Shown: positions 1 to 64,000, numbered from the stretch's first letter. The stretch is DNA of 64,000 bases from an uncultured Solirubrobacterales bacterium (GCA_963818675.1 CAWFTE010000002.1:1518361-1582360); one strand, 5' to 3'. Numbers and translations: made by a program. Notes: a model not told the origin generated them from the sequence alone.

Positions 1-1
1 C

Positions 2-787
2 AAGGAGGACAAGCAGCGCCAGCAGCAGGAGATGATGAAGTTCTACAAGGAGAACGAGGTCAACCCGTTCGCGTCCTGCCTGCCGCTGGCCCTCCAGCTC
101 CCGGTCTTCATCTCGCTCTTCTACATGCTCCGCCAGGACCTGCGGAAGAACATCTGTCCCGGCGTCCAGCATCTCGCGCTCACGAAGGGCATCGTCAAAC
201 ACGGCCAGACCGTCGCCTGTAGCCACTTCGCCAACATCCACGTGCCGGCGGCGAAGTTCCTGTTCATCGGCGACCTGACCAACGCCGCCCACGGCGCGAC
301 CCTGGTCATCCTGATCCTGCTCTACGTCGGCACGCAGCTCGGCTCCACGATCTTCATGTCCGCGCCGACGATGGACCCGACCCAGCGCAAGCTGATGATG
401 GCGCTGCCGCTGTTCTTCGTGCTGTTCATCATCAGCTTCCCCGCGGGCGTGATCCTGTACTGGATCACCACCAACGCGTGGACGATCGGCCAGGGCTACT
501 TCATCCGCCGCCGCATCGGCCCGATCACTCCCGTGACCGCCGCGGCTGGCGGCGCCACCGCCACTGGTCCGCCGGTTCGCGCAGCGGACGACGGTAAGCG
601 GGCAGAGACCCCGGCTCCGGCCCCGACCGGCAACGGCTCGGGCGGTGGCCTGGCCGGGTTGCTCCGCGGCCGGACCAAGACCGAGGAGGAGCCGGCTGCG
701 GTCGGGTCACGCTCGCGCGAGCGCCGCGGCGCTCCTCCGCCCCCGCCGCCGCGCAAGAAGAAGAAACGGTCCGGACGCCGGAGGTAG
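2..787 (+). CDS. yidC: Membrane protein insertase YidC, C-terminal part (5' end lies outside the window)
   Basis: The frame is open from the window edge (KEDKQRQQQEMMKFYKENEVNPFASCLP...). It has a multi-TM core, the PAGVILYWITTNAWTIGQ motif and a Pro/Lys/Arg-rich tail. jag follows it, as in canonical operons. Confidence 0.85.
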   Translation, partial: KEDKQRQQQEMMKFYKENEVNPFASCLPLALQLPVFISLFYMLRQDLRKNICPGVQHLALTKGIVKHGQTVACSHFANIHVPAAKFLFIGDLTNAAHGATLVILILLYVGTQLGSTIFMSAPTMDPTQRKLMMALPLFFVLFIISFPAGVILYWITTNAWTIGQGYFIRRRIGPITPVTAAAGGATATGPPVRAADDGKRAETPAPAPTGNGSGGGLAGLLRGRTKTEEEPAAVGSRSRERRGAPPPPPPRKKKKRSGRRR

Positions 788-790
788 CCA

Positions 791-1258
791 ATGGAGGCGG
801 GGAACACCGAAGCCGCGTCGCGGGTTCATGAGCTGCTCGAACGGATCGCGCGCGAAGTGGATATCGACGCCTCCGTTCGCGTCCACGAGGACCAGGACAC
901 GATCACCGGCGAGTTCGTCGGTGATGACCTTGGCCTGATCATCGGCCACCACGGCCAGACGATCGACGCGATCCAGCACCTGGCGTACCGGATCGCCTAC
1001 CGCGGCGCCACCTCGCGCAAGCGCGTCGTGGTCGATGCCTCGGGCTACCGCGAGCGGCGCGCCGTAGCGCTCCGGGCTGCCGCCGACCAGGCTGCCGAGG
1101 CGGCGGTGCACGACCGGCGACCCGTGGCGCTCGAGGCCATGACGGCACTTGAGCGGAAGGTCGTGCACGAGCATCTCAAGGGCCGTCACGACGTCGAGAC
1201 CTACAGCGAGGGCGAGGAACCGTCCCGGCGGCTGGTCGTGGCGCCGCTCGTGCATTAG
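791..1258 (+). CDS. jag: Jag/KhpB-type R3H-domain RNA-binding protein
   Basis: It starts 4 nt after the yidC stop. The C-terminus has an R3H-like motif (ERKVVHEHLKGRHDVETYSEGEEPSRRLVVAP), and the position is the conserved yidC-jag one. Confidence 0.7.
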   Translation: MEAGNTEAASRVHELLERIAREVDIDASVRVHEDQDTITGEFVGDDLGLIIGHHGQTIDAIQHLAYRIAYRGATSRKRVVVDASGYRERRAVALRAAADQAAEAAVHDRRPVALEAMTALERKVVHEHLKGRHDVETYSEGEEPSRRLVVAPLVH

Positions 1259-1351
1259 CCGGGCCGCCACCCGCTCCGGCCCCCCGACCCCCGGCCGCCG
1301 GCCGCCCCGGCCCAGCCCCCGGCTCAGCCCCGCCGAGGTTTCATGTTTTTC

Positions 1352-1381
1352 TTGACGGTGAAACAGCGCCCGTGTTAGAAC
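1352..1381 (+). promoter_or_regulatory. Promoter-like -35/-10 pair (TTGACG-18 nt-TAGAAC) that would give a leaderless transcript starting at about 1388
   Basis: This is an AT-rich island in GC-rich DNA. The -10-like hexamer ends 6 nt before the GTG at 1388, and there is no Shine-Dalgarno sequence in between. Confidence 0.3.
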
Positions 1382-1387
1382 CGGCTC

Positions 1388-1750
1388 GTGGCCGGCCTCT
1401 CGGATTTCGACCGCGGCGTGGTGGTGGGTCTCCTGGTCGGCGAGGGCTCGTTCGGTGGCGACGGCAAGCAGCCGCAGGTGACGCTGCGCATGCACATCCG
1501 CCACGAGGCCCTATTCCATTGGCTCATGGAGCGCTTCCCGGAGACGCGGCTCTACGGCCCGTATCACCACGGCGGCCGCTCGTACTACCAGTGGATGGCC
1601 AGAGGCCGGGCGCTCGTCCGGGATCTGCTGCCGCTGCTCGAGGCTGAGCTCCGCCCGGGGCTCGACGGTCACGCGGCCGAGCGCTTCGAGCAGATGCGAA
1701 CCCGCTACGCGGCGTTCATCGAACGCGAGCGAGGCCGCGAAGATGAGTGA
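1388..1750 (+). CDS. Free-standing LAGLIDADG-type homing-endonuclease-like protein (120 aa, single motif)
   Basis: The N-terminal motif DRGVVVGLLVGEGSFGG resembles the LAGLIDADG helix plus acidic residue. The size fits I-CreI-like single-motif proteins. GTG start; the stop overlaps the rsmG ATG by 8 nt. Confidence 0.55.
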   Translation: MAGLSDFDRGVVVGLLVGEGSFGGDGKQPQVTLRMHIRHEALFHWLMERFPETRLYGPYHHGGRSYYQWMARGRALVRDLLPLLEAELRPGLDGHAAERFEQMRTRYAAFIERERGREDE

Positions 1751-2483
1751 CCGCGCCGCGGCGCTGGAGCGCCTCGCCGAGCGCTACGGGCTTCCGGCGC
1801 CGGCGGTGGAACAGTTGCGAATCCTGGCCGACCTCCTGGCTGGCGATCCGCTCGCTCCGACCTCGGTCCGCGACCTGCCCCAGGTGATCGACGACCACCT
1901 GGCCGATTCCCTCGTCGCCCTGGAGCTCGAGTTGATCAGGACGGCTTCTGAGGTCGCCGACATCGGCTCAGGCGCGGGGTTGCCCGGCCTTCCGCTGGCC
2001 ATCGCGCTCCCGGCCACGAGCTTCACGCTTGTGGAGAGCGCCCGTCGCAAGTGCGAGTTCATCGAGCGGACGGCGGCCGCGTGCCGGATCGTCAACGCGG
2101 GCGTTGTCAACAACCGGGCCGAGACGTGGCCGGACGGCGCCGAACGTTTCGACGTGGTCACGGCCCGCGCGGTGTCCTCCCTGGCGGTCGTGGCCGAGTA
2201 CGCCGCCCCGCTGCTGCGGATCGGGGGCGTCGCCGTGCTCTGGCGCGGTCGGCGCGACCCCGCCGGCGAGGCCGATGCCGCCGCGGCCTGCCGCGAGCTC
2301 GGCCTGGAGGTTCGCGAAATCCGTCGCGTGGAGCCATACGGGGGCGCGGAGAATCGATATCTACACCTCATGTCGAAGGTCACGCATACCCCCGGGCGGT
2401 TTCCGCGCCGGCCGGGCATAGCGGCCAAGCGGCCGCTCGGCGCTGACAGCCGGGACCCGGGATCTGACCGCGCTCGGCGCTAG
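1743..2483 (+). CDS. rsmG: 16S rRNA (guanine527-N7)-methyltransferase RsmG (GidB)
   Basis: SAM-binding motif VADIGSGAGLPGLPLAIALP, and the conserved position between jag and parA. Confidence 0.85.
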   Translation: MSDRAAALERLAERYGLPAPAVEQLRILADLLAGDPLAPTSVRDLPQVIDDHLADSLVALELELIRTASEVADIGSGAGLPGLPLAIALPATSFTLVESARRKCEFIERTAAACRIVNAGVVNNRAETWPDGAERFDVVTARAVSSLAVVAEYAAPLLRIGGVAVLWRGRRDPAGEADAAAACRELGLEVREIRRVEPYGGAENRYLHLMSKVTHTPGRFPRRPGIAAKRPLGADSRDPGSDRARR

Positions 2484-2484
2484 C

Positions 2485-3255
2485 TTGGTCGCGCCCATGG
2501 GAACCGTGTACGCGATCGCCAACCAGAAGGGTGGGGTCGGAAAGACGACCACCGCCGTGAACCTGGCTGCCTGCGTGGCCGAGGCGGGCTACGAGGCTCT
2601 TCTCGTCGACATCGACCCGCAGGCCAACGCGACGATCGGCCTCGGGTTCGCCAAGGACGCGCCCCGAACGGTCTACGACGTGCTGATCGGCGAGGTGGCG
2701 CTCGGCGATGCCGCCATACCGACCTCGATCGAGCACCTGGCGATCGTGCCCGCCGGTCCGGATCTCGCCGGAGCCACGGTCGAGTTGCCCCGGATTGCCG
2801 GATCGGAGACCCGCCTGCGCGAAGCTCTTTCCGGCGTCCGCGATGACTACGCCTTCACGCTGCTCGACTGCCCGCCGTCCCTCGGCCCACTCACGGTCAA
2901 TGCCCTCGTGGCCGCCGATCGCGTGATCGTGCCCGTCCAGGCCGAGTACTTCGCACTCGAGGGTCTGGCCGGCCTGCTCGACACCCTCTCGCTCGTCCAG
3001 CGCGAGCTGAACCCCCGCCTCACGGTGGCCGGAATGCTCCTGACCATGCACGACGGCCGGACGCGTCTGGCGCAAGACGTGGAGCACGAGATCCGGGCGC
3101 ACTTCCCCGAACTGGTGTTCGATACCGTGATTCCGCGCAACGTCCGCGTCGGCGAGGCGCCGAGCTTTGGCCGGCCGGTCATCCACCACGACCCACACTG
3201 CGCCGGCGCCGATGCATACTTCGAGCTGGCAAAGGAGGTGGCCGCGCGTGGCTGA
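2485..3255 (+). CDS. parA: Chromosome partitioning ATPase ParA/Soj
   Basis: Deviant Walker A motif (AIANQKGGVGKTTTAVNLAA) and a typical ParA length. The ORF starts at TTG 2485; ATG 2497 (MGTVYAI) is an alternative start. Confidence 0.9.
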   Translation: MVAPMGTVYAIANQKGGVGKTTTAVNLAACVAEAGYEALLVDIDPQANATIGLGFAKDAPRTVYDVLIGEVALGDAAIPTSIEHLAIVPAGPDLAGATVELPRIAGSETRLREALSGVRDDYAFTLLDCPPSLGPLTVNALVAADRVIVPVQAEYFALEGLAGLLDTLSLVQRELNPRLTVAGMLLTMHDGRTRLAQDVEHEIRAHFPELVFDTVIPRNVRVGEAPSFGRPVIHHDPHCAGADAYFELAKEVAARG

Positions 3256-4135
3256 GCGACAGAAGGGAATGGGCAGAGGACTGGCAGCGATTCTGTCCGT
3301 GGCGCCGAAGGACGAGCCGGAGGAGCTCCGCCACGTCCCGGTCGAGCTGATCGCCCCGAGCGCCCACCAGCCCCGCCAGATGTTCGACGACGAGGCTCTC
3401 GCAGGCTTGGCCGAGTCGATCCGCTTGCGTGGCGTGCTCCAGCCCGTGCTCGTGCGGCCCCTGCCGGGCGGGCGCTACGAGCTGATCGCCGGCGAGCGCC
3501 GGTGGCGCGCGGCCCGGCTGGCCGAGCTCGAATCGGTCCCGGCGATCGTGCGCTCCCACGACGACGCCACCTCGCTCGAGGTCGCGCTGATCGAGAATAT
3601 GGCCCGCGAGGACCTCAACCCGGTCGAGGAGGCGCGGGCCTGTGCTGCGCTGGTCGAGGAGCTCGGGCTGACCCACGAGGACGTGGGGCTGCGCGTCGGC
3701 CGCAGCCGCGTTGCGGTCTCGAACCTCATCCGCCTACTCGACCTGCCCGACGAGGCGCTTGCCCTGATCGAGCGTGGCCAGCTCACCGAAGGCCACGGGC
3801 GCGCGCTGCTCACCGCCGCCGACCACGCGCAGCGCCGCGCCTTGGCGCGCGCGGCGGCGACCGGGCGCTGGTCGGTGCGCGAGCTCGAGTCGCGGGCTCG
3901 CAGCAGCGCCGGTCGGCGAGCGGCGCGAAAGTCTCGTCGCCGGCCGGAGCGGCGTCTGCACCCCGATCAAGTGGACGCGATCGGGCGCATCTCCGACACC
4001 CTCGGCGCCGCGCTGGGCTATGAGCTCGAAGTCGCCCCCGGCAAGACAGGCGGGTATCGGGTCGAGATCTGCTTCGACTCGCTCGACGATGCGCTCGACC
4101 TGGCGCGCCGCCTGCGCGTCAAGTCGGTGGCCTGA
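3248..4135 (+). CDS. parB: Chromosome partitioning protein ParB/Spo0J
   Basis: ParB boxes GERRWRAARLA and LIENMAREDLNPVEEA. GTG 3248 overlaps the parA stop; ATG 3269 is an alternative start. Confidence 0.9.
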   Translation: MAERQKGMGRGLAAILSVAPKDEPEELRHVPVELIAPSAHQPRQMFDDEALAGLAESIRLRGVLQPVLVRPLPGGRYELIAGERRWRAARLAELESVPAIVRSHDDATSLEVALIENMAREDLNPVEEARACAALVEELGLTHEDVGLRVGRSRVAVSNLIRLLDLPDEALALIERGQLTEGHGRALLTAADHAQRRALARAAATGRWSVRELESRARSSAGRRAARKSRRRPERRLHPDQVDAIGRISDTLGAALGYELEVAPGKTGGYRVEICFDSLDDALDLARRLRVKSVA

Positions 4136-4145
4136 GTTCGCCGGT

Positions 4146-4997
4146 TCAACCCACGGAGAGCAGGACGATCCCGGCGAGGATCGCGATGCCGGCGAGCGTC
4201 CGCCGGATGACCCGTCCCTCGCCGAGGACATTGGCCCCGAGCAGGATTCCGAACACGATCGAGACCTCACGCGCCGGCGCGACGAACACCACCGACGCAC
4301 GCGTGAGCGCGGTCAGGACGAGGATGTAGGCGGCCGGCGCGAGCAGCCCCACCCCGATGACCGAGCGCTTGCGCGACTCCCACACGAGTCGGATGTCGGC
4401 GCGCCGGCGGGCCGCGAGCGGCCCGAGGACCACGGCGCGGGTCACCTCCGCGCCCCAGAAGTAAACGATCACCGGCTGGTGCAGCGAGGTCACCGCGTGG
4501 GCATCCCACAGGGTGTAGGCCGCGATGAAGGCCCCGGTGAGGACGGCGAGCGAGATCGCCCGCCCGGCTCCCTGTCGCCAAGCCCCTCGGGTGAGCGACA
4601 GGATCGCGACCACGATCAGTCCGGCACCCGCGAGAGCTAACCCGGATGCGCGCTCGCCCAGGATCACCACCGCGGCGATCACCGACAGCAGCGGCCCCGT
4701 GCCCCGCGCCAGCGGGTAGACCAGGGAGAGATCGCCCTCGGCGTACCCCTGTTGCAGGGCGCTGAAGTACCCCACGTGGAGCATTCCGCTGCCCACCATG
4801 TAGCCGGCCCCGGTCCAACTCAGGCTCCCCGATCGAACCGTCAGCTGCACGATCGCCGCCGGGGCCCACAGAACGACGTCCGCCAGCGCGCACAGCCAGA
4901 CGAACGCCATCCCGCCACCCGCGCGCTTCGCGATCAGGTTCCAGCCGGCGTGGGCGCCGGCAGCGGCGAGAACGAGAAAAAGCGGAACAACTCCCAT
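4146..4997 (-). CDS. EamA/DMT-family transporter (about 10 TM helices)
   Basis: Hydrophobic repeat architecture. The internal ATG at 4997 is preceded by AGGAG; the longer ORF up to 5111 looks like a spurious extension. Confidence 0.75.
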   Translation of the reverse strand: MGVVPLFLVLAAAGAHAGWNLIAKRAGGGMAFVWLCALADVVLWAPAAIVQLTVRSGSLSWTGAGYMVGSGMLHVGYFSALQQGYAEGDLSLVYPLARGTGPLLSVIAAVVILGERASGLALAGAGLIVVAILSLTRGAWRQGAGRAISLAVLTGAFIAAYTLWDAHAVTSLHQPVIVYFWGAEVTRAVVLGPLAARRRADIRLVWESRKRSVIGVGLLAPAAYILVLTALTRASVVFVAPAREVSIVFGILLGANVLGEGRVIRRTLAGIAILAGIVLLSVG

Positions 4998-5073
4998 GGG
5001 GCTCCTGTAGACCACAGCAAACCGAATCCCGCGCCGTGACGCCCCCGCGCAGGTCCTCGAGTAGGCTCGCAAA

Positions 5074-5760
5074 GTGACCGTTCGCGCCCTGGCCTTCGAC
5101 GTCTTCGGCACGTTGGTCGACTGGCGCTCGGGGATCGCCGTCGCGTTCCGCGCCTCCGGCGTGGACGGCGACCCCGAGGAGCTGGCTCGAGACTGGCGCG
5201 ACCGCTATGTGCCGATCATGCTCGAGGTCAATCGCGGAGAACGACCGTGGGGGAACTTCGACGAGCTGCATCTGGCCACGCTCGATCACCTGTTGACCGA
5301 GCGCGGCATCGCCGCGGACGCGGATCAGCGCCGCCGGCTCGTCGCCGCCTGGCATGCGCTGGATCCCTGGCACGACGTCCCTCGCGGCCTCGAGATGTTG
5401 CGCGCGGGCTTGACCACGTGCGCCCTCTCCAACGGGCACACAGCGCTCCTCGTCGACCTGATCCGACACGGCGATCTGCGCTTCGACTGCGTGGTGTCCG
5501 CGGAGCTCGCGCGCGTCTACAAGCCCGCGCCCGAGGTCTACCAGACCGGCGCCCGGCTCCTCGGCCTCGACCCCTCCGAGCTCATGCTCGTCGCCGCCCA
5601 TCCGGGCGATCTGAAGGCCGCCCGCCACGCCGGCCTCCGGACCGCCTTCATCGACCGGCCACTCGAATACGGCCCCGGCTCGCCACCCCGCTCCGATCCC
5701 GACGCCGACGAATCGGCGTCCGACCTCGAAGAACTGGCCGCGAAGCTCAACACAATTTAG
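5074..5760 (+). CDS. HAD-superfamily hydrolase, type II haloacid dehalogenase-like
   Basis: N-terminal nucleophile motif LAFDVFGTLVDW, downstream SNG and a C-terminal AAHxxDLxAA-like motif. Confidence 0.75.
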   Translation: MTVRALAFDVFGTLVDWRSGIAVAFRASGVDGDPEELARDWRDRYVPIMLEVNRGERPWGNFDELHLATLDHLLTERGIAADADQRRRLVAAWHALDPWHDVPRGLEMLRAGLTTCALSNGHTALLVDLIRHGDLRFDCVVSAELARVYKPAPEVYQTGARLLGLDPSELMLVAAHPGDLKAARHAGLRTAFIDRPLEYGPGSPPRSDPDADESASDLEELAAKLNTI

Positions 5761-5774
5761 GTGTAGCGCGGGCC

Positions 5775-5813
5775 GGTAGCTACAGCGGAGGCGCTCCTTG
5801 GCGCCGGCGCTAC
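5775..5813 (+). terminator. Two-tier GC hairpin after the HAD gene (GGTAGC...GGCGC-tccttg-GCGCC...GCTACC)
   Basis: The inverted repeats are read directly from the sequence. There is no U-tract, so the terminator function is uncertain. Confidence 0.25.
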
Positions 5814-5831
5814 CATCCCCGTCCAGGCGAA

Positions 5832-5905
<74 letters not shown>

Positions 5906-6337
5906 TCGGGGAGTTGCAGGGGAATTGCGGCATCGGCTGACCTCGTCACTCGTCAGCGTCGACCGCTGCGGAACTCTGGCGGAACATGAGGCTGGCTCGT
6001 GCCGCGGCAACCAGTGCGTCGAGGTCGGTGTAGCGCTCGCCGCTGATCCGCCCTTCGGTCGCGGCCTTAACGGCGGGCCGGAGCCGCTTGTAGCCCCACA
6101 GCCGGAGCGCGTTCGCGGTCATGTCGCCAACGATCGGCGCGGTGCCGCGCCCTCCGGACTCGAGCTGCCAGGCGCGCAGCTCACGGACCGCGACCGCGGG
6201 GCCGCTGATGACGCGCGCACGACGAGCTGCCGCTTTCGTCTGAGCACGTCCGATCGCACAGCGGGCGCAGGAAGACAGCCCGAAGCTCAGGTCGGAGCGT
6301 CCGAGGCCGATACCATCATCGGTCCAACGGGAAGGCT

Positions 6338-6553
6338 GTGATCATGACCACCGACACGACGGAAACGCTGATACCTGCGGTCGAGGAGCTAGACCGCGAC
6401 GGCGGCCGCGTGTTGCTCGACGAAGCCGCGCGCCACTATCTTCGAGTGAGCGGCGAGGAATTCATGCGTGCCTGGGATGCGGGCGAGTACGACTCCGATC
6501 CGGATCGGCCCGAGGTCATGCGCGTAGCAATGCTGCTTCCGTTTGGCCGGTAG
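6338..6553 (+). CDS. Hypothetical small acidic protein (71 aa)
   Basis: ORF with an ATG start. I recognise no family. It sits in the orphan region 3' of the tRNA. Confidence 0.45.
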   Translation: MIMTTDTTETLIPAVEELDRDGGRVLLDEAARHYLRVSGEEFMRAWDAGEYDSDPDRPEVMRVAMLLPFGR

Positions 6554-6582
6554 GACTCCGCACGAGGCGGTCCGAGAGTTCA

Positions 6583-7080
6583 TTGGCCCGCTTCAGTTGG
6601 CGCTCTCCTGCGTTGCATCAGAGGTTCTACGCGCGGGCGGCTACCACGTTGCCGACGAGCCGCACGCTCACGCTCGGGCGCGGGCTGCCGGTTCGGCTCC
6701 GGGGCGGTGGGCGGCTATCGCTCACATTCGACCACCACTACCGGATCGTCGAGGATCCCGGGGCGCGCGGCCCCTACAAGTGCTCGACCACAAGCTACCT
6801 GTACGGGTTGGATGATCCTGACGGGCGGGAGGTGCTCTCCGATCAGTGGCACCCGACCGGACGCAGTCCCGTCACCTGGCCCCACCTGCACCTAGGCGCA
6901 GGCGCCGAGGTCGCTCGCTCCGACGTGGCGAGGGCTCATCTTCCAACCGGCCGCGTGTCGATCGAGGAAGTGCTGCGGCTGGCGATCAGCGAGCTCGGTG
7001 TCGAGCCATTGCGCGAGGACTGGCGAGAGGTCCTCGAGCGCACACAGCAAACGTACGCAACCTGGCGAACCTGGCCGTAA
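6583..7080 (+). CDS. Hypothetical protein (165 aa)
   Basis: High third-position GC in this frame compared with the overlapping frame. I recognise no family. The start is uncertain. Confidence 0.45.
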   Translation: MARFSWRSPALHQRFYARAATTLPTSRTLTLGRGLPVRLRGGGRLSLTFDHHYRIVEDPGARGPYKCSTTSYLYGLDDPDGREVLSDQWHPTGRSPVTWPHLHLGAGAEVARSDVARAHLPTGRVSIEEVLRLAISELGVEPLREDWREVLERTQQTYATWRTWP

Positions 7081-7165
7081 ACACCCGCGTGATCCGTGGC
7101 GCCGGATACGCGCGCTCGTATCTCGCCGGGCTAGGTTGTGTGGCTGCTACCGCCGGGCACCGGAA

Positions 7166-7819
7166 CTACGGCGTGAGTGCGGCGGTCAGCGTGTGTCCGA
7201 GCCAGCGGCCGTATTCCTGGGCGCTCCAGCCGTAACCGTCGACGAGGCGGAGGTAGACGGAGTCGTTGGTGAGGGCGTAGATGGTTGCCGCGGCTTGTTG
7301 TTCGCTGATGCCTTCCGCGAGTGCGCCTTGGGCGTGCAGAGCGGCGGCGACCTGTCCAAAGTAGGCGCGCATGGCTGTGTGGCCGCGTTCTCTGAACCGG
7401 GCGAGTTCGGGGTCGACGGTTGCGGCGGCTTCCGCCATGGCGAGCACGCGCGCGGTGCGCTGCATCACGCCGGCGCCCACCTGGCCAAAGCGTGTGAGGA
7501 TCTCGTTGGGCGGGCTGGCGATAACTGCCTCGCGTTGGGTGACGAATGCCACGGGCTGGTCGGTGGCGCCGATCGCGGCGTCGATGACCGCGTCGAGCAG
7601 GGCGGCTTTGTTCTTGAACGCGAGGTAGACGGTCTGCTCCGCCACCCCTGCCGCGGCAGCGATCGCGCGGATCGACGTCGGGAAGTAGCCATTTTCGAGG
7701 AATAGCGAGCGCGCGGCGGCCACGATTCGCTCCCGCGTTTGGCCGGCTCGGCGTTCGCGCTCGGGGGAGTGGTAGGAGCGGCGCGGGGCGCCGGCGCGTT
7801 TGACAGGCCGACTACTCAT
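7166..7819 (-). CDS. TetR-family transcriptional regulator
   Basis: N-terminal HTH (RERIVAAARSLFLENGYFPTSIRAIAAAAGVAEQTVYLAFKNKAAL). ATG 7819 is preferred; GTG 7834 is an alternative start. Confidence 0.85.
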   Translation of the reverse strand: MSSRPVKRAGAPRRSYHSPERERRAGQTRERIVAAARSLFLENGYFPTSIRAIAAAAGVAEQTVYLAFKNKAALLDAVIDAAIGATDQPVAFVTQREAVIASPPNEILTRFGQVGAGVMQRTARVLAMAEAAATVDPELARFRERGHTAMRAYFGQVAAALHAQGALAEGISEQQAAATIYALTNDSVYLRLVDGYGWSAQEYGRWLGHTLTAALTP

Positions 7820-7830
7820 TCGATAGAGTG

Positions 7831-7850
7831 CCACTCTAGCTAATTAGTGG
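7831..7850. promoter_or_regulatory. Inverted repeat CCACT-N10-AGTGG with a TAGCTA core, in the 50-bp tetR/LanB-like divergent spacer (candidate operator)
   Basis: Read directly: ccactctagctaattagtgg. AT-rich, and it lies between the two divergent starts. Confidence 0.3.
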
Positions 7851-7869
7851 GACGGACGAGAGAGGCTTC

Positions 7870-9864
7870 ATGCTGACGTTGATAGCGGACACGGTTGGGC
7901 GTTCCGGGTCGACTCAGCGCAGCGCACATCTGGTTCCGCTCACTCGTGAGTGGGCGTTATGGCGGGATTTCGCGGTGCGCAGCGCCGGCTTCCCGGTCGA
8001 CGGTCTCGATGCATTCGGCGAGGGGGATGAGCACGCGCGTCTGGGCGGGGTGGCGCGGGACGCGGCGTTTCGCGAGGCGGTGACGTGGCAGAGTCGTGAG
8101 GCGCTCGCGTCGGCCGTTCAGAAGCTCGCCGACGAGGTCGGGGGGAGCCCGGCGGCGCAGCGTCGGCGCGAGGAGGTGGTGGCGAGCTACTGGCAGCGCT
8201 ACTGCGCGAAGAACGACACGATCGGGTTCTTCGGTCCGCTCGCGTGGGGCCAGATCGCACAGGATGGTCCGGCGATCGCGCTGCAGGCGGGTGAGCTGGT
8301 GCACGAGCGCGTCGTGCATCTGGAGGTTTGGGCGGTCGAGGCGATCGCCCGCGCGGCCGGGTTCGAGATCGCCCTGCCGATGGGCCCGCATCCCGAGCGC
8401 GAGTTGCGGGTGCGGCTCGCGCGTGAGCCAGACTCGCGTGTGCGTAAGCGCGGCCTGGCGGCGCTCGAGCGGATCGAGGCGGCGCGCGCCGCGCTGGCTG
8501 AGGCTGGGCGCGTCGGCGTGCTCGACGCGATGAACGCGCTTGATCGGGTGTTCGAGGAGCTCACCGGCCGGCGGGCCGAGCGCGGTGAGCACGACGCGGG
8601 CGGAGGGCGCACCGTCGCGTATCTGGACTGCATGCGCGATCTCGACGTGACGCTCGGGCCCGGAGTGCTCGCGGAGCTGCGGGCCACGCTGCCCGCGGTG
8701 CTCGCGAGCTCGCGCTGGTGGTGCGGGATCGCGAACGCAGCCGCTCAGGACCGCTTGGAGCGGATCGCGACCGCGCAGGGGCCGGGGCCGCTCGCGCCGA
8801 TGATGAGCGAGCTGATGGGCGCGGCGTGGGGCCTGTTCGAGCAACTGGACGTCGAGGCGGCCGAGCTCCAGCGACGTTGGGCCGTCCTCCTGAACGCGGG
8901 CGAGGACGCAACGATCGCCGAGCGCGCCACGACCGCGTTCGCCGACCACCGTCCAGCGTGGCCGCTCTCGGCCTACCAGTCCGCGGACTTACAGATCGCC
9001 GCCGCGGATACCGCAGCCATCAACCGCGGAGAGTTCGGGATTGTGCTCGGCGACCTCCACGGAGGCAGCAACCCGCTCGTCCAGGGCATCTTTGCGCGAC
9101 GGCACCCCGAGCCGGATGCCTTCCACGCGCGGATCGGCGCCGATGTCGGCCCGCAGGTCATGCTGCTCCCTCCGCGCGCCGGCATCGTCCCCATGACCGC
9201 CCGTAACTTTCCGGTTCTCGGCGGACCCAACGACGTGCACGTCGTGCCGGGAGCGTTCGATGTCGCGCCCGAGCAGGGCCGTACGGTCAGCATCCAGGAG
9301 CTGACCGTCGCCGATGGCCACGTCAGCGACCCGGAGGGCTCCTTCCGGATCCCGCTGGCGGAGCTGTTGTGGCTGCCCATCTTCATCTCGGCGATCCGCA
9401 GCTTCGATCCGTTCGGCGCGCGTGACGGCGAACGGGTCACGATCGGGCGCACCGTTGTCCAGCGCGCACGCTGGCAGGCGCCAGCGGCGGAGCTGCCCGA
9501 CGAACCGAACGCGCTCGCTGCCTGGGCGCGGGATCGCGGCCTCCCCCGCCGCCTGTTCGCCCGCTCACCGCTAGATCGCAAGCCCATCTACATCGACCTC
9601 GACAGTCCCGTGCTGCTGCGCGTGCTCACCCGCTTCATCCGCCCCGCCAGGGAACGAGCACCCAGAGCGCCGATAACGCTGACCGAGATGCTCCCGAACC
9701 CCGACGAGTGCTGGCTGCGTGACTCGGCAGGCCGCTACACCAGCGAGCTGCGGGTCGTCGCGCTCGACACCACCCGAAGGCCGGGCCGAGAGGACCGCCA
9801 CGATAACGATGCCGCCGACGCCTCATCCGTAGGCGCGATTGGGAGGGGAGAGACTCGATGCTAA
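7870..9864 (+). CDS. Lantibiotic-dehydratase N-terminal-domain-like protein (LanB / split-LanB / PEARL-like), 664 aa
   Basis: Motifs EWALWRDFAVRSAGFPVDGLDAF, YCAKNDTIGFFGPLAWG and GDLHGGSNPLVQGIF resemble actinobacterial Lant_dehydr_N proteins. RBS GAGAGAGG lies upstream. The gene itself is solid; the family call is unverified. Confidence 0.55.
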   Translation: MLTLIADTVGRSGSTQRSAHLVPLTREWALWRDFAVRSAGFPVDGLDAFGEGDEHARLGGVARDAAFREAVTWQSREALASAVQKLADEVGGSPAAQRRREEVVASYWQRYCAKNDTIGFFGPLAWGQIAQDGPAIALQAGELVHERVVHLEVWAVEAIARAAGFEIALPMGPHPERELRVRLAREPDSRVRKRGLAALERIEAARAALAEAGRVGVLDAMNALDRVFEELTGRRAERGEHDAGGGRTVAYLDCMRDLDVTLGPGVLAELRATLPAVLASSRWWCGIANAAAQDRLERIATAQGPGPLAPMMSELMGAAWGLFEQLDVEAAELQRRWAVLLNAGEDATIAERATTAFADHRPAWPLSAYQSADLQIAAADTAAINRGEFGIVLGDLHGGSNPLVQGIFARRHPEPDAFHARIGADVGPQVMLLPPRAGIVPMTARNFPVLGGPNDVHVVPGAFDVAPEQGRTVSIQELTVADGHVSDPEGSFRIPLAELLWLPIFISAIRSFDPFGARDGERVTIGRTVVQRARWQAPAAELPDEPNALAAWARDRGLPRRLFARSPLDRKPIYIDLDSPVLLRVLTRFIRPARERAPRAPITLTEMLPNPDECWLRDSAGRYTSELRVVALDTTRRPGREDRHDNDAADASSVGAIGRGETRC

Positions 9865-10027
9865 GCACCCTGCACAGCCGACGCGGCCTGGGACGGATCT
9901 GCATCGAGGGGCAAGTCGACCGCGCTGGTGACTCCGGGCTTCGCACTGGGCCTTATTGGCGTCGGTCCGCGTGTACCTCAAGATTGGGTGATCCGCGGCC
10001 AGCGCACGACTGCGACGAGGTGCCGAG

Positions 10028-13000
10028 TTGAGCTGGCGCGCTCGCGACTCGGTGGGGCCACCGCGCTCGAGGGGTCTTCTTCCGAGCTGGCGACGTCGCG
10101 CGCGGAACTTGGCCGGTGTGCGGCACTCCAGGGTGTTGCCGGTCGCGCTGCTGTGCTTGCTGCTGCTGTTGGGGGCCGTGACCGGCGCGTTCGCGGCGTC
10201 TCCCGTCGGGGAGATCAGCACCTACCCAATCCCAACGGCGAACAGCTACCCGTTTTCGATCACGTCGGGACCTGATGGCAACCTATGGTTCACCGAGGCA
10301 GGCTCCAACAAGATCGCGAAGATCACAACCGCCGGGGCGATCACCGAGTACGCCGTGCCGACCGTCAACAGCAGCCCCGAGGGAGGAATCACCACCGGCC
10401 CCGACGGCAACGTGTGGTTCACCGAGCCCGGCGCGAACAAGATCGCCAATATCACTCCCGCGGGAACCTTCACCGAGTACCCCGTGACGACCGCCTCCAG
10501 CTACCCGGACGGGATCACCTCCGGCCCCGACGGCAATCTGTGGTTCACCGAATACAGTACGGACCAGATCGGGAAGGTCACGCCGTCGGGGGTCGTGACC
10601 GAATTCTCGGTTCCCACTGCAGGCAGCGAACCGGATGGGATCGTCGCCGGACCGGACGGCAACCTCTGGTTCACCGAGGCCCATGGCGACCAGATCGGCC
10701 GCATCACGCCATCCGGGACGGTTACCGAGTACCCGGTGCCCACCTCAGGCGCCTTCCCAGAGGGGATTGCTAAAGGCCCCGACGGGAACCTTTGGTTCAC
10801 CGAAGCGAGCGCCGACAAGGTCGCCAAGCTCACCACCTCGGGCACGGTCACCGAGTACGCCGTGCCCGCGGCCGGCGGGAGCCCTCAGACCCCGACCGGG
10901 ATCGCCGCCGGCCCCGACGGGAACCTGTGGTTCACCACCGGTGCCGGGAATCGCGTCGACCAGATCACACCGACGGGAACGGTGACGGGCTACGGCACCT
11001 CCGGGCAGCTCGGAGGCATCACCGCCGGCCCCGACGGGAACATGTGGTTCACCGAAGAGGAAGGAAACGCGATCGGCTCGATCGGCACGCAGAGCGCCAG
11101 CGGGCAGCCGGTCTCCTCCGTCAACCCCAGCTCGCACGCCTTCGGATCGGTCACGCCCGGGCAGACCAGCCAGCCGCTGCCGGTGAGCGTCAAGAACGTC
11201 GGGCAAGCGCCGCTCACCGTGAGCGGCGCACAGCTCACGGGCGCGCAGGCAAGCGACTTCGCGATCTCCGCTGACCACTGCTCAGGGCAGACCGTCGAGC
11301 CAGGCGAGGCGTGCGAGATCGACGTGACCTACTCGCCGGCCAGTGAGGGCAGCTACAGCGCCGCGCTGGCGGTAAGCGACAACGCGTCCGACAGCCCCCA
11401 GAACGTGACGCTCACCGGCACCACTCCCACCGATGCATCCGTCGCGCCTACCAGCATCGACTTCGGCACCGTCACACCCGGCCAGACGAGCGCGCCACAC
11501 GGCGTCACGGTTACTAACACGGGCGGCGCACCCCTCGAAGTGAGCAGCGCTCAGATCACCGGACCGCAGGCGTCGTACTTCGCGGTCGCCCAAGACCAGT
11601 GCTCGGGCCAGAGCATTCAGCCTGGAGGCTCGTGCTCGATCACCGTGACGTTCGGGCCGTCGAGCAGCGGCGGCTACAACGCCGTCCTGTCAGTCGCCGA
11701 CAATACCACCGACAGTACGCACCAGGTTTCTCTGACTGGCTCCACGCCACCCCGCACCCCCCCGCGAGCCACGTTGTCCGCGGCTAGCGTGGACTTCGGC
11801 TACGTCGGGGTGGGCGACAGCGCTGTCCAGACCGTGACCGTCGGGAACAGCGACGGCGACCCATTGCACATCAGCGGAATACAGGTTGGCGGACCAAACG
11901 CGAGTGCGTTTGCAATCTCTGGTAACCAATGTTCGGGACAGACCATTCCGTCAGGCGCCTCGTGTAACGTCGCATTGAGGTTCAGCCCACCGTCCGACCA
12001 AAGTTTTGCCGCGACGCTCAGTATCAGTGACGACGCGAGCGACAGTCCGCAACAAGTGGCACTGACGGGCAGCGGGATCGAGCGTGGCACCCTCACCGGT
12101 CGCGTAATCAACGCCGCGGCCGGGGATGCACCCGCCGCCGGCGTCACGATAGTGCTAACCCGCCCAAACTATACGGGGTATGCTCAGACCGACGCTAATG
12201 GCGTCTACTCGTTTACCCGCCTGCCCGCTGGTAACTGGCACGTGAAGGTGTTTCCGTTGGGTCAGAGCCTTGGCGGCGCGGCTATAGCTACCGTATCCGA
12301 CGGCGCAGTAACGCGGCAAGATTTCTCACTGCGGCCGGCACGGCCGCTGAGCGGCGGAATCACAGTCACAATGCCTGGCAGCGGGGCCTTGGGGGGCTCT
12401 CCGGTGGTCGCGCTGGGCCAGCCATGGACCGTCACTGCGCCCGTCACCATTCCCGCTGGAAAGCCGAACTCCATCAGCGACTTCGCGACTCTGGCCGGAA
12501 TCGGACAGGCCGGCGGCTCCCCAGCCGGAACCGGGTTGAACCTTGCCGGAGTGATCATGTTCGCTGTGCAATACGACGCCCATGGAACGCCCGAACGAAT
12601 GTCAGACGTCATCGCAGCTCAACTGGACTGTGGACCAACTGGCGTACCGTCACCCTGCGGCGGTCTACTCGCCAACGCCGGAAGCGGCGCCACGGCCAGT
12701 AGCGCTCGGCGGCTGACCGCGTCTCAGCACGACGGCCCAATAGCAGTCGCAAGTGGGTGCGCCGGCAGCAGCGGTAATTCAAACGGACAGAGCTCGAGCG
12801 GCGCCACGCAGGGCCAGTTTTACCTGTCGTCCACGCCCGAGGGCGGCGTCACGATCAACATCTACGCCGGATTCGGCGACTACATCCCGATCACGCTGAA
12901 TCCGTTGGTAACCGTGGCGAAGCCGGCCCCAACGGGGAACCCCTTTGAGGACTTCGCGCTGGGGCTGGGAGCGAACGTGGCAAACGGGCTGGGGAACGAC

Positions 13001-13981
13001 ACGATTCCAGGGGCCGGACAGATCAGCAACATCGCCGGCATCCTCAACAGCGTGAACAACGTGCTGCAGAATCCCACGTCAAACGAGGGCATAGCCCAAA
13101 GCCTGAACACCACGGTGCAAATCGCGATCGATCACCTTAGCGACGAGAGTGCTGATGGAGCCATCTACTTCGGTCTCAGCGTTTTCAGCAACGCCGTTGG
13201 GGAGTTGCTCCCGCCCGTTCCCCCGAACTCGGGCGCGGAACCTGGGTCCGGTCCATGCAACGGACCGGGCGGTGGCGGCGCCGGAGGAGCCGGAGGTGGC
13301 GGAGCCACTGGAGGCGCTGGAGGCGGAGCTGGCGGCTCGGGCGGCGACCTCTATCTCGACCCGAGCGGCTTCGTGACCACGCCCAGCGGTGTGCCCATCG
13401 GGCATGCGAAAGTCACACTAACGCGCTCTGCCAGACGGAAAGGCCGCGAGGTACGCGTTCCGGCCGGGAGCCCGCTGATGTCACCGTCTAACCGACGAAA
13501 TCCGGACTTCACCAGCCTCTCGGGAGCCTTCGGCTGGGACGTCCTGCCCGGTTACTACCAGATCACCGCCACGCGACCGGGCTGCCGAGCGACCAACGGG
13601 GCTCGCACTCAACGCACGCCGGTTGAGGCCGTGCCGCCACCGGTCGAGAGGCTCGTCCTCAGACTGCGCTGCCCCGGTCTCAAGCGCTCGGCTACAGAGA
13701 CGTCGCTTAAGGCGATCAGGGGCCCTGAACACAGTCTCGTCTTACGCGTAAAAGTCAGCGCGAGTTCCCCGCGCCTGCGCCGGAGATCCCGAGCCACCCT
13801 CGACGGTGAGCTTATATTCCGCCTAGGCCGTCACCTCCTGGCCACGCGTGCGCTTGATCCACGCACCGGGAGCGCCATCCTTGACCTCCCCCCGCTCCGC
13901 CCAGGTACACGCACGTTCACGGCAACGTTCGCCGGAAATGCCGACTTCGTTCCGAGCCGGGCTACCCTTCGCGTCCGATGA
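10028..13981 (+). CDS. Giant secreted multidomain protein: Vgb-like (virginiamycin B lyase-type) beta-propeller repeats, 4x choice-of-anchor-D-like, CarboxypepD_reg-like, Gly-rich linker, second CarboxypepD_reg-like, C-terminal Ig-like
   Basis: Signal peptide VLPVALLCLLLLLGAVTGAFA. About 8 repeats of the form ITSGPDGNLWFTE...IGKITPSG.VTEY.VPT. Repeated DFAIS..CSGQT..PG..C modules. The tail is TFTATFAGNADFVPSRATLRV. The true start may be GTG 10118. Confidence 0.85.
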   Translation: MSWRARDSVGPPRSRGLLPSWRRRARNLAGVRHSRVLPVALLCLLLLLGAVTGAFAASPVGEISTYPIPTANSYPFSITSGPDGNLWFTEAGSNKIAKITTAGAITEYAVPTVNSSPEGGITTGPDGNVWFTEPGANKIANITPAGTFTEYPVTTASSYPDGITSGPDGNLWFTEYSTDQIGKVTPSGVVTEFSVPTAGSEPDGIVAGPDGNLWFTEAHGDQIGRITPSGTVTEYPVPTSGAFPEGIAKGPDGNLWFTEASADKVAKLTTSGTVTEYAVPAAGGSPQTPTGIAAGPDGNLWFTTGAGNRVDQITPTGTVTGYGTSGQLGGITAGPDGNMWFTEEEGNAIGSIGTQSASGQPVSSVNPSSHAFGSVTPGQTSQPLPVSVKNVGQAPLTVSGAQLTGAQASDFAISADHCSGQTVEPGEACEIDVTYSPASEGSYSAALAVSDNASDSPQNVTLTGTTPTDASVAPTSIDFGTVTPGQTSAPHGVTVTNTGGAPLEVSSAQITGPQASYFAVAQDQCSGQSIQPGGSCSITVTFGPSSSGGYNAVLSVADNTTDSTHQVSLTGSTPPRTPPRATLSAASVDFGYVGVGDSAVQTVTVGNSDGDPLHISGIQVGGPNASAFAISGNQCSGQTIPSGASCNVALRFSPPSDQSFAATLSISDDASDSPQQVALTGSGIERGTLTGRVINAAAGDAPAAGVTIVLTRPNYTGYAQTDANGVYSFTRLPAGNWHVKVFPLGQSLGGAAIATVSDGAVTRQDFSLRPARPLSGGITVTMPGSGALGGSPVVALGQPWTVTAPVTIPAGKPNSISDFATLAGIGQAGGSPAGTGLNLAGVIMFAVQYDAHGTPERMSDVIAAQLDCGPTGVPSPCGGLLANAGSGATASSARRLTASQHDGPIAVASGCAGSSGNSNGQSSSGATQGQFYLSSTPEGGVTINIYAGFGDYIPITLNPLVTVAKPAPTGNPFEDFALGLGANVANGLGNDTIPGAGQISNIAGILNSVNNVLQNPTSNEGIAQSLNTTVQIAIDHLSDESADGAIYFGLSVFSNAVGELLPPVPPNSGAEPGSGPCNGPGGGGAGGAGGGGATGGAGGGAGGSGGDLYLDPSGFVTTPSGVPIGHAKVTLTRSARRKGREVRVPAGSPLMSPSNRRNPDFTSLSGAFGWDVLPGYYQITATRPGCRATNGARTQRTPVEAVPPPVERLVLRLRCPGLKRSATETSLKAIRGPEHSLVLRVKVSASSPRLRRRSRATLDGELIFRLGRHLLATRALDPRTGSAILDLPPLRPGTRTFTATFAGNADFVPSRATLRVR

Positions 13982-14042
13982 GTCCGGACCAAACAGAGGG
14001 CCGTGCGGAACCATCGCGCCCCTCCCGGACGGCGAGCACTAG

Positions 14043-14213
14043 CCCCTGCCCCCGCGGTCGACGCTGGAATCCCTGGGCGAGCTGCGATATCACCCGCTTA
14101 TCCAACACGCGCATGTCGGCACCACCTCGATCTATCTACACGGCATCGACACCAGCGAGATCATCAACACCGTCCACGACCGTCGCCCACTGGTGATCCC
14201 GGCAAGCGCCGGG
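14043..14213 (+). pseudogene. Tyrosine-recombinase (integrase) 3'-terminal fragment
   Basis: The frame opens right after a TAG and reads ...ELRYHPLIQHAHVGTTSIYLHGIDTSEIINTVHDRRPLVIPASAG. This matches the C-terminal ...IQRQLGHA.LGTTSIYLQGID..EII.TVH.RR.P.IP region, including the catalytic Tyr. There is no N-terminal part and no start codon. Confidence 0.6.
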
Positions 14214-14269
14214 CACGCCGCAAGCTGGTGGTCGAGGAAGGGCTGGTTGACCTGGTGGCCGATCGCGAC

Positions 14270-14440
14270 CAGCGGCTCCCAGTTGGCGTCGGTGAGTCGT
14301 CGGCCGATCCCGAGTCGCGCGTGTCGTTGACGGTCGTCTCGGTTCTGAGCGCGCGGCCCTCTTGAAGTATTGCTTGACCTTCGAGGCGCGGTAGCGGACC
14401 TGGATGGCGGGCTCGACCGCCTTATTGAAGATCTGGTTTG
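14270..14440 (-). pseudogene. Transposase-derived fragment requiring two frameshifts
   Basis: Joining three frames gives ...RYRASKVKQYFK|EGRALRTETTVNDTRD|LGIGRRLTDANWEPLVAIGHQVNQPFLD, a motif pattern I associate with an actinobacterial DDE transposase family. No intact ORF exists. Confidence 0.5.
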
Positions 14441-14567
14441 AAACCGCCCCGGGGTTTGGCGCGAGACGCGCCGCCGAACACGAGCGCGACCTTCGGCACG
14501 ACTCTACGCCCGGCTTCTCCTCGGCATAGCAACTCCACATCGTCAGGCGTTGCGACACCAGTTGAAT

Positions 14568-14921
14568 TCAGGCCATCATCGCCGGGTCATACGGAGCGCG
14601 GCCCGCCGCACCCAACCGATACCCCTCCCGGAAGCGGACCAGATCCATCTGATCAACAGCACCGAGAGCCGTCCACACCAAGTCATCCTCAGGCAGCCGC
14701 TCCACCAGCGACGGCGGCATCAACAACAAATGACCGCGCTCACACGAAACGAAATCTCGAGCCATACCGGGAAGCGTCTCAACCCGGGCAGACGACGCCG
14801 ATATTCCGACAGCCCTGGGGCGTGGATCGGCAGCGTGCGGAGAGGCCGACGCGTCATCGGACCTCGTGGCTGATGATGTCCGGATAGCGGTCGCCTTCGA
14901 CGGCGCGTCGGCCGTCGCCAT
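14568..14921 (-). pseudogene. IS5/IS1182-type transposase N-terminal (InsH/DUF772-like) fragment ending in a premature stop
   Basis: ...RGHLLLMPPSLVERLPEDDLVWTALGAVDQMDLVRFREGYRLGAAGRAPYDPAMMA* matches the conserved N-terminus. The expected continuation (LLLYAY...) is absent. Confidence 0.6.
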
Positions 14922-15310
14922 CGTGGCTGCTTCGTCCGCGAGCAGCGCCGAGTCGACGGAGAGCGCGTGGTCGCAACCGCGGGTCGCGACAGTGGGTCTG
15001 GGGACTCCTGCTGGGCGATACCGGGTGCCCGGTCCGACCGGAGCTTGGGCAGAACTTCATTCCGAGGCGCGCGTCAGTCATCAGGAGTTCTGCCGAAGCC
15101 AGCGCGGAGGTCGGTCGGCCTCGTTGGCTCGTGCGCGAGTGATCCGAGCTCCGAGCGCCCGGCGGCTGTCGCAGGGCGCGCGCCTTTGGTTTGAATGCAA
15201 GCGCCAGCGGGAGCGGTGGCTTGACGGCCCGAGTGGGACGGGTTAGCGTCACGGCAGTGCGCATGCCGGGCGGGAGCAGGCGTCCGTATCACATCTCTAA
15301 GGAGGCTTCG

Positions 15311-15778
15311 ATGACCAGCAGGCTCCACCGCCGTGCACTGGGTGCGGTTGCCCTTATCGCGCTCGCCGCCACCGCCGGGGGCGCAGCCGCCTTTGCGGCT
15401 ACGCCGATCAAGGGGGCGACGTATGAAGGGACGATTGCCCGTACGTCCACCGTCAGGTATCCGATCAGCTTTAAGGTGAGCGCAAACGGAAAGCGCGTGA
15501 CCAATTTAACGCTCGGGATCGGCTACCCGGGCTACCCGGTGTACTGCGGAAGCGGCGCCGGGTTCGGCGCGGCGCAGCGAGCGTCGGGGACGATCACCAA
15601 GAAAGGGACCTTCGATGTCAAGCTGCCGATCTACTTCGCGCCCCGCCACCAGCACCAGGGGTTCGTGATCATCACCGGCAGCTTTGCCAAGCACGGCAAA
15701 GAATCGGGCAAGGTGAGGACCGACTTCACCCACGACAACCGCTGCAACGGGACCTCGCACTACGCGACCACCGGGTGA
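15311..15778 (+). CDS. Small secreted hypothetical protein (155 aa)
   Basis: AAGGAGG RBS 5 nt upstream of ATG 15311. Signal peptide RRALGAVALIALAATAGGAAAFA. Confidence 0.6.
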   Translation: MTSRLHRRALGAVALIALAATAGGAAAFAATPIKGATYEGTIARTSTVRYPISFKVSANGKRVTNLTLGIGYPGYPVYCGSGAGFGAAQRASGTITKKGTFDVKLPIYFAPRHQHQGFVIITGSFAKHGKESGKVRTDFTHDNRCNGTSHYATTG

Positions 15779-16000
15779 TTGGCCGGCGGCCACGCCCGGG
15801 AGGAGCGCGTCGAAGAAACCTGACCTGGCGGCGGCGTGACGTCGTCGCCAATGGCCCAAGCCGCGCGCATGCCTTCGATAGTCGCGCGGCGCTCTGCCCG
15901 TCCCCGCATCTCGAAGGGGCCGTAGGAGCCGACGCTCGCACCCCGCGGCGGACCTAAAGCGTCCGAGTCGAGAAGGAAGCTCGGTGCGACACAGAGTGCA

Positions 16001-16939
16001 TTGACCACGACGGCTAAAGCTGCTCTGATACGCGCAGTGGGTCTTGTTCAGAAGCTGAGCCGGTCGCGTGCTCTAAAGGTGATGCCCGTCGTTTGCGCGG
16101 CGGGTCTGGCGGCATCCGCCGCTGCCGGCGCGAGTTTTAGCGAGATCACCGGACGGGTGACCGGGCTGCCGACGAATCCGCTCCTCTCGACCGTGATGGT
16201 TCTGAACCCGCACGGGGCGATCGCGCAGATCGCCCCGCCGGCTTCTTCGGGCAGGTATCGATTCTTCCTTGCGCCTGGCACGTATCTGGTCGCCGCCGGC
16301 GCCGCGAGCGCTGCGAGTGCGGGCGCACACAAGGCTCACTTGTTCTTGGCGGTCAGCACCCCGGTGCGGGTGCGCTTCGGTAAGCAAAGCACGAGAGGGC
16401 TTCATTTGAAGGCCATCAAGAAGGCCACCGATGCGAGCGCGGCCGCGCAGATCCCTCTCGAGGACGCGATCGTCACGGTCGGCAACATCCCAATCCTCGA
16501 CGACCGGGCCGCACCGACACTCGTCGGCGGCAACGTCGGATTCCACACGGCGACGATACTTTTCGATCTGTGCTCCCGTGTGAGAACTCGGTTCGTCGAG
16601 ACCTCTCCCGAGATCGTCGCCAGGGAGAAGCAGGAGCTCGCCCTCTCGCGGGCAGGCAAGTTGAGCACTCCATTCGACTTTCGGCCACTGAAGCCACGGT
16701 TTGCGATCACAGGTTCGCTCACCGTGGCTCCCGCCACGCAATCAGGCGCTCCGCCTAATTCCGACCAGGCCACCTTCGAGCTGGACGCGACCAGGCTGGG
16801 CGGTGGAGGGACCGTGGTTCATACCAAGTTCGTCGTCCCGCAAACAATGGTCGATGACCCGCGCGTGCTCCAGGGAATCGTGGACGGGGGCGCCGAGAAG
16901 TTCGCCGGGGCGGCTTGCGGGCGCGGCACGCCGTTCTGA
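16001..16939 (+). CDS. Secreted hypothetical protein; N-terminal CarboxypepD_reg-like segment, C-terminal half weakly reminiscent of CsgG/LpoB-type modules (unverified)
   Basis: Signal-like MPVVCAAGLAASAAAGA (alternative start ATG 16082). GRYRFFLAPGTYLV motif. No firm family call. Confidence 0.5.
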   Translation: MTTTAKAALIRAVGLVQKLSRSRALKVMPVVCAAGLAASAAAGASFSEITGRVTGLPTNPLLSTVMVLNPHGAIAQIAPPASSGRYRFFLAPGTYLVAAGAASAASAGAHKAHLFLAVSTPVRVRFGKQSTRGLHLKAIKKATDASAAAQIPLEDAIVTVGNIPILDDRAAPTLVGGNVGFHTATILFDLCSRVRTRFVETSPEIVAREKQELALSRAGKLSTPFDFRPLKPRFAITGSLTVAPATQSGAPPNSDQATFELDATRLGGGGTVVHTKFVVPQTMVDDPRVLQGIVDGGAEKFAGAACGRGTPF

Positions 16940-17592
16940 GCTCGAACTGATCGGTCAGCGAGCGCCTGCCTCCGCACTGAGGTTCAGACGCAGCTCACTC
17001 CCTACACCGTAGCCGATCGTGTCCGGAAGCAATGGCGCGCCGGGGCCGATACGGACTCCAGATCGCGGTCGGATTGCGAGCGAAGCCGTCCCGCGGATCG
17101 GTCCCTGGCTGCGACCGGAGCAGGCGCGTCGAACCTTGCGGCTGACCGGTGCTTCGGTGACGCACCGCCCCGGCCGGCCGCTTGCTCGGACAGCCGGCGA
17201 GCGCGCCTGAGCAAGCACCTCACACGCCGCCGCCTGCTCCTGGGCCTGCCGGAGCGGTAGTCGACCTGACGTCCGCGTCGAGACACGTCGACGCGTGGTC
17301 CACACGGGCGGTGCAATAGTCGGCCGCGCTCGACGCGGCGGCTGGTTGTCGTCCGCGGCGAAAGTCTCAGACGCACCGATCAGGCGCTCGGCAGCTCTCG
17401 CACTTCTAGCGAGCAGCACTGAGAGTTTGCTTCTGCAAATGCTCGCCGACTGGGACCGAGCGACACCACCCGCGGCTCGTTCCCGGCGGTGTCAGGGCGC
17501 ACTTTGTCATAGCCCAAGTCGCCGAGCACGGCCTCCAGCCCGCTCAGCAACGTGTGCTCGGTGCCGCGCCCACGAAACGCTCGACGGGTTGG

Positions 17593-18816
17593 CTAGCCGG
17601 CGGGAGCGCCGGGAACCGGCTTGTACTCGATTAGTTTGACGGCGCGCCCGGCGTGGAAGTGGCGGTTGCCAGGCATCGTGACCGAGTTCACACGCACCCG
17701 CACCGTGACGCTACCGGCGCGCTCGAGCGCTGCGCGGACCCGCGCAGCGAGCGCCACGCTCACCAGCGCCTCGCGGCCGCCCGTGACGTTGTAGGAGTGC
17801 GCGCCAAGCGCTCGCGAGGAGCCGCCGGGACCGGTGACCGACACGGTCCCGGCGCAGCGGGCGTCGCGGCGCGGGCAGCGGATCTCGATCACCCCGACCA
17901 CGGGGGAGGAGTCGGTGGCCGGCTTCGGGAGCGTGACCTCGGGCGGCTGGGCGGTCTGCGGCGGCACGATGATGTACGGCGCGTACGGCCCGCCGGGAGA
18001 GTCCAGGATGTCGATTGGACGGACATGGTCCGGCCACTTGCCGTCCGGGAAGTCGAAGCTGAAACCATCGCGGGTGTCGAGCAACGAGACCGTGACCTGC
18101 GAGAAGATCGTCATCGCACCGGTCTCGATGACCGAGTTGCCGCAGTCGGCGCCGTTGAACTGGCCAAGCTCAGGTGGCAGGTCGTAAGTGGTCGTGACTG
18201 TGCCGAAGCCCATGTACCCCTCGCCGAGGAACACCGCGCCGTCGCGCATGTAATCGGTCTTCGGCTCGAACGCGGTCGTGACCGCGGGCGTGAACTTGGC
18301 GGCCGTGGAGAGCGCGGGCGGTGAGGCGCAGATCGTGTCGCAACTGTTGAAGTCGCATGCGAGCGCATCGCCTTCTCCGCCTCGCTGGCCGTTGCAGGTC
18401 GATACCGCGCCCGGGATCCTGATCCCGTATATGACGTCCGCGAAGTTCTCGCTCGCGTAGATCGGGGCCGAAGCGAGGGCGCCGGCGTCGTAAGTGCAGT
18501 GCGTGGTGCCGGGCGCTGCGCCGAGCCGCCCGTCCGAGGTCGTGTCGAGCGTGCCGACGACCTGGAGGTGCCCCGGCAGGGCCACCAGGCTGCCGTTCTC
18601 ATGGTCGGTCGCGCCCTGCGCATGCCACGTCCAGCTAAACGCCTGATCGACCGTTCCCGAGGGCGTCCCGTGGTACGACTCCGTGTTCTTGAAGTTGTAG
18701 ACGCCCGAGTAGTCGATCGTGAGTGTGATCGCACCGCCCGCGAGCGCGGTCCCCGTGAGAGCGGTGCCGAGCGCCACGAAAATGACGGCAGCGACCCCGA
18801 TGAAACGCGCGCCCAC
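17593..18816 (-). CDS. Secreted hypothetical protein with a C-terminal Cys-bracketed beta module
   Basis: GTG 18816 gives the signal peptide VGARFIGVAAVIFVALGTALTGTALA. The longer ORF up to 19029 is Arg-rich and looks spurious. I recognise no family. Confidence 0.55.
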   Translation of the reverse strand: MGARFIGVAAVIFVALGTALTGTALAGGAITLTIDYSGVYNFKNTESYHGTPSGTVDQAFSWTWHAQGATDHENGSLVALPGHLQVVGTLDTTSDGRLGAAPGTTHCTYDAGALASAPIYASENFADVIYGIRIPGAVSTCNGQRGGEGDALACDFNSCDTICASPPALSTAAKFTPAVTTAFEPKTDYMRDGAVFLGEGYMGFGTVTTTYDLPPELGQFNGADCGNSVIETGAMTIFSQVTVSLLDTRDGFSFDFPDGKWPDHVRPIDILDSPGGPYAPYIIVPPQTAQPPEVTLPKPATDSSPVVGVIEIRCPRRDARCAGTVSVTGPGGSSRALGAHSYNVTGGREALVSVALAARVRAALERAGSVTVRVRVNSVTMPGNRHFHAGRAVKLIEYKPVPGAPAG

Positions 18817-19127
18817 GCTCACCAGCGTACCCAACCCAACCCTCGATATCAACGATGCCGTCCGGCGACCGCCGCCTACGAACCACCCGCGACGCACGCC
18901 TCGCGCGCACCGACCTCGGCGTACGACCGTAGCGGCGCGCCGCCGATCATGAACTCTCGAGCAGCGCAGCGTACACGGGACCCACTGACCACCGTCAAGT
19001 CGCGGCCGCGTGACCGTCTCGCGGACCATCCATCACGGAACTGGCGTGACGCGCGTCCGCCGTTCGACCGGAGGTGGACACCGCCGGTCTCAAACGACAG
19101 ATCGATGATTCTCGCCAGGAAGCCGGG

Positions 19128-19925
19128 CTATCCGAACACGACGACATGCCGTTCCGGGCGCACCGTCTGATCGCTCCCATCGGCTGACGTTCCAGCGTGC
19201 GCCGCGTCGACCGGACAGTTCTGCTTCGCCTTGGCGAACCAGGCGTCTGATGCACGAGTGCAGCAGAGGACGAGCAGGAACCACGGACCTCGCTGCTCCT
19301 TCCAAGCGGAGCGGTAGCGCTCCGAGCCTCTCGCGCGGCGGCGCATCGGTGCGAGGCGGCAGGGTGTCGCGATCGGCTGCGGGAGCCCATCCGTGTGCTC
19401 CCGCAGGTCGCCTACAAGGCCAGGCCGGCGCTGACGCACTCCGGCGTCAATCGCCGTGCGGTGCAGCTCAAGCCGGGGGGCGCTGGCCGACCATGCATGG
19501 CCGCGAGTGGGTCCGACGATCACGCAGAACAGCGGCCCGACGGGGAGTCTCGCGCGCTCGGTCAGCCAAGCCTGCAGCGCCGACCAACCCCACGGGTCGA
19601 TCCCGACCTCGCGCCGCCGATCGTTCTTTCCGTGCCTGACCAGAATTGACCCGCGGCGCTCGTCGAGGTCGGTTTCGGTCAGCGAAAGCGCCTCGTTGAT
19701 CCGCAGCCCGGCGCGCCAGAGCACGACGATCAGGCCGTTGAGGCGGTGGCCGTAGCGAGCCTGTTGAGCTTGACGCATGACCGCGACGAGCTTCTCGACC
19801 GTCGGAGGGTCAGCGGGGTATCGCTGACCTTTGTTGCGCGGTGCTTTGCCCGTGCGGAACCCCGGCATTGCCGCGGGCGAGCGGCGCCGGCCGGCGGCAT
19901 CGATGAGCGGCTGAACAGAAGACAT
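19128..19925 (-). pseudogene. Tyrosine recombinase/integrase whose 5' two-thirds are conserved and whose C-terminus is degenerate
   Basis: The first ~175 aa match the family (NKGQRYPADPPTVEKLVAVM, LWRAGLRINEALSL, ILVRHGKNDRRREVGID, PVGPLFCVIVGPTRGH). After AGVRQRR the expected FAPHQLRHAHA...LGH...Y region is missing, and only a degenerate GDLREHT remains. Confidence 0.6.
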
Positions 19926-20219
19926 GACTCCCTCCTTTTGAGAGCAGAACGGATTGACCGTCGAGCTCTAGCGCCAGCCGAGCCCGCCGCACCGCCAAGG
20001 CGTCTTCAGGGCTGTCCAGAGGAGTCGAAGAAGCTGACGCGAGGCAGGCGCCGCTCCGTTCCCAAGCCGCGCCCAGCGGGCGCGAGGTCGGTTGTAGACG
20101 GACGCCGGTCGCGACCCGACAGGGGGTTCGTGGCTCGGTGGTCGGATCTCAGGGAAGTCGTGTCGCGGACGCGCTCCGGCCATCGACCGGCTCGCTCGTC
20201 GGCGAGGAGCGAGACTCCG

Positions 20220-20245
20220 GCGCCTAGCTTAGCTAAGCTAGGCGC
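20220..20245. repeat. Perfect 26-bp palindrome gcgcctagcttagctaagctaggcgc
   Basis: Verified base by base. AT-rich core with two CTAG tetramers. It lies about 295 bp upstream of the integrase remnant and about 380 bp upstream of the second giant gene. Confidence 0.9.
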
Positions 20246-20627
20246 TCGCCACCTCACCTGAAGCAAAGGCGCTGGCGTGACCGGCTCGCTTGCTCATTCA
20301 CGGAAAATGGAGGAGCCTTGCTCGACCGGACGGCCTGGCTCGTGCTGCTGCTTCGGACGACCGATGAAGAATGAAGGGGGCGGCGGCCGGCCGCGACGCT
20401 TAGATCGACCCGATTGCGCAAGCTGCGGTGCGAGCTGTTTGGCGTTGCGGCGCCGGCGCTCCCATAGGCATGGTGGCCGGCTCGCCAAAATGCTCGCCCG
20501 GGAGGAACTCCCGGGGGCGAGCCCTGGGCCGCTCGCGTGATGCAGGTTGACCGGGGGGTGGCGGTCGAGTACGGTGGCGACCGGGCATTGCGTCGGCCAG
20601 TTGGCCGGCGCCGGGAAAGGAGTGCGC

Positions 20628-23600
20628 GTGGCTAGATTGCTGCGGTTTGGGGTCGTGTCTGGCGTCGGAGGCTCGGCGCTGCGAGCGCTGGTTCTGGGGA
20701 TCGTTTCAGCGTTGGTCGTGGTGCCGTCGGCGTGGGCGGGGTCGTGGCAGGCGATCGTCACCGATGCTTCTGGTTCGGACAGCTCAGCCACGGCGATCGA
20801 TTTGGGGACGAACATGTCGGGGTCACCGTTCGCGACCGGTGGGTTGGCGGGTTTGGGTGTGGCGATCTCTCCGGATGCGAGCAAGGCGTACGTGGTCAAC
20901 GCAAGTTCGCATTCGGTGACGCCGGTCGACCTCGGCACCTCCCCGGTGGCCGAGGCGCCGATCGACTTGGGTGCTGGCCACAACGGCGTCAATTTCATCG
21001 CTATCTCGCCGAACGGGCTCAAGGCCTACGTCACTGATGCCGCTCACAACCAAGTGCTGCCGCTTGATCTGACCACAAGCCCTGCCACGGTTGGTACGCC
21101 GATCGACGTGGGGGCCAACCCTGAGGGCGTTGCGTTCTCTCCCGACGGTTCAATGGCCTATGTGGCCGACAACGCGAACGGCAGCGGTACGCCCGGCGTG
21201 ACGCCGATCACGGTCGCCACGAACACTGCAGGCACCGAGATCACCACTGGCCTGGGACCGCACCCGTTTTCCATCGCGATCACCCCTGATGGCACCCAGG
21301 CCTATGTCGGAGACGCCGGCTCGGGCAGCAACGGCAAGGTCTACCCGATCGCGCTTCCGTCGGGCTCGGTCGGCCCGCCGATCACGATCGGAGGAAGCGA
21401 CGTTGGGATCGCGATCACGCCCGATGGCAGCAAGGCCTACGTGGCCAACGGGAGTACGGTCACGCCGATCACACTGCAGGGCAACACGCCAGATGCGGCA
21501 ATCCCGGTGACCGGTGGAGCGTTTGGGATCGTGGCTGCCCCGGACTCGAAGACCGTCTACGTGACCGACGACACCGCCGGCAAGGTAACCCCGATCGACG
21601 TCGCCAGCAACACGGCCGGGACGCCGATCATGGTCAGTGGCGTGCCGCGCGGCGTCGCGATCACTCCCGATCAGGCTCCGGTGGCGAACTTCACGGTTAC
21701 GAGCGCACCGGCCGGATCGGCGACTTCGTTTGACGCATCCTCCTCGACGGTGCGCTTCGGGACGATCGCCAGGTACGACTGGAACTTCGGCGATGGGCAG
21801 CTGGCTGCGAACGCCGGTCCCACCCCGTCGCACGTGTACGCGGCCGCGGGAAGCTACACCGCGACGGTGACCGAGACCGACAGCAACGGCACCTCGACGA
21901 CCGGGGAGATCTACACCGGCCAAACCGCTAGCAGCGTCGGCAGCCAGAGCGCGCAGACGAGCCGCTCGGTGATCGTTTCCGCGGGCGGACCCGTGGTCGG
22001 AGTCAGCGCCTCCCATCTAACCTTTGGCCCGACCGCCGTGGGCGTGCCGAGCGCCACGCAGACATTGACGATCACCAACACCGGTAACGCGCCATTGGTG
22101 ATTTCGGGCTCCGCGATTTTCGGTCCCCAGGCCGGCGACTTCAGGCTCACCGCCGACAACTGCAGCGGCCACACCGTCGCGGCGGGCGCCAGCTGCACCA
22201 CGAGTGTCGTGTACACCCCGAGCGCCGGAGGCGCCGGCAACGCCCAGCTCGCGTTTACCGACAACGCTTCCGGCAGCCCGCACACCGTGTTCTTGAGCGG
22301 CAGCGGGACAACAACGGGCACCGTGAGCGGGCGTGTCCTGGATGGCACCCGGACCAGTGCGCCGCCGGTGGACGGCGCCTCTGTACAGATCTGCCCGCAG
22401 GGTCAGCTCGGGGTTGCCGCCTGCCAGTACACGACCACTGGGGCGTCGGGCGCCTATGGCTTCGGCGGGCTGCGGCCGGGCGCATGGGCGATGGAGATCA
22501 CGCCTCCGACGCAGGCTCTGTTCGGAGCCTCTGCGGTGCTGAGCGTCTTGCCGGGCACCCAGACTCAGGACTTCACCCTGAGGGCGCCCGTGCCGCTGCC
22601 GGCGCAGGTCACGGTCAACAGTGCTGCCGGCCTGTTCTCGGGCGGTATACCGATCATTTATTGGAACGGGCCGTTCTCGATCTCCCATCCACTCGACGTG
22701 CCCTCCTCCGGGACTCCTGGCAGCGCGCTGACGATGGTGGTGGAGGACGGGATCTACCTCGCCGGGGGCGGGCTTGGCGCCCAGACTGGCCTGACAGCCA
22801 CTTTTCGCTACGACGCCAGCGGACACCCCTCGTTGACCTCAGTAGCGCCGGTGACGACACCGCTCGGATCGAACCCAGCCCTGAGTCCTCCGGCGGCGGC
22901 GAGCGCGGCCGACTCGCCGCAGAGCCATGGCCATGGCGGTCCCCTGGCCAGGCCCGCAGGGTCAGGTCTGAACCAATTCAACGTCGCTGATGTTCTCAGC
23001 CAAGTGGCAGGGGGTTCGAGCTCCCCTACGGTCATCACCACCGGGAACATCAATCAGGCGGCGCACGGCGATGTCACGCTTTCCCACCTCCAATACGCCC
23101 AGCCGACTGGGTACATGAAAGATCCCAACAACACATCGCTTCTGATCCCGATTTGCCCGAAGGGCTTTCACGTCGCTGTGGTCGACATCACTCTCGTTCC
23201 CAACGGTCGTCCGATCCCGCAACGCGAGTGCGTGCCCGACCCCGACCCCAACCAACCCCAGAACAGCAACGCCAAGATCGATCCCAGCGGCCTCGTCACC
23301 ACGAGCCGCGGAGTGCCGCTGGCCGGCGTCCGGGTGACCCTGCAGCGATCGTTGGTCCGGCCCGGTCCATTCACCGCTCCGCCGCGGGGTAGCACGGTAA
23401 TGGCGCCCTCTGTCAACCGGGAGCTGACCAACGCCGAAGGCCACTACGGCTGGGATGTGATTCCCGGCTACTACCGCGTGATCGCTGCTCGCCCAGGATG
23501 CACGGCGAGCTCCAGACACGGGAAGCGTGCGAAGCAGCTGATCAGCCGCATCGTGACGATTCCACCCGCGGTGACCAACCTCAATCTCGTGCTTTCATGC

Positions 23601-23879
23601 CCGCACCTACGGCGCTCGGCGTCCCGGACCATCCTGCGCGCTCACGCGCTGAGAGGGGTGGCTGGCCATCTTTTCACCGTGACAGTGACGGTCCGGGCAC
23701 GGTACGGTCGCGCCCGCCGCGGCACAATCGTCGGTGTCGTGACACTACGGGCAGCCGGGCGTACCGTGGCGACGCTGCCACTCGATCCGCGTAGCGGCAG
23801 CGTCACGACTACGCTGAGAAACATCAGTCCCGGACGCCTGCGAGCTGCATATTCGGGTGACGCCTTCTACACCAGCTAG
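20628..23879 (+). CDS. Giant secreted multidomain protein: YVTN-type beta-propeller repeats, PKD domain, choice-of-anchor-D-like, CarboxypepD_reg-like, and a C-terminal ~650 aa paralogous to 10028-13981
   Basis: GTG 20628 with an AAGGAG RBS gives the signal peptide VARLLRFGVV...VVVPSAWA. Repeats KAYV(T/A)(D/N)...VTPIDL. PKD motif YDWNFGDG. The tail ...DPSGLVTTSRGVPLAGVRVTLQRS...GWDVIPGYYRVIAARPGC matches that of the first giant protein. Confidence 0.85.
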   Translation: MARLLRFGVVSGVGGSALRALVLGIVSALVVVPSAWAGSWQAIVTDASGSDSSATAIDLGTNMSGSPFATGGLAGLGVAISPDASKAYVVNASSHSVTPVDLGTSPVAEAPIDLGAGHNGVNFIAISPNGLKAYVTDAAHNQVLPLDLTTSPATVGTPIDVGANPEGVAFSPDGSMAYVADNANGSGTPGVTPITVATNTAGTEITTGLGPHPFSIAITPDGTQAYVGDAGSGSNGKVYPIALPSGSVGPPITIGGSDVGIAITPDGSKAYVANGSTVTPITLQGNTPDAAIPVTGGAFGIVAAPDSKTVYVTDDTAGKVTPIDVASNTAGTPIMVSGVPRGVAITPDQAPVANFTVTSAPAGSATSFDASSSTVRFGTIARYDWNFGDGQLAANAGPTPSHVYAAAGSYTATVTETDSNGTSTTGEIYTGQTASSVGSQSAQTSRSVIVSAGGPVVGVSASHLTFGPTAVGVPSATQTLTITNTGNAPLVISGSAIFGPQAGDFRLTADNCSGHTVAAGASCTTSVVYTPSAGGAGNAQLAFTDNASGSPHTVFLSGSGTTTGTVSGRVLDGTRTSAPPVDGASVQICPQGQLGVAACQYTTTGASGAYGFGGLRPGAWAMEITPPTQALFGASAVLSVLPGTQTQDFTLRAPVPLPAQVTVNSAAGLFSGGIPIIYWNGPFSISHPLDVPSSGTPGSALTMVVEDGIYLAGGGLGAQTGLTATFRYDASGHPSLTSVAPVTTPLGSNPALSPPAAASAADSPQSHGHGGPLARPAGSGLNQFNVADVLSQVAGGSSSPTVITTGNINQAAHGDVTLSHLQYAQPTGYMKDPNNTSLLIPICPKGFHVAVVDITLVPNGRPIPQRECVPDPDPNQPQNSNAKIDPSGLVTTSRGVPLAGVRVTLQRSLVRPGPFTAPPRGSTVMAPSVNRELTNAEGHYGWDVIPGYYRVIAARPGCTASSRHGKRAKQLISRIVTIPPAVTNLNLVLSCPHLRRSASRTILRAHALRGVAGHLFTVTVTVRARYGRARRGTIVGVVTLRAAGRTVATLPLDPRSGSVTTTLRNISPGRLRAAYSGDAFYTS

Positions 23880-23942
23880 CCTGGTCGGGCTAGCTCACGT
23901 CAAGCCACTAACTACTCCCGCCGAAGAGTGGGGGGCGTCAAC

Positions 23943-23969
23943 GACCACCAAGTGCACGCCGTGGTGGTC
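23943..23969 (+). terminator. Hairpin GACCACCA-11 nt-TGGTGGTC in the low-GC convergent spacer
   Basis: An 8-bp perfect stem 64 nt after the stop at 23879. No U-tract. Confidence 0.25.
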
Positions 23970-24171
23970 AGCCAAGACCTCCCTGGCCACCCTCGGCAAC
24001 ACGAATCTGGACTGTCTAGAGCACTCACCTTCAAGTGATCAGAACTCACAAGGAGCCCACTGACCGCCGACCCATGATCGGGCACTCCGGTTCGCTAGAC
24101 GGCTCGAAGCCGCTCGTCCCGGTCGTCTACCGATCGAAGTGCCTGCAAAATGCGACTGATTGCACGCAGGT

Positions 24172-25956
24172 TCAACCGCTCACGCTTGCGCAGCGAGCTG
24201 GCGGAAGCTTCGGACGGCGCCTGAACATCGAAGTGGTGAACAGCGGTATCCCCACGAGCTTTCCTCCGACGCGCCACTCTGCGCCGTAGTCGCCCGGGCC
24301 GGCGTTGAGGCGGCATTCGGCCGTTCCCAGCTCCACCCCGTTGCCGGCTCGCGCGAACGGCCCGCTGGCGCACCCCGCGAGCTTGTAGACGAAGCACAAC
24401 GAATACCGCCTCGCCGACCCGTGGCGCGCGATCGCGTAGACGAAGACGCCGACCCGCGGGTCCCCGTATACGGCGAGGCAGTAGCGTGCCGCGGCCAGCG
24501 ACGGCTGACAGTAGCTGCGCTCGTTATTTCCAGCCGAGAGAGGGGCTCGAAAGAAGTTCGTGCTGGCGACCGCATGGCCAGAGAAGACCTGGGTGACGCT
24601 TCCGCCGCACGTATCGGAGATCGACACTTGGCCGGATCCGAGAACGGAAGCTCTGGTGTTCAGGGATACCGACTGGAATAACGAGCTATTGGTGAATAGG
24701 TCAAGCTGGCGCACGAACGACGGTGGCTGACTGGACTGACAGGCGGAGAAGTCACCGCCCAGGAGCTCGAGCGAAACCGCTCCGGGAGATCGCGAGCTTT
24801 GCACGACGCGAAACTCGCCGAAGCTGACGGCGGCGATCTGGCCAATGTTCGTGCCGTTGGTCGCGCCGATCTCAGCCGAGCCATCTGTGGCGTCGATGAT
24901 CGAGCCGACCGGCACTTCCTCCATGTCCGTGATCCGCTGCGGGGGGCTTCCGCTCACGTTCAGGTAGACCGAGCCGCTGAGCGGCGAGACGCCGACCTCC
25001 TTGCCCGCCACACCGAACGGGAGCGCGTGGCACACGCCCGCGCTCGCGGGTCGAGCGACCGTGGCGGTGAAGGTGAGAGGAGCGAGGAATTCGCGTCCTG
25101 CGACAAACCAGCGCGCGACGTAGGTACCCGGACCCTCATCCTGGAAGCAGTCAACGATGCTGACCGGTATCGGCTGCGGAACCGTTTGAAAGGTGCGGCA
25201 CCGGTTGGTCCCACTCGGGGCTTTGATGCACAACTGGTAGGTCGCGGTGCTCGATCGTTCGAAGATGCCGAACGCGAACTTGCCAATCGACGGTGAGCTC
25301 AGGATGGTCACGCATTGCCGTTTCTCCGCTCCTGCTGCCGCGAGACAACTTCCCGCAAACTCCGTACCAGACGTGAGCGGAGTCGGCTGTGGCCCCGCGT
25401 TCGTGGCCACGGACAGGCGGCCCTGGTGGTCCGATACCTGGGTTTGCTCGCAGTAGTCTGTCGTCGTCCAGTCGGCCCGACCGGCAGTGGTCGCACTCGC
25501 AAATCGTCCGGCGGTGGCGAAGTAACCATCGAAGGCGGCACGTATCCGGAACCTTCGCGACCGCCTGATCCTTGCCGTCACCGCCCGGCCGCAGCCGGGT
25601 AATGGCGCGAGCCGGAGCTGCGTCAGCCCGCCGTTCGCGCGGTTCTGCATGATCCGCACCGGCCCCCCGGTGAATTCGGCGCTGTGCGTCGAGCGGCCTG
25701 TGCCGGCGGCGGTCAGCGCCACCTGTCCCTTCGTCGCGTCGACAACGGTCCCAACCGGAACCTGGGCGGGGCCGCTCAACGCGGTCACGCCGCGCCCAGG
25801 CTCCCGGACGGACACGTGACCGGCGACTGGCTGCAGGTCGACCGTCCTTCCGAGCACGGGTGCCGGAGGCGTTGCCGCCTGCACGGCCGCTGGCGCCGCC
25901 AGCCATGCGCCCAGGACAAGGCAAGCCAGGCGCCAGCAGCGGGCTCGCGTCAGCAC
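24172..25956 (-). CDS. Secreted 594-aa protein with an internally duplicated architecture (FecR-like beta module plus Cys-containing ...GPG.Y...W.V.G... module, twice); last gene of the TIR-SIR2/STAND operon
   Basis: GTG 25956 overlaps the upstream stop (GTGCTGA) and gives the signal peptide VLTRARCWRLACLVLGAWLAAPAAVQA. It is a paralog of 32772-34562 (shared PPAPVLGR.VDL...QVPVGT..D...G). The listed longer ORF to 26355 is an artefact. Confidence 0.75.
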   Translation of the reverse strand: MLTRARCWRLACLVLGAWLAAPAAVQAATPPAPVLGRTVDLQPVAGHVSVREPGRGVTALSGPAQVPVGTVVDATKGQVALTAAGTGRSTHSAEFTGGPVRIMQNRANGGLTQLRLAPLPGCGRAVTARIRRSRRFRIRAAFDGYFATAGRFASATTAGRADWTTTDYCEQTQVSDHQGRLSVATNAGPQPTPLTSGTEFAGSCLAAAGAEKRQCVTILSSPSIGKFAFGIFERSSTATYQLCIKAPSGTNRCRTFQTVPQPIPVSIVDCFQDEGPGTYVARWFVAGREFLAPLTFTATVARPASAGVCHALPFGVAGKEVGVSPLSGSVYLNVSGSPPQRITDMEEVPVGSIIDATDGSAEIGATNGTNIGQIAAVSFGEFRVVQSSRSPGAVSLELLGGDFSACQSSQPPSFVRQLDLFTNSSLFQSVSLNTRASVLGSGQVSISDTCGGSVTQVFSGHAVASTNFFRAPLSAGNNERSYCQPSLAAARYCLAVYGDPRVGVFVYAIARHGSARRYSLCFVYKLAGCASGPFARAGNGVELGTAECRLNAGPGDYGAEWRVGGKLVGIPLFTTSMFRRRPKLPPARCASVSG

Positions 25957-26435
25957 CTGCGTCCGCGATGCTTCTTGCAGAACTTGTACCGGTAGCGCCC
26001 TTGCCGTGCTACTAGGGCGAAGTGTTGCGGAGCGCTCGATGTTGTGACATTTCCCGCGCCTTGCACGTGGGCGCGCATGATTACGCCGGTGGACCGAGGT
26101 GACAGCTCGTACCCGATCACCGCGCGGCCGTGCTTGGGAGCGCCCTTGCCGACATCGAGCCAGCGGTGAATGCCGGTGCGAATCTGAAGCTGGACTGCAA
26201 GCCTGGGATCGGTGACCGGATCGCCCGCAAAGTCCTTTACCGAAACCGCGATCCAACCGGAAAGCTGGATCGTGCCCACGTTCGGCAGGCGCAGGCGAAC
26301 CACACGCGGCCGGGAGGTGGCGCCCGCGATTGGGCCGGTGAGACTCAGCGAGCACAGGCCAACGAGGACGGCGGCAGCGATCCAGGTGGGTGCGCGAGGT
26401 GCGGGTGGGATCTTCACGAGCCCCACCCCGGGCAT
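25950..26435 (-). CDS. Small secreted Ig-like protein, copy 1 (161 aa), with a C-terminal CKKHRGRRC tail
   Basis: MPGVGLVKI... with an N-terminal signal/anchor helix. Paralog of 26515-27000. Its start overlaps the upstream relay ORF stop by 22 nt. Confidence 0.65.
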   Translation of the reverse strand: MPGVGLVKIPPAPRAPTWIAAAVLVGLCSLSLTGPIAGATSRPRVVRLRLPNVGTIQLSGWIAVSVKDFAGDPVTDPRLAVQLQIRTGIHRWLDVGKGAPKHGRAVIGYELSPRSTGVIMRAHVQGAGNVTTSSAPQHFALVARQGRYRYKFCKKHRGRRC

Positions 26436-26521
26436 GCCTCCTGGTAGGGCTGGCCGGCGAGGAACTGCCTCCAGGCCGCTCTGGAAAGCCTCGTGCGTAC
26501 GATCCAGGCCACGGTCAGCAC
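26414..26521 (-). other. 35-codon relay ORF at the tandem-duplication junction (start of the 594-aa gene fused to a copy of the WD40 gene's last ~30 codons)
   Basis: It reads VLTVAWIVRTRLSRAAWRQFLAGQPYQEACPGWGS*, compared with the WD40 tail IVRTNLSRATWRQFLAGQAYHETCPGWGS*. Its GTG overlaps the stop of copy 2 (GTGCTGA), and its stop lies 22 nt inside copy 1. Confidence 0.4.
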
Positions 26522-27000
26522 CGGCGTCCGCGATGCCTCAAGCATCCACGGCCACGGCCTTTGGGTTGATGCCGTGACAGGGTGACATCCTCCGGAGTGC
26601 TTGATGTCGTGACATATCCAGCGCTTTGCACACGCGCGCGGATGGTCACATCGCCGGATTGGCGCTTCAGCGCATAAGGGACGAGCGCGTAGCCCTTCTT
26701 TGGACCGGCCTCGCCGATGTTCATCCACCGGCCTCGTCCGGTGCGAACCTGAAGGTCCACGGCGAGCCCGGGGTCGGTCACCGGCTTCCCAGCCGCGTCC
26801 TTCACTGTTACCGCGATCCGTCCACGGGGCAAGATGAAGTCCAACCGCGGCAAGCGCAGGCGCACCACGCGCCGCTGTGGCGCGGCACCCGCGCTTGCGC
26901 CGCTGAGGCCCAGCGCCCACAGGCTGATGAGCGCCGCGGCAACCATCCACGGGAGTGCGCGGCGGGTGCGTGAGAGCTTCACGAGCCCCACCCCGGGCAT
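26515..27000 (-). CDS. Small secreted Ig-like protein, copy 2 (161 aa), with a C-terminal CLRHRGRRC tail
   Basis: The internal ATG 27000 gives MPGVGLVKL... with signal peptide ...LWALGLSGASAGA. Its start overlaps the WD40 gene stop (26979) by 22 nt. Confidence 0.65.
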   Translation of the reverse strand: MPGVGLVKLSRTRRALPWMVAAALISLWALGLSGASAGAAPQRRVVRLRLPRLDFILPRGRIAVTVKDAAGKPVTDPGLAVDLQVRTGRGRWMNIGEAGPKKGYALVPYALKRQSGDVTIRARVQSAGYVTTSSTPEDVTLSRHQPKGRGRGCLRHRGRRC

Positions 27001-30000
27001 GTCTCGTGGTAGGCCTGCCCGGCCAGGAACTGCCTCCACGTCGCTCGTGAGAGGTTTGTGCGCACGATCTGACAAAGCTGACGAGTAACGGCGCCCGGAC
27101 TCTCACTGTCCGGCACCGGCGAGAGTCTAACCGTTCCATCCAGGCTTGCCGACGCGAGCGCCGAGCCCGATGGGCTGAAGGCAACGCTCTGGACGCCCTG
27201 CGTATGGCTGGCCACCGGCTCGCCGATCCCGGAGGTCAGGTCCCAGGTCATAGCGGTTCCGTCACCCTGGGCCGAGGCGATGCCGGTTCCAGTCGGACTG
27301 TACGCGAGGCCGTAGATCGTGCTCTGCGTGCCCACCAGCGACCTGCTCAGCCGCTGACCGCTGCCCACGTCCCACAAGGTGATGCTGCGGTCATCGCCGG
27401 CAGAGGCGATGGTGTCGCCGTTGGGGGAGAAGGCGACGCCCTCGACGGGACTCGGGTCCGCACTCAGCGTGCGGATCCTCCGACCGCTGAACGCGTTCCA
27501 GAGAATCACCGTGCCATCGCTGCTGGCCGAGGCAAGTAACCCGGGCCTCGGAGCGAACGCGACGGCGTTGACTGCGTCGGTGTGCCGGGCCAGCGCCCAC
27601 AGCGGCTTTCCGCTCGGGAGCCGCCATACCCTGACGTAGTGGTCGGAGCCGGCCGTAGCCAAGAGCCTGCCGTCGGGGCTGAAAGCCACTCCGTACACAT
27701 AACCCGATCCAGCGGGAAGCACGTTCAATCGCTGCCCACTCTCGAGGTCGGTCAGCTCTACCGCCGCCCCCGCCGCGACGGCCACGATGCGGCGCGTAGG
27801 GTCGAAGGCGACAGCCTGGCCCGAGGTTGGCAGTGCGATCGGACGCTGCGCGAACGCCCCCGTTCGGGGATCGAGGAGCAGGGCGCGATCGTCGTCGCTC
27901 GCCGCCGCCAGCACATTCCCGGCCGGGTTGAAGGCGACGCCCGCAATTGCCGGGGCCTGCGCGAGCAGGGGGCGCCTGACGTTCCACAGGATCACCGAGC
28001 CGTCGTCGATGCCGGAGGCGAGCGCCGTTCCCGACCGGTTGAAGCCGACGCTCAGAATGGCGCCATTCGGATCTCGGAACACGCTCTCCTGCCGGAGCGT
28101 CTTCAGTCCCCACACGATCACGTCGTGGTCATCGCTCCCCGACGCGAGGCTCTGGCCATCCGGGCTGAACGCCACGCTCTCGACGACATCGCTGTGTCCG
28201 CTCAGCGTCGCGAGCAGCTGGCCGGTCGCGACGCTCCACAGCTTCACCTTGTGATCGGCCCCCGCTGAAGCAAGCATTGCCCCGTCCCGTGAGAACGCGA
28301 CGCCATTCACCGTGGCGCTGTGGCCGCGCAGGACATGCAGCCTGCGGCCGTCGGCGGCGTCCCAGAGGCTCACGGTGTGATCGTCGCTTCCTCCCGCCAC
28401 GATCCGAGAATCACGGCCGAAGGCGACGCTGTACACCGGTCCGCTGGGCCCCCGCAGCGTCCGGAGGTGAGCTCCGGTGAGTGCATCCCAGATCGCCACC
28501 GTGCCATCGTCGGCGGCCGATGCAAGGAGCTTCGAGTTCGGGCTGAACGCGACGTTCTCCACCGTCGCCGGCCACGGGATCGTGCGGATGGCGCGGCCAG
28601 TCCGTGCGTTCCAGATCGTCACGGCCCCGCCGGTTGCGCGCTGGCTAGCGGCCGCGAGCATGGACCCGTCCTGAGAGAAGGCAACCCCGGATACCTGGTC
28701 GCCGGCGGGAAGGCGATGAACGATACGGCTGGTCGCGACGCTCGAGACGATGACCGTCCCGTCGCCGCTGCCCGAGGCGACCACGGTTCCAGCCGGATTG
28801 AAAGCCACTCCGGTTACAGGCGCCGTGTGACCGCGGATGTACGCGCCCATGCCGCGCGTGGCCAGCAACGCCGCCGTAATGCTGCCTCTAGTGTCGGCGT
28901 TCTGCGCCAGCCGAAGCGCCTCGATGCTCAGGAGCACACCTCTCGAGAGTGAGCCCACCTGTAGGTCGGTCGCGGCTTGGCGCGTCAGCTCTTCCGCGAG
29001 CGCCGTCCGCTGGGCGCGGCGCGCATCATTGAGCGAGGTGATTACCAGCCACACGATCACCACCGCGAGCAGAACACTCAAGAGCGCCGCCAAGCCCCTG
29101 AAGGTTCGCGCGCGCCGCCGCTCGCGCCGTGCTGTCTCGACCGCCTCCCGCTTCTCTGTCTCGAGGCGCTCGCGTTCGCGGATCGACTGCGCTTGCTCGC
29201 GCAGCGCCTGAGTCCGCCGGCGCCAGTCGAGGATGGAGGGCGCGAGCACGTCGTGGAAGATCTCGTAACGGTCGTCGGGCTGAGTCCTCCCGGCAGGGGG
29301 CGGAACGTGACGTAGGATCCTGGTATCGCTTCCCGCCAGTCTCGCCAGCACAGTCGCCACCTCGTCTGCCGGCCGTTCGGTGAGCTGGGCGAGATCGGAA
29401 GCCGCATGCACGATCTTGGTCCCCGACGGCGTAACCAGATAGCGAAACACGTCGAGCGCTACTCCCTGCTGCTCGTCGGGCAGGCTGGCCAGTGCGCCAT
29501 CGAGGTGGGTGCGGACGATCTCGTCCGCACCACCCAGCTCCTGGAGGCTCGTTAGGCGCAGGGTGCTCGAGCTGTTCGCGCGCTCGTGAGCCCACAGGGT
29601 CGACATCACGAGCTGCAGGTACGGCGTTTCGATCTCCTCGCGCTGCGGCGACGCTCCGTTCCCGCTCTCGACCGCGCCGCGCCCTGCGCTTGCGAGGACC
29701 ACCTCGCCGGTCCTTACCTGGTCCAGTACCGCCTCGACGAGCTGAGGTTCGATGCCGACGGGAGGATTGGGCGCGTACCTGTCGTTGAAGTGCTCGATTG
29801 GCTTGACAATGGTCTCCCGGGCCGCGCTCCGGTCGAGGTACTGGAGCTCGATGTAGTTCCCGTAGACGTTCGGCAGCCGTCCGGCGAACAGGTCGCCCAG
29901 TCCGGCGTACGCATCCTCACGGATCGCGATCAGGAAGTTGGCCCGGATATCGGGCCGGTTGATGCATTCGGCAAGCTCGTCCGCGAAACGCCCCTCCACC

Positions 30001-30500
30001 GATTCGCTGGTTCGGTACAGGAAGTACTCCTCGAACTGGTCCAAGACGACCAGAAGCCTCGCGCCAGACGCCGCCGTGGCTGACTCAATCGCGTCCGTGA
30101 GGCTCTGCCGGGGGAGCTCCGTGTCGGACGCAGTAGGAGCCAGCCGCTGCAGTGACTGCTCGATCGCGGCGATCAGGTCCGCCACCGGATCATCCTTCCA
30201 CGCGCTCATCACCACGGGCAGGTAGCCCGGCGTGCCTCGGCGCGCGAGCCGGTGCGCTGCCAGCTCACGTAGCTGCCGACTCACGCCCGCGCGCAGCAGC
30301 GAGCTCTTGCCGACGCCGCTCTCGGCGTACAGGATGGTCAGCCGGGACGCGCGCAGGTTGGCGATGATCGTGTGCGTCTCGCTATCGCGGCCGAAGAACC
30401 ACTCGGCGTCAGCCTCGGTGAAGAAGCTCAGGCCGACGTAGGGGCTCGCCTCGGCGGCCGTGGGCGCGGCCGCCCCGTCGGGTGGCGGGCTAGGCGCCAC
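26979..30500 (-). CDS. STAND-class P-loop NTPase (nSTAND1-like) - Arg-rich coiled coil - single predicted TM helix - 14 WD40 repeats (1173 aa)
   Basis: N-terminal PYVGLSFFTEADAEWFFGRD, Walker A AESGVGKSS, Walker B LLVVLDQFEEYF, hydrophobic helix GLAALLSVLLAVVIVWLVITSL, and 14 repeats of the type GH...V..VAFSPDG..LAS.S.D.TV.LW. GTG start overlaps the upstream stop. Confidence 0.9.
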   Translation of the reverse strand: MAPSPPPDGAAAPTAAEASPYVGLSFFTEADAEWFFGRDSETHTIIANLRASRLTILYAESGVGKSSLLRAGVSRQLRELAAHRLARRGTPGYLPVVMSAWKDDPVADLIAAIEQSLQRLAPTASDTELPRQSLTDAIESATAASGARLLVVLDQFEEYFLYRTSESVEGRFADELAECINRPDIRANFLIAIREDAYAGLGDLFAGRLPNVYGNYIELQYLDRSAARETIVKPIEHFNDRYAPNPPVGIEPQLVEAVLDQVRTGEVVLASAGRGAVESGNGASPQREEIETPYLQLVMSTLWAHERANSSSTLRLTSLQELGGADEIVRTHLDGALASLPDEQQGVALDVFRYLVTPSGTKIVHAASDLAQLTERPADEVATVLARLAGSDTRILRHVPPPAGRTQPDDRYEIFHDVLAPSILDWRRRTQALREQAQSIRERERLETEKREAVETARRERRRARTFRGLAALLSVLLAVVIVWLVITSLNDARRAQRTALAEELTRQAATDLQVGSLSRGVLLSIEALRLAQNADTRGSITAALLATRGMGAYIRGHTAPVTGVAFNPAGTVVASGSGDGTVIVSSVATSRIVHRLPAGDQVSGVAFSQDGSMLAAASQRATGGAVTIWNARTGRAIRTIPWPATVENVAFSPNSKLLASAADDGTVAIWDALTGAHLRTLRGPSGPVYSVAFGRDSRIVAGGSDDHTVSLWDAADGRRLHVLRGHSATVNGVAFSRDGAMLASAGADHKVKLWSVATGQLLATLSGHSDVVESVAFSPDGQSLASGSDDHDVIVWGLKTLRQESVFRDPNGAILSVGFNRSGTALASGIDDGSVILWNVRRPLLAQAPAIAGVAFNPAGNVLAAASDDDRALLLDPRTGAFAQRPIALPTSGQAVAFDPTRRIVAVAAGAAVELTDLESGQRLNVLPAGSGYVYGVAFSPDGRLLATAGSDHYVRVWRLPSGKPLWALARHTDAVNAVAFAPRPGLLASASSDGTVILWNAFSGRRIRTLSADPSPVEGVAFSPNGDTIASAGDDRSITLWDVGSGQRLSRSLVGTQSTIYGLAYSPTGTGIASAQGDGTAMTWDLTSGIGEPVASHTQGVQSVAFSPSGSALASASLDGTVRLSPVPDSESPGAVTRQLCQIVRTNLSRATWRQFLAGQAYHETCPGWGS

Positions 30501-32115
30501 GCGCGCGCCACCGGGTCAGCCGCCCCTCGAGTTCACCCACGTAGTCGTCGAGTGGAGCGGCGAGCAGATCGACATGTAGCGCGCTCCAAAAGTCCTTCTC
30601 CAGAGGATCCGGTGAGCGCTCGATCGCCCACGACTTGTCCTCCAGCGGCCCGCCCTGCCAGATCCTCTTCAAGAACACCCGGAGGCTCCAGTCGCGCATG
30701 GCATACCCGAGGAACAGGCAGTGGCTGCTGGTGAGCTTGTTCAGGATCTGCAGGGGCACGACGCTGCTGATCTGGTCGGTGACCAGATAGTCGATGTACT
30801 GGTCCTCGGTCAGCACATAGCTTCGGTCCCAGCGGAACGTGCCCTCGGCGCCGACCGCCGCGCCCAGCGTCTTGACGATGACGGTCCGCTCCAGCTCATC
30901 CCACGGATCGATCGGGAAGTCTCGATACTTGCTCGGCTCCCTGATCAGCCGCGGCTCCTCGCGCCAGGGGACGTGGACGAAGTGGCCCTTGTCGCGGCCG
31001 GTGCCGAGGAAGACGGCCAGGTCGTACTCCTCACCCGCGTCGTCGAACGCGCGCTCGAGCGCCGTGTCGTAATTGGTGGTCACGATCATCTGGTATCGCG
31101 GGGGCTCGCCGAGCTCTGCGAGCTGCTTCGGGAAGTGGGCCAGGAACCTGTGAACGGGACGGGGCTCCTGCCGAAGCCGCAGGGCCTCGTTCATCGCCCG
31201 GTAAAGGAACGAAGGTCCCTTCGCGACGGCCACATGCTGAGCGACCTCGGCCAGGTCGAGGGACTGGAGCTCGAGCTTGAACTCGCTCGCGAGATGCTCG
31301 GCCAGCCGCTCGGCGTCGGGCAGCGTTCCGCAAACCTGAGATCCGAGCACCGGGACGACGGTGCCCTCGTCGACCATCGCTTCCAGCACGGTGTCGTAAT
31401 GGGCATCGTCCGGTCCCCCCGCCGTGGGGACGCGAACGCTCCGGCCGGTGGACGTGCGAGCGGGTTCGGACGGCTCGGCGGATGAGCTCTCCGCGTCGCT
31501 CGCCCCCGCGGCGCTCGGCTTCGCCTCCAGCTCCTCGAGCTGAGCGATCAGCCCCGCGACGTCCTGATCGAATGAGCCATGCCGCAGCTCGACGGCTTCC
31601 CAGCGGGTGAGGGCGCGGATCGGCTTAGGCAGGCTGGTCTCGCTCGGCATCTCGGCGCCCTCGACGAGAACCGGGATGACGGTGCCCGACCAACGGCGAA
31701 GCGCCAGCTCGAGCTCCACCATCACGACGTCCTCCGGTTCGCCCGCGGGTCGATGCTGTCTCGCCTTGAGGCTGTCCAACCAGTGACGGCCGATCACCGC
31801 AAGAACGACCAAGCCACCTGCGCCGTGTCGCTTGATCTCCTCGAACCACTGCGTCCCCGCCTTGAGCGTCTTGACGTCGAGGAACACGTTGTCGGTCCCG
31901 AACCTCCGCTCGAGCCTGTCGTATAGGAGCAGCGCCGACGAGCTGCTGTCCTCATGCCTGTAGCTGATGAATATCTTCAAGGCGCCGTCGACCGAACCTC
32001 GATGGCCGGTCCTCTCCGCTGAAGTCCCCGCATCTGCCCAGAGCCCCCGCGCAATGTTAGCCCGGCTGCGTCCAGCTCTCAAGGTGCGATCACGGATCCG
32101 CGCCTCCTCACCCAT
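30490..32115 (-). CDS. TIR domain - SIR2-like (SIR2_2-type) domain fusion protein
   Basis: TIR features: KIFISYRHEDS, ...DVVMVELELAL...VIPVLVEGAEMP. SIR2-like features: GTVVPVLGSQV, QMIVTTNYDTALERAF, YVLTEDQYIDYL, CLFLGYAMRDWSLRVF. The start is uncertain (ATG 32115, ATG 32163, or closer to 31990). Confidence 0.8.
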   Translation of the reverse strand: MGEEARIRDRTLRAGRSRANIARGLWADAGTSAERTGHRGSVDGALKIFISYRHEDSSSSALLLYDRLERRFGTDNVFLDVKTLKAGTQWFEEIKRHGAGGLVVLAVIGRHWLDSLKARQHRPAGEPEDVVMVELELALRRWSGTVIPVLVEGAEMPSETSLPKPIRALTRWEAVELRHGSFDQDVAGLIAQLEELEAKPSAAGASDAESSSAEPSEPARTSTGRSVRVPTAGGPDDAHYDTVLEAMVDEGTVVPVLGSQVCGTLPDAERLAEHLASEFKLELQSLDLAEVAQHVAVAKGPSFLYRAMNEALRLRQEPRPVHRFLAHFPKQLAELGEPPRYQMIVTTNYDTALERAFDDAGEEYDLAVFLGTGRDKGHFVHVPWREEPRLIREPSKYRDFPIDPWDELERTVIVKTLGAAVGAEGTFRWDRSYVLTEDQYIDYLVTDQISSVVPLQILNKLTSSHCLFLGYAMRDWSLRVFLKRIWQGGPLEDKSWAIERSPDPLEKDFWSALHVDLLAAPLDDYVGELEGRLTRWRARGA

Positions 32116-32161
32116 CCCTGGGCTGTGAGTCCGCGACGGTCGCAGGGGGTAGGCTATTCGC

Positions 32162-32452
32162 ATGGGCCTGATCCTCTACTTGATCATTCTCTTCTTCGTC
32201 GGTCTATTCGTCGGTGCGCTGGCCCGGCTGTTGCTACCTGGCCCAGATCCGATGAGTATCGGCATGACCGCGCTGGTCGGGATCTGCGGGACTTTCAGCG
32301 CCGGCCTGTTCTCCTGGTATGTGTTGCATCGCCACGGCGCGGGGCTCGTCCTGTCTGTCGTGTTCTCGATGCTGGTGGTGTGGATCTACCGGCATTCGCG
32401 CGGTGGGACCTACGGACGCCAGGGCTTCGCGGGACGCCGCCGGGGGTTCTGA
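32162..32452 (+). CDS. GlsB/YeaQ/YmgE-family small membrane stress protein
   Basis: 96 aa with three hydrophobic helices: MGLILYLIILFFVGLFVGALARLLLPG...GMTALVGICGTFSAG. Confidence 0.8.
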   Translation: MGLILYLIILFFVGLFVGALARLLLPGPDPMSIGMTALVGICGTFSAGLFSWYVLHRHGAGLVLSVVFSMLVVWIYRHSRGGTYGRQGFAGRRRGF

Positions 32453-32493
32453 GCCAACCCACCGGCGCGCACGCCCGCCGTGGTACTCCAGCC

Positions 32494-32709
32494 ATGAGCG
32501 AATACGAAGTCACGATCGCGGAGTCCGTGGCGCCGGACGCTGACGAGCGGGCGTCCTCGCCCATGGTTAGGACCGTGGACTGGAGGGGCGAGGCAGAGTC
32601 CGAGGACGCGGCGCGCGCGGCGGCCTGGCAGGCGTGGGACGAGCAGTACGGGTCCCAACGGGAGCGACCCGATCACGCCGAGATCCGTGTGACCAAGATC
32701 GACGAATAG
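32494..32709 (+). CDS. Hypothetical small acidic protein (71 aa)
   Basis: ATG-initiated ORF (MSEYEVTIAESVAPD...). Weak RBS and no recognised family. Confidence 0.35.
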   Translation: MSEYEVTIAESVAPDADERASSPMVRTVDWRGEAESEDAARAAAWQAWDEQYGSQRERPDHAEIRVTKIDE

Positions 32710-32771
32710 CCCGCCCAGCCTCGAGTCTCAAGACGCTGGGGACCGCCAGATGACCTATCCCAGGCGGTCGA

Positions 32772-34562
32772 TCACCTGATTGCGCATTTGAACTGCGGCA
32801 GCGCCGACTCCCGTGGCAGCGTCACGTCGAAGCGCACAAATCCCGCAATGCGCCCGTTGACGTCCCACACCCCGTCGTAGGTGCCCTTTCCCGCGTTGAC
32901 GACACAGTTGAGATCGGAGATCTGCTGGCCCGCCGACGGCGCGGGCAGGACAGGCGTCACGCACCGCAACCGGCCGGTCGGCGTCCCGACACAGAAGGTG
33001 TAGTGGGTTGCTGGGGTGTGCAGGCCCAGATGAAACACGAAGAAAAACGGATTCCGCTGAGTCACCACCGCGACGCAGGTGGACGGTCGCGATGAAGTGT
33101 CCGAGCACTGGTAAGTGGCGCTGGTATCCGGGACGAGGCCGAATTCCTCGAACGCGTCCGCCACGACGACTCTGCCGGACGTGTCCTGGGTGAAAGTGCC
33201 GTCGCAGCGGTCGAACATGACCGCGCTCGACGACGCTGAGACGCCTTTTTCCACCGCGAATCGGCCCGCCACGACAAAGGCATTGCTCGCCTGCTTGGCA
33301 CTGAGACCCCGGACGATGCGGAACTGCCCCGCTTTACACGTCCGGAAGTCTCCGCCGGTCATCCGCAGGTACGTGGTGCCGTTCTGGCCTGTGGGTTGTG
33401 TGACGGCGACCTCGGAGCCGAAGAACGACCCGATCTGCACGAGGTCGGCGCGGCTCATGCTGTTGACTTCCGCCGCGCCTTGGCGCAGATCGAGGAGCGT
33501 ATCCAGCGGCACGCGCAGCGATCCACGTACGCGATGGCGAAGTTGCCCGGGGGGCGCCACAAACACCTTGCCCGACCCGACCTCGAGCCCCACCTCCTTG
33601 CCGAAGTTGCCGGTTGGGAAGTCGTGGCATTGCCACGGCACAGCACGCCGGGCGGCCGCGATCGAGAGGGGTATGCCGACAGGTCGCCCGTCGATCGTCC
33701 AGCGCGCCACGTATGCGCCGGCGCCCTGATCGGCAGGACATAGGGCCACGGATACCTGTGCGTTGAGGAAGTCGTCGTGCCGCAGGGGGAGCGAGTGGCA
33801 GCCGTCGGCGCCCTTGGGACCGGACAGGCAGAGGCGATACCGGCTGGCCGGCTCGCGCACCACGAGGCCGAAGCCGAAGCCGGACCGCCGGAATGAGAGG
33901 GCGTTGATGCAGCGCTTGAAGTGCGTTCTGTCGGGGGCGAGCCCGGTGCAGTAACCAACGCCGGTGACGCCAGGCGCCAAGCCCGAGCTCCGACCGCCGA
34001 GGTCCGTCTCGACGGCTCCGGATAGATCGGCTATGTGCGTGCCGCCGCAATCATCTGTGGTCGTCCAATCGGCACGGTTGGCCGCGGTCGCGGTGCCGAA
34101 CCGTCCCGAGGTTTCGAAGTCTCCATCAGCCGCGGCATAGATACGGTGCTTGCGGGACCTTCTGATCTTGGCTATCGACGCCTGGCCACAGGCCAGGGGC
34201 TGCGCAAACTGGAACTTCGTCAGTCCGCCTTCGGAGGAGCTTTGAAGGACACGGACCTGGTCGCCGCTGAACTGCCCAGAATGCGTCCTCCCGGCTGAGC
34301 TGCCGGCTGCGATGAGGGCGAACTGTCCGTTCGAGGAATCAATGAGCGTGCCCACCGGTACCTGCCGTGCGCCTCGGAGCGCGGTCGCGCGCTGGCCCGG
34401 CTCCTGGATTAGCACCCGTCCGTGGACGAGCCGCAGGTCGACGTTGCGGCCGAGCACCGGCGCTGGTGGACCGGTGGCGGCCGACGCCACCGCGACGGCG
34501 CTCAGGCCGAGCACGCTGGTCAGGGCAGCGATCCACCGCAGGACAAATCGAGGCCGCTTCAT
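32772..34562 (-). CDS. Secreted 596-aa paralog of 24172-25956
   Basis: Signal peptide MKRPRFVLRWIAALTSVLGLSAVAVASA. Colinear similarity to the 594-aa protein, including both ...G.G.Y...W.(V/I).G... modules. Confidence 0.8.
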   Translation of the reverse strand: MKRPRFVLRWIAALTSVLGLSAVAVASAATGPPAPVLGRNVDLRLVHGRVLIQEPGQRATALRGARQVPVGTLIDSSNGQFALIAAGSSAGRTHSGQFSGDQVRVLQSSSEGGLTKFQFAQPLACGQASIAKIRRSRKHRIYAAADGDFETSGRFGTATAANRADWTTTDDCGGTHIADLSGAVETDLGGRSSGLAPGVTGVGYCTGLAPDRTHFKRCINALSFRRSGFGFGLVVREPASRYRLCLSGPKGADGCHSLPLRHDDFLNAQVSVALCPADQGAGAYVARWTIDGRPVGIPLSIAAARRAVPWQCHDFPTGNFGKEVGLEVGSGKVFVAPPGQLRHRVRGSLRVPLDTLLDLRQGAAEVNSMSRADLVQIGSFFGSEVAVTQPTGQNGTTYLRMTGGDFRTCKAGQFRIVRGLSAKQASNAFVVAGRFAVEKGVSASSSAVMFDRCDGTFTQDTSGRVVVADAFEEFGLVPDTSATYQCSDTSSRPSTCVAVVTQRNPFFFVFHLGLHTPATHYTFCVGTPTGRLRCVTPVLPAPSAGQQISDLNCVVNAGKGTYDGVWDVNGRIAGFVRFDVTLPRESALPQFKCAIR

Positions 34563-34702
34563 CGCTCGAGGCCCCGGGTCCTCTCAGGTGAGACGCGCAG
34601 GTGGCGCTTGGGCGTCGTCGTGATGGACCGAGTATGCCCCGCCGTCTTTGACCCGAATCGCCAGCCGCAGGGCGTTCAGACGCGCACGGAGAGTAGTAAC
34701 TG

Positions 34703-35140
34703 TCAGTTGCGGTAGCGTCGCCAGATCGCGGCGCTCAGCCGCTCGGCCTCAGAGTCGTGGGTGCGCTGGAGGTTGCGACCGCCCCTGGCGAACGTCCGGG
34801 CCACCGCGGGTGGCACCTCGCCTTCATCGACCGCGCGTTCGAGCCACGCCGTCACTCGCACGTGGGTGAGCCCGACTGCGCCCGCGGCGTCTGAGTCGTC
34901 TTCGCGCAGGGGCCCCAGGATGCGACCCAGGTGGTAGCCGCCGGCCCGATCGCGCGTCCACACGAACGCCCCCTCGGGCAGGGTGGCGAAGCGGTGGAGC
35001 ATGCGCGCCGCGCGATCGCCGCGTCCAGGTCCGATCCCGACGAGACCGTGCGCGATGCCATACTCGGCGCCCGCGCCGGCCGGCTGATCGAGATCCCGCG
35101 CGCGCATCGGCGCGCGGTAGATCGGAATCGGCTTCGCCAT
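34703..35140 (-). CDS. Hypothetical cytoplasmic protein (145 aa)
   Basis: ORF 14 nt downstream of the SARP gene stop. Conserved-looking core FVWTRDRAGGYHLGRILGP...THVRVTAWL...FARGGRNLQRTHD. I could not assign a family. Confidence 0.6.
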   Translation of the reverse strand: MAKPIPIYRAPMRARDLDQPAGAGAEYGIAHGLVGIGPGRGDRAARMLHRFATLPEGAFVWTRDRAGGYHLGRILGPLREDDSDAAGAVGLTHVRVTAWLERAVDEGEVPPAVARTFARGGRNLQRTHDSEAERLSAAIWRRYRN

Positions 35141-35154
35141 GAGTCAGTCCTATC

Positions 35155-37995
35155 TCATCGACGCCCACGGTCCACGGGGAAGTGCTTCGTAGTCAAGTGA
35201 AAAACGGGACTACTCGTAGCTCCCCGCTCCGGTTCCGTCTGAGCCAGCGCCAGCGCCACGGCGGCATCGAGACCCATCGAACCACCTCGCTCGCGGAGAC
35301 GCGCGAGACCATCACGCCCGAGGCTTCGCTCGAGCTCGCGGATGGTCTCTTCGAAGAACGGGACCTCATCGGGGTTTCGCTGCGCGCCGGCCCGCTCGCG
35401 TTCGGCATCGGCCGCCCCGATCAGCGCGCCGGCGACCGCGGGGTCGCCCGTTCCACCGGCGAACCGTGCGGTTACCTCCAGGCATTCGATGATGTGGAGG
35501 CGCTCGCCGAGCACGCTGGCCAGGTCGAGCCCCTCGCGGAGCAATGCTGGGATCCGCGGATCGTCTACCTGCTGACGCGCGAGCAGGCGAGCGAGAGTGA
35601 TCACGGTCGCCGCGATGTGCATGCGGTCACCCGCCGCGCGCGCGAGCTCGACGCTCTGCTCGAGCAGGGGCATCGCCTGGTCGAACTGTCGCATGAGCTC
35701 GTAAACGACAGCCAAGTTCTGGCACATCATGCTCTGGCCGCGTACACCGCCGAGCTCGCGCCAGATGTCGCCCGCCTCGCCGTACCTGTTCAGCGCAGTC
35801 GCGTAGTCCTCGGTGAACATCGCGATCACGCCGAGGTTCGCCAGGGCCCGTGCCATCTGCCGACGGTCCCCGCTCTCGCCGGCAAGCTCAAGCGATTGCT
35901 CGAACGCGGCCCGGGCGGCGAAGAAGTCTCCGGTCTCGCCAGCCAGGACGCCGGCAGCGTTGAGGGCGCTCGCCCGTAGTGACGTGTCGCCGCGGCCTGC
36001 CGCCAGGGCCTCGGTCAATGCGCCTCGAACATCCGCCGCGGCGCCGCGGGCCAACCAAAAGCGCCACAAGCCCCCCACCAGCCCGAGCGTGACCTCGGGC
36101 TGTCCGTGCTCGACCGCCCAGGCAGAAGCAGCGCGCAGGTTCTCCTGCTCGGCGTCGAGCCGCGCGAACCAGATCTCCTGCTGCGCGCCCTCGAGCTCCT
36201 CGGCCGCGGCGTTCGCCAGGCCGAGACACCACTCGGCGTGCCGGCGCCTGACGGCTTCCGCGTCGGGCAGTTCCTCGAGGCGTTCCGCCGCATAGTCGCG
36301 CACGGTCTCGAGCATCCCGAACCGGTCCCCGTCGCGGCTCACCAGGTAATGCTCGGCCAGCACAAACATCGGATCGAGCACGGGTCCGTCGGCTACTGCC
36401 TCAGCCGCGTCGAGCGAGCACCCCGAACGAAACACGCCGAGCTGCGCGAACAGACGCTGCTCGTCGGGACCCAGGAGATCGTGGCTCCAGGCGATCGTGG
36501 CCCGAAGGGTGCGGTGCCGTTCGGGAGCGTCGCGCCTGCCAATCGTGAGGAGGTCCAATCGGCGACCGATCCGCTCGAGAATCTCCTGGGGCCGCAACGA
36601 GCGCGCGCGCGCGGCGGCTAGCTCGATCGCCAGGGGAAGCCCGTCAATCCGCGTGCAGATCTCCTCGATGCACCGGACATCGCGGGCATCTGTCGAGAAG
36701 CGGGGGTCCTGATCCTTCGCGCGCTGAACAAAGAGCTCGACTGCTGCATCGCCGTGCAATGGCGGCAAGGGCAGCTCGTGCTCTCCCGCGATGCGAAGCG
36801 GCGCTCGGCTGGTCACGACAGCGGTCAGCGATGGGAGCGCGGCAAGCAGCGACGCCACGACCGAAGCCGCACCGATCACCTGCTCGAAGTTGTCCAGAAA
36901 CAGCACGATGGACTCCGAGCGCAGGGCCGCGACGACAGCGTCTTCGCTGGCTTCTCGCGCACCGATTGCCGCGGCTACCGACGGGAGGACGCGTGCGGCG
37001 TCGCGGGTCGCCGCCAGCGCGACAAGCCGACTCCGTTCTCCCATTTGTGTAGCGAGCTCGAGCGCGAGGCGCGTCTTGCCGATCCCGCCTGGTCCGGTGA
37101 GCGTCACGAGCCGCACATCGTCACGCGCGATCAGCGCGAGCGCCGCATCCAGCTCCCCGTCACGGCCCAGGATGGCCCGGGAGGCGTGCGGGATCGCTTC
37201 CGGGGCCGGATCGGCCGCTCGCGGACGCGAGACGGGTGCGACTACATCGAGGGCAGTGTCCTGCTCGAGGATCGCGTCCTGGAGGCGAACGAGCTCGGCC
37301 CCGGGTTCGATGCCAAGATCCTCTACCAGCAGGCTGCGTGCTCGGCGGAACGCGGCCAGGGCGTCCGCCTGGCGCCCGGCGCGGTACAAGGCGAGCATCA
37401 GCAATCCGTGCATCCGTTCCCGGTACGGATGGGTAGCGATCAAAGCCTGCAGCTCCGCCACCATCCCGGCCGCATCGCCCTGCGCCAGCTCGAGCTCGAT
37501 CCGCGTCTCCTGCGCGACAGCACGCAACTCCTCGAGTCGCTCGGCTTCTCCGGCGCCTGGGCCGAGCAGCGTCACGTCAGCGATCGCTGGTCCTCGCCAT
37601 AGGTCCAGCGCCTGCCGAAAGGCTCGTAGTGCTCCAGCCTGCTCGCCGGCCTCACGCAACCGCCGTCCCTGGATGAGCAGGGCTTGGAAGCGGTGAACGT
37701 CGATTGTCTCGGGATCGACCCGGATCGCGTACCCGGTGGGAACCGTGACGATGGGTTGTGCTCCGCCGCGCGTCAGGGCCCGGCGCAGCTTCGAGACGTG
37801 CATCTGGAGCGCCTTGTCGGCGTTGGCCGGCGGATCATCACCCCACAGGTCGTCGATCAAGCGCTCGGTGCGCACGGCACCGTGCGCCGCCTCCAGCAGA
37901 AGCACGGCAAGCACAGCGCGTTGCTTGGCCGCCCCGAGGATCACGTGCTCGTCCCCGACGCGGACCGACAGCGGGCCGAGCACGCCGAACTCCAT
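35155..37995 (-). CDS. AfsR/SARP-type regulator: OmpR-like wHTH + BTAD + NB-ARC/AAA P-loop + TPR repeats
   Basis: MEFGVLGPLSVRVGDEHV..., LWGDDPPANADKALQMHVSKLRRAL, BTAD segment ALDLWRGPAIADV, P-loop LTGPGGIGKTRLALELA, and a long helical-repeat C-terminus. Confidence 0.85.
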   Translation of the reverse strand: MEFGVLGPLSVRVGDEHVILGAAKQRAVLAVLLLEAAHGAVRTERLIDDLWGDDPPANADKALQMHVSKLRRALTRGGAQPIVTVPTGYAIRVDPETIDVHRFQALLIQGRRLREAGEQAGALRAFRQALDLWRGPAIADVTLLGPGAGEAERLEELRAVAQETRIELELAQGDAAGMVAELQALIATHPYRERMHGLLMLALYRAGRQADALAAFRRARSLLVEDLGIEPGAELVRLQDAILEQDTALDVVAPVSRPRAADPAPEAIPHASRAILGRDGELDAALALIARDDVRLVTLTGPGGIGKTRLALELATQMGERSRLVALAATRDAARVLPSVAAAIGAREASEDAVVAALRSESIVLFLDNFEQVIGAASVVASLLAALPSLTAVVTSRAPLRIAGEHELPLPPLHGDAAVELFVQRAKDQDPRFSTDARDVRCIEEICTRIDGLPLAIELAAARARSLRPQEILERIGRRLDLLTIGRRDAPERHRTLRATIAWSHDLLGPDEQRLFAQLGVFRSGCSLDAAEAVADGPVLDPMFVLAEHYLVSRDGDRFGMLETVRDYAAERLEELPDAEAVRRRHAEWCLGLANAAAEELEGAQQEIWFARLDAEQENLRAASAWAVEHGQPEVTLGLVGGLWRFWLARGAAADVRGALTEALAAGRGDTSLRASALNAAGVLAGETGDFFAARAAFEQSLELAGESGDRRQMARALANLGVIAMFTEDYATALNRYGEAGDIWRELGGVRGQSMMCQNLAVVYELMRQFDQAMPLLEQSVELARAAGDRMHIAATVITLARLLARQQVDDPRIPALLREGLDLASVLGERLHIIECLEVTARFAGGTGDPAVAGALIGAADAERERAGAQRNPDEVPFFEETIRELERSLGRDGLARLRERGGSMGLDAAVALALAQTEPERGATSSPVFHLTTKHFPVDRGRR

Positions 37996-38082
37996 ACTCG
38001 GGCCGGACGTTACCAAGGACCCATGGCCACGCGCGACGGGCCCTCGCCCCGCGCCGGCGGGCCCAGTGCGGAAGGTGCTGCG

Positions 38083-39306
38083 TCAGTCGCGGAGGGCCAG
38101 CGCCAGCTTCGTCGTCGTGCGCTCGCGGAGTGCGAGCCAGCCCACAGCCGACAGTCCGACGGTGCAAGCGCCGGCAGACACGAATACCACGCGAATGCCG
38201 AGCAGCGAGAGCAGCGCGCCGGTGCCCAGGAATGCCGCCACGAACGCCACGTTCTCGAGCACATCCTTGAAGCCGAACACGCGGCCCAGCAGGCGCTCGG
38301 CCACCAGCTCCTGGACCAGGCGCATCTCCGGACCGACGAGCAGGTTCTCGCCGGCGCCGATCAGCGCGAATGCCACCAGGGCACTGGCCAAGTTGGGCGC
38401 GAATGCTGCCGCGACCATCGCCGTGCCGGACACCAAGATTCCAAACAGCCAGTGCCGCCGTAGCCCGGCGACGTCCGAGCCGAGGCGCGCGTTGGCCCAG
38501 GACCCGGCGAGCATTCCGACTCCGTAGAGAATCATCAGGAGGCTGTAGCCGGTCCCGCCCGCGCGCAGAGGACCGATCGCAAGCAGCGGCGCCGCTACGT
38601 TGAACACGGCGCCGGTCAGCACGACGAGTGCTCCGAGGACCATCACCACCAGCACGTCGGGCATCCCGGCGAGCACGCGCGCTCCGGCGAGCGAGTGCGC
38701 CCATGGCGCCTCGGCATCGTCCGCCTGGCCGTCTTCGACCGCGTGCGGACCAAGGTCGATGCCCGCCATCACCGATGCCGAGACCAGAAAGCTCATGGCG
38801 TTGGCGATCAGCACCACGGGTGCCGTGGTTATGAGCAGCAGGCCCGCGCACAGGGCCGGCCCGAGCAGCAGTCCGATGTTGACGCACCCGTAGAACAGCG
38901 CGATCAGCTCTGAGCGCCGCGTGGCTTCGACCATGTCAGGCAGGCAGGCGTTGATCGCCGGACGGAACATCGCGCTGCCAACGCCGGCCAGCAATGCCAG
39001 CGCGACCGTGGCCGTGAACGAGGGGACCACGGCGAGCCCGGCAAAGCAGCAGGCACGCAGGAGGTCCGAGCAGATCACTATCTGCCTGCGCGAGCGCCGG
39101 TCTGCCAATGAGCCGAACAGCGGCGCGAGCACGATTCCCGGAACAAACTCGCCGAGCAGCACCAGCGAAATCCCCCATCCGGAATGCCATCGGTGGTAGG
39201 CGACCAGCAGCAGCGCCGTACACGCTGCCATGTTCCCGACCTGCGATTGCACGAAAGCGGCGAAGAACCGCCTCAGGACAGGGGCGTCCTTGAGGAGGGC
39301 GAGCAT
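38083..39306 (-). CDS. MFS transporter (EntS/MFS_3-like), paralog of 52365-53654
   Basis: 12-TM pattern. MLALLKDAPVLRRFFAAFVQSQVGN..., GSLADRRSRRQIV. Confidence 0.85.
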   Translation of the reverse strand: MLALLKDAPVLRRFFAAFVQSQVGNMAACTALLLVAYHRWHSGWGISLVLLGEFVPGIVLAPLFGSLADRRSRRQIVICSDLLRACCFAGLAVVPSFTATVALALLAGVGSAMFRPAINACLPDMVEATRRSELIALFYGCVNIGLLLGPALCAGLLLITTAPVVLIANAMSFLVSASVMAGIDLGPHAVEDGQADDAEAPWAHSLAGARVLAGMPDVLVVMVLGALVVLTGAVFNVAAPLLAIGPLRAGGTGYSLLMILYGVGMLAGSWANARLGSDVAGLRRHWLFGILVSGTAMVAAAFAPNLASALVAFALIGAGENLLVGPEMRLVQELVAERLLGRVFGFKDVLENVAFVAAFLGTGALLSLLGIRVVFVSAGACTVGLSAVGWLALRERTTTKLALALRD

Positions 39307-39332
39307 CGAATAGCGACCTCACGGAAGAGTGG

Positions 39333-39368
39333 ATGAGCACGGGACCGGATGTCCGGCCCCGTGCTCAT
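39333..39368 (-). promoter_or_regulatory. 17-bp-stem hairpin/palindrome in the MFS leader (AUGAGCACGGGGCCGGA-ca-UCCGGUCCCGUGCUCAU)
   Basis: Verified pair by pair. The single imperfect pair is a G-U wobble in the minus-strand RNA but an A-C mismatch on the plus strand, which favours a structure in the MFS mRNA leader. Confidence 0.5.
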
Positions 39369-39380
39369 GGGTCGGGGCAT

Positions 39381-39407
39381 TTACCAGCGAGCGCGCTCGA
39401 GCTCCAT
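39381..39407 (-). other. 8-codon upstream ORF MELERARW* with a strong SD (AAGGAGG, 6-nt spacer)
   Basis: Read directly. Its stop lies 12 nt upstream of the hairpin and 75 nt upstream of the MFS ATG. Confidence 0.3.
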
Positions 39408-39519
39408 CGCGAGCCTCCTTTCGCGTGGGCGCCGGCTCACCTGCGCCCCGTCGATCGTCAAAGTCATGGCTGGGAGACTGCCGATCGCCGCCCACCCGGG
39501 GGTAACGTCGCGGTAACGC

Positions 39520-42500
39520 TTAGAAGCTGACGACCGCGAACCGCGTCACGGTGGTGCGCGAATGCGTCAGCGCGGCAACGAGCGTCAACGCGATTCGAAC
39601 TCGAACCCGCCGACCGTGGCGCAGTGCTCTGACCGCCGCTTTGGTCGGCGAGACCGACAAGGAAAGCGTCGCTGCACCTGCGGAGGTGGCATGTGCGGTG
39701 CCAAATTTGATCATCCGCCCGCAAGCGCCCCGCAGGCGGCCGCAGATCGCGACGCTCGCCGTCACCGTCCCTCGCAGTGGGGATGTCACCCTCAACCGGA
39801 GCCTGTCTCGGCGTCCCTTCTGCGCGTGCAGGAGGGCGACGCCGACCTCCGCGAACGGCCTCTCACGCGCGGGGCGCCAGACCAGGCGCACGCCCTTCGC
39901 GGCGCCTCCCGAATGAACCAGGAGGTCCTGCTCGCCGAAGTCGGACAAAGCGAAGGTCGCGGTGCCCTTGCCGTTGGTGGTTGCGCGAAGTTCGTTGGTC
40001 CCGTTGAACAGGTCGACGACGGCCCGCGGAACCGCCCGGAATCGCCGGTCGACTGCCGTCACATAGACGTACTCGCGCGCGCCGCCCGTGCTTGGACGTG
40101 AGGCTCTGACACGCAGATGCGCGACGCGACCCCGCGACAGCACGGCCAAGGAGCTCGCCGGGAACGTGTCGCCGCTGCTCGTGCGAAGGATGATCGGGCC
40201 GCTCCGGGCCTTGGGGACGACGACGGTCACGGCGCCGTCTGACCAGGAGACCACGTGCGCCGCGACCGTGCCCGGTCCGCTGGCACCCGAGAAGGTCACA
40301 CCGCCCGGGCTCGGGCCCAGGCCATGTCCGTGGAGCGTGATGCGGCTACCCGGCGCCGCGGCATACAGGAGAGGTTCGATCGCAGGACCGGCTGGTCCGG
40401 CCACGCTGCGCTGAGGCGCTCTCACAGCCGCGCTCTCAGCCGGCGGAGCTCTTCGGCCGTCGCGCGCCGCCGAAGAGCGTGCCCCGTACCCCCGGCCCGA
40501 GCGCGCGTCGGTCCCCACGATCGCGCTCAGGTCCCCAGCCGTGATTCCGGCGATGTAGTCGACCGTCGGCTTGCAGATCCGGACGACCTCGTGGCTGGGA
40601 TCGCCGGAGTATTGGGTGCCCCGGCAAGGGCTGACGTAGCTGGGGCCGGCGACCGAGCAGGTGTCGCTCAAGCCTCCGCTGCAATTCATGAGCACCTGCG
40701 AGAGGAGCGCGTTCAGCGCAGCCTGCTGGTCGTTTGCGTTTGGATCGAAGTTGAGCGACCAGCGCATGTCGCCGAGCGCATAGGCGTAGTCGCCGATGGT
40801 CCCGACCGGCCGGAAAGAACCGTTACCGTCTTTACCGAGCTCGCCGGCGTCATTCGAGTCGAGGTTGTCCCAGAGGACTCCGTAGAAGTTGCGCACGACC
40901 GAGCCGAGATGGTTGTCCACGATGCTCTCGATCGACGTGTGGTCAAGCCCGTTGATCGGTGAGTCGAGCGTGAAGACGTGCCTCACGCCGTCGCGCTCGT
41001 TCTGGAAGGCCGTGTTCCAGTAATACTCGGCCGGAACTCCTCCGCCGCTGTCGGCGATGACGTCGATGGCGGCATCCGGCCAGCACGAGTGAATCGACTG
41101 CACCTCGCCCCAGAGATACCCAGCCTCGGTGTTCGGATCGGTGTTGCCTGGGTCGCGGCTCGACGAGTAGTTGACGTGGAACAGCGGCGCGGTGTTACCG
41201 CCCGGACACGACGAGAAGTATGCGCCGTGGTAGCTGTAGGGGAGCAGCACGGCGCCCTGTTTGGCGAGCGTATCGGTAAGGATCTCGCTGCCGAGTGAGG
41301 GCGGTGGATTGAGCGTCCCGTAATAGCCGCCCAGGACGCCCGATACCGAAGGTGGATACCGTCCATAGCTGGCGGCGTTGTACGGCGAGCAGTACGAATC
41401 GATTGCCGGATGAGCGGGCGAACCGCTGAAGCCGTAGTCGAGCGGATAGAAGTCGTCGTTAGGAGTGGACGTCTGAACGCCGTCGACGAAAACGGCGACC
41501 AACGCGGGCTCCAGCTTGCCACGAATCGGTCGCACCGGACAGCCGCCGGAGCATCCGTCGCCACTGTAGACATTGGCCGGAGGTGACTCGCCGCCGTTCA
41601 CACCCTGGTTGACGAGAACCTGTGCGTCGTTCCCATGGCAGCTGTAGAGATCGGTGCTGACCAAGTCGTTGTGGCCGTTGTTGTAGAAGTCACCTGTCGC
41701 GAGGTCGCCGGCAACGCCGCTGAGAAGGTACGGAGAGCCCGGCGCCTGACTGAAGCGGCCTGTCCCATCGCCCAAGAGAACTGAAACCGCATTGGGGGGC
41801 AGATCGCACGGGGGGTTGGCGCACCCGCCCTGCCAGTAGCCGCTCGCGGCCAGGTCGAGTTGGCCGTTGTTTCCGAAGTACCCGGTGACGAGGTGCGTGA
41901 CCTGGGTGCTCCTGCCGTCGGAGCGGGCTGGGAACGGGCTGCCGGGCGCCAGCGACAACCCCCCATGTCCATCACCCAAGAGCACTGAGATCTTGCCGTC
42001 CTCGTGGCCCACGGCCACATCGAAAATGCCGCCGGTTCGGAATTCTCCCGCCACGATCGAGAGCGCGTCGTAGAGACAGTTGCTGGTGCAGTACGTCGGA
42101 TCCCCATCGGACACCGGGGGGCCCGCCGGGGTGAAGTGCGCGCTGCCGTTGTTCCGGAGCACCGACACGGTGTCGTTGCAGCCGTCCGCGACCGCCAGGT
42201 CGGGTGCCTGAGCGAACTGGTCGAAGAAGCCGGCCGCAAGCGCGTCCGGACAGGCGCCGCTTGCGATGGGCGAACCGGGAGCCGGAGAAAAACGGCCGTT
42301 TCCGCTGCCGAGCAGCACGGCGGTGCCCGCGTCGGTGGTGGCCGCGATGTCAGGATGGCCGTCGTGGTTGAAGTCGGCTACCACGATGTCTCGCGGATGG
42401 GGACCGAGCGTCACCGGCGAGCCTGGCGCCTGGGTGAAGGTGCCATTCCCGTGCCCCAAAAGGACCGTCGCGGTGCCGCCGGTGTAGTCCGCGGCCACGA

Positions 42501-42843
42501 TGTCAAGCTTGTTGTCGCCGTTGAAATCACCCGTGGCGAGGGCGATCGGCCCAGCGCCGCCAGGGACCGGAGATCCGGGGGCCGGCGTGAAGTCCCCGTG
42601 GCCGTCGCCGAGCGAGATCGAGATCGTGTTGGCGCCAGTGCCCACCGCGAGGTCGGCGTTGTTGTCGCCGTTGAAGTCGCCGGCCACCATTCCACCCTGG
42701 CCAGCGTTCGGATAGGCCGGGACGCTTGGCCCCGGGATGAACAGCGGTGGGGTGCCGACCGCGGCGGTTGCAGCGGGAGCCGCCGCGGCGACGAATGCGG
42801 CCACCGCGACAGGAACGAGAAGTCGCAACAGCACCACCCTCAA
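39520..42843 (-). CDS. Giant secreted protein: FG-GAP/VCBS repeats - alpha/beta-hydrolase(lipase)-like region - IPT/TIG-like domain - C-terminal Cys-bracketed beta modules
   Basis: Repeats GDFNGDN..DL(A/V)V. ...IDVIADSGGGVPAEYY...VFTLDSPINGLD (A-x-S-x-G-like nucleophile elbow). IPT-like ...ITLHGHGLGPSPGGVTFSG...VVSWSDGAVTVVVP. Signal peptide LRVVLLRLLVPVAVAAFVAAAAPAATA. The start (TTG/GTG around 42832-42843) is uncertain; the ORF extension to 43194 is rejected. Confidence 0.8.
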   Translation of the reverse strand: MRVVLLRLLVPVAVAAFVAAAAPAATAAVGTPPLFIPGPSVPAYPNAGQGGMVAGDFNGDNNADLAVGTGANTISISLGDGHGDFTPAPGSPVPGGAGPIALATGDFNGDNKLDIVAADYTGGTATVLLGHGNGTFTQAPGSPVTLGPHPRDIVVADFNHDGHPDIAATTDAGTAVLLGSGNGRFSPAPGSPIASGACPDALAAGFFDQFAQAPDLAVADGCNDTVSVLRNNGSAHFTPAGPPVSDGDPTYCTSNCLYDALSIVAGEFRTGGIFDVAVGHEDGKISVLLGDGHGGLSLAPGSPFPARSDGRSTQVTHLVTGYFGNNGQLDLAASGYWQGGCANPPCDLPPNAVSVLLGDGTGRFSQAPGSPYLLSGVAGDLATGDFYNNGHNDLVSTDLYSCHGNDAQVLVNQGVNGGESPPANVYSGDGCSGGCPVRPIRGKLEPALVAVFVDGVQTSTPNDDFYPLDYGFSGSPAHPAIDSYCSPYNAASYGRYPPSVSGVLGGYYGTLNPPPSLGSEILTDTLAKQGAVLLPYSYHGAYFSSCPGGNTAPLFHVNYSSSRDPGNTDPNTEAGYLWGEVQSIHSCWPDAAIDVIADSGGGVPAEYYWNTAFQNERDGVRHVFTLDSPINGLDHTSIESIVDNHLGSVVRNFYGVLWDNLDSNDAGELGKDGNGSFRPVGTIGDYAYALGDMRWSLNFDPNANDQQAALNALLSQVLMNCSGGLSDTCSVAGPSYVSPCRGTQYSGDPSHEVVRICKPTVDYIAGITAGDLSAIVGTDARSGRGYGARSSAARDGRRAPPAESAAVRAPQRSVAGPAGPAIEPLLYAAAPGSRITLHGHGLGPSPGGVTFSGASGPGTVAAHVVSWSDGAVTVVVPKARSGPIILRTSSGDTFPASSLAVLSRGRVAHLRVRASRPSTGGAREYVYVTAVDRRFRAVPRAVVDLFNGTNELRATTNGKGTATFALSDFGEQDLLVHSGGAAKGVRLVWRPARERPFAEVGVALLHAQKGRRDRLRLRVTSPLRGTVTASVAICGRLRGACGRMIKFGTAHATSAGAATLSLSVSPTKAAVRALRHGRRVRVRIALTLVAALTHSRTTVTRFAVVSF

Positions 42844-43018
42844 TGTGCGCCGCAGCGTACCCGCCGACGCGAGATTGCATGCGTCCTTTTTCCGGCGCGC
42901 TGAGCTGGCGGACTGACCTGCCGTGGACCCCGCGAGAAAGCGCCCGACCGCCCGGTCCGGGTTGACCGCATCGTGGACCGACACGATCTTTAAGCGGACA
43001 GCCGGCGCCTGTCGGCGC

Positions 43019-43255
43019 CTACGTGCCGGCGATCGCGGCGAGGACGCAGAATGCGCCCATCCCGAGCAAGGCGGCCCCGGCGACCGGCTCCGAGGAGCGC
43101 CACGCACTCGGGAAGAGGTCGTCGAGCTTGCGCCAGGCAACGGCCGCGAGCGTTCGCTCGCCGAGGAGGAGGTGTCCCCAGGCGGCCACGGCAAGCCCGC
43201 AGAGAATCAGAACTTCACGAAGGCCCATATCCCCGTTAACGGCCGGCGCGGCCAC
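43019..43255 (-). CDS. Small two-TM membrane protein (69-78 aa)
   Basis: High GC3, hydrophobic segments VLILCGLAVAAWGHLLL and AGAALLGMGAFCVLAAIAG. Alternative start ATG 43228. Confidence 0.45.
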   Translation of the reverse strand: MAAPAVNGDMGLREVLILCGLAVAAWGHLLLGERTLAAVAWRKLDDLFPSAWRSSEPVAGAALLGMGAFCVLAAIAGT

Positions 43256-43328
43256 CGCTTGACGCCGGTCGCAGACGAATTTCCAGAGGAGGGTCTCACC
43301 ACCTCGGCGTCCTCAGCCGATAAGGGAG

Positions 43329-44444
43329 GTGGTGGCCCGATTCCTCAGCCTTCGCCTGGTCTATCTCGCTGCGCTCCTCGGCCTGCTCGTGCCGGCCTCG
43401 GCGGCCGCCGCGAGTGGGGACCCGGCGGCCAACAGATCGCTCAGCCCGGCCACCTGGCGCGCGTGCTCCGAGAACCCGACGAGCGGCGCTTGCATCAGCT
43501 CGGCACTGGCCGACATCAACGCGGCGCGCGCAGCCGAGGGCGTGCGAGCCATGGTCCTGCCCGGCGGTTTCGCGTCCATGAGCGTGCCCGTGCAGTTGCT
43601 CAACCTGGCGAATCTCGAGCGCGTCGATCGCGGGCTGGCGCCGATCCTCGGCCTGTCGGCAGCGCTCGACCAGGATGCGCAATCGGGGGCGGCGCAGGAC
43701 GCTGATCCGATGCCAACCCACTTCTACGGCAACGAAGCGACGTCGAACTGGGCCGGTGGCGATAACTCGGCGCTCGAAGCCGACTTCGAGTGGATGTACG
43801 ACGATGGACCCGGCTCGGGCAACCTCGATTGCACGAGCTCGGACTCATCGGGCTGTTGGGGCCACCGGCACGACATCCTCTGGCACTTCTCCTCGCCGAT
43901 CGCCATGGGCGCCGGCGACGCCACCGGGCAGTACGGTCCGTCGATGACCGAGCTGTTTGTCGGCGGCGACACCAGGACCGCGCCGGGTCAGCCCGACGCC
44001 CCGGTGGCGCGGCCGAGTCCGTCCGGCGCCACAACCGGCACCAGCACCGGCGCGGGCAGCAACCCCTCCGCATCCGCGGCCGGCACCGGCGCCGGCCAGA
44101 CAACTCCCACCGCCCGGCCGCGCGCCGCGGTGGTGAAGCTCGTGGCGGCCCACCACGCGGTCAGGCTGGTCGTGCGTTGCGCGGCCGCCCTCGGCCGCGT
44201 CTGCAAGCTGGCCGTGACGATCACGGCGAGGCTGGGAGGCGCATCCGGGCACGGGTCAGAGCGGCAACTCGCGAGCACGGTCGCCCTCACCGTCCAGAGC
44301 CGCGCGAGCACCGCGATCAACCTCGCCCTTGACCGCGCGATGGAGCGCCTGCTCGCCAGGCAACGCAAGCTGCTCGTCCACGTGCTGGTTAAGCAGTACG
44401 GCAGCTCGGCCCTCGCGAACCGCACGCTGAGACTCACCTTCTGA
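43329..44444 (+). CDS. Secreted CAP/SCP-like domain protein with a Pro/Thr/Gly linker and a C-terminal Cys-bracketed beta module
   Basis: Signal peptide LVYLAALLGLLVPASAAAA. ...INAARAAEGV...LDQDAQSGAAQDADP...SNWAGG...FEWMYDDG...CWGHRHDIL resembles the CAP domain pattern (unverified). Confidence 0.6.
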   Translation: MVARFLSLRLVYLAALLGLLVPASAAAASGDPAANRSLSPATWRACSENPTSGACISSALADINAARAAEGVRAMVLPGGFASMSVPVQLLNLANLERVDRGLAPILGLSAALDQDAQSGAAQDADPMPTHFYGNEATSNWAGGDNSALEADFEWMYDDGPGSGNLDCTSSDSSGCWGHRHDILWHFSSPIAMGAGDATGQYGPSMTELFVGGDTRTAPGQPDAPVARPSPSGATTGTSTGAGSNPSASAAGTGAGQTTPTARPRAAVVKLVAAHHAVRLVVRCAAALGRVCKLAVTITARLGGASGHGSERQLASTVALTVQSRASTAINLALDRAMERLLARQRKLLVHVLVKQYGSSALANRTLRLTF

Positions 44445-44498
44445 GCCGCTGCCTCCCCGTACCGTTAGATTGCGGCCGGGTACGCGAGAGGAGAAGCG

Positions 44499-45170
44499 AT
44501 GGCGAGCAGTCGATTGGCGCAGACACGCGTTGGCGTGCTGGGAACCGGCGAGGTGGGGCGCCGATTGGCGGACGGATTTCGCAGTCGCGGCCACGCAGTG
44601 ATGATTGGCTCTCGCGACCCCGATAAGGCGGAGTTGCGCGAGTGGCTGTCCGACGCCGGCGCAGGCGTCGAAGCTGGGTCGTTCGCGCAGACCGCGGCGC
44701 ACGGGGATCTGCTCGTCCTGGCGGTTCTGGGCAATGTCGCCGAGCAGGCGATCGCAGATGCGGGACCGGAGAACTTCGCCGGCAAGGTGGTGATCGACGC
44801 CATGAACCCGCTCGATTTCTCGGGCGGCTTTCCGCCCAAGCTCTCGATATCGGGCGAGGACTCCCTGGGCGAGCGCATCCAGCGCGCATTGCCCGACGCG
44901 AGCGTGGTCAAGGCGTTCAACACGATCGGCAACCCGTACTTCGTCGATCCGAGCTTCGGCGAGGGGCAGCCGACGATGCTGATCGCCGGCAACGACGAGG
45001 GCGCAAAGCGGACGGTCCGCGCCCTGCTCGCCGACTTCGGATGGTCCGACACGGTCGACATCGGCGGCATCGAGGGCTCGCGCGAGCTCGAGGCGATCTG
45101 CATCGCCTGGGTCAAGATCGGCGGCGCGCGGGGCGCCTGGGACCACGGCTTCAAGCTGCTCGTGGGTTAG
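44499..45170 (+). CDS. NADP oxidoreductase, coenzyme F420-dependent family (NpdG-like)
   Basis: N-terminal Rossmann motif VGVLGTGEVGRRLADGFRSRGHAVMIGSRDPDKA, about 220 aa. Confidence 0.7.
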   Translation: MASSRLAQTRVGVLGTGEVGRRLADGFRSRGHAVMIGSRDPDKAELREWLSDAGAGVEAGSFAQTAAHGDLLVLAVLGNVAEQAIADAGPENFAGKVVIDAMNPLDFSGGFPPKLSISGEDSLGERIQRALPDASVVKAFNTIGNPYFVDPSFGEGQPTMLIAGNDEGAKRTVRALLADFGWSDTVDIGGIEGSRELEAICIAWVKIGGARGAWDHGFKLLVG

Positions 45171-47148
45171 ACGGCCGTAGCGTCAACCGCAGTACCGCGC
45201 CCGCCCCAGTCTCTGCGACCCAGATCGTGTTGCCGGGGCCCGCGGCGATCCCGTCGGGCGCCGCGCCCGGAACGGCCAGCGCGAGCTCTCGGATCCGTCC
45301 GGTCGCCGAGACCCTCCCGATCACGCCGGCCTGATCGGTGAACCACATCGCACGGTCGGGGCCCAGGGCGACGTCGTTCAGACCGCCGTACCGCGCGGGA
45401 TCGGCGAACCGGCGCAGCGTGCGACCGGACACCAGCTCGTCAAGCGCTCCAGCACCGTAGTCCGCAAGCCACAGGGTGTCCGCCGGTCCGATCGCCAGCG
45501 CGTCGATGTCGCTCGCCGCATCCCACCGCGCGACCCTCTCGATCGAACCGGAGGGCCCGAGGTGTGCGAGCGCTCGCGCATGCTCGAAGTACCCGGTGAA
45601 GGTGCTCACCCATGCCGTGCCGTCGCTGCCCGCGGCGAGCGCGAGCGGCGTGCCCGTTCCGGGCGCGAGCAACACCCGGCCGACCCGGCCGTGAGGCGAT
45701 ATTCGATCGACCGCGCCTGCGGGATCGGCGATCCAGATATTGCGCCCCGAGCGGGCGATCCCAAAGCCCCCGGCGCTGCGCGGGGCGAGGACGAAGTCCG
45801 TGATCCGGCCTGCGCGCGACACCCTCCCCACCCGGTTGGTGTTGTACTCGGTGAACCACACCGAGCCATCGGACGCGGCGACGAGCTGGTAGGGCTGGGC
45901 GTCCGGCGTGGGCACGCGGTACTCACGGATCCGCCCGGCGCCGTCGATCCGGCCGATCGCGTCGGCTCCGAACTCGGTGAACCACACCGTGCCATCGCTC
46001 GCGACCGCTATGTCGACGGGCTCAGCATGCGCGCCCGGTAGGCGGAACGTCCTGACCGCGCCGACGCTCAGGCGCGGCGCGCTGACCGGCGCGACGACCG
46101 TAGCCGGATGCGGCGTCCAGCGCGCGTTCCCACTGCGCAGAGGGTGGGCGAAGAGGAAGCTGAGGAGGGCGTCGGTGCCCGGTCCTCCTCGCAGCTGGGC
46201 CGGCCAGGTGTGCCCGCCGCGGGCGCGTACATAGCCGGCGATGACCGCGCCGCCATCGCAGCCCCACCACTCGCGTGCGCCGACGTCGCCCACCACGCCG
46301 AGGGCCGAGCTGCGCCGGCAGCCCACTCGCAGCGACCACTGATCGAGCCACGTGGGAACGGCGGGGGCGTAGTACTCGGGCGATGCCCGCGCCGGGACGC
46401 CGGAATACGGCGCCACCCCGTCGTCGGCGGCGTGAACATCGAGGATCGAGGCAGGCCGTGCCGGATGGCAGCCGGTGGGAATCATGAAGAACTCGCCCTC
46501 CACTGCCACGAACGCGGCGATCCGGCCCGACAGGACGCACGCCAGGTATCCGATCAGGCCGGCACCGTTGGAGAAGCCGATTGCCCCGATGCGCGCCGGG
46601 TCGACGCAGAACTCGGACTGGACGGCGTCGAGCAGGTGGCGGACGTAGGCGCCGTCGTCGATCCCGTGCGCGTCTGGGTCGCTCGGCCCGCTCGCGTACC
46701 AGTAGTAGTGATTGCTGCGCGCCGGTTGCGGGAGCCCTTGGGGATAGACGACGATGAAGCCGTCGCGATCCGCCCGCGAGGAGAGGCCGGTCAGTGACTG
46801 CATCGCGAGGCTCGTCCCGCCAGCACCGTGAAACGCCAGGACCAGCGCCACGGGACGGTCCGGGCGATAGCCGAGCGGTGAGTGCACCCAGTAGCTGCGG
46901 ACATGCATTCCCTCGGCCTGGGCCGGCGGGACGGCGACCAGCTGCCTCGCCGTTCGGCCCGCGCCGACCGGTGGCGGCCGCCGACAGCCAGAAGAGGCGG
47001 CCGGGGCGCCGGCGGACCCCCCGGCGGCCACGGCAGTCGCGGTCGATCCTCGGCTTTGGCCGCGCGGCCGGTGTCTGGAACCGCCGCACCCGGCGGCCAG
47101 CGGCACGAGCAAGAGCAGCGTTAGCGCGATCACGCGGAACCGAGTCAT
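45151..47148 (-). CDS. Lipoprotein: PHB-depolymerase/LpqC-type esterase domain fused to Vgb-like beta-propeller repeats
   Basis: Lipobox LVPLAAGCGG. LVLAFHGAGGT...IVVYPQG...GAIGFSNGAGL. C-terminal repeats DGTVWFTEFGADAIGRIDGAGRIREYRVP. Confidence 0.8.
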   Translation of the reverse strand: MTRFRVIALTLLLLVPLAAGCGGSRHRPRGQSRGSTATAVAAGGSAGAPAASSGCRRPPPVGAGRTARQLVAVPPAQAEGMHVRSYWVHSPLGYRPDRPVALVLAFHGAGGTSLAMQSLTGLSSRADRDGFIVVYPQGLPQPARSNHYYWYASGPSDPDAHGIDDGAYVRHLLDAVQSEFCVDPARIGAIGFSNGAGLIGYLACVLSGRIAAFVAVEGEFFMIPTGCHPARPASILDVHAADDGVAPYSGVPARASPEYYAPAVPTWLDQWSLRVGCRRSSALGVVGDVGAREWWGCDGGAVIAGYVRARGGHTWPAQLRGGPGTDALLSFLFAHPLRSGNARWTPHPATVVAPVSAPRLSVGAVRTFRLPGAHAEPVDIAVASDGTVWFTEFGADAIGRIDGAGRIREYRVPTPDAQPYQLVAASDGSVWFTEYNTNRVGRVSRAGRITDFVLAPRSAGGFGIARSGRNIWIADPAGAVDRISPHGRVGRVLLAPGTGTPLALAAGSDGTAWVSTFTGYFEHARALAHLGPSGSIERVARWDAASDIDALAIGPADTLWLADYGAGALDELVSGRTLRRFADPARYGGLNDVALGPDRAMWFTDQAGVIGRVSATGRIRELALAVPGAAPDGIAAGPGNTIWVAETGAGAVLRLTLRPSNPRAA

Positions 47149-47177
47149 CTGCGCACCACGCCGATGGCGGCCCGCGC

Positions 47178-48140
47178 TCAGCGCCGAAGCGAAGGGCGCT
47201 TGAGCGCGATCACGGGCTCGAGCTGACGGTGGGCGATCAGCGCCGGAGTCGCGGCAAGCAGGAAGTTGAACGCTCGGTAGGCCACGACCGCGGCCAGAGA
47301 CGGCGCCAGCGGGAAGCGGACCCAGTACAGCGAATAGGTCATCAGGACCTCCGTGATCCCGGCGCCGCCCAGCGGGAGCGAGCGGCGCGTTGCGGCATAC
47401 CCGGTGGCGTAGGCGAGGATGACCTTGCCTGGTCCGGGATCGAGGCCGAAGGTGCGCAGGCCGCCGTAGAAGGCCGCGATATCAGCGGCCCAGTACAGGG
47501 CCGTCCCGACCCAGGCACCCATGTATCTACGCGGGTTGCGGATCAGCGTGTGCAGCGCGCCGACGCCCTCGAGCGCACGGATCAGCCACAGGCAACGGCC
47601 GCGGCACAGCTGCGCCACGCGCTCGATCCGCCTTGGAGTACTGGCCCACAGCCCGAACCCGAAGCCGAGCGGCACGGAGATCGCCCAGGGCCAAAGCAGC
47701 GAGGGCAGGATGTCCGCTCCCTGGATGAGAAAGACGATGGCGACGACGCAGGTGGTCGGCGCCAGCACCGCCCATTCGAGCGTGCCGAGAGCCAGCACTC
47801 GCACGCGCGCGCTGTGCTCATCCTCTTGCAAGGCCTGGAGCGCCTGCCGGTCGATGCCGAACCCGCCGCCGATCGTGAACGGCCCGAACCCCGCGATCAC
47901 CACCCGTGCGACCAGCGGCAGTGCGAGTGGCGCGTGCCCGTGTACCTGCGCCAGCGATCGGTAGGCGACCATGTACGCCGGATACGCGAGGAGCTCGGCC
48001 CCGGCGATGAGCACGATCCACACGGCGTCGAGATCGTCGAACGCCCGGCCGACCTCGTCGACGCCGGTCGCGCGGGCGATCGCGAGAACCGCCACTGCTG
48101 CGATCCCGGTCGCGACGGCCGCGACGACGACCGGGCGCAT
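47178..48140 (-). CDS. Flippase-like (LPG-synthase TM / UPF0104-type) integral membrane protein
   Basis: The internal ATG 48140 gives MRPVVVAAVATGIAAVAVLAI.... Multi-TM. The Arg-rich extension to 48665 is rejected. Confidence 0.6.
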   Translation of the reverse strand: MRPVVVAAVATGIAAVAVLAIARATGVDEVGRAFDDLDAVWIVLIAGAELLAYPAYMVAYRSLAQVHGHAPLALPLVARVVIAGFGPFTIGGGFGIDRQALQALQEDEHSARVRVLALGTLEWAVLAPTTCVVAIVFLIQGADILPSLLWPWAISVPLGFGFGLWASTPRRIERVAQLCRGRCLWLIRALEGVGALHTLIRNPRRYMGAWVGTALYWAADIAAFYGGLRTFGLDPGPGKVILAYATGYAATRRSLPLGGAGITEVLMTYSLYWVRFPLAPSLAAVVAYRAFNFLLAATPALIAHRQLEPVIALKRPSLRR

Positions 48141-48205
48141 GCGAAGCTGTTCCCGCACCGGCCCGAAGATACCCAGCCCGATGGTCGCGCCGGCCGATTG
48201 GGTGG

Positions 48206-49030
48206 CTATGCGCGCATTTGAGGCTGCGCATCCCGCACCACCACGACCGTCTCCTCGACGGCGTAGGCGTGTAGCGCCACGCAATGCGCCGCCTGGGCTG
48301 CCCCGGTCGCGCTCACCTCGGGCGAGCCGAGCACGGCATCGAGCGCGGCGCGGTCGGCGGCGCCCACCACGACGGCAGCGTTGTAACGCCGATGCACCGG
48401 ATTGTCGTGCGCGACAGATGGCGTCCGCCACAGCAACCACGAGTAGGGCAGAAATGCGTGCGTGCGGACCTCCGCGGCTCCGTCTGCTTGGGCGAGGGCC
48501 GGCCCCAGCGTTCCGTGGACGAACGCTCTGAAGGTGCCGAGCCGAATGCCGGGCCGGCGCCGGATGAGCACGACGGCTCGTGTCAGCTCCGGCGGGGTAA
48601 CCCCGTGACCCGGCGGGGCAACTCCGCCACCGTCCGCGGGGCCGCCAGAGCCGACACCGAACCACCGCCCGCCGCCGGGCCCCGCCATCAGTCCCAGCAC
48701 CCGATCGAAGGCGTTCGCCTCGTCGGGGAAGACGTGCCGCACCGCGTTGAACGCCGCGCCCGGCGAGGGAACCGACCGTGAGAACGTCACCTCGGGCATC
48801 CCGTCGACGCGCCAGTCGGCCGGTACCCTTGTCCCGACGCCCGCGCCTCCGGGCCAGAAGCCGTGGTCGCGTGCTGAGAAGTGCAGCTGCCGGTATTCCT
48901 CGATGCCGCCCACGCCGCCCACAAGCTCGGCGTGCGGACCGCGCCAGTAGGCCCTCGCCTCGTCGCGATCGAGGTCGGCCCGCAACCAGAGCAGCCAGCA
49001 GCCCGTGTTCCGCGACCGAGCGGTGATCAC
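48206..49030 (-). CDS. Hypothetical protein, possibly tandem EthD-like domains
   Basis: Two segments resemble EthD-type openings (WLLWLRADLDRDEARAYWRGPHAELV; VVLIRRRPGIRLGTFRAFVHGTLGPAL). Unverified. It overlaps the glycosyltransferase stop by 4 nt. Confidence 0.45.
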   Translation of the reverse strand: MITARSRNTGCWLLWLRADLDRDEARAYWRGPHAELVGGVGGIEEYRQLHFSARDHGFWPGGAGVGTRVPADWRVDGMPEVTFSRSVPSPGAAFNAVRHVFPDEANAFDRVLGLMAGPGGGRWFGVGSGGPADGGGVAPPGHGVTPPELTRAVVLIRRRPGIRLGTFRAFVHGTLGPALAQADGAAEVRTHAFLPYSWLLWRTPSVAHDNPVHRRYNAAVVVGAADRAALDAVLGSPEVSATGAAQAAHCVALHAYAVEETVVVVRDAQPQMRA

Positions 49031-50016
49031 CGCGCCGCAGCCTCGACGGCGGCGCGCACGCGCCGCCAGTACGCCGTGGCCGAATAGCGTGTGAGCGCGA
49101 CCTCGCGCGCGCGCTCGCGCATGCGCGTGTAACGGTCCGAGTCCCTCGCCGCGAGCACGTCGGCGATCGCGCGTCTTAGCGCTTCCACGTCATCCGGCGG
49201 AATGATGATTCCCGTCTCACCATCTTCGACGTAGTCCCGGACGCCGATCACGTCGGTCACGATCACCGGTTTACCGAGGGCCATGGCGTTCAGGTACGTC
49301 TGCTGCCCGGCGCTGCGGACGGTGCCGCTGCGCAGAGGAACCACGACCACGGCCGCCCCCCGCAGCAACTCGAGGTAGCGCGTGTGCTCGACGAACGCGA
49401 CCTCTACGTTCGCCGGTATCGAGGACAGCTTCGCCTTGGCCGCGATAACCGTCTTCCAGGGTTGGCCGCGAGAGGCCTCGACGAGTAGTTGGGGGTCACG
49501 AAGCGACGTCCCGCCCGAGAACACGTAACCGAGATCGGTGACGGGTGCCAACTGATCCTCGAGCAAGGTGTGGAAATAGTGCGTCGCCCTCACCGTCGCG
49601 CGCCGTAATTTCCAGGTGCGGGGAAACACCTCGACCTCCGCCTCCGACAACACGCAGAAGTTCATCCTGTCACTGTCGAAGCCGCGAATCACAAGCTGTG
49701 ACGGTTCTCGCAACACCGAGCCATTCCGGCCGAGCAGCGCTGCCACGGCACGGCTGCCCGGCTCCCACGTGGCTTCGGTGAGCACGACGGCCGGCCCCCC
49801 TCGTCCGCGGACCAGGCCCCACGCGATGATGACGTCGCGGTAGCGCTGGCGGAAGCCAACAGAGCCATCGAGCACGACCACGTCGTACGGTCGGGCGTCA
49901 CGGCGAATCGCCCGTAAGGACAAGCCGCCGTTGTAGCGCTCGGTGTCGAGGATGTCCGCGTCGCGCCAATCCGGGTGCGCCGACACGGGGAACGTCGTCA
50001 GCACCCTGGCCGCCAT
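49027..50016 (-). CDS. Glycosyltransferase (GT-B, GT4/GT1-like)
   Basis: C-terminal motif LGKPVIVTDVIGVRDYVEDGETGIIIPPDDVEALRRAI. Confidence 0.75.
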   Translation of the reverse strand: MAARVLTTFPVSAHPDWRDADILDTERYNGGLSLRAIRRDARPYDVVVLDGSVGFRQRYRDVIIAWGLVRGRGGPAVVLTEATWEPGSRAVAALLGRNGSVLREPSQLVIRGFDSDRMNFCVLSEAEVEVFPRTWKLRRATVRATHYFHTLLEDQLAPVTDLGYVFSGGTSLRDPQLLVEASRGQPWKTVIAAKAKLSSIPANVEVAFVEHTRYLELLRGAAVVVVPLRSGTVRSAGQQTYLNAMALGKPVIVTDVIGVRDYVEDGETGIIIPPDDVEALRRAIADVLAARDSDRYTRMRERAREVALTRYSATAYWRRVRAAVEAAAR

Positions 50017-50028
50017 CGGGCGGCCAGT

Positions 50029-51287
50029 CTAGCTGCGGCCCGTGCCGCGAGGCCCGCCCGCGCCGCGAGACCCGCCCGCGCCGCGAGACCCCCCGGCGCC
50101 GCGAGACCCACCCGAGTCTCTCCCCACGGCCCCGACCAGAAAACGCTCGAGCTGGTCGCCGGCGGAGTTGGTCACCACGGCGCTCCCGCCCGGCACCACC
50201 GAGATGGCGTCGGCAAGCGGGCCCGCTGGAATCGAACCGAGCAGGCTCGGCCGCGCCGGGGAGGATATGTCGAGGACGTTCACGGCGGAACGCGCTCCAC
50301 GTGCGCCCGACACGTCCAGGTCAGCCACCAGCGCCACGCGGCCCCCGTTGGCCACCGCCACGCCGAGCGGTTGCGCGCCCACCCGGGTGACCGACACGAG
50401 CGCGGGGGCACGACGGGAGCCGACGGAGTAACCGAGCAGCGCATTCGCGTCGCGCGCGGTCACCCACACCGCGCGGCCTCCCGGGGAGACGGCAACGCGC
50501 ACCGGTGCGCATGGCGCGGAAGCGCGCGCCACCTCTGCGCTCGCTGGACGGTCGACTGCGCGCGCCACGTCGAGGACGTTCAGCGCGCCGCGGCCTTCGC
50601 TCACTTCGTAGAGCCGGCGCCCATCGGAGGAGGTCGCGATCCCGAGCGCGCCCGCGCCCACGGGAATCGACCCGAGGTATGCCGCGGCGCCGGACCGGCG
50701 GCTGATCGCGCTTCGCAGGTCGAACACCGCCACCACCCCTGCCCCTTCGAGCGTCACGAACGCATATCTCGAGCTGCTGGAGAAGGCGACCTCCGCCGCG
50801 CCGGGCCCGGTCCCGGCCACTCGGGCCGGCGCGGCCAGGTCACCGAGCACCGCGCGGCCCGTGCCGGACCTGGCCGCTGCCACGCTCAGCACCACGGCGC
50901 CGCGCCCCGCCGCCCCGAGGACGTAGCGCCCGTCGGGGCTTACCTTCATTCCGCTGGGGACCTCCGGCACGGCGATCGTGCGGAGCAGGCGCTGGCCGGC
51001 CGGGCCGTTTGCGATCACCGCGATTCGGGGAGCTCCGGTCTGGAGGGCGACGAACGACGTGCGGCCGTCCGGCGTGGTCGCGACGCCGTCGGGGCTTCCA
51101 GGTAGCCGGAGCATGCCGGCGCGAAGCGAGGCCAGGCTGCGTCCGCTGGCCGCCGGCTCGCCGCAGCGGACGGCGATCGTGTGCGCGGGCACGCCCACCG
51201 CGGCGGCGCCCGCGCGGGATCGACCCCCGCCGGCGCATCGCGAGGGACCGCGACGGCGGCCGCGAGGACGACCGCGACGAGGCGCAT
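50029..51287 (-). CDS. Secreted beta-propeller (YVTN/lactonase-like) protein with a C-terminal GGSRGA repeat; reading-frame discontinuity near the 5' end
   Basis: Propeller repeats (...DGRYVLGAAGRGAVVLSV..., ...RYAFVTLEGAGVVAVFDL...). The signal-peptide-like MRLVAVVLAAAVAV starts at 51287 in a different frame from the propeller body. Confidence 0.6.
50044..50115 (-). repeat. 18-bp tandem repeat x4 (gccgcgagacccgcccgc) encoding (A)GGSRG repeats
   Basis: Read directly. Four consecutive units with 1-3 substitutions, lying inside the 3' end of the propeller gene. Confidence 0.9.
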
Positions 51288-51477
51288 GACGCACAGTCGG
51301 TTCGGCGTGCGCATGACGGGATGGTTCCACGTGGGGCGCTCCACGCGGCCGTATGATGGTCGCGATCGAACGTCGGGGCGGCCCGCGAGGAAGGTTCTTC
51401 TCCACCGCCGCGTCTGTAATGAATGAGAGGTCCGCGTGTCGACCGATTTACACAACACCCACGACGGAGGCTCGGAC

Positions 51478-51750
51478 ATGAGCACGAGGTCCAATCTGCT
51501 TCGACGGCTGCCGTGCGTTGCCCTCGTCGCGCTCGCGCTGGCGGCGGCTGGGTGTGGCGGCGGGTCCTCGTCGTCCACGACGCCCTCGTCCACTCCAGCC
51601 TCGTCCGCCTCTTCGTCGGCCTCTTCGTCGACCACGGCCACCAAGACGACATCGACCCAGAGCTCGTCCGGGATCCCGCAGGGACCAAACGCCGGCGACG
51701 CCGACAGCGATAACCACGGCGGCCCCAGCGATGGGGACGGCAACCTCTAA
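51478..51750 (+). CDS. Ser/Thr-rich lipoprotein (90 aa)
   Basis: GGAGG RBS 7 nt upstream of ATG 51478. Lipobox LALAAAGCGG, followed by a low-complexity S/T tract. Confidence 0.6.
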   Translation: MSTRSNLLRRLPCVALVALALAAAGCGGGSSSSTTPSSTPASSASSSASSSTTATKTTSTQSSSGIPQGPNAGDADSDNHGGPSDGDGNL

Positions 51751-52345
51751 GCGCGCCGCACTCGCCACGGTTGCCGCCGCGCTCGCGCTCGCCGGATGCG
51801 GCGGGCACAGCTCCGCCCCGCGCTCCACCGCGGGCGACACCTCGACGTCGGCAACCGCGCAGCCGGCTGCGTTTGCCTGGCTACGGCCAAGCGCGCCGCC
51901 CTCGGGCTGGGCCACCGCCCGGATCCCCGTCGGGGCGGCGATCTCCTATCCCCCTGCGTGGACGAAGGTCAAGGGGGATCCAGGCACCGCCACCGCTGCG
52001 CTGTTCGGACCAGCCCACGTGTATGTCGGCTATCTGAACCTGACGCCGCGGCAGGGCACCGAGACGCTCGGCAACTGGGGGCGCTTCCGCGTCGGGCACA
52101 ACGCCGAGGAGGGCGATCGGAACGTGCGCACGCTCTCGCTGACCACCAATCGTCCTCTCGGAGGCGCCACCGCTTCCTGCGTCGAGGACGCCTACACGAC
52201 CTCGACCGGCGCGAGCTATCAGGAGATCGCCTGCCTGCTCACCGGCCGGCGGAGCAGTGTGGTGGCCGTGGGCGCAGCTCCGCCGGACGATTGGGCCCGC
52301 GTGGCGCCCGCGCTCGAGCGGGCGATCGCAAGCGTCACCGCCTGA
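51731..52345 (+). CDS. Lipoprotein (204 aa), hypothetical
   Basis: The internal ATG 51731 gives MGTATSKRAALATVAAALALAGCGG (lipobox). It overlaps the previous gene by 20 nt. Confidence 0.65.
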   Translation: MGTATSKRAALATVAAALALAGCGGHSSAPRSTAGDTSTSATAQPAAFAWLRPSAPPSGWATARIPVGAAISYPPAWTKVKGDPGTATAALFGPAHVYVGYLNLTPRQGTETLGNWGRFRVGHNAEEGDRNVRTLSLTTNRPLGGATASCVEDAYTTSTGASYQEIACLLTGRRSSVVAVGAAPPDDWARVAPALERAIASVTA

Positions 52346-52364
52346 TGCAGCCAAACGCGCCCGG

Positions 52365-53654
52365 CTATTCGCTCGCCACGATCGGCGCCATCGCCGGCGG
52401 ATCGCCTCCGACGCCGCGCCTCACGGCGGCTCGCCCCGTTCTGAACGCCGCCCCGCCCACGGCCGCCAGCGCCAGCGTTAGCAGCCCGGCTCCGACGAAC
52501 ACCACCCGCACGCCGGCGATGCTGAGCAGCGCGCCCGCGCCAAGGAACGCGCTCACGAACGCGATGTTCTCGAGTACGTCCTTGAAGCCGAACACGCGAC
52601 CGAGCAGCCGCTCGGCCACCAGCTCCTGGACCAGGCGCATCTCGGGCCCGACCAGCAGGTTCTCTCCGAGCCCGATCAGCGTGAAGGCGATCAGGGCGAG
52701 CCCGAGGTTCGGTGCGAGCGCCGCCACCGCCATCGCCACCCCCGACAGGCCGATCCCGAATAGCCAGCGCCGGCGCAGGCCCTCGATGTCCGAGCCCGCG
52801 CGTGCATTGGCCCACGACCCGGCCACCATCCCGGCCCCGTAGAGCGCCATCAGCAAGCTGTACCCCTTGCCACTAGCGTGCAACGGGCCCGTGATCAGAA
52901 GCGGCGCCACGACGTTGAACGTGGCTCCGGTCAGCACCACCAATGCCCCCACGCCGAGCAGCACCGGCACACCGGGCAGGCCGGCTACCGCGTGCGCGCC
53001 CGTGCGCGTGTCGGCCCACACGGAGCGACCCGGCCCTGACACCCCGGCGCCCTGGGCGGCGTCCACCGCGGAGGCCTCCCTCTCCTCTACCCGCGGCCCC
53101 AAATCGACCCCGGCCAGAAGCAGCGCGGAGACCCCGAACGTGAGCGCGTTGAGCACGAGCACAACGGATGCCTGGGTGAAGAGCAGCAGTCCGGCCGTGA
53201 GTGCCGGGCCGAGCATCACTCCGGTGTTGACGCTGGCGTAGAAGATCGCGGTCAGCTCAGAGCGCCGTTCGGGCGCCACCATTCCGGGCAGCGCCGCATT
53301 GATGGCCGGGCGGAACAGCGCGGTCCCCACGCCGGCGAGCATCGCGAACACCACGGTGGCGGCAAACGACGGGATCAGGGCGATCGCGATGAAGCAGCCG
53401 GCCCGCAACAGATCGGCGCAGATCGCCAGCCGGCGCCGCGAGACCCGGTCTGCGAGCGTTCCGAACACCGGCGCCAGCACGATCCCCGGCACGAACTCTC
53501 CGAGCAGCACCAGCGAGATCGCCCAGCCGGAGTGCAGCCGCTGGTAGGCGACGAGCAGCAGCGCGACGTAGGCCGCACCCGTGCCCACCTGCGACTGGAA
53601 GAACGCGGTGAAGAACCGTCGCAGTGAAGGGCTGTGTCTGAGCAGCGTGAACAC
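52365..53654 (-). CDS. MFS transporter, paralog of 38083-39306
   Basis: GTG 53654 gives VFTLLRHSPSLRRFFTAFFQSQVG..., colinear with the other copy. Stretches of near-identical DNA are shared between the two genes. Confidence 0.85.
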   Translation of the reverse strand: MFTLLRHSPSLRRFFTAFFQSQVGTGAAYVALLLVAYQRLHSGWAISLVLLGEFVPGIVLAPVFGTLADRVSRRRLAICADLLRAGCFIAIALIPSFAATVVFAMLAGVGTALFRPAINAALPGMVAPERRSELTAIFYASVNTGVMLGPALTAGLLLFTQASVVLVLNALTFGVSALLLAGVDLGPRVEEREASAVDAAQGAGVSGPGRSVWADTRTGAHAVAGLPGVPVLLGVGALVVLTGATFNVVAPLLITGPLHASGKGYSLLMALYGAGMVAGSWANARAGSDIEGLRRRWLFGIGLSGVAMAVAALAPNLGLALIAFTLIGLGENLLVGPEMRLVQELVAERLLGRVFGFKDVLENIAFVSAFLGAGALLSIAGVRVVFVGAGLLTLALAAVGGAAFRTGRAAVRRGVGGDPPAMAPIVASE

Positions 53655-53667
53655 GGTCGACCCGCGG

Positions 53668-53865
53668 CTACCGCTTGCAGGCCGACGCGCGGCGCCCAAG
53701 CGCCGCCCACTCGAGCTTGCGCGCCCCGGCCGCTGCCTCCAGCCGGTCGTTGTTGCACGTCGCGTGCGGGAGGGGCAGCGAGGTCGTCGGCTCGGCTGGG
53801 ACGAGCGCCGGCGGGAGCCCCGTGTGGCGGGCCGGCAGAACGGGCGGGTTGGCAGTGGCGGTCAA
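53668..53865 (-). CDS. Unassigned small Pro-rich ORF (65 aa) immediately upstream of the MFS gene
   Basis: TTG start 4 nt after GAAGGAG. Third-codon positions are almost all G/C. The stop lies 13 nt before the MFS GTG. Confidence 0.4.
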   Translation of the reverse strand: MTATANPPVLPARHTGLPPALVPAEPTTSLPLPHATCNNDRLEAAAGARKLEWAALGRRASACKR

Positions 53866-54167
53866 GGATCTCCTTCGTCAGTCGGAATTCGGGAAATGGA
53901 GGGGACGGGGCCGGTCGGGTGGCCCCGCCCCCACCTAGGGACGGTTCAGAGCCCGTCCCCAGCTTTGCGATTACCAGCGCATGCGCTCGAGCATTGCGAT
54001 CCCACCTTTCACTCTTGGCGGTGCGCCATGACAAGCGCCCCATTTGCGACCGTCGAACATGGGCGCAAGGCTGGCGGAGCCCGGCAAGACATCGGTAATA
54101 CGCCGGTAAAGCCGCCCGGCAACGAACCATCGCCGCCCGCTCCTCTTTCTGGCAGACTCTGGCCCAG

Positions 54168-55511
54168 ATGGGGAACGCAGCCGTAGAGGTGGGCGCGGCG
54201 CGCGCGCCCATCTCAGAGTCGGAGGACGGCCCGGCCGCAGGCGCCGGCCGGCCGGGGGTCGTCGGGCTTCTCGCCCCGACGCTCCCGCTGTTGCCGATCC
54301 TCCTGGTCTACACGCTGGTGGTGGTCATCCACCCGCTGCCCGGCAACTACACCGACGAGGCTGCCTTCCTCGGCATCGCGCGCGACCTCACCCACGGCTT
54401 CTACACGCAGTCCAACACCACTGTCATCAGCGGCCTCTTGTTCCATGGCCCCGGCCTGCCCCTGCTGCTGCTCCCGCTGGTCGCCCTTCACATACCGCTC
54501 ACCCTGATCCGGATCCTCGTGGGACCGGTCTTTCTGTTTGCGGCGATTGCTGTGTTCCACCGGATGCTCCGGCCGTTCATGACCGAGCGTTCCGCGATCC
54601 TCGCCAGCTACGCGGTGGGGGCCTACCTGCCGTTCTTCCCGCACATGCGCGCCGTGTACGTGGAGGCCCTCGCGACGCTCTGCTTCACGCTGGCGGTGTA
54701 CTTCATGGTCCGCTCCTTTCGAGGCGGGCGACGCGACCATCTGTGGGCGGGGCTTGCCCTGGGCTGGTTGGCGCTCAGCCGCGTCGAGTACGGCTACGTG
54801 CTGGTCGCGTGCCTGCTCATCAGCGCGGTGTGGCTGCTCGTACGCCGCGCATCGCTTCCCGCTCGTCACAGCCTGATCGCGTGCGCGATCGGCCTGGTCA
54901 TGTGCGTCCCATGGCTGTCCTACACCTACTCGGTCACCCACAAGCCCTTCTATTGGGGCGACTCAGGGGGCTGGAACCTGTTCTGGATGAGCGCGCCGGG
55001 CACGGGTGACTGGCAGTCGCCGCTGACGGTGGCGACACGGCCGCAGCTCGCCGTGGACAGGGCCACGATCGCGGCGGTTAAGCGCCTGCCTCCACTCGAG
55101 CAGGACCCGCGCTTGACCCACATCGCCATCCAGAACATCCGCCACAACCCCAAGCATTACCTGGCGAACATCGTCAACAACGTCGGTCGCCTCGTGTTCA
55201 ACTCGCCCTACAGCTACACGAACGAGAAGTCGAGCGCGATGCTGTACGGCGTGCCGAACGCGATCCTGCTCGGCGCCCTGGTGATCTCCGCCCTGGCCGC
55301 GATGAGGACCCGCCGGCGGCTGGCCGTCGGGCTCGCGCCCATCTCGATCTTCATCCTCCTCGGATTCCTGATCCACGTGCCCCTGGCCGCGGAGGCACGG
55401 TTCATCGTGCCGCTGATTCCGGCGACGGCATGGCTCGTGTTCGCGGTGCTGGCGCCGGTCTGGCCCGTGCCCGGCGTCGGCGCCTCAGCCTCCCGCGAAG
55501 CGCTCCTCTAG
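54168..55511 (+). CDS. GT-C-fold membrane glycosyltransferase (ArnT/PMT, GT39/GT83-like)
   Basis: About 11 TM helices. First-loop acidic motif PGNYTDEAAFLGIARDL typical of GT-C enzymes. Confidence 0.6.
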   Translation: MGNAAVEVGAARAPISESEDGPAAGAGRPGVVGLLAPTLPLLPILLVYTLVVVIHPLPGNYTDEAAFLGIARDLTHGFYTQSNTTVISGLLFHGPGLPLLLLPLVALHIPLTLIRILVGPVFLFAAIAVFHRMLRPFMTERSAILASYAVGAYLPFFPHMRAVYVEALATLCFTLAVYFMVRSFRGGRRDHLWAGLALGWLALSRVEYGYVLVACLLISAVWLLVRRASLPARHSLIACAIGLVMCVPWLSYTYSVTHKPFYWGDSGGWNLFWMSAPGTGDWQSPLTVATRPQLAVDRATIAAVKRLPPLEQDPRLTHIAIQNIRHNPKHYLANIVNNVGRLVFNSPYSYTNEKSSAMLYGVPNAILLGALVISALAAMRTRRRLAVGLAPISIFILLGFLIHVPLAAEARFIVPLIPATAWLVFAVLAPVWPVPGVGASASREALL

Positions 55512-56396
55512 CTCCCGAACCTCGGGCAGCCCGATCATCTCGAGGAACTCCTCGAACGGCACCAGCGAGCTGAGCGCGTTGATCGGGCTCCCGTCGGACT
55601 TGATCTGGCCGAGCACCGAGCGGACCGCCGCCGTCGCGGCCAGCAGGACGCTGAGCGGGAAGATGACCAGGCTGAAGCCGAGCTCGCGCAGGACCGCATG
55701 CGAAACCGGCGGAGTCCGCCCGCCCTCCGCGTAGTTGAACAGCAGCGGCGTGTCGGGAAACGCCCGCGCCACTGCCTCGATCTCCTCGACCGACTGTGGT
55801 GCTTCGACGAACAGGGCGTCCGCGCCGGCCTCCCGGTAGCGATCCGCTCGCGCCAGCGCCGCGTCGAGCCCCTCCACCGCGCGGGCGTCGGTGCGCGCGA
55901 TGATCAGGAAGTCCCGCGAGCGCCGAGCCGACACGGCGGCCTCCACCTTCGCCGCCATCTCGTCGGGACCGACCAGCAGCTTTCCCTCGATGTGGCCGCA
56001 CTTCTTCGGCATGACCTGGTCCTCGATGTGGATAGCGGCCACACCCGCGGCTTCGTACTCCCGCACGGTCCGGATCACGTTGAGCGCGTTGCCGTATCCC
56101 GTGTCCGCGTCGGCGATGACCGGGATCCCGACCGCGTCCACGATCCGGTGGGCGTTGTCGACCATCTCGGACAGCGTCAGCAGACCCACGTCGGGTTGCC
56201 CGAGCCGCGATGCAGCGCTCCCGAACCCGGTCATGTAGACGGCGTCGAACCCTGCCTCCTCGATCAGGCGCGCGCCGAGCGCGTCGTAGCAGCCCGGCGC
56301 CAGCACCGTCTCGCCGGCCGCGAAGCGCTCCCGCAGCGGGCGGGGCGCCGGCTCCGACCCGGCCTGCGCGCTGCCTCGCCCGAGCAGCCCCGCCAT
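55485..56396 (-). CDS. Isocitrate lyase/PEP mutase superfamily lyase (methylisocitrate-lyase/PrpB-like)
   Basis: GCYDALGARLIEEAGFDAVYMTG, ADADTGYG, and IHIEDQVMPKKCGH (the KKCGH catalytic loop of the lyase branch). ATG 56396 shares one nucleotide with the MMPL stop. Confidence 0.8.
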   Translation of the reverse strand: MAGLLGRGSAQAGSEPAPRPLRERFAAGETVLAPGCYDALGARLIEEAGFDAVYMTGFGSAASRLGQPDVGLLTLSEMVDNAHRIVDAVGIPVIADADTGYGNALNVIRTVREYEAAGVAAIHIEDQVMPKKCGHIEGKLLVGPDEMAAKVEAAVSARRSRDFLIIARTDARAVEGLDAALARADRYREAGADALFVEAPQSVEEIEAVARAFPDTPLLFNYAEGGRTPPVSHAVLRELGFSLVIFPLSVLLAATAAVRSVLGQIKSDGSPINALSSLVPFEEFLEMIGLPEVRELEERFAGG

Positions 56397-58609
56397 CACC
56401 CGCCGACCGATGCGCGCTCGCGCTCGGGTGGCGGCTCGGCCATGACCGCCGGCGCCGATCCCGCCGCGTGCGCCGCCGAGCCCTCGATGTTGATGTGGGG
56501 CAGGCGCGCGTCGAGCCACGCGGGCAGCTTCCAGGTCACCGCGCCGAGGATCTCGAGCACGGCGGGGAGCATCACGCACCGCACCACGAGCGCATCGAGG
56601 AACACGGCGCCGGCCAGCCCGAAGCCGAACTCCTTGACCGAGCGCTCGTCCCCGAGCATGAAGGACAGGAACACGCAGACCATGATCGCGGCGGCCGCGC
56701 TGATCACCCGGCCGGTGAACGCGATCCCATCCGCCACCGCGGCGGTGGCATCGCGCCCGCGAACCCACTCCTCGCGCACCCGCGAGACCAAGAACACCTC
56801 GTAGTCCATCGACAGGCCGAACACCACCGCGAACATCAGCACCGGCACCCACGGCTCCACCGGTCCCTTCTCGAGGCCGAGCAGACCCGACAGCCAGCCG
56901 AGCTGGAACACGGCCACGGTCGCCCCCAGCGCGCCACCAATGCTGAGGAGGTTCATCACCGCCGCCTGGATCGGGATGACGAGCGAGCGGAACATCACGA
57001 ACAACAGCAGCGCCGAGAGCACGACCACGATTGCGATGAACAGCGGCAGCTTGCCCGCCAGCACGTTCGCGAAATCGATCGACCCGGCGGTGAACCCGCC
57101 CACCAGCACCGGAACGCCGGTCCGCTGCTTGATCGGCGGAAGCACGTCGTGACGCAGGTGGTTGACCAGATCCGTCGTCGCTTGGTCCTGGGGCGCTGAC
57201 GCCGGATACGCCGTCAGCACCGCCACCGCACCCGATGGGCTGAGCCGCGGATCGCTGACGGCGGCCACGCCGGGCGCCGAAGCCACGGCCGCGCGCAGTG
57301 CCGGCAGCGCGCCGGCCTGCGCCGGGCTCCTCAGCTCAGCGACCAGCGAGAGGGGCCCGTTGAAGCCCGGGCCGAAGCCTTGTGAGAGAAGGTTGAACGC
57401 CTCATGGGTGCTGGTGTTGCTGGGGTCGTTGCCCGCGTCGGAGTTGTCCAGGCGAAGCTGGGTCACCGGGATCAGGAACCCGATCATCACCGCCGAAGCC
57501 GCGAGCGCCAGCGGCCAGGGCCGGGCCTGGACCATCAGGCTCCAGCGCCGCCACAGCGACTCGCGCGGCGCCACTCCGGCCGCCTCGCGCCGCCGCGCCC
57601 GCCGGCCCGGACGTACCAGGCGCGGCCCGAACCGGGACAGCAGCGCCGGCAGCACGGTCAGCGACGCGAGCATCGTGAACAGCACGGCCAGGATCGACGC
57701 GATCGCCATCCCGTACATGAAGCTCACGCCGGTGGCGAACATGCCGAGGAGCGCGATGACCACCGTGGCGCCGGCGAGCAGGATGGCCCGGCCCGAGGTG
57801 TCCATCGCCTCGATCACGGAGTGCTGGACGTCACCCAGCCGTCCGTAGTTCTCGCGAAAGCGGGTGACGATGAACAGCGCGTAGTCGACGCCCACGCCGA
57901 GGCCGATCATCACCGCCAGCTCGGGCGCGACGTTCGACATGCTGGTCACGTGGGTGGCCAGGCCGATCAGGGCCACCCCGGTGATCAGCCCGAATCCGGC
58001 CGTGATCAGCGGCATGCCGGCCGCGATCAAGGACCCGAACGTCATCAGCAGGATGACCAGCGCGGCGAGCACGCCGACCGAGGTCGCGGGGCCGATGCTG
58101 AAGCCCTCGGCGTCCTCGACCACCTGTCCGCCCGCGGCGACCTGCAAGCCCGGGCGCGAGGCCGCGTTCACCGCGCCCAGGATTGGCTTGCCGGCGTCGT
58201 TCGGGAGCAGGTTGGCCCGCTTGTCGTAGTTGACCACCGCGAACGCGGTCCGGCGATCGCGCGAGACCTGGAGCGCGCCGCGCGTGCTGTAGGGGCTGAC
58301 CACCCCCACGACGTGGGGGAAGGTGCTCGCGCGGGCGAACAAGGGCTCCATCGTGCCGCGCACGGCGGAGGAGAAGACGGTCCCCTGGGTGGTGTGGAAC
58401 ACGATCGTGTCCCGGTCGCCGCTCTGCGCCGGAAACTCGCGCGTGAGCAGGTCGAGCGCCCGTTGCGACTCGGTCCCGGGGAGCGAGAAGTTGGTCGCGT
58501 AGTGGCGTCCCACGGCCGAAGCGATTGCGGTGCTGCCGAGCGCCAGCACGATCCACCCGATCACGACCCAGCGACGATGTCCTATGCACCAGCGAGTGAG
58601 CCCGAGCAT
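56396..58609 (-). CDS. MMPL-family (RND superfamily) transporter
   Basis: ATG 58609 with an AAGGAG RBS. Two 6-TM bundles, with GVGVDYALFIVTRFRE and GLSMDYEVFLVSRVREE motifs. Confidence 0.9.
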   Translation of the reverse strand: MLGLTRWCIGHRRWVVIGWIVLALGSTAIASAVGRHYATNFSLPGTESQRALDLLTREFPAQSGDRDTIVFHTTQGTVFSSAVRGTMEPLFARASTFPHVVGVVSPYSTRGALQVSRDRRTAFAVVNYDKRANLLPNDAGKPILGAVNAASRPGLQVAAGGQVVEDAEGFSIGPATSVGVLAALVILLMTFGSLIAAGMPLITAGFGLITGVALIGLATHVTSMSNVAPELAVMIGLGVGVDYALFIVTRFRENYGRLGDVQHSVIEAMDTSGRAILLAGATVVIALLGMFATGVSFMYGMAIASILAVLFTMLASLTVLPALLSRFGPRLVRPGRRARRREAAGVAPRESLWRRWSLMVQARPWPLALAASAVMIGFLIPVTQLRLDNSDAGNDPSNTSTHEAFNLLSQGFGPGFNGPLSLVAELRSPAQAGALPALRAAVASAPGVAAVSDPRLSPSGAVAVLTAYPASAPQDQATTDLVNHLRHDVLPPIKQRTGVPVLVGGFTAGSIDFANVLAGKLPLFIAIVVVLSALLLFVMFRSLVIPIQAAVMNLLSIGGALGATVAVFQLGWLSGLLGLEKGPVEPWVPVLMFAVVFGLSMDYEVFLVSRVREEWVRGRDATAAVADGIAFTGRVISAAAAIMVCVFLSFMLGDERSVKEFGFGLAGAVFLDALVVRCVMLPAVLEILGAVTWKLPAWLDARLPHINIEGSAAHAAGSAPAVMAEPPPERERASVGG

Positions 58610-58681
58610 GGTCGCTCCTTTGCCGGGGCGGCTTCGTTCATCCGCGCGCGTCCGAGCGCGCCCCGCGCCCCCTAATCCGGT

Positions 58682-58709
58682 TTGCCTTGACTGCAAAACA
58701 CTTTATAGT
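58682..58709 (+). promoter_or_regulatory. Promoter-like TTGCCT-16 nt-TATAGT; the marR ATG lies 7 nt after the -10 (leaderless)
   Basis: AT-rich island ttgccttgactgcaaaacactttatagttcaaacaATG in the marR/MMPL divergent spacer. Confidence 0.35.
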
Positions 58710-58716
58710 TCAAACA

Positions 58717-59238
58717 ATGGATGTCAAGGGCGGTGGCGAACAGGAAGAGCCGCCGGGGCTGTCGGTCAACTCTGAGCTGATCGAGTTGCTGCGCGTGATG
58801 CCGCGGGTGTTCCGCGGAATGCGCCGCGCCGGCGACGCCTCCCCGAGCGGGGGCATCCGCGCGCTGTTCAAGGGCGGCGCGCTGGGACCCAGGCATATAC
58901 CGGTCTTGGTCGTGCTCGTGCTCGAAGGGCCCCAGACGGTCGGCAGCCTGGCCTCTCGGCTCGGCCTCAGCCTGGCCACGCTCAGCCTGATGACGGGGGA
59001 GCTCGCGAAAGCGGGACTGGTCGAGCGTCGCGAGGACGAGCGCGACCGCCGGCGCACGCTCGTGAGCATCCCCGACGAGTACTGCTGGCGCCTCGCCCCG
59101 TTCGTAGGTCAGCGGATCGCGCCCGTGCGCCGCGCGCTCGAGCGCATGTCGCCCGAGGTGCGGGAGGCGTTCCTTGCCGGGTGGCGGGTCCTGGCCGAGG
59201 AGATCGAGCGCAGCGCTTCCGCGACGCCAGAGACCTGA
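58717..59238 (+). CDS. MarR-family transcriptional regulator
   Basis: wHTH region ...QTVGSLASRLGLSLATLSLMTGELAKAGLVERREDERDRRRTLVSI. Divergent from the MMPL gene. Confidence 0.8.
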   Translation: MDVKGGGEQEEPPGLSVNSELIELLRVMPRVFRGMRRAGDASPSGGIRALFKGGALGPRHIPVLVVLVLEGPQTVGSLASRLGLSLATLSLMTGELAKAGLVERREDERDRRRTLVSIPDEYCWRLAPFVGQRIAPVRRALERMSPEVREAFLAGWRVLAEEIERSASATPET

Positions 59239-59294
59239 CCTCTCGGGCCGGGGTTCTGCCGCGGGCGCCCGCGGGCGCCGCCTTCTGATCTCGA

Positions 59295-59897
59295 TCAGTC
59301 GACGGCAGCGCGCCGGCGGCGACCGAACAGCCCGCGGCGTCGCGGCCGATCCGCCGCGCCTGCGGCCGCACCGGTCGCGGCGAGGGGCTCTTCGACGATG
59401 CGCGGGCGCGAGAAGTACCGCCCCATCGCGAACGCCGCCAGTGTCGCGATCAGCACGCCGAGCCCGGTGAAGTACCCGATCACCTCGAGCGCCTGGCGGA
59501 TGTGGCCGCCGGTCGGAGCGCCGATTGGGTTCCCGCTGCGATGCCAGAACAGGCTGATCGAGGTCCCGATCGCAAACCACGCGCCGGCGATTACGGCCAG
59601 CCAGCCACCGAGCAATCCGCTCGTGCGGTGTGCACTCGCGAGGAGCATCCAACCGCCGATGAACGCCACCGCGCCGGGAACGATGTCGAGCCAGATGCGG
59701 TTGGTCGTGACGTGCCATGCGTGGTAGTTGCCGAACGCATAGTGGAACCACGGACCGATCAGCGGGATCAGCGCGCCCCAGACGCCGAGGATCATGATCA
59801 GGATGCCGCTCAAGGCGCCGGTGGTGCGGGGGACGCGCAGCGGCCCGGCCGGTGCCGCGGCGGGCTCGCGGCGGGGACTTGCGGCTTCGGTGCTCAT
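59295..59897 (-). CDS. Integral membrane protein (4-5 TM helices), hypothetical
   Basis: ATG 59897 (MSTEAASPRRE...). Hydrophobic helices, Arg-rich C-terminus. Confidence 0.6.
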   Translation of the reverse strand: MSTEAASPRREPAAAPAGPLRVPRTTGALSGILIMILGVWGALIPLIGPWFHYAFGNYHAWHVTTNRIWLDIVPGAVAFIGGWMLLASAHRTSGLLGGWLAVIAGAWFAIGTSISLFWHRSGNPIGAPTGGHIRQALEVIGYFTGLGVLIATLAAFAMGRYFSRPRIVEEPLAATGAAAGAADRPRRRGLFGRRRRAAVD

Positions 59898-60027
59898 GTC
59901 TTTCAGGTACCCGCCGCCCGCGGGCCGGAACCCGTGCACGTTCTCGTGCGTACAAGCCGGCGCCGCCCGCGGCGCCGCCGTGCGCCAAGCCGCTCCACGG
60001 GGCCCGGTCTCTGTCACACTCGCCGCT

Positions 60028-61437
60028 GTGTCGACCCTCACCGTTGGCCGCGAGCTATCGGGCTATCGCATCGACGCGCTCATCGGTCGCGGGGGTATGG
60101 GCGTGGTGTATCGCGGCACCGACCTGCGACTCGGTCGCCCGGTGGCGATCAAGTTGATCGCAGCTGAACGCGCCACCGATCCCGTGGTGCGCCGGCGGTT
60201 CGAGCGGGAAGCTCGGCTGATGGCCGCGCTCGATCACCCCAATGTGCTGCCGGTGTACGCCGCCGGGGAGCAGGATGGATCGCTGTTTCTGGTCATGCGC
60301 TACGTGGACGGCACCGACCTCGCGGCGCTGCTCGGCGCCAAGGGCCGGCTGTCGCCGTCTAGCGCGGCGCGCATCGTCGCCCAGGTCGCCGAGGCCCTCG
60401 ACGCCGCACATCTCGCCGGGCTGGTGCACCGCGACGTCAAGCCGGCCAACGTTCTCCTCGCCGGCGAGCACGTCTACCTGAGCGACTTCGGGCTCGGCCG
60501 GGCGATCGACGCCGCCACGCGGCTCACCGACTCGGGCGAGTGGCTCGGCACGGTCGACTTCTGCTCCCCCGAGCAGCTCCGAGGCGAACGCACCGCTGCC
60601 CGCAGCGACATCTACGCCCTGGGTTGCGTCCTGCACACCGCGTTGACCGGCGTTCCGCCGCTCCATCGTGAGACCGCGGCAGCGACGATGCTGGCCCACC
60701 TGACCGAGCCGCCGTCCGTGCCCTCAGCCTCGGCCGGCGTGCCGCGCGCGTTCGATCCGGTGATCCTGCGCGCGCTGGCCAAGCCTCCCAACGAGCGCTG
60801 GGCCACCGCGGGCGAGCTCGGCCTGGCCGCGCTCGCGGCCGCTCGCGCTGCCCCACCCGCGCCGCGTACCCGTCGCCCACCCGCTCGCTCGCGCACCGCC
60901 CGCGGGACCGTCGTGCGCACCAAGCTCGACCTCAGGCCGCCCCGCGGTCGCTCCAATGACGCGGCCGCGCCCCGCCGCCTCAGCCGCGGGGTCCTCGGCG
61001 GCGTGGTCGCCCTCCTCGCATGCCTGGGGGCGGTCGCCGCGCTCATCCTGGGTTCCGGCGCGCGCTCCCCCGAGCCGCTTCGCGCCACCGACATCAGCGG
61101 CGCCGTCCACGCCTTCGCCGCCGCCATCGCACAGCACGACGCCAACGCGCTGCGGCGAGTGCTCGCGCCCGAGGTCGCCGAGATGTCGGCAAGGACGACC
61201 TTGCGCGGTCGCGCGGCGGTGCTCACCCAGTACGAGCGGCAGTTCGCCGACGGCTCGATCTCCGGCTACGCGGTGGCGGACATCCGGGTGCAGCCTGGAT
61301 GGGTCGGCCGGGCGACCGCCCAGTACGCGGTGCTCCGCTCCGGCCTTCCCGATCTCTCGGGTCAGATCGTGCTCGGCCTGGAGCGCACGGGCGGGCGGCC
61401 GGCGATCGGGCTGATCGTCATGCAGCCCACCACTTGA
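60028..61437 (+). CDS. Ser/Thr protein kinase with a TM helix and an extracytoplasmic NTF2/SnoaL-like domain
   Basis: GRGGMGVVYRG, VAIK, HRDVKPANVLL, DFGL, SPEQ. TM helix GVLGGVVALLACLGAVAALIL. GTG 60028 is preferred as the start. Confidence 0.9.
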   Translation: MSTLTVGRELSGYRIDALIGRGGMGVVYRGTDLRLGRPVAIKLIAAERATDPVVRRRFEREARLMAALDHPNVLPVYAAGEQDGSLFLVMRYVDGTDLAALLGAKGRLSPSSAARIVAQVAEALDAAHLAGLVHRDVKPANVLLAGEHVYLSDFGLGRAIDAATRLTDSGEWLGTVDFCSPEQLRGERTAARSDIYALGCVLHTALTGVPPLHRETAAATMLAHLTEPPSVPSASAGVPRAFDPVILRALAKPPNERWATAGELGLAALAAARAAPPAPRTRRPPARSRTARGTVVRTKLDLRPPRGRSNDAAAPRRLSRGVLGGVVALLACLGAVAALILGSGARSPEPLRATDISGAVHAFAAAIAQHDANALRRVLAPEVAEMSARTTLRGRAAVLTQYERQFADGSISGYAVADIRVQPGWVGRATAQYAVLRSGLPDLSGQIVLGLERTGGRPAIGLIVMQPTT

Positions 61438-61501
61438 TGCAGCCCACCCCCTGATGCAGGCCGCCCGCTGAGCAGCCCGGCCCGTGATGCAGGCCGCCCC
61501 C
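61418..61501 (+). repeat. 17-bp tandem repeat x5 (T[C/G]ATGCAG[C/G]CC[A/G]CC...) spanning the kinase stop codon
   Basis: Units start at 61418, 61435, 61452, 61469 (which has a 1-nt deletion) and 61485. The kinase TGA lies in unit 2. Confidence 0.8.
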
Positions 61502-61513
61502 CGACGGGGCGGC
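61493..61513. terminator. GC hairpin GCCGCCCC-ccgac-GGGGCGGC between convergent genes
   Basis: An 8-bp perfect stem directly abutting the stop of the minus-strand lipoprotein gene and 56 nt after the kinase stop. No U-tract. Confidence 0.4.
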
Positions 61514-62041
61514 TCAGCAGACCTTCGCGACCTGGATCGCCACCGAGCTACCCGGCGCCACCGAGTGGCCCGCCAGCGGGATGCTGGTGCACACCCGCTT
61601 CGACAGCGGCAGCACGGACTGGAAGAAGGTGCTGACGTCGTAGACCTGCACGCCGAGCCCGAGCCGGCCCAGCTCCGCTGAGGCCTCCGACGGGCTCAGC
61701 CCGTCGACGTCGGGGATGGCCACCGGAAGCTCGCGGTAGACCCGCACCGCGCTCATCGCCGCGCGCGCCCCGGGCGCGCCGGCCAGGACGTCGATCAGGT
61801 TCGACCCGGGCTGAACCGCCACCCGAGCGCTGAACGCGTCACCGCTAACCGTCGCCTGACGGCCACCAACCAGCACGGTGGCGGGCGCGGGCGCGGCCAC
61901 GGTCCCGCTGACCAGGACCTGCGCGCCGAGCGTGCTCGCGCCCTCGACCGGGCGCGTAATGCTGAGCCGCACCAGCTGCGCCGGCGTGCTCGCGCTGCCG
62001 CAGCCCGCGAGCGTCGCGGCGCAGATCGCGCTCATCAGCAT
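61514..62041 (-). CDS. Lipoprotein with a C-terminal PASTA-like domain (175 aa)
   Basis: The internal ATG 62041 gives MLMSAICAATLAGCGS (lipobox). C-terminal IPDVDGLSPSEASAELGRLGLGVQV...PLAGHSVAPGSSVAIQV. The long upstream extension is rejected. Confidence 0.65.
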   Translation of the reverse strand: MLMSAICAATLAGCGSASTPAQLVRLSITRPVEGASTLGAQVLVSGTVAAPAPATVLVGGRQATVSGDAFSARVAVQPGSNLIDVLAGAPGARAAMSAVRVYRELPVAIPDVDGLSPSEASAELGRLGLGVQVYDVSTFFQSVLPLSKRVCTSIPLAGHSVAPGSSVAIQVAKVC

Positions 62042-62137
62042 CGGGCGCAGTGGCACGCCCGAGATTCTAGGTTCCGGCCCCGGGGTAAGTGCCGTAGAGG
62101 ACCCGTTCGGGTCCGCTTTTCGCCGCAGGGAGAGAAG

Positions 62138-62992
62138 GTGCAACGGGCCGCTGACGTCAATACGCCTGGACCGCTGCCCGCCGGCGTCGCTCGGCAGGCG
62201 CTCGCCGCCGAGCGCTCGCGCCCGTTCTGCTGGGCCGTGCGCGCCGGTTTCGCGACCCGCGGGCTCACCTACGGAGTGATCGGCGGGCTCGCGGTGGCGC
62301 TTGCTCTGGGTGCCGGAAGCGATGGCGCCAGCCCGAACCAGCAGGGCGCCCTGGCGCTCATCGCTCAGGCGCCGATGGGCCGGGTGGTCATCCTGGTCGC
62401 CGCCGTCGGCCTGCTCGCCTACGCGCTGTGGAAGCTCGGCCTGGGGATCGTGGGCCGCGGACCGGAGGGACGTGGCGGGAAGAGCTTCAAGGACCGCGTC
62501 GCCAACCTCTCGGCCGGCGTCGCCTACATCGCCTTCTTCGGCATCGCGGTGCAGGTATTGGTGGGCGCGGCCGGCCGCCAGTCCGGCGAGCGCCGTGAGA
62601 CCTCGGGCGTGCTTGGCTTGCCGGGCGGCCAGTTCATCGTCGGGATCGGCGGGGCGATCCTGATCGCGGTCAGCCTGTACCAGTGCTATGCGGCGGTTCG
62701 AGGACAGTTCCTCGACGACAACAAGTGCCACGAGATGAGCGACTGGGAGCGCCGGATCTTCATCGGCGTGGGTGGTGTCGGCCTGGTGGCGCGGGCCGCG
62801 GTGTTCGCGGTCGTCGGCTACTTCCTGTGCCGGACCGCGATCAACTTCCACGCCTCGGGCATCGGGCTCGACGGAACCCTCGGCGAGGTCCATCGCCAGC
62901 CCGGGGGGAGCCTGATCCTGGCCCTCGTCGCCTTCGGCCTCGAGACGTTCGCGCTCTTCAGCTTCTTCGAGGCCCGCTACCAGCGCCTCTGA
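62138..62992 (+). CDS. DUF1206-domain membrane protein
   Basis: Repeated pattern RGLTYGVIGGLAVALALG / GVAYIAFFGIAVQVL / RAAVFAVVGYFL typical of DUF1206. Confidence 0.7.
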   Translation: MQRAADVNTPGPLPAGVARQALAAERSRPFCWAVRAGFATRGLTYGVIGGLAVALALGAGSDGASPNQQGALALIAQAPMGRVVILVAAVGLLAYALWKLGLGIVGRGPEGRGGKSFKDRVANLSAGVAYIAFFGIAVQVLVGAAGRQSGERRETSGVLGLPGGQFIVGIGGAILIAVSLYQCYAAVRGQFLDDNKCHEMSDWERRIFIGVGGVGLVARAAVFAVVGYFLCRTAINFHASGIGLDGTLGEVHRQPGGSLILALVAFGLETFALFSFFEARYQRL

Positions 62993-62995
62993 GGG

Positions 62996-63094
62996 GCGCC
63001 GGCGGGGGACTGCCCCCCGGCCCAGCGGGCGCGGCGGGGACGCCCCCCGGCCCAGCGGGCGCCGGCGGGGGACTCGCCCCCGTCCGCGCCGGCC
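62996..63094. repeat. Three tandem ~32-bp GC-rich units (gcgccggcgggggactgccccccggcccagcgg), each with a GGGGG/CCCCC mini-hairpin
   Basis: Read directly. They fill the whole spacer between the convergent DUF1206 and sigma-factor genes. Confidence 0.7.
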
Positions 63095-64000
63095 TCAGGC
63101 CGCCTGGCGAAGGTCCTCGAGCTCGACGCTGCGGGCCAGGGCCCGGAGGCCCCGCTCCTCGAGCTCGCGGGCTCGCTCGAGCGGGATGCCGAGCTCGCTG
63201 CCGGTCTGCCGGAGCGTCAGCGGCTCCTCGCCGCTCAGTCCGAACCGCAGCCGGATGACGTTGCGCTCCGCCTCCGGTAGGCGTCCGACGACGTCGTTGA
63301 CGCGCCGGTCGCGGTCGATGTCGGCGATCTCCTGGTCGGGCTCGGGGCGATCGCTGGCGAGCAGGTCGCCGAACGCCGTCTCGCCGTCATCGCCCACCGG
63401 CTGGTCCAGGCTGGCCAGCCCGCGGCTCAGCTCCCGAAGCTCGGCCACCTCGTCGAGGTCGAGGCCGGCCGCCGCGGCGACCTCCTCGTCCGTCGGCTCT
63501 CGGGAGAGCTTCGTGCTCAGCTCGCTCTCGACCTTGCGCACCTTGACCTGCCGCTGCGCCACGTGCACCGGCACGCGAATCGTGCGGCCGTGGTTCTGCA
63601 GGCCACGCTGGATGGCCTGACGGATCCACAGCGTTCCGTAGGTCGAGAACTTGAACCCACGCCGCCAGTCGAACTTCTCGACGGCCCGGATCAGGCCCAG
63701 CATGCCCTCCTGCACCAGGTCCTCCATCGGGAGACCGTGGCCCTGGTAGCGGCGGGCCTGCGAGACGACGAGCCGCAGGTTGGAGTTGATCATCCGCTCC
63801 TTGGCGGCGAGATCGCCGCGCTCGATCCGCTTGGAGAGCTTGACCTCCTCGTCCGCGGTCAGCAGCGGGTGCTCGCGTGCGCGGCGCAGGAACAGGTCGA
63901 GCGAGTCGGCGACACCGACTGTATGCTCGCCGTCGGCGCCCAGTTGCTCGATGCGCGAAACGGCATGCGCGGCCTGCCGCCGGTTCTGGCGGCGGTTGCC
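63095..64000 (-). CDS. RpoD-like sigma-70 factor (group 1/2), C-terminal ~300 aa; 5' end lies outside the window
   Basis: The frame is open to the window edge. Region 2 (INSNLRLVVSQARRYQGHGLPMEDLVQEGMLGLIRAVEKFDWRRGFKFSTYGTLWIRQAI) and region 4 (VIRLRFGLSGEEPLTLRQTGSELGIPLERAREL). Confidence 0.9.
   Translation of the reverse strand, partial: GNRRQNRRQAAHAVSRIEQLGADGEHTVGVADSLDLFLRRAREHPLLTADEEVKLSKRIERGDLAAKERMINSNLRLVVSQARRYQGHGLPMEDLVQEGMLGLIRAVEKFDWRRGFKFSTYGTLWIRQAIQRGLQNHGRTIRVPVHVAQRQVKVRKVESELSTKLSREPTDEEVAAAAGLDLDEVAELRELSRGLASLDQPVGDDGETAFGDLLASDRPEPDQEIADIDRDRRVNDVVGRLPEAERNVIRLRFGLSGEEPLTLRQTGSELGIPLERARELEERGLRALARSVELEDLRQAA

Follow-up and report, generated by a model that had tools for sequence, protein, structure and literature searches.

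The window analyzed here, a stretch of 64,000 nucleotides from an uncultured Solirubrobacterales bacterium (an actinobacterium of soil), carries six open reading frames (ORFs) on its minus strand, at 30490-32163, 26979-30500, 26515-27000, 26414-26521, 25950-26435, and 24172-25956. Five of these are referred to as g1, g2, g3, g5, and g6, in the order of transcription, and the fourth as ORF 4. Their coordinates and junction sequences match those given in the initial annotation. The stop codon of g1 and the start codon of g2 overlap at 30490-30500 (GTGGCGCCTAG), the ATG of g3 at 27000 lies 22 nt upstream of the TGA of g2, the overlapping stops and starts at 26515-26521 and 25950-25956 both read GTGCTGA, and the ATG of g5 at 26435 lies ahead of the TGA that ends ORF 4 at 26414. 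These overlaps support the translational coupling that had been proposed. Of the proposed six-gene operon, the unbroken chain of stops and starts stands, but ORF 4 is a relic of a duplication and not a gene.

The locus is located in an ordinary chromosomal setting, approximately 25 kb from yidC, gidB, parA, and parB. Upstream of g1, and separated from it by a divergent gene for a small membrane protein, the minus strand encodes a full-length paralog of g6 (32772-34562; 596 aa) with a signal-peptide-like N terminus. Comparison by blastp gave 36% identity to g6 over 572 residues (E 4e-97), and the Pfam search assigned this paralog to no family.

The first gene, g1 (30490-32115, minus strand), encodes a protein of 541 aa when read from the ATG at 32115, which is also the length returned by an independent gene call. 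The longest ORF begins at 32163, and an alternative TTG start at 31980 would give a protein beginning MKIFISYR, like the N termini of several homologs. A promoter-like site is found at 32082-32054, inside the annotated N terminus. Pfam profiles matched both TIR_2 (E 9e-12) and SIR2_2 (PF13289; E 7e-16, 59 bits versus a cutoff of 24.5), which supports the TIR-SIR2 fusion recognized earlier. At least 791 homologs of g1 were found, chiefly in metagenome-assembled genomes (MAGs) of Solirubrobacterales. Some of the relatives carry an extra N-terminal kinase domain.

The TIR domain of g1 (31558-31974) has the TIR of SARM1 as its best match among solved structures (E 2e-9). Its putative catalytic Glu, encoded by the GAG codon at 31714-31716, aligns with E642 of SARM1 and is present in 170 of the 175 TIR-bearing relatives. 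Both the fold and the conserved catalytic Glu of a SARM1-like TIR NADase are found in g1.

The SIR2 module (30493-31425) presents a different picture. Its TTNYD motif is intact (Asn codon at 31072-31074), but a Leu (CTG at 30865-30867) takes the place of the catalytic His, and the window copy reads VKTLGA where the family has the His of KIHG. This His was located by aligning profiles with KomC (H146N entry) and with DSR2 (H171A entries), and the column corresponds to H146 of KomC and H171 of DSR2. Both H171 of DSR2 and H152 of ThsA are catalytic, and the H171A variant of DSR2 is inactive (PMC11263360). Compared with the reference pockets of ThsA (N112/H152) and DSR2 (N133/H171), the window copy retains the N-Y-D residues of a competent SIR2 NADase but not the His. 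This column is His in all 23 full-length SIR2-only proteins, which keep the complete pocket of N-Y-D and His, and is N, L, Q, S, Y, or C in 71 of the 175 TIR-bearing relatives, window included, in events that are not phylogenetically independent. Even without the His, the SIR2 module is more conserved than the TIR domain (for example, 74% versus 56% at locus L002). The loss of the catalytic His suggests that the SIR2 module of the window acts as an adaptor or scaffold and not as an enzyme. The effector had been described as a dual NADase; since only the TIR domain retains its catalytic residue, these residues indicate that g1 is probably not one.

The second gene, g2 (26979-30500, minus strand), encodes 1,173 aa comprising an nSTAND1 NTPase, an Arg-rich helix, a single transmembrane (TM) helix, a helical linker, approximately 14 WD40 blades, and a Cys-x24-Cys tail. 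The nSTAND1 profile (PF20703) covers residues 20 to 456 (29133-30443) from profile position 1 to 374 of 379 (E 8.8e-51, 174.1 bits versus a cutoff of 27.1), and only 19 residues precede this match, the effector domains being encoded by the separate ORF g1. Walker A (AESGVGKSS, 30300-30326) and Walker B (LLVVLDQFEE, 30027-30056) are both intact; SGxGKSS is kept in 64 of 67 homologs and DQFEE in 60 of them. WD40 and beta-propeller families of Pfam span residues 554 to 1125 (WD40 region, 27126-28841). The match to WD40 (PF00400) has an E value of 6e-102, and 10 stretches pass individually. The region of 572 residues corresponds to approximately 14 blades, or about two seven-bladed propellers, which are predicted to be extracytoplasmic. 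Pfam, motifs, and hydropathy thus agree with the earlier description of a STAND NTPase followed by one hydrophobic helix and approximately 14 WD40 repeats.

The TM helix (GLAALLSVLLAVVIVWLVI, 29040-29096, residues 469 to 487) was called by hydropathy and the positive-inside rule. Its mean Kyte-Doolittle value is 2.95 over 19 residues, and it is flanked by a basic N-terminal side with a net charge of +5 and a C-terminal side of +2. All homologs of sufficient length have a single TM helix in the corresponding position behind the NTPase: of 73 homologous ORFs, 65 show it, and the other 8 are shortened or mis-assigned. The charge bias is positive-inside in all 20 homologs checked, with net charges of +1 to +9 on the N-terminal side and −3 to +3 on the C-terminal side. 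Because the single TM helix that follows the NTPase has this positive-inside charge, the sensor of g2 is expected outside the cell, and the WD40 propellers would be extracytoplasmic. This agrees with the N-in/C-out topology previously suggested. In one homolog, the TM helix is followed by LytR_C, a cell-envelope domain, with a score above the Pfam cutoff. The same C-terminal tail motif is commonly seen on WD40 propellers of actinobacterial proteins that are cytoplasmic, so the type of propeller is in itself no argument for export.

Divergence is much faster in the WD40 region than in the NTPase, and different lineages carry this region in shuffled form. Indeed, sensor identity to the window does not track that of the NTPase: at L002, the NTPase is 69% and the WD40 region 32% identical, and the corresponding values at L013 are 57% and 44%.

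The 3′ part of the locus contains a 565-bp tandem duplication (25949-27078), revealed by a repeat search and by the sequence itself, with copies at 25949-26513 and 26514-27078 and repeat families D1 and D6 spaced by 565. Each unit consists of the tail of g2 followed by a gene for a small secreted protein. It is this duplication that gave rise to the g3/g5 pair and that also produced ORF 4 (26414-26521, minus strand). ORF 4 repeats 35 codons from the 3′ end of g2. It begins with a GTG that overlaps the stop of g3, its own stop lies 22 nt past the ATG of g5, and its DNA is 72% identical to 26982-27086, with a dN/dS of approximately 0.33 on very few sites. Since its codons duplicate the final 35 of g2, ORF 4 was rejected as a gene in its own right. 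The relic may persist as a bridge for translational coupling.

The two small proteins encoded by g3 (26515-27000) and g5 (25950-26435), both on the minus strand, have 161 aa each, are 53% identical, and share a C-terminal CxxHRGRRC motif; the dN/dS between them is approximately 0.57. The g3 product is predicted to be secreted and all-beta. Its AF2 model is all beta at low confidence (pLDDT 57), and its match to Invasin_D3 is weak and below the Pfam cutoff. The last gene, g6 (24172-25956, minus strand), starts with a GTG that overlaps the stop of g5 and encodes a predicted secreted protein of 594 aa. It contains two copies of a Cys-containing all-beta module of approximately 280 aa, and the internal repeat (E 1e-17) points to a duplication of this module within the gene. 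The module has 1,756 representatives at E ≤ 1e-3 and eight invariant columns, six of which are Cys, and its AF2 model has a pLDDT of 90.5. The N termini of g3, g5, and g6, read directly from the sequence, each show a basic segment, a hydrophobic segment, and a site of the AxA type, and the description of all three as signal-peptide proteins is in agreement with these features.

To place the locus in context, it was compared with related loci, all of which come from MAGs. In 80 out of 80, an nSTAND1 gene comes directly after a SIR2-family gene on the same strand, and because this adjacency recurs throughout, the g1-g2 arrangement is far beyond chance. The projected start of the NTPase falls between −37 and +69 nt relative to where the SIR2 match ends, and the stops and starts of the two genes mostly overlap or lie ≤30 nt apart. 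These loci belong to Solirubrobacterales, Acidimicrobiia, Gaiellales, other Actinomycetota, Chloroflexota, Acidobacteriota, Verrucomicrobiota, and Gemmatimonadota, and the family has at least 237 matches among GTDB species genomes. The identities of the SIR2 and NTPase parts to the window co-vary (r = 0.88, 72 loci). The gene set had been expected to be co-conserved, and this holds for g1 and g2 but not for the small secreted proteins: as judged from gene order and sequence similarity, the conserved unit is the two genes g1 and g2.

On balance, and with modest confidence, we favor a reading of this core as a two-gene NLR-like conflict module, composed of the membrane STAND receptor g2 and the cytoplasmic g1, whose role would most plausibly be defensive or abortive. 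In this module, g2 would hold its nSTAND1 NTPase in the cytoplasm, cross the membrane by one signal-anchor helix, and display a double WD40 propeller on the outer face. Its constant cytoplasmic partner would be g1, the SIR2-fold module of which appears to co-evolve with the NTPase and to be translationally coupled to it in every case; a SARM1-like TIR domain would have been added to the N terminus of this module in actinobacterial lineages. An envelope cue would bind or perturb the propellers, and the TM helix and Arg-rich stalk would relay the signal and license NTP-dependent oligomerization of the NTPase. The g1 molecules bound to g2 would then cluster, and the clustered TIR domains would build active NADase sites that destroy NAD+ or turn it into ADPR-type products, leading to growth arrest or cell death. 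At the window locus, the His-less SIR2 module would serve as adaptor or scaffold.

A broader reading can be put forward only tentatively, and we hold it for possible rather than probable. The locus may represent a widespread family of true transmembrane NLR-like receptors, in which an exported C-terminal sensor, WD40 or other, detects an extracytoplasmic cue, sometimes with cognate secreted co-receptors such as g6, and the signal is passed across the membrane to an oligomeric switch, driven by NTP, which triggers an NADase in the cytoplasm, the ancestral SIR2 enzyme having become a dead adaptor after the addition of TIR. If so, candidate cues would be the adsorption or injection machinery of phages, foreign cell-surface molecules, and envelope damage, and the family would record an evolutionary hand-over from the SIR2 enzyme to TIR.

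The same hardware could instead be non-immune, providing soil actinobacteria with outside-in signaling or regulated cell death in envelope stress, in development, or in telling kin from non-kin, and not with protection from phages. Such a role would depart from the conflict module in trigger and role only, the mechanism being identical. Characterized Avs and bNACHT proteins sense cytosolic phage proteins, and an extracytoplasmic sensor is unlike them. Furthermore, defense genes are only weakly enriched in the neighborhood: the 115 neighboring proteins from 17 loci gave few PADLOC matches (mad3, mad6, MkoA, a phospholipase effector, and generic kinases), a weak defense-island signal, and the chromosomal context of the window is close to the origin. 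A SLATT gene adjoins one related locus. Kaur et al. tie systems of this kind to multicellular or social habits (PMC7159879, PMC8195603), which would also suit a non-immune role. Nevertheless, the shuffled, fast-diverging sensor, the variable accessory genes, and the presence of two copies in at least one MAG (L019 and L029) are typical traits of conflict systems. TIR and SIR2 NADases are, moreover, known chiefly as immune or toxin effectors. A non-immune role is, in our view, unlikely.

The initial annotation had implied an obligate system of five or six genes, in which TIR and SIR2 are both active NADases and g3, g5, and g6 are required partners of the sensor. The stop/start overlaps that chain all the ORFs agree with this, as does the occurrence of the g6 module directly 3′ of g2 in about 7 to 8 of the 80 loci: in seven (L011, L013, L014, L034, L041, L049, and L052), it is kept right after g2 at only ∼50% identity of g1 and g2, and in L084 an independent gene call overlaps the stop of g2. 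Homologs of g6 are found immediately 3′ of those g2 versions whose sensors are most similar, and in L026 and L027 the stop of g2 is overlapped by unrelated proteins (879 and 911 aa) whose N termini are hydrophobic. However, the module is missing from 72 of the 80 loci and occurs in unrelated contexts without g1-g2, and the gene after g2 is convergent or unrelated in most loci. Neither g3 nor g5 has a homologue among 5.8 billion proteins or in the 80 related loci, ORF 4 is a relic, and the SIR2 of the window has Leu for its catalytic His. This makes the obligate version decidedly improbable, and the secreted proteins do not qualify as dedicated partners; their distribution places them as accessories outside the conserved core, which is the g1-g2 pair. 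Within the two-gene conflict module, g6, g3, and g5 could be lineage-specific exported accessories, co-translated with the sensor and acting as co-receptors or ligand-presenting factors.

Finally, it is very improbable that the helix is a mere membrane tether, with membrane or cytoplasmic events (membrane damage, depolarization) as trigger and the exported propellers structural or anchoring, for although the TM helix and basic stalk are the most constant part after the NTPase while the C-terminal domain varies from 54 to >1,500 residues, in some cases with no recognizable domain, and Kaur et al. proposed TM segments as membrane-associated sensors in EACC1 systems, the C-terminal repeat domain is the sensor in characterized STAND proteins (PMC7159879 and general background), and ligand recognition would fit a WD40 region that diverges fast and is swapped, alongside a secreted neighbor that co-varies.

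With regard to novelty, PADLOC returned only weak partial matches to ThsA and ThsB domains, and NCBIfam and PHROGs returned no named system, in line with the absence of a described system reported earlier; PADLOC and NCBIfam have no model for a module of SIR2 or TIR-SIR2 with nSTAND1. The claim of novelty holds to this extent, but the family is widespread and falls within the nSTAND1/STAND class of conflict systems, which is outlined by Kaur et al. in 2021 (PMC8195603), and “transmembrane STAND ATPases” are already mentioned in passing in a 2025 preprint (10.1101/2025.11.14.688446).

Comparison with known systems shows what the module shares and where it differs. In the classical tripartite NLR/STAND protein, which is soluble and cytosolic, the effector is fused to the NTPase, whereas here the effector domains are on g1 and g2 has a predicted TM helix between NTPase and repeats. 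Avs/AVAST proteins, including the SIR2-STAND fusions of Avs5, and bNACHT are likewise built from a STAND NTPase, a repeat sensor, and an effector of the NADase type, and are expected to be activated by oligomerization. Whereas Avs and bNACHT each consist of one cytosolic chain that detects phage proteins within the cell, the present module has its effector on a separate gene, its NTPase is of another clade, and its receptor is predicted to span the membrane. The Avs HMMs of PADLOC gave no match to g2 at E ≤ 0.01, and the sole return for g2 was HEAT-ARM_XIII, through the WD40 region.

With SARM1 and other oligomerization-activated TIR NADases, g1 shares the structure match and the aligned Glu, and activation by induced proximity would be expected. 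SARM1 is regulated by ARM and SAM domains, whereas the TIR of g1 would be regulated by the proposed membrane STAND NTPase. The topology recalls that of the actinobacterial Ser/Thr receptor kinases of the PknB/PknD type, which have an N-terminal signaling domain inside, one TM helix, and an extracellular sensor for which a beta-propeller can serve. This analogy is limited to topology, since their output is phosphorylation and not an NTP-driven oligomeric switch with an NADase.

Thoeris (ThsA, SIR2-SLOG; ThsB, TIR) has the TIR and SIR2_2 folds in common with g1, and PADLOC gave partial matches of g1 to ThsA1 (E 8e-7 over 97 residues) and ThsB1 (E 3e-5 over 48 residues), with a weak partial match to ThcB4 (PADLOC/NCBIfam). 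In Thoeris, TIR makes a signal that SLOG reads, and SIR2 is switched on; here, TIR and SIR2 are fused, Pfam finds no SLOG, and the SIR2 His is absent, with a STAND NTPase as obligate partner. DSR2, KomC, and SIR2-HerA share the SIR2_2 fold and the pocket of N-Y-D and His, all residues of which are kept by the SIR2-only members of the present family. Partner and sensor differ from theirs, and the window copy has Leu at the position essential in DSR2 (PMC11263360).

Precedents for TM segments, and possibly for an extracytoplasmic sensor, are the transmembrane STAND ATPases of Pepco-protease modules (10.1101/2025.11.14.688446) and the predicted periplasmic CLec sensor on a NACHT protein (PMC10907252). 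These are passing mentions, in which the effectors are proteases with Pepco or the targets are DGR-diversified, and no SIR2 or TIR-SIR2 partner is described. The nSTAND1 conflict systems of Kaur, Burroughs, Iyer, and Aravind (eLife 2021, PMC8195603) have the NTPase clade of g2 (PF20703). They also share its logic, in which a STAND NTPase is accompanied by effectors that are peptidases or target NAD+ or nucleotides, and by repeats that form superstructures, and they are found mainly among actinobacteria and other bacteria that live in soil or are multicellular. No description of a pairing of SIR2 with nSTAND1 was found in the literature search. The passages of that paper examined describe nSTAND1 with bDLD3/EAD10-type adaptor domains and in EACC1 systems, whereas g1-g2 lacks any EAD or Death-like adaptor. 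Its effector is a SIR2-family protein encoded apart from the NTPase, with the two genes strictly and directly coupled, and a conserved TM helix is predicted to export the sensor.

The genes run along the minus strand from 32163 down to 24172, in the positions given by the initial annotation. They are flanked on the upstream side by a divergent gene for a small membrane protein (GlsB/YeaQ-like, 32162-32452, plus strand) and on the downstream side by a convergent PKD-domain gene (20547-23879, plus strand). The GC content of the window is about 68%, and its nearest protein relatives are from Solirubrobacterales MAGs. The presence of yidC, gidB, parA, and parB at the start of the window indicates a chromosomal location close to the replication origin, rather than a plasmid or a phage. 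The overlapping stops and starts described initially were all recovered, with every junction sequence exactly as quoted. The TIR-SIR2 gene (g1, 30490-32115, 541 aa) meets the STAND NTPase gene (g2, 26979-30500, 1173 aa) at GTGGCGCCTAG, the ATG of the small secreted-protein gene g3 (27000) lies 22 nt ahead of the g2 TGA, the motif GTGCTGA is found twice (26515-26521 and 25950-25956), and the ATG of a second small secreted-protein gene, g5 (26435), lies 22 nt ahead of the TGA at 26414.

The count of six genes had to be revised. A repeat search revealed two families of direct repeats spaced exactly 565 bp apart, which correspond to a tandem duplication (25949-27078) of a unit in which a small secreted-protein gene follows the last ~100 nt of g2. 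The genes g3 (26515-27000) and g5 (25950-26435) are the paralogues arising from this event (161 aa each, 53% identical, dN/dS about 0.57), and the supposed fourth ORF (26414-26521) is an in-frame 35-codon relic of the C-terminal tail of g2, with 72% DNA identity. The start/stop overlaps are kept in both copies. Because the GTG start of the relic overlaps the g3 stop and its own stop lies 22 nt past the g5 ATG, the relic may have been retained as a translational-coupling bridge that leads ribosomes from g3 to g5.

Profile searches bore out the domain composition proposed for the first two genes. The product of g1 matches Pfam TIR_2 (E 9e-12) and SIR2_2 (E 7e-16), and that of g2 matches nSTAND1 (PF20703) over residues 20 to 456 (E 9e-51, 174 bits versus a cut-off of 27) and WD40/beta-propeller families across residues 554 to 1125. 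The Walker A (AESGVGKSS) and Walker B (LLVVLDQFEE) motifs were both found in g2, and are kept in 64/67 and 60/67 of its homologues, respectively. Residues 469 to 487 of g2, GLAALLSVLLAVVIVWLVI, form a strongly hydrophobic helix that comes after an Arg-rich stretch. Where g1 starts is uncertain: a match to a sigma-70-like promoter (32082-32054) falls within the longest ORF, homologues do not share the N-terminal ~47 residues of the 541-aa call (~63 in the longest ORF), and an in-frame TTG at 31980 would yield MKIFISYR..., as found at the N-termini of several homologues.

The conservation of this arrangement was explored with a profile built from g1 relatives and run against GTDB genomes, one for each species. 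Of the 237 loci recovered, the 80 best were taken with 10-kb flanks. In every one of these best 80, a g2-like nSTAND1 NTPase (40 to 69% identical) is encoded on the same strand as the SIR2 gene, with a projected start −37 to +69 nt relative to where the SIR2 match ends. The g1 stop and the g2 start overlap or are at most 30 nt apart in most related loci, and the SIR2 module and the NTPase module co-vary in their identity to those of the window (r = 0.88, 72 loci). The arrangement observed in the window is real and well beyond chance. The pair is found in Solirubrobacterales, Acidimicrobiia, Gaiellales, and other Actinomycetota, in Anaerolineae and Acidobacteriota, and in one MAG each of Verrucomicrobiota, Longimicrobiales, and “Deltaproteobacteria.” Clustering of the three neighbors on each side of all loci revealed no third conserved gene, only sporadic recurrences, and the gene 3′ of g2 is convergent or unrelated in most loci. 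The conserved unit is the g1-g2 gene pair; co-conservation, which was to be checked for the whole gene set, holds for these two genes (80/80) and extends to no third one.

The sporadic neighbors include TrkA_N-RyR proteins (7 loci), large amine-oxidase-like flavoproteins, and SARP regulators. The first of these, with a TrkA_N Rossmann domain and a C-terminal RyR domain, vary in position and orientation (L003, L007, L008, L011, L034, and others among the related loci; for example, L007:15670-17574 and L011:6818-9721). The large NAD_binding_8/amine-oxidase-like proteins recur beside the pair as well. Both kinds of neighbor may be co-localized systems or a coincidence of shared synteny. Several related loci encode SARP/AfsR-like regulators at a distance of up to 10 kb from the pair (L019, L022, L023, L029, L031, L033, L053, and L062), and in the window such a gene (35155-38016, minus strand), encoding a STAND-class ATPase with Trans_reg_C, BTAD, AAA_16/NB-ARC-like, and TPR domains, is located 3 kb upstream of g1.

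The topology of g2 was assessed across its homologues. Exactly one strongly hydrophobic 19-mer is present at the equivalent position after the NTPase in 65 of 73 g2-homologous ORFs, the other eight being at most 549 aa long, i.e., truncated or misassigned. In the 20 homologues checked for flanking charge, the net charge is +1 to +9 on the N-terminal side and −3 to +3 on the C-terminal side (20/20). Given that there is no N-terminal signal peptide, that the NTPase needs NTP, and that its partner needs NAD+, an N-in/C-out arrangement is the only sensible orientation. These heuristics predict that the helix is a signal anchor and that the C-terminal domain is exported. The membrane-spanning protein with outside WD40 repeats that was proposed initially is thus judged right as a prediction. 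The C-terminal domain of the homologues is mostly WD40, with one to three or more propellers. Some lineages have a short post-helix domain that Pfam does not recognize (170 to 270 aa in several homologues), and in a Pyrinomonadaceae nSTAND1 protein (L070:12494-13429) the region after the helix contains a LytR_C cell-envelope domain instead of WD40, above the Pfam cut-off. An extracellular disulfide formed by two conserved Cys in the g2 tail was also considered and dropped as non-diagnostic, given that the motif differs from clade to clade and is present in cytosolic WD40 proteins as well.

The relatives of g1 display three architectures: SIR2 alone (~320 aa), mainly outside Solirubrobacterales; TIR-SIR2 (~520 to 560 aa); and kinase-TIR-SIR2 (~865 to 940 aa), with an N-terminal Ser/Thr kinase (loci L022 to L025, L028 to L033, L036, L040, L045, and L053; database proteins P0010 and P0019). 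Genes of this last type still have the nSTAND1-TM-WD40 gene after them. In a profile of the SIR2-only proteins, the family motifs TTNYD and KIHG align with the residues that form the catalytic pocket in KomC and DSR2, and the PDB variants KomC(H146N) and DSR2(H171A) differ precisely at the His of KIHG. Residues N133/Y134/D135/H171 of DSR2 correspond to N112/Y113/D114/H152 of ThsA, and DSR2 H171A has no catalytic activity (PMC11263360). In g1 of the window the His motif reads VKTLGA (Leu codon 30865-30867), which indicates that the catalytic His is replaced by Leu.

This column was tabulated over 201 aligned sequences (81 locus proteins and 120 database hits, partly overlapping). Among the TIR-less proteins, 23 have both the His and the Asn, and the three without the His (L063, L069, and P0077) are apparently fragments or frameshifted TIR-bearing genes. 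Among the 175 TIR-bearing proteins, the His is kept in 104 and replaced by N, L, Q, S, Y, or C in 71. These numbers do not stand for independent events, but the occurrence of six different residues in place of the His implies that it was lost several times separately. The TIR Glu that aligns with SARM1 E642 is kept in 170/175 TIR-bearing proteins. The His-less SIR2 module is better conserved than the TIR domain (74% versus 56% in L002). On the simplest reading of these alignments, the NTPase has the SIR2 fold as its constant partner and, after the gain of a TIR domain, catalysis could shift to the latter, with SIR2 kept structurally. With the SIR2 His lost, the dual NADase-type effector put forward initially does not fit this locus.

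For the proteins encoded by g3, g5, and g6 (24172-25956), none of Pfam, NCBIfam, PHROGs, and PADLOC gave a family with a significant match. As read from the sequence, their N-termini pass from basic to hydrophobic residues and then to an AxA-type site, and are putative signal peptides. No relatives of g3 and g5 were detected in the homologue search or in the related loci, and the AF2 model of g3, built on a two-sequence alignment, was too poor for a fold search (pLDDT 57). The protein g6 consists of two copies of a ~280-aa module (internal repeat E 1e-17), and a full-length paralogue (596 aa, predicted secreted, 36% identical, E 4e-97) is encoded just upstream of the operon, past the GlsB/YeaQ-like gene (32772-34562, minus strand). 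A word-indexed homologue search for g6 found almost nothing; a full HMMER search gave 1756 representatives of the module family at E ≤ 1e-3. Large surface proteins with PKD, Calx-beta, Big_1, and DUF11 domains carry the N-terminal half of the module at their C-terminus, and one relative adjoins a DedA/VTT gene without a neighboring STAND gene; this is one of the single-module relatives P0126 and P0127, whose contigs are short and offer little context. Six of the eight invariant columns of the module are Cys. Its AF2 model is all-beta (pLDDT 90.5) and retrieved from PDB and BFVD only generic beta-sandwich matches, none significant (TM-scores ≤ 0.35); a FecR-like resemblance was statistically unsupported.

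Among the related loci, the g6-module HMM matches 8/80. The module is encoded directly downstream of g2 on the same strand in seven (L011, L013, L014, L034, L041, L049, and L052), and three g6-like copies lie near the pair in L012, flanking it on both sides. In L084, the same locus as L013, an independent gene call places the start of the g6 homologue over the g2 stop; a convergent SLATT gene (SLATT_1/DUF4231/SLATT_3, 15997-16500, minus strand), of a family associated with nucleotide-signaling conflict systems, follows immediately. The g6-bearing loci have the g2 linker and WD40 region most similar to those of the window (38 to 44%), whereas L002 and L003, with NTPases 68 to 69% identical to that of the window, have WD40 regions only 28 to 32% identical and no g6. 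Since g6 accompanies similar sensors and not the closest NTPases, the sensor region and g6 travel together and are swapped between NTPase lineages, which gives circumstantial support to a functional link between them outside the cell. The standing of dedicated partners, first given to the secreted proteins, does not hold for a module present in 8/80 loci and two proteins without relatives, and g3, g5, and g6 are best treated as lineage-specific accessories.

The neighborhood contains unusually many genes for very large proteins that are predicted to be secreted or on the surface (10028-13981 and 20547-23879, plus strand; 39520-43194 and 45151-47148, minus strand). The domains of these proteins include Vgb_lyase-type propellers with HYDIN/ASH Ig-like domains, PKD, FG-GAP, and esterase plus NHL. 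A tyrosine-recombinase/integrase-like ORF (265 aa, 19128-19925, minus strand; Phage_integrase E 2e-7, phrog_216) lies between surface-protein genes; a mobile island, which this ORF could suggest, is supported by no tRNA or repeat boundary. A 664-aa ORF (7870-9864, plus strand) matches the lantibiotic dehydratase N-terminal domain (E 6e-22), a hint that a RiPP-type biosynthetic gene lies in the vicinity. The tRNA-Ala(CGC) called by ARAGORN (47868-47960, minus strand) lies in a long high-GC3 ORF (47178-48665), and its unusual length (93 nt) suggests that it may be a false positive or bear an insertion.

In the mechanism that we propose, a cue in the envelope would engage the exported propellers of g2, and the resulting change would be relayed through the transmembrane helix and the basic stalk to the NTPase. 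STAND proteins undergo NTP-dependent oligomerization, and such a step in g2 would bring together g1 molecules held by their SIR2 modules, so that the clustered TIR domains could build active sites and consume NAD+. In the SIR2-only relatives, the NADase would be SIR2. What the pair does in the cell is uncertain; a role in conflict or abortive infection is favored by the effector types, by the shuffled, fast-diverging sensor, and by a MAG that has two copies (L019 and L029). The defense-island signal is weak, with few of 115 neighbor proteins matching PADLOC models and a SLATT gene beside one locus.

Some elements of this design have been described in other systems. The nSTAND1 clade was named by Kaur et al. 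(2021, PMC8195603) and placed by them in bDLD3/EAD10 and EACC1 systems with TIR, SIR2, caspase, and other effectors. The components of the membrane-associated EACC1 system (Kaur et al., 2020, PMC7159879) differ from those of the g1-g2 pair. “Transmembrane STAND ATPases” are named among the sensors fused to Pepco-associated proteases (2025 preprint, 10.1101/2025.11.14.688446), and a periplasmic CLec sensor was predicted on a NACHT protein (2024, PMC10907252), so that a membrane-spanning STAND has precedent. A literature search found no description of a SIR2 or TIR-SIR2 protein paired with an nSTAND1-TM protein, of the conserved topology of such a pair, or of the degeneration of its SIR2, and PADLOC, NCBIfam, and PHROGs gave no system-level or family-level match for g1, g2, g3, g5, or g6. 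Since no PADLOC or NCBIfam model names it, the family is annotated only as “SIR2 family protein” or “hypothetical.”

When compared for membership, the g1-g2 system fell outside Thoeris, Avs, and the classical single-chain cytosolic NLRs. To our knowledge, the characterized bacterial STAND/NLR-type immune proteins are cytosolic and recognize phage proteins once infection is under way. A sensor outside the membrane in a conserved family, if true, would mean that the NLR chassis is also usable as a surface receptor, a division of labor between cytosolic and surface sensing that animals and plants give to different receptor classes. The pair would also be a tractable system for how a STAND switch is triggered across a membrane, and the repeated loss of the SIR2 His after TIR gain offers a clean natural example of the passage from enzyme to adaptor. 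Its interest lies mainly in these two aspects, the predicted outside-in STAND signaling and the SIR2-to-adaptor transition.
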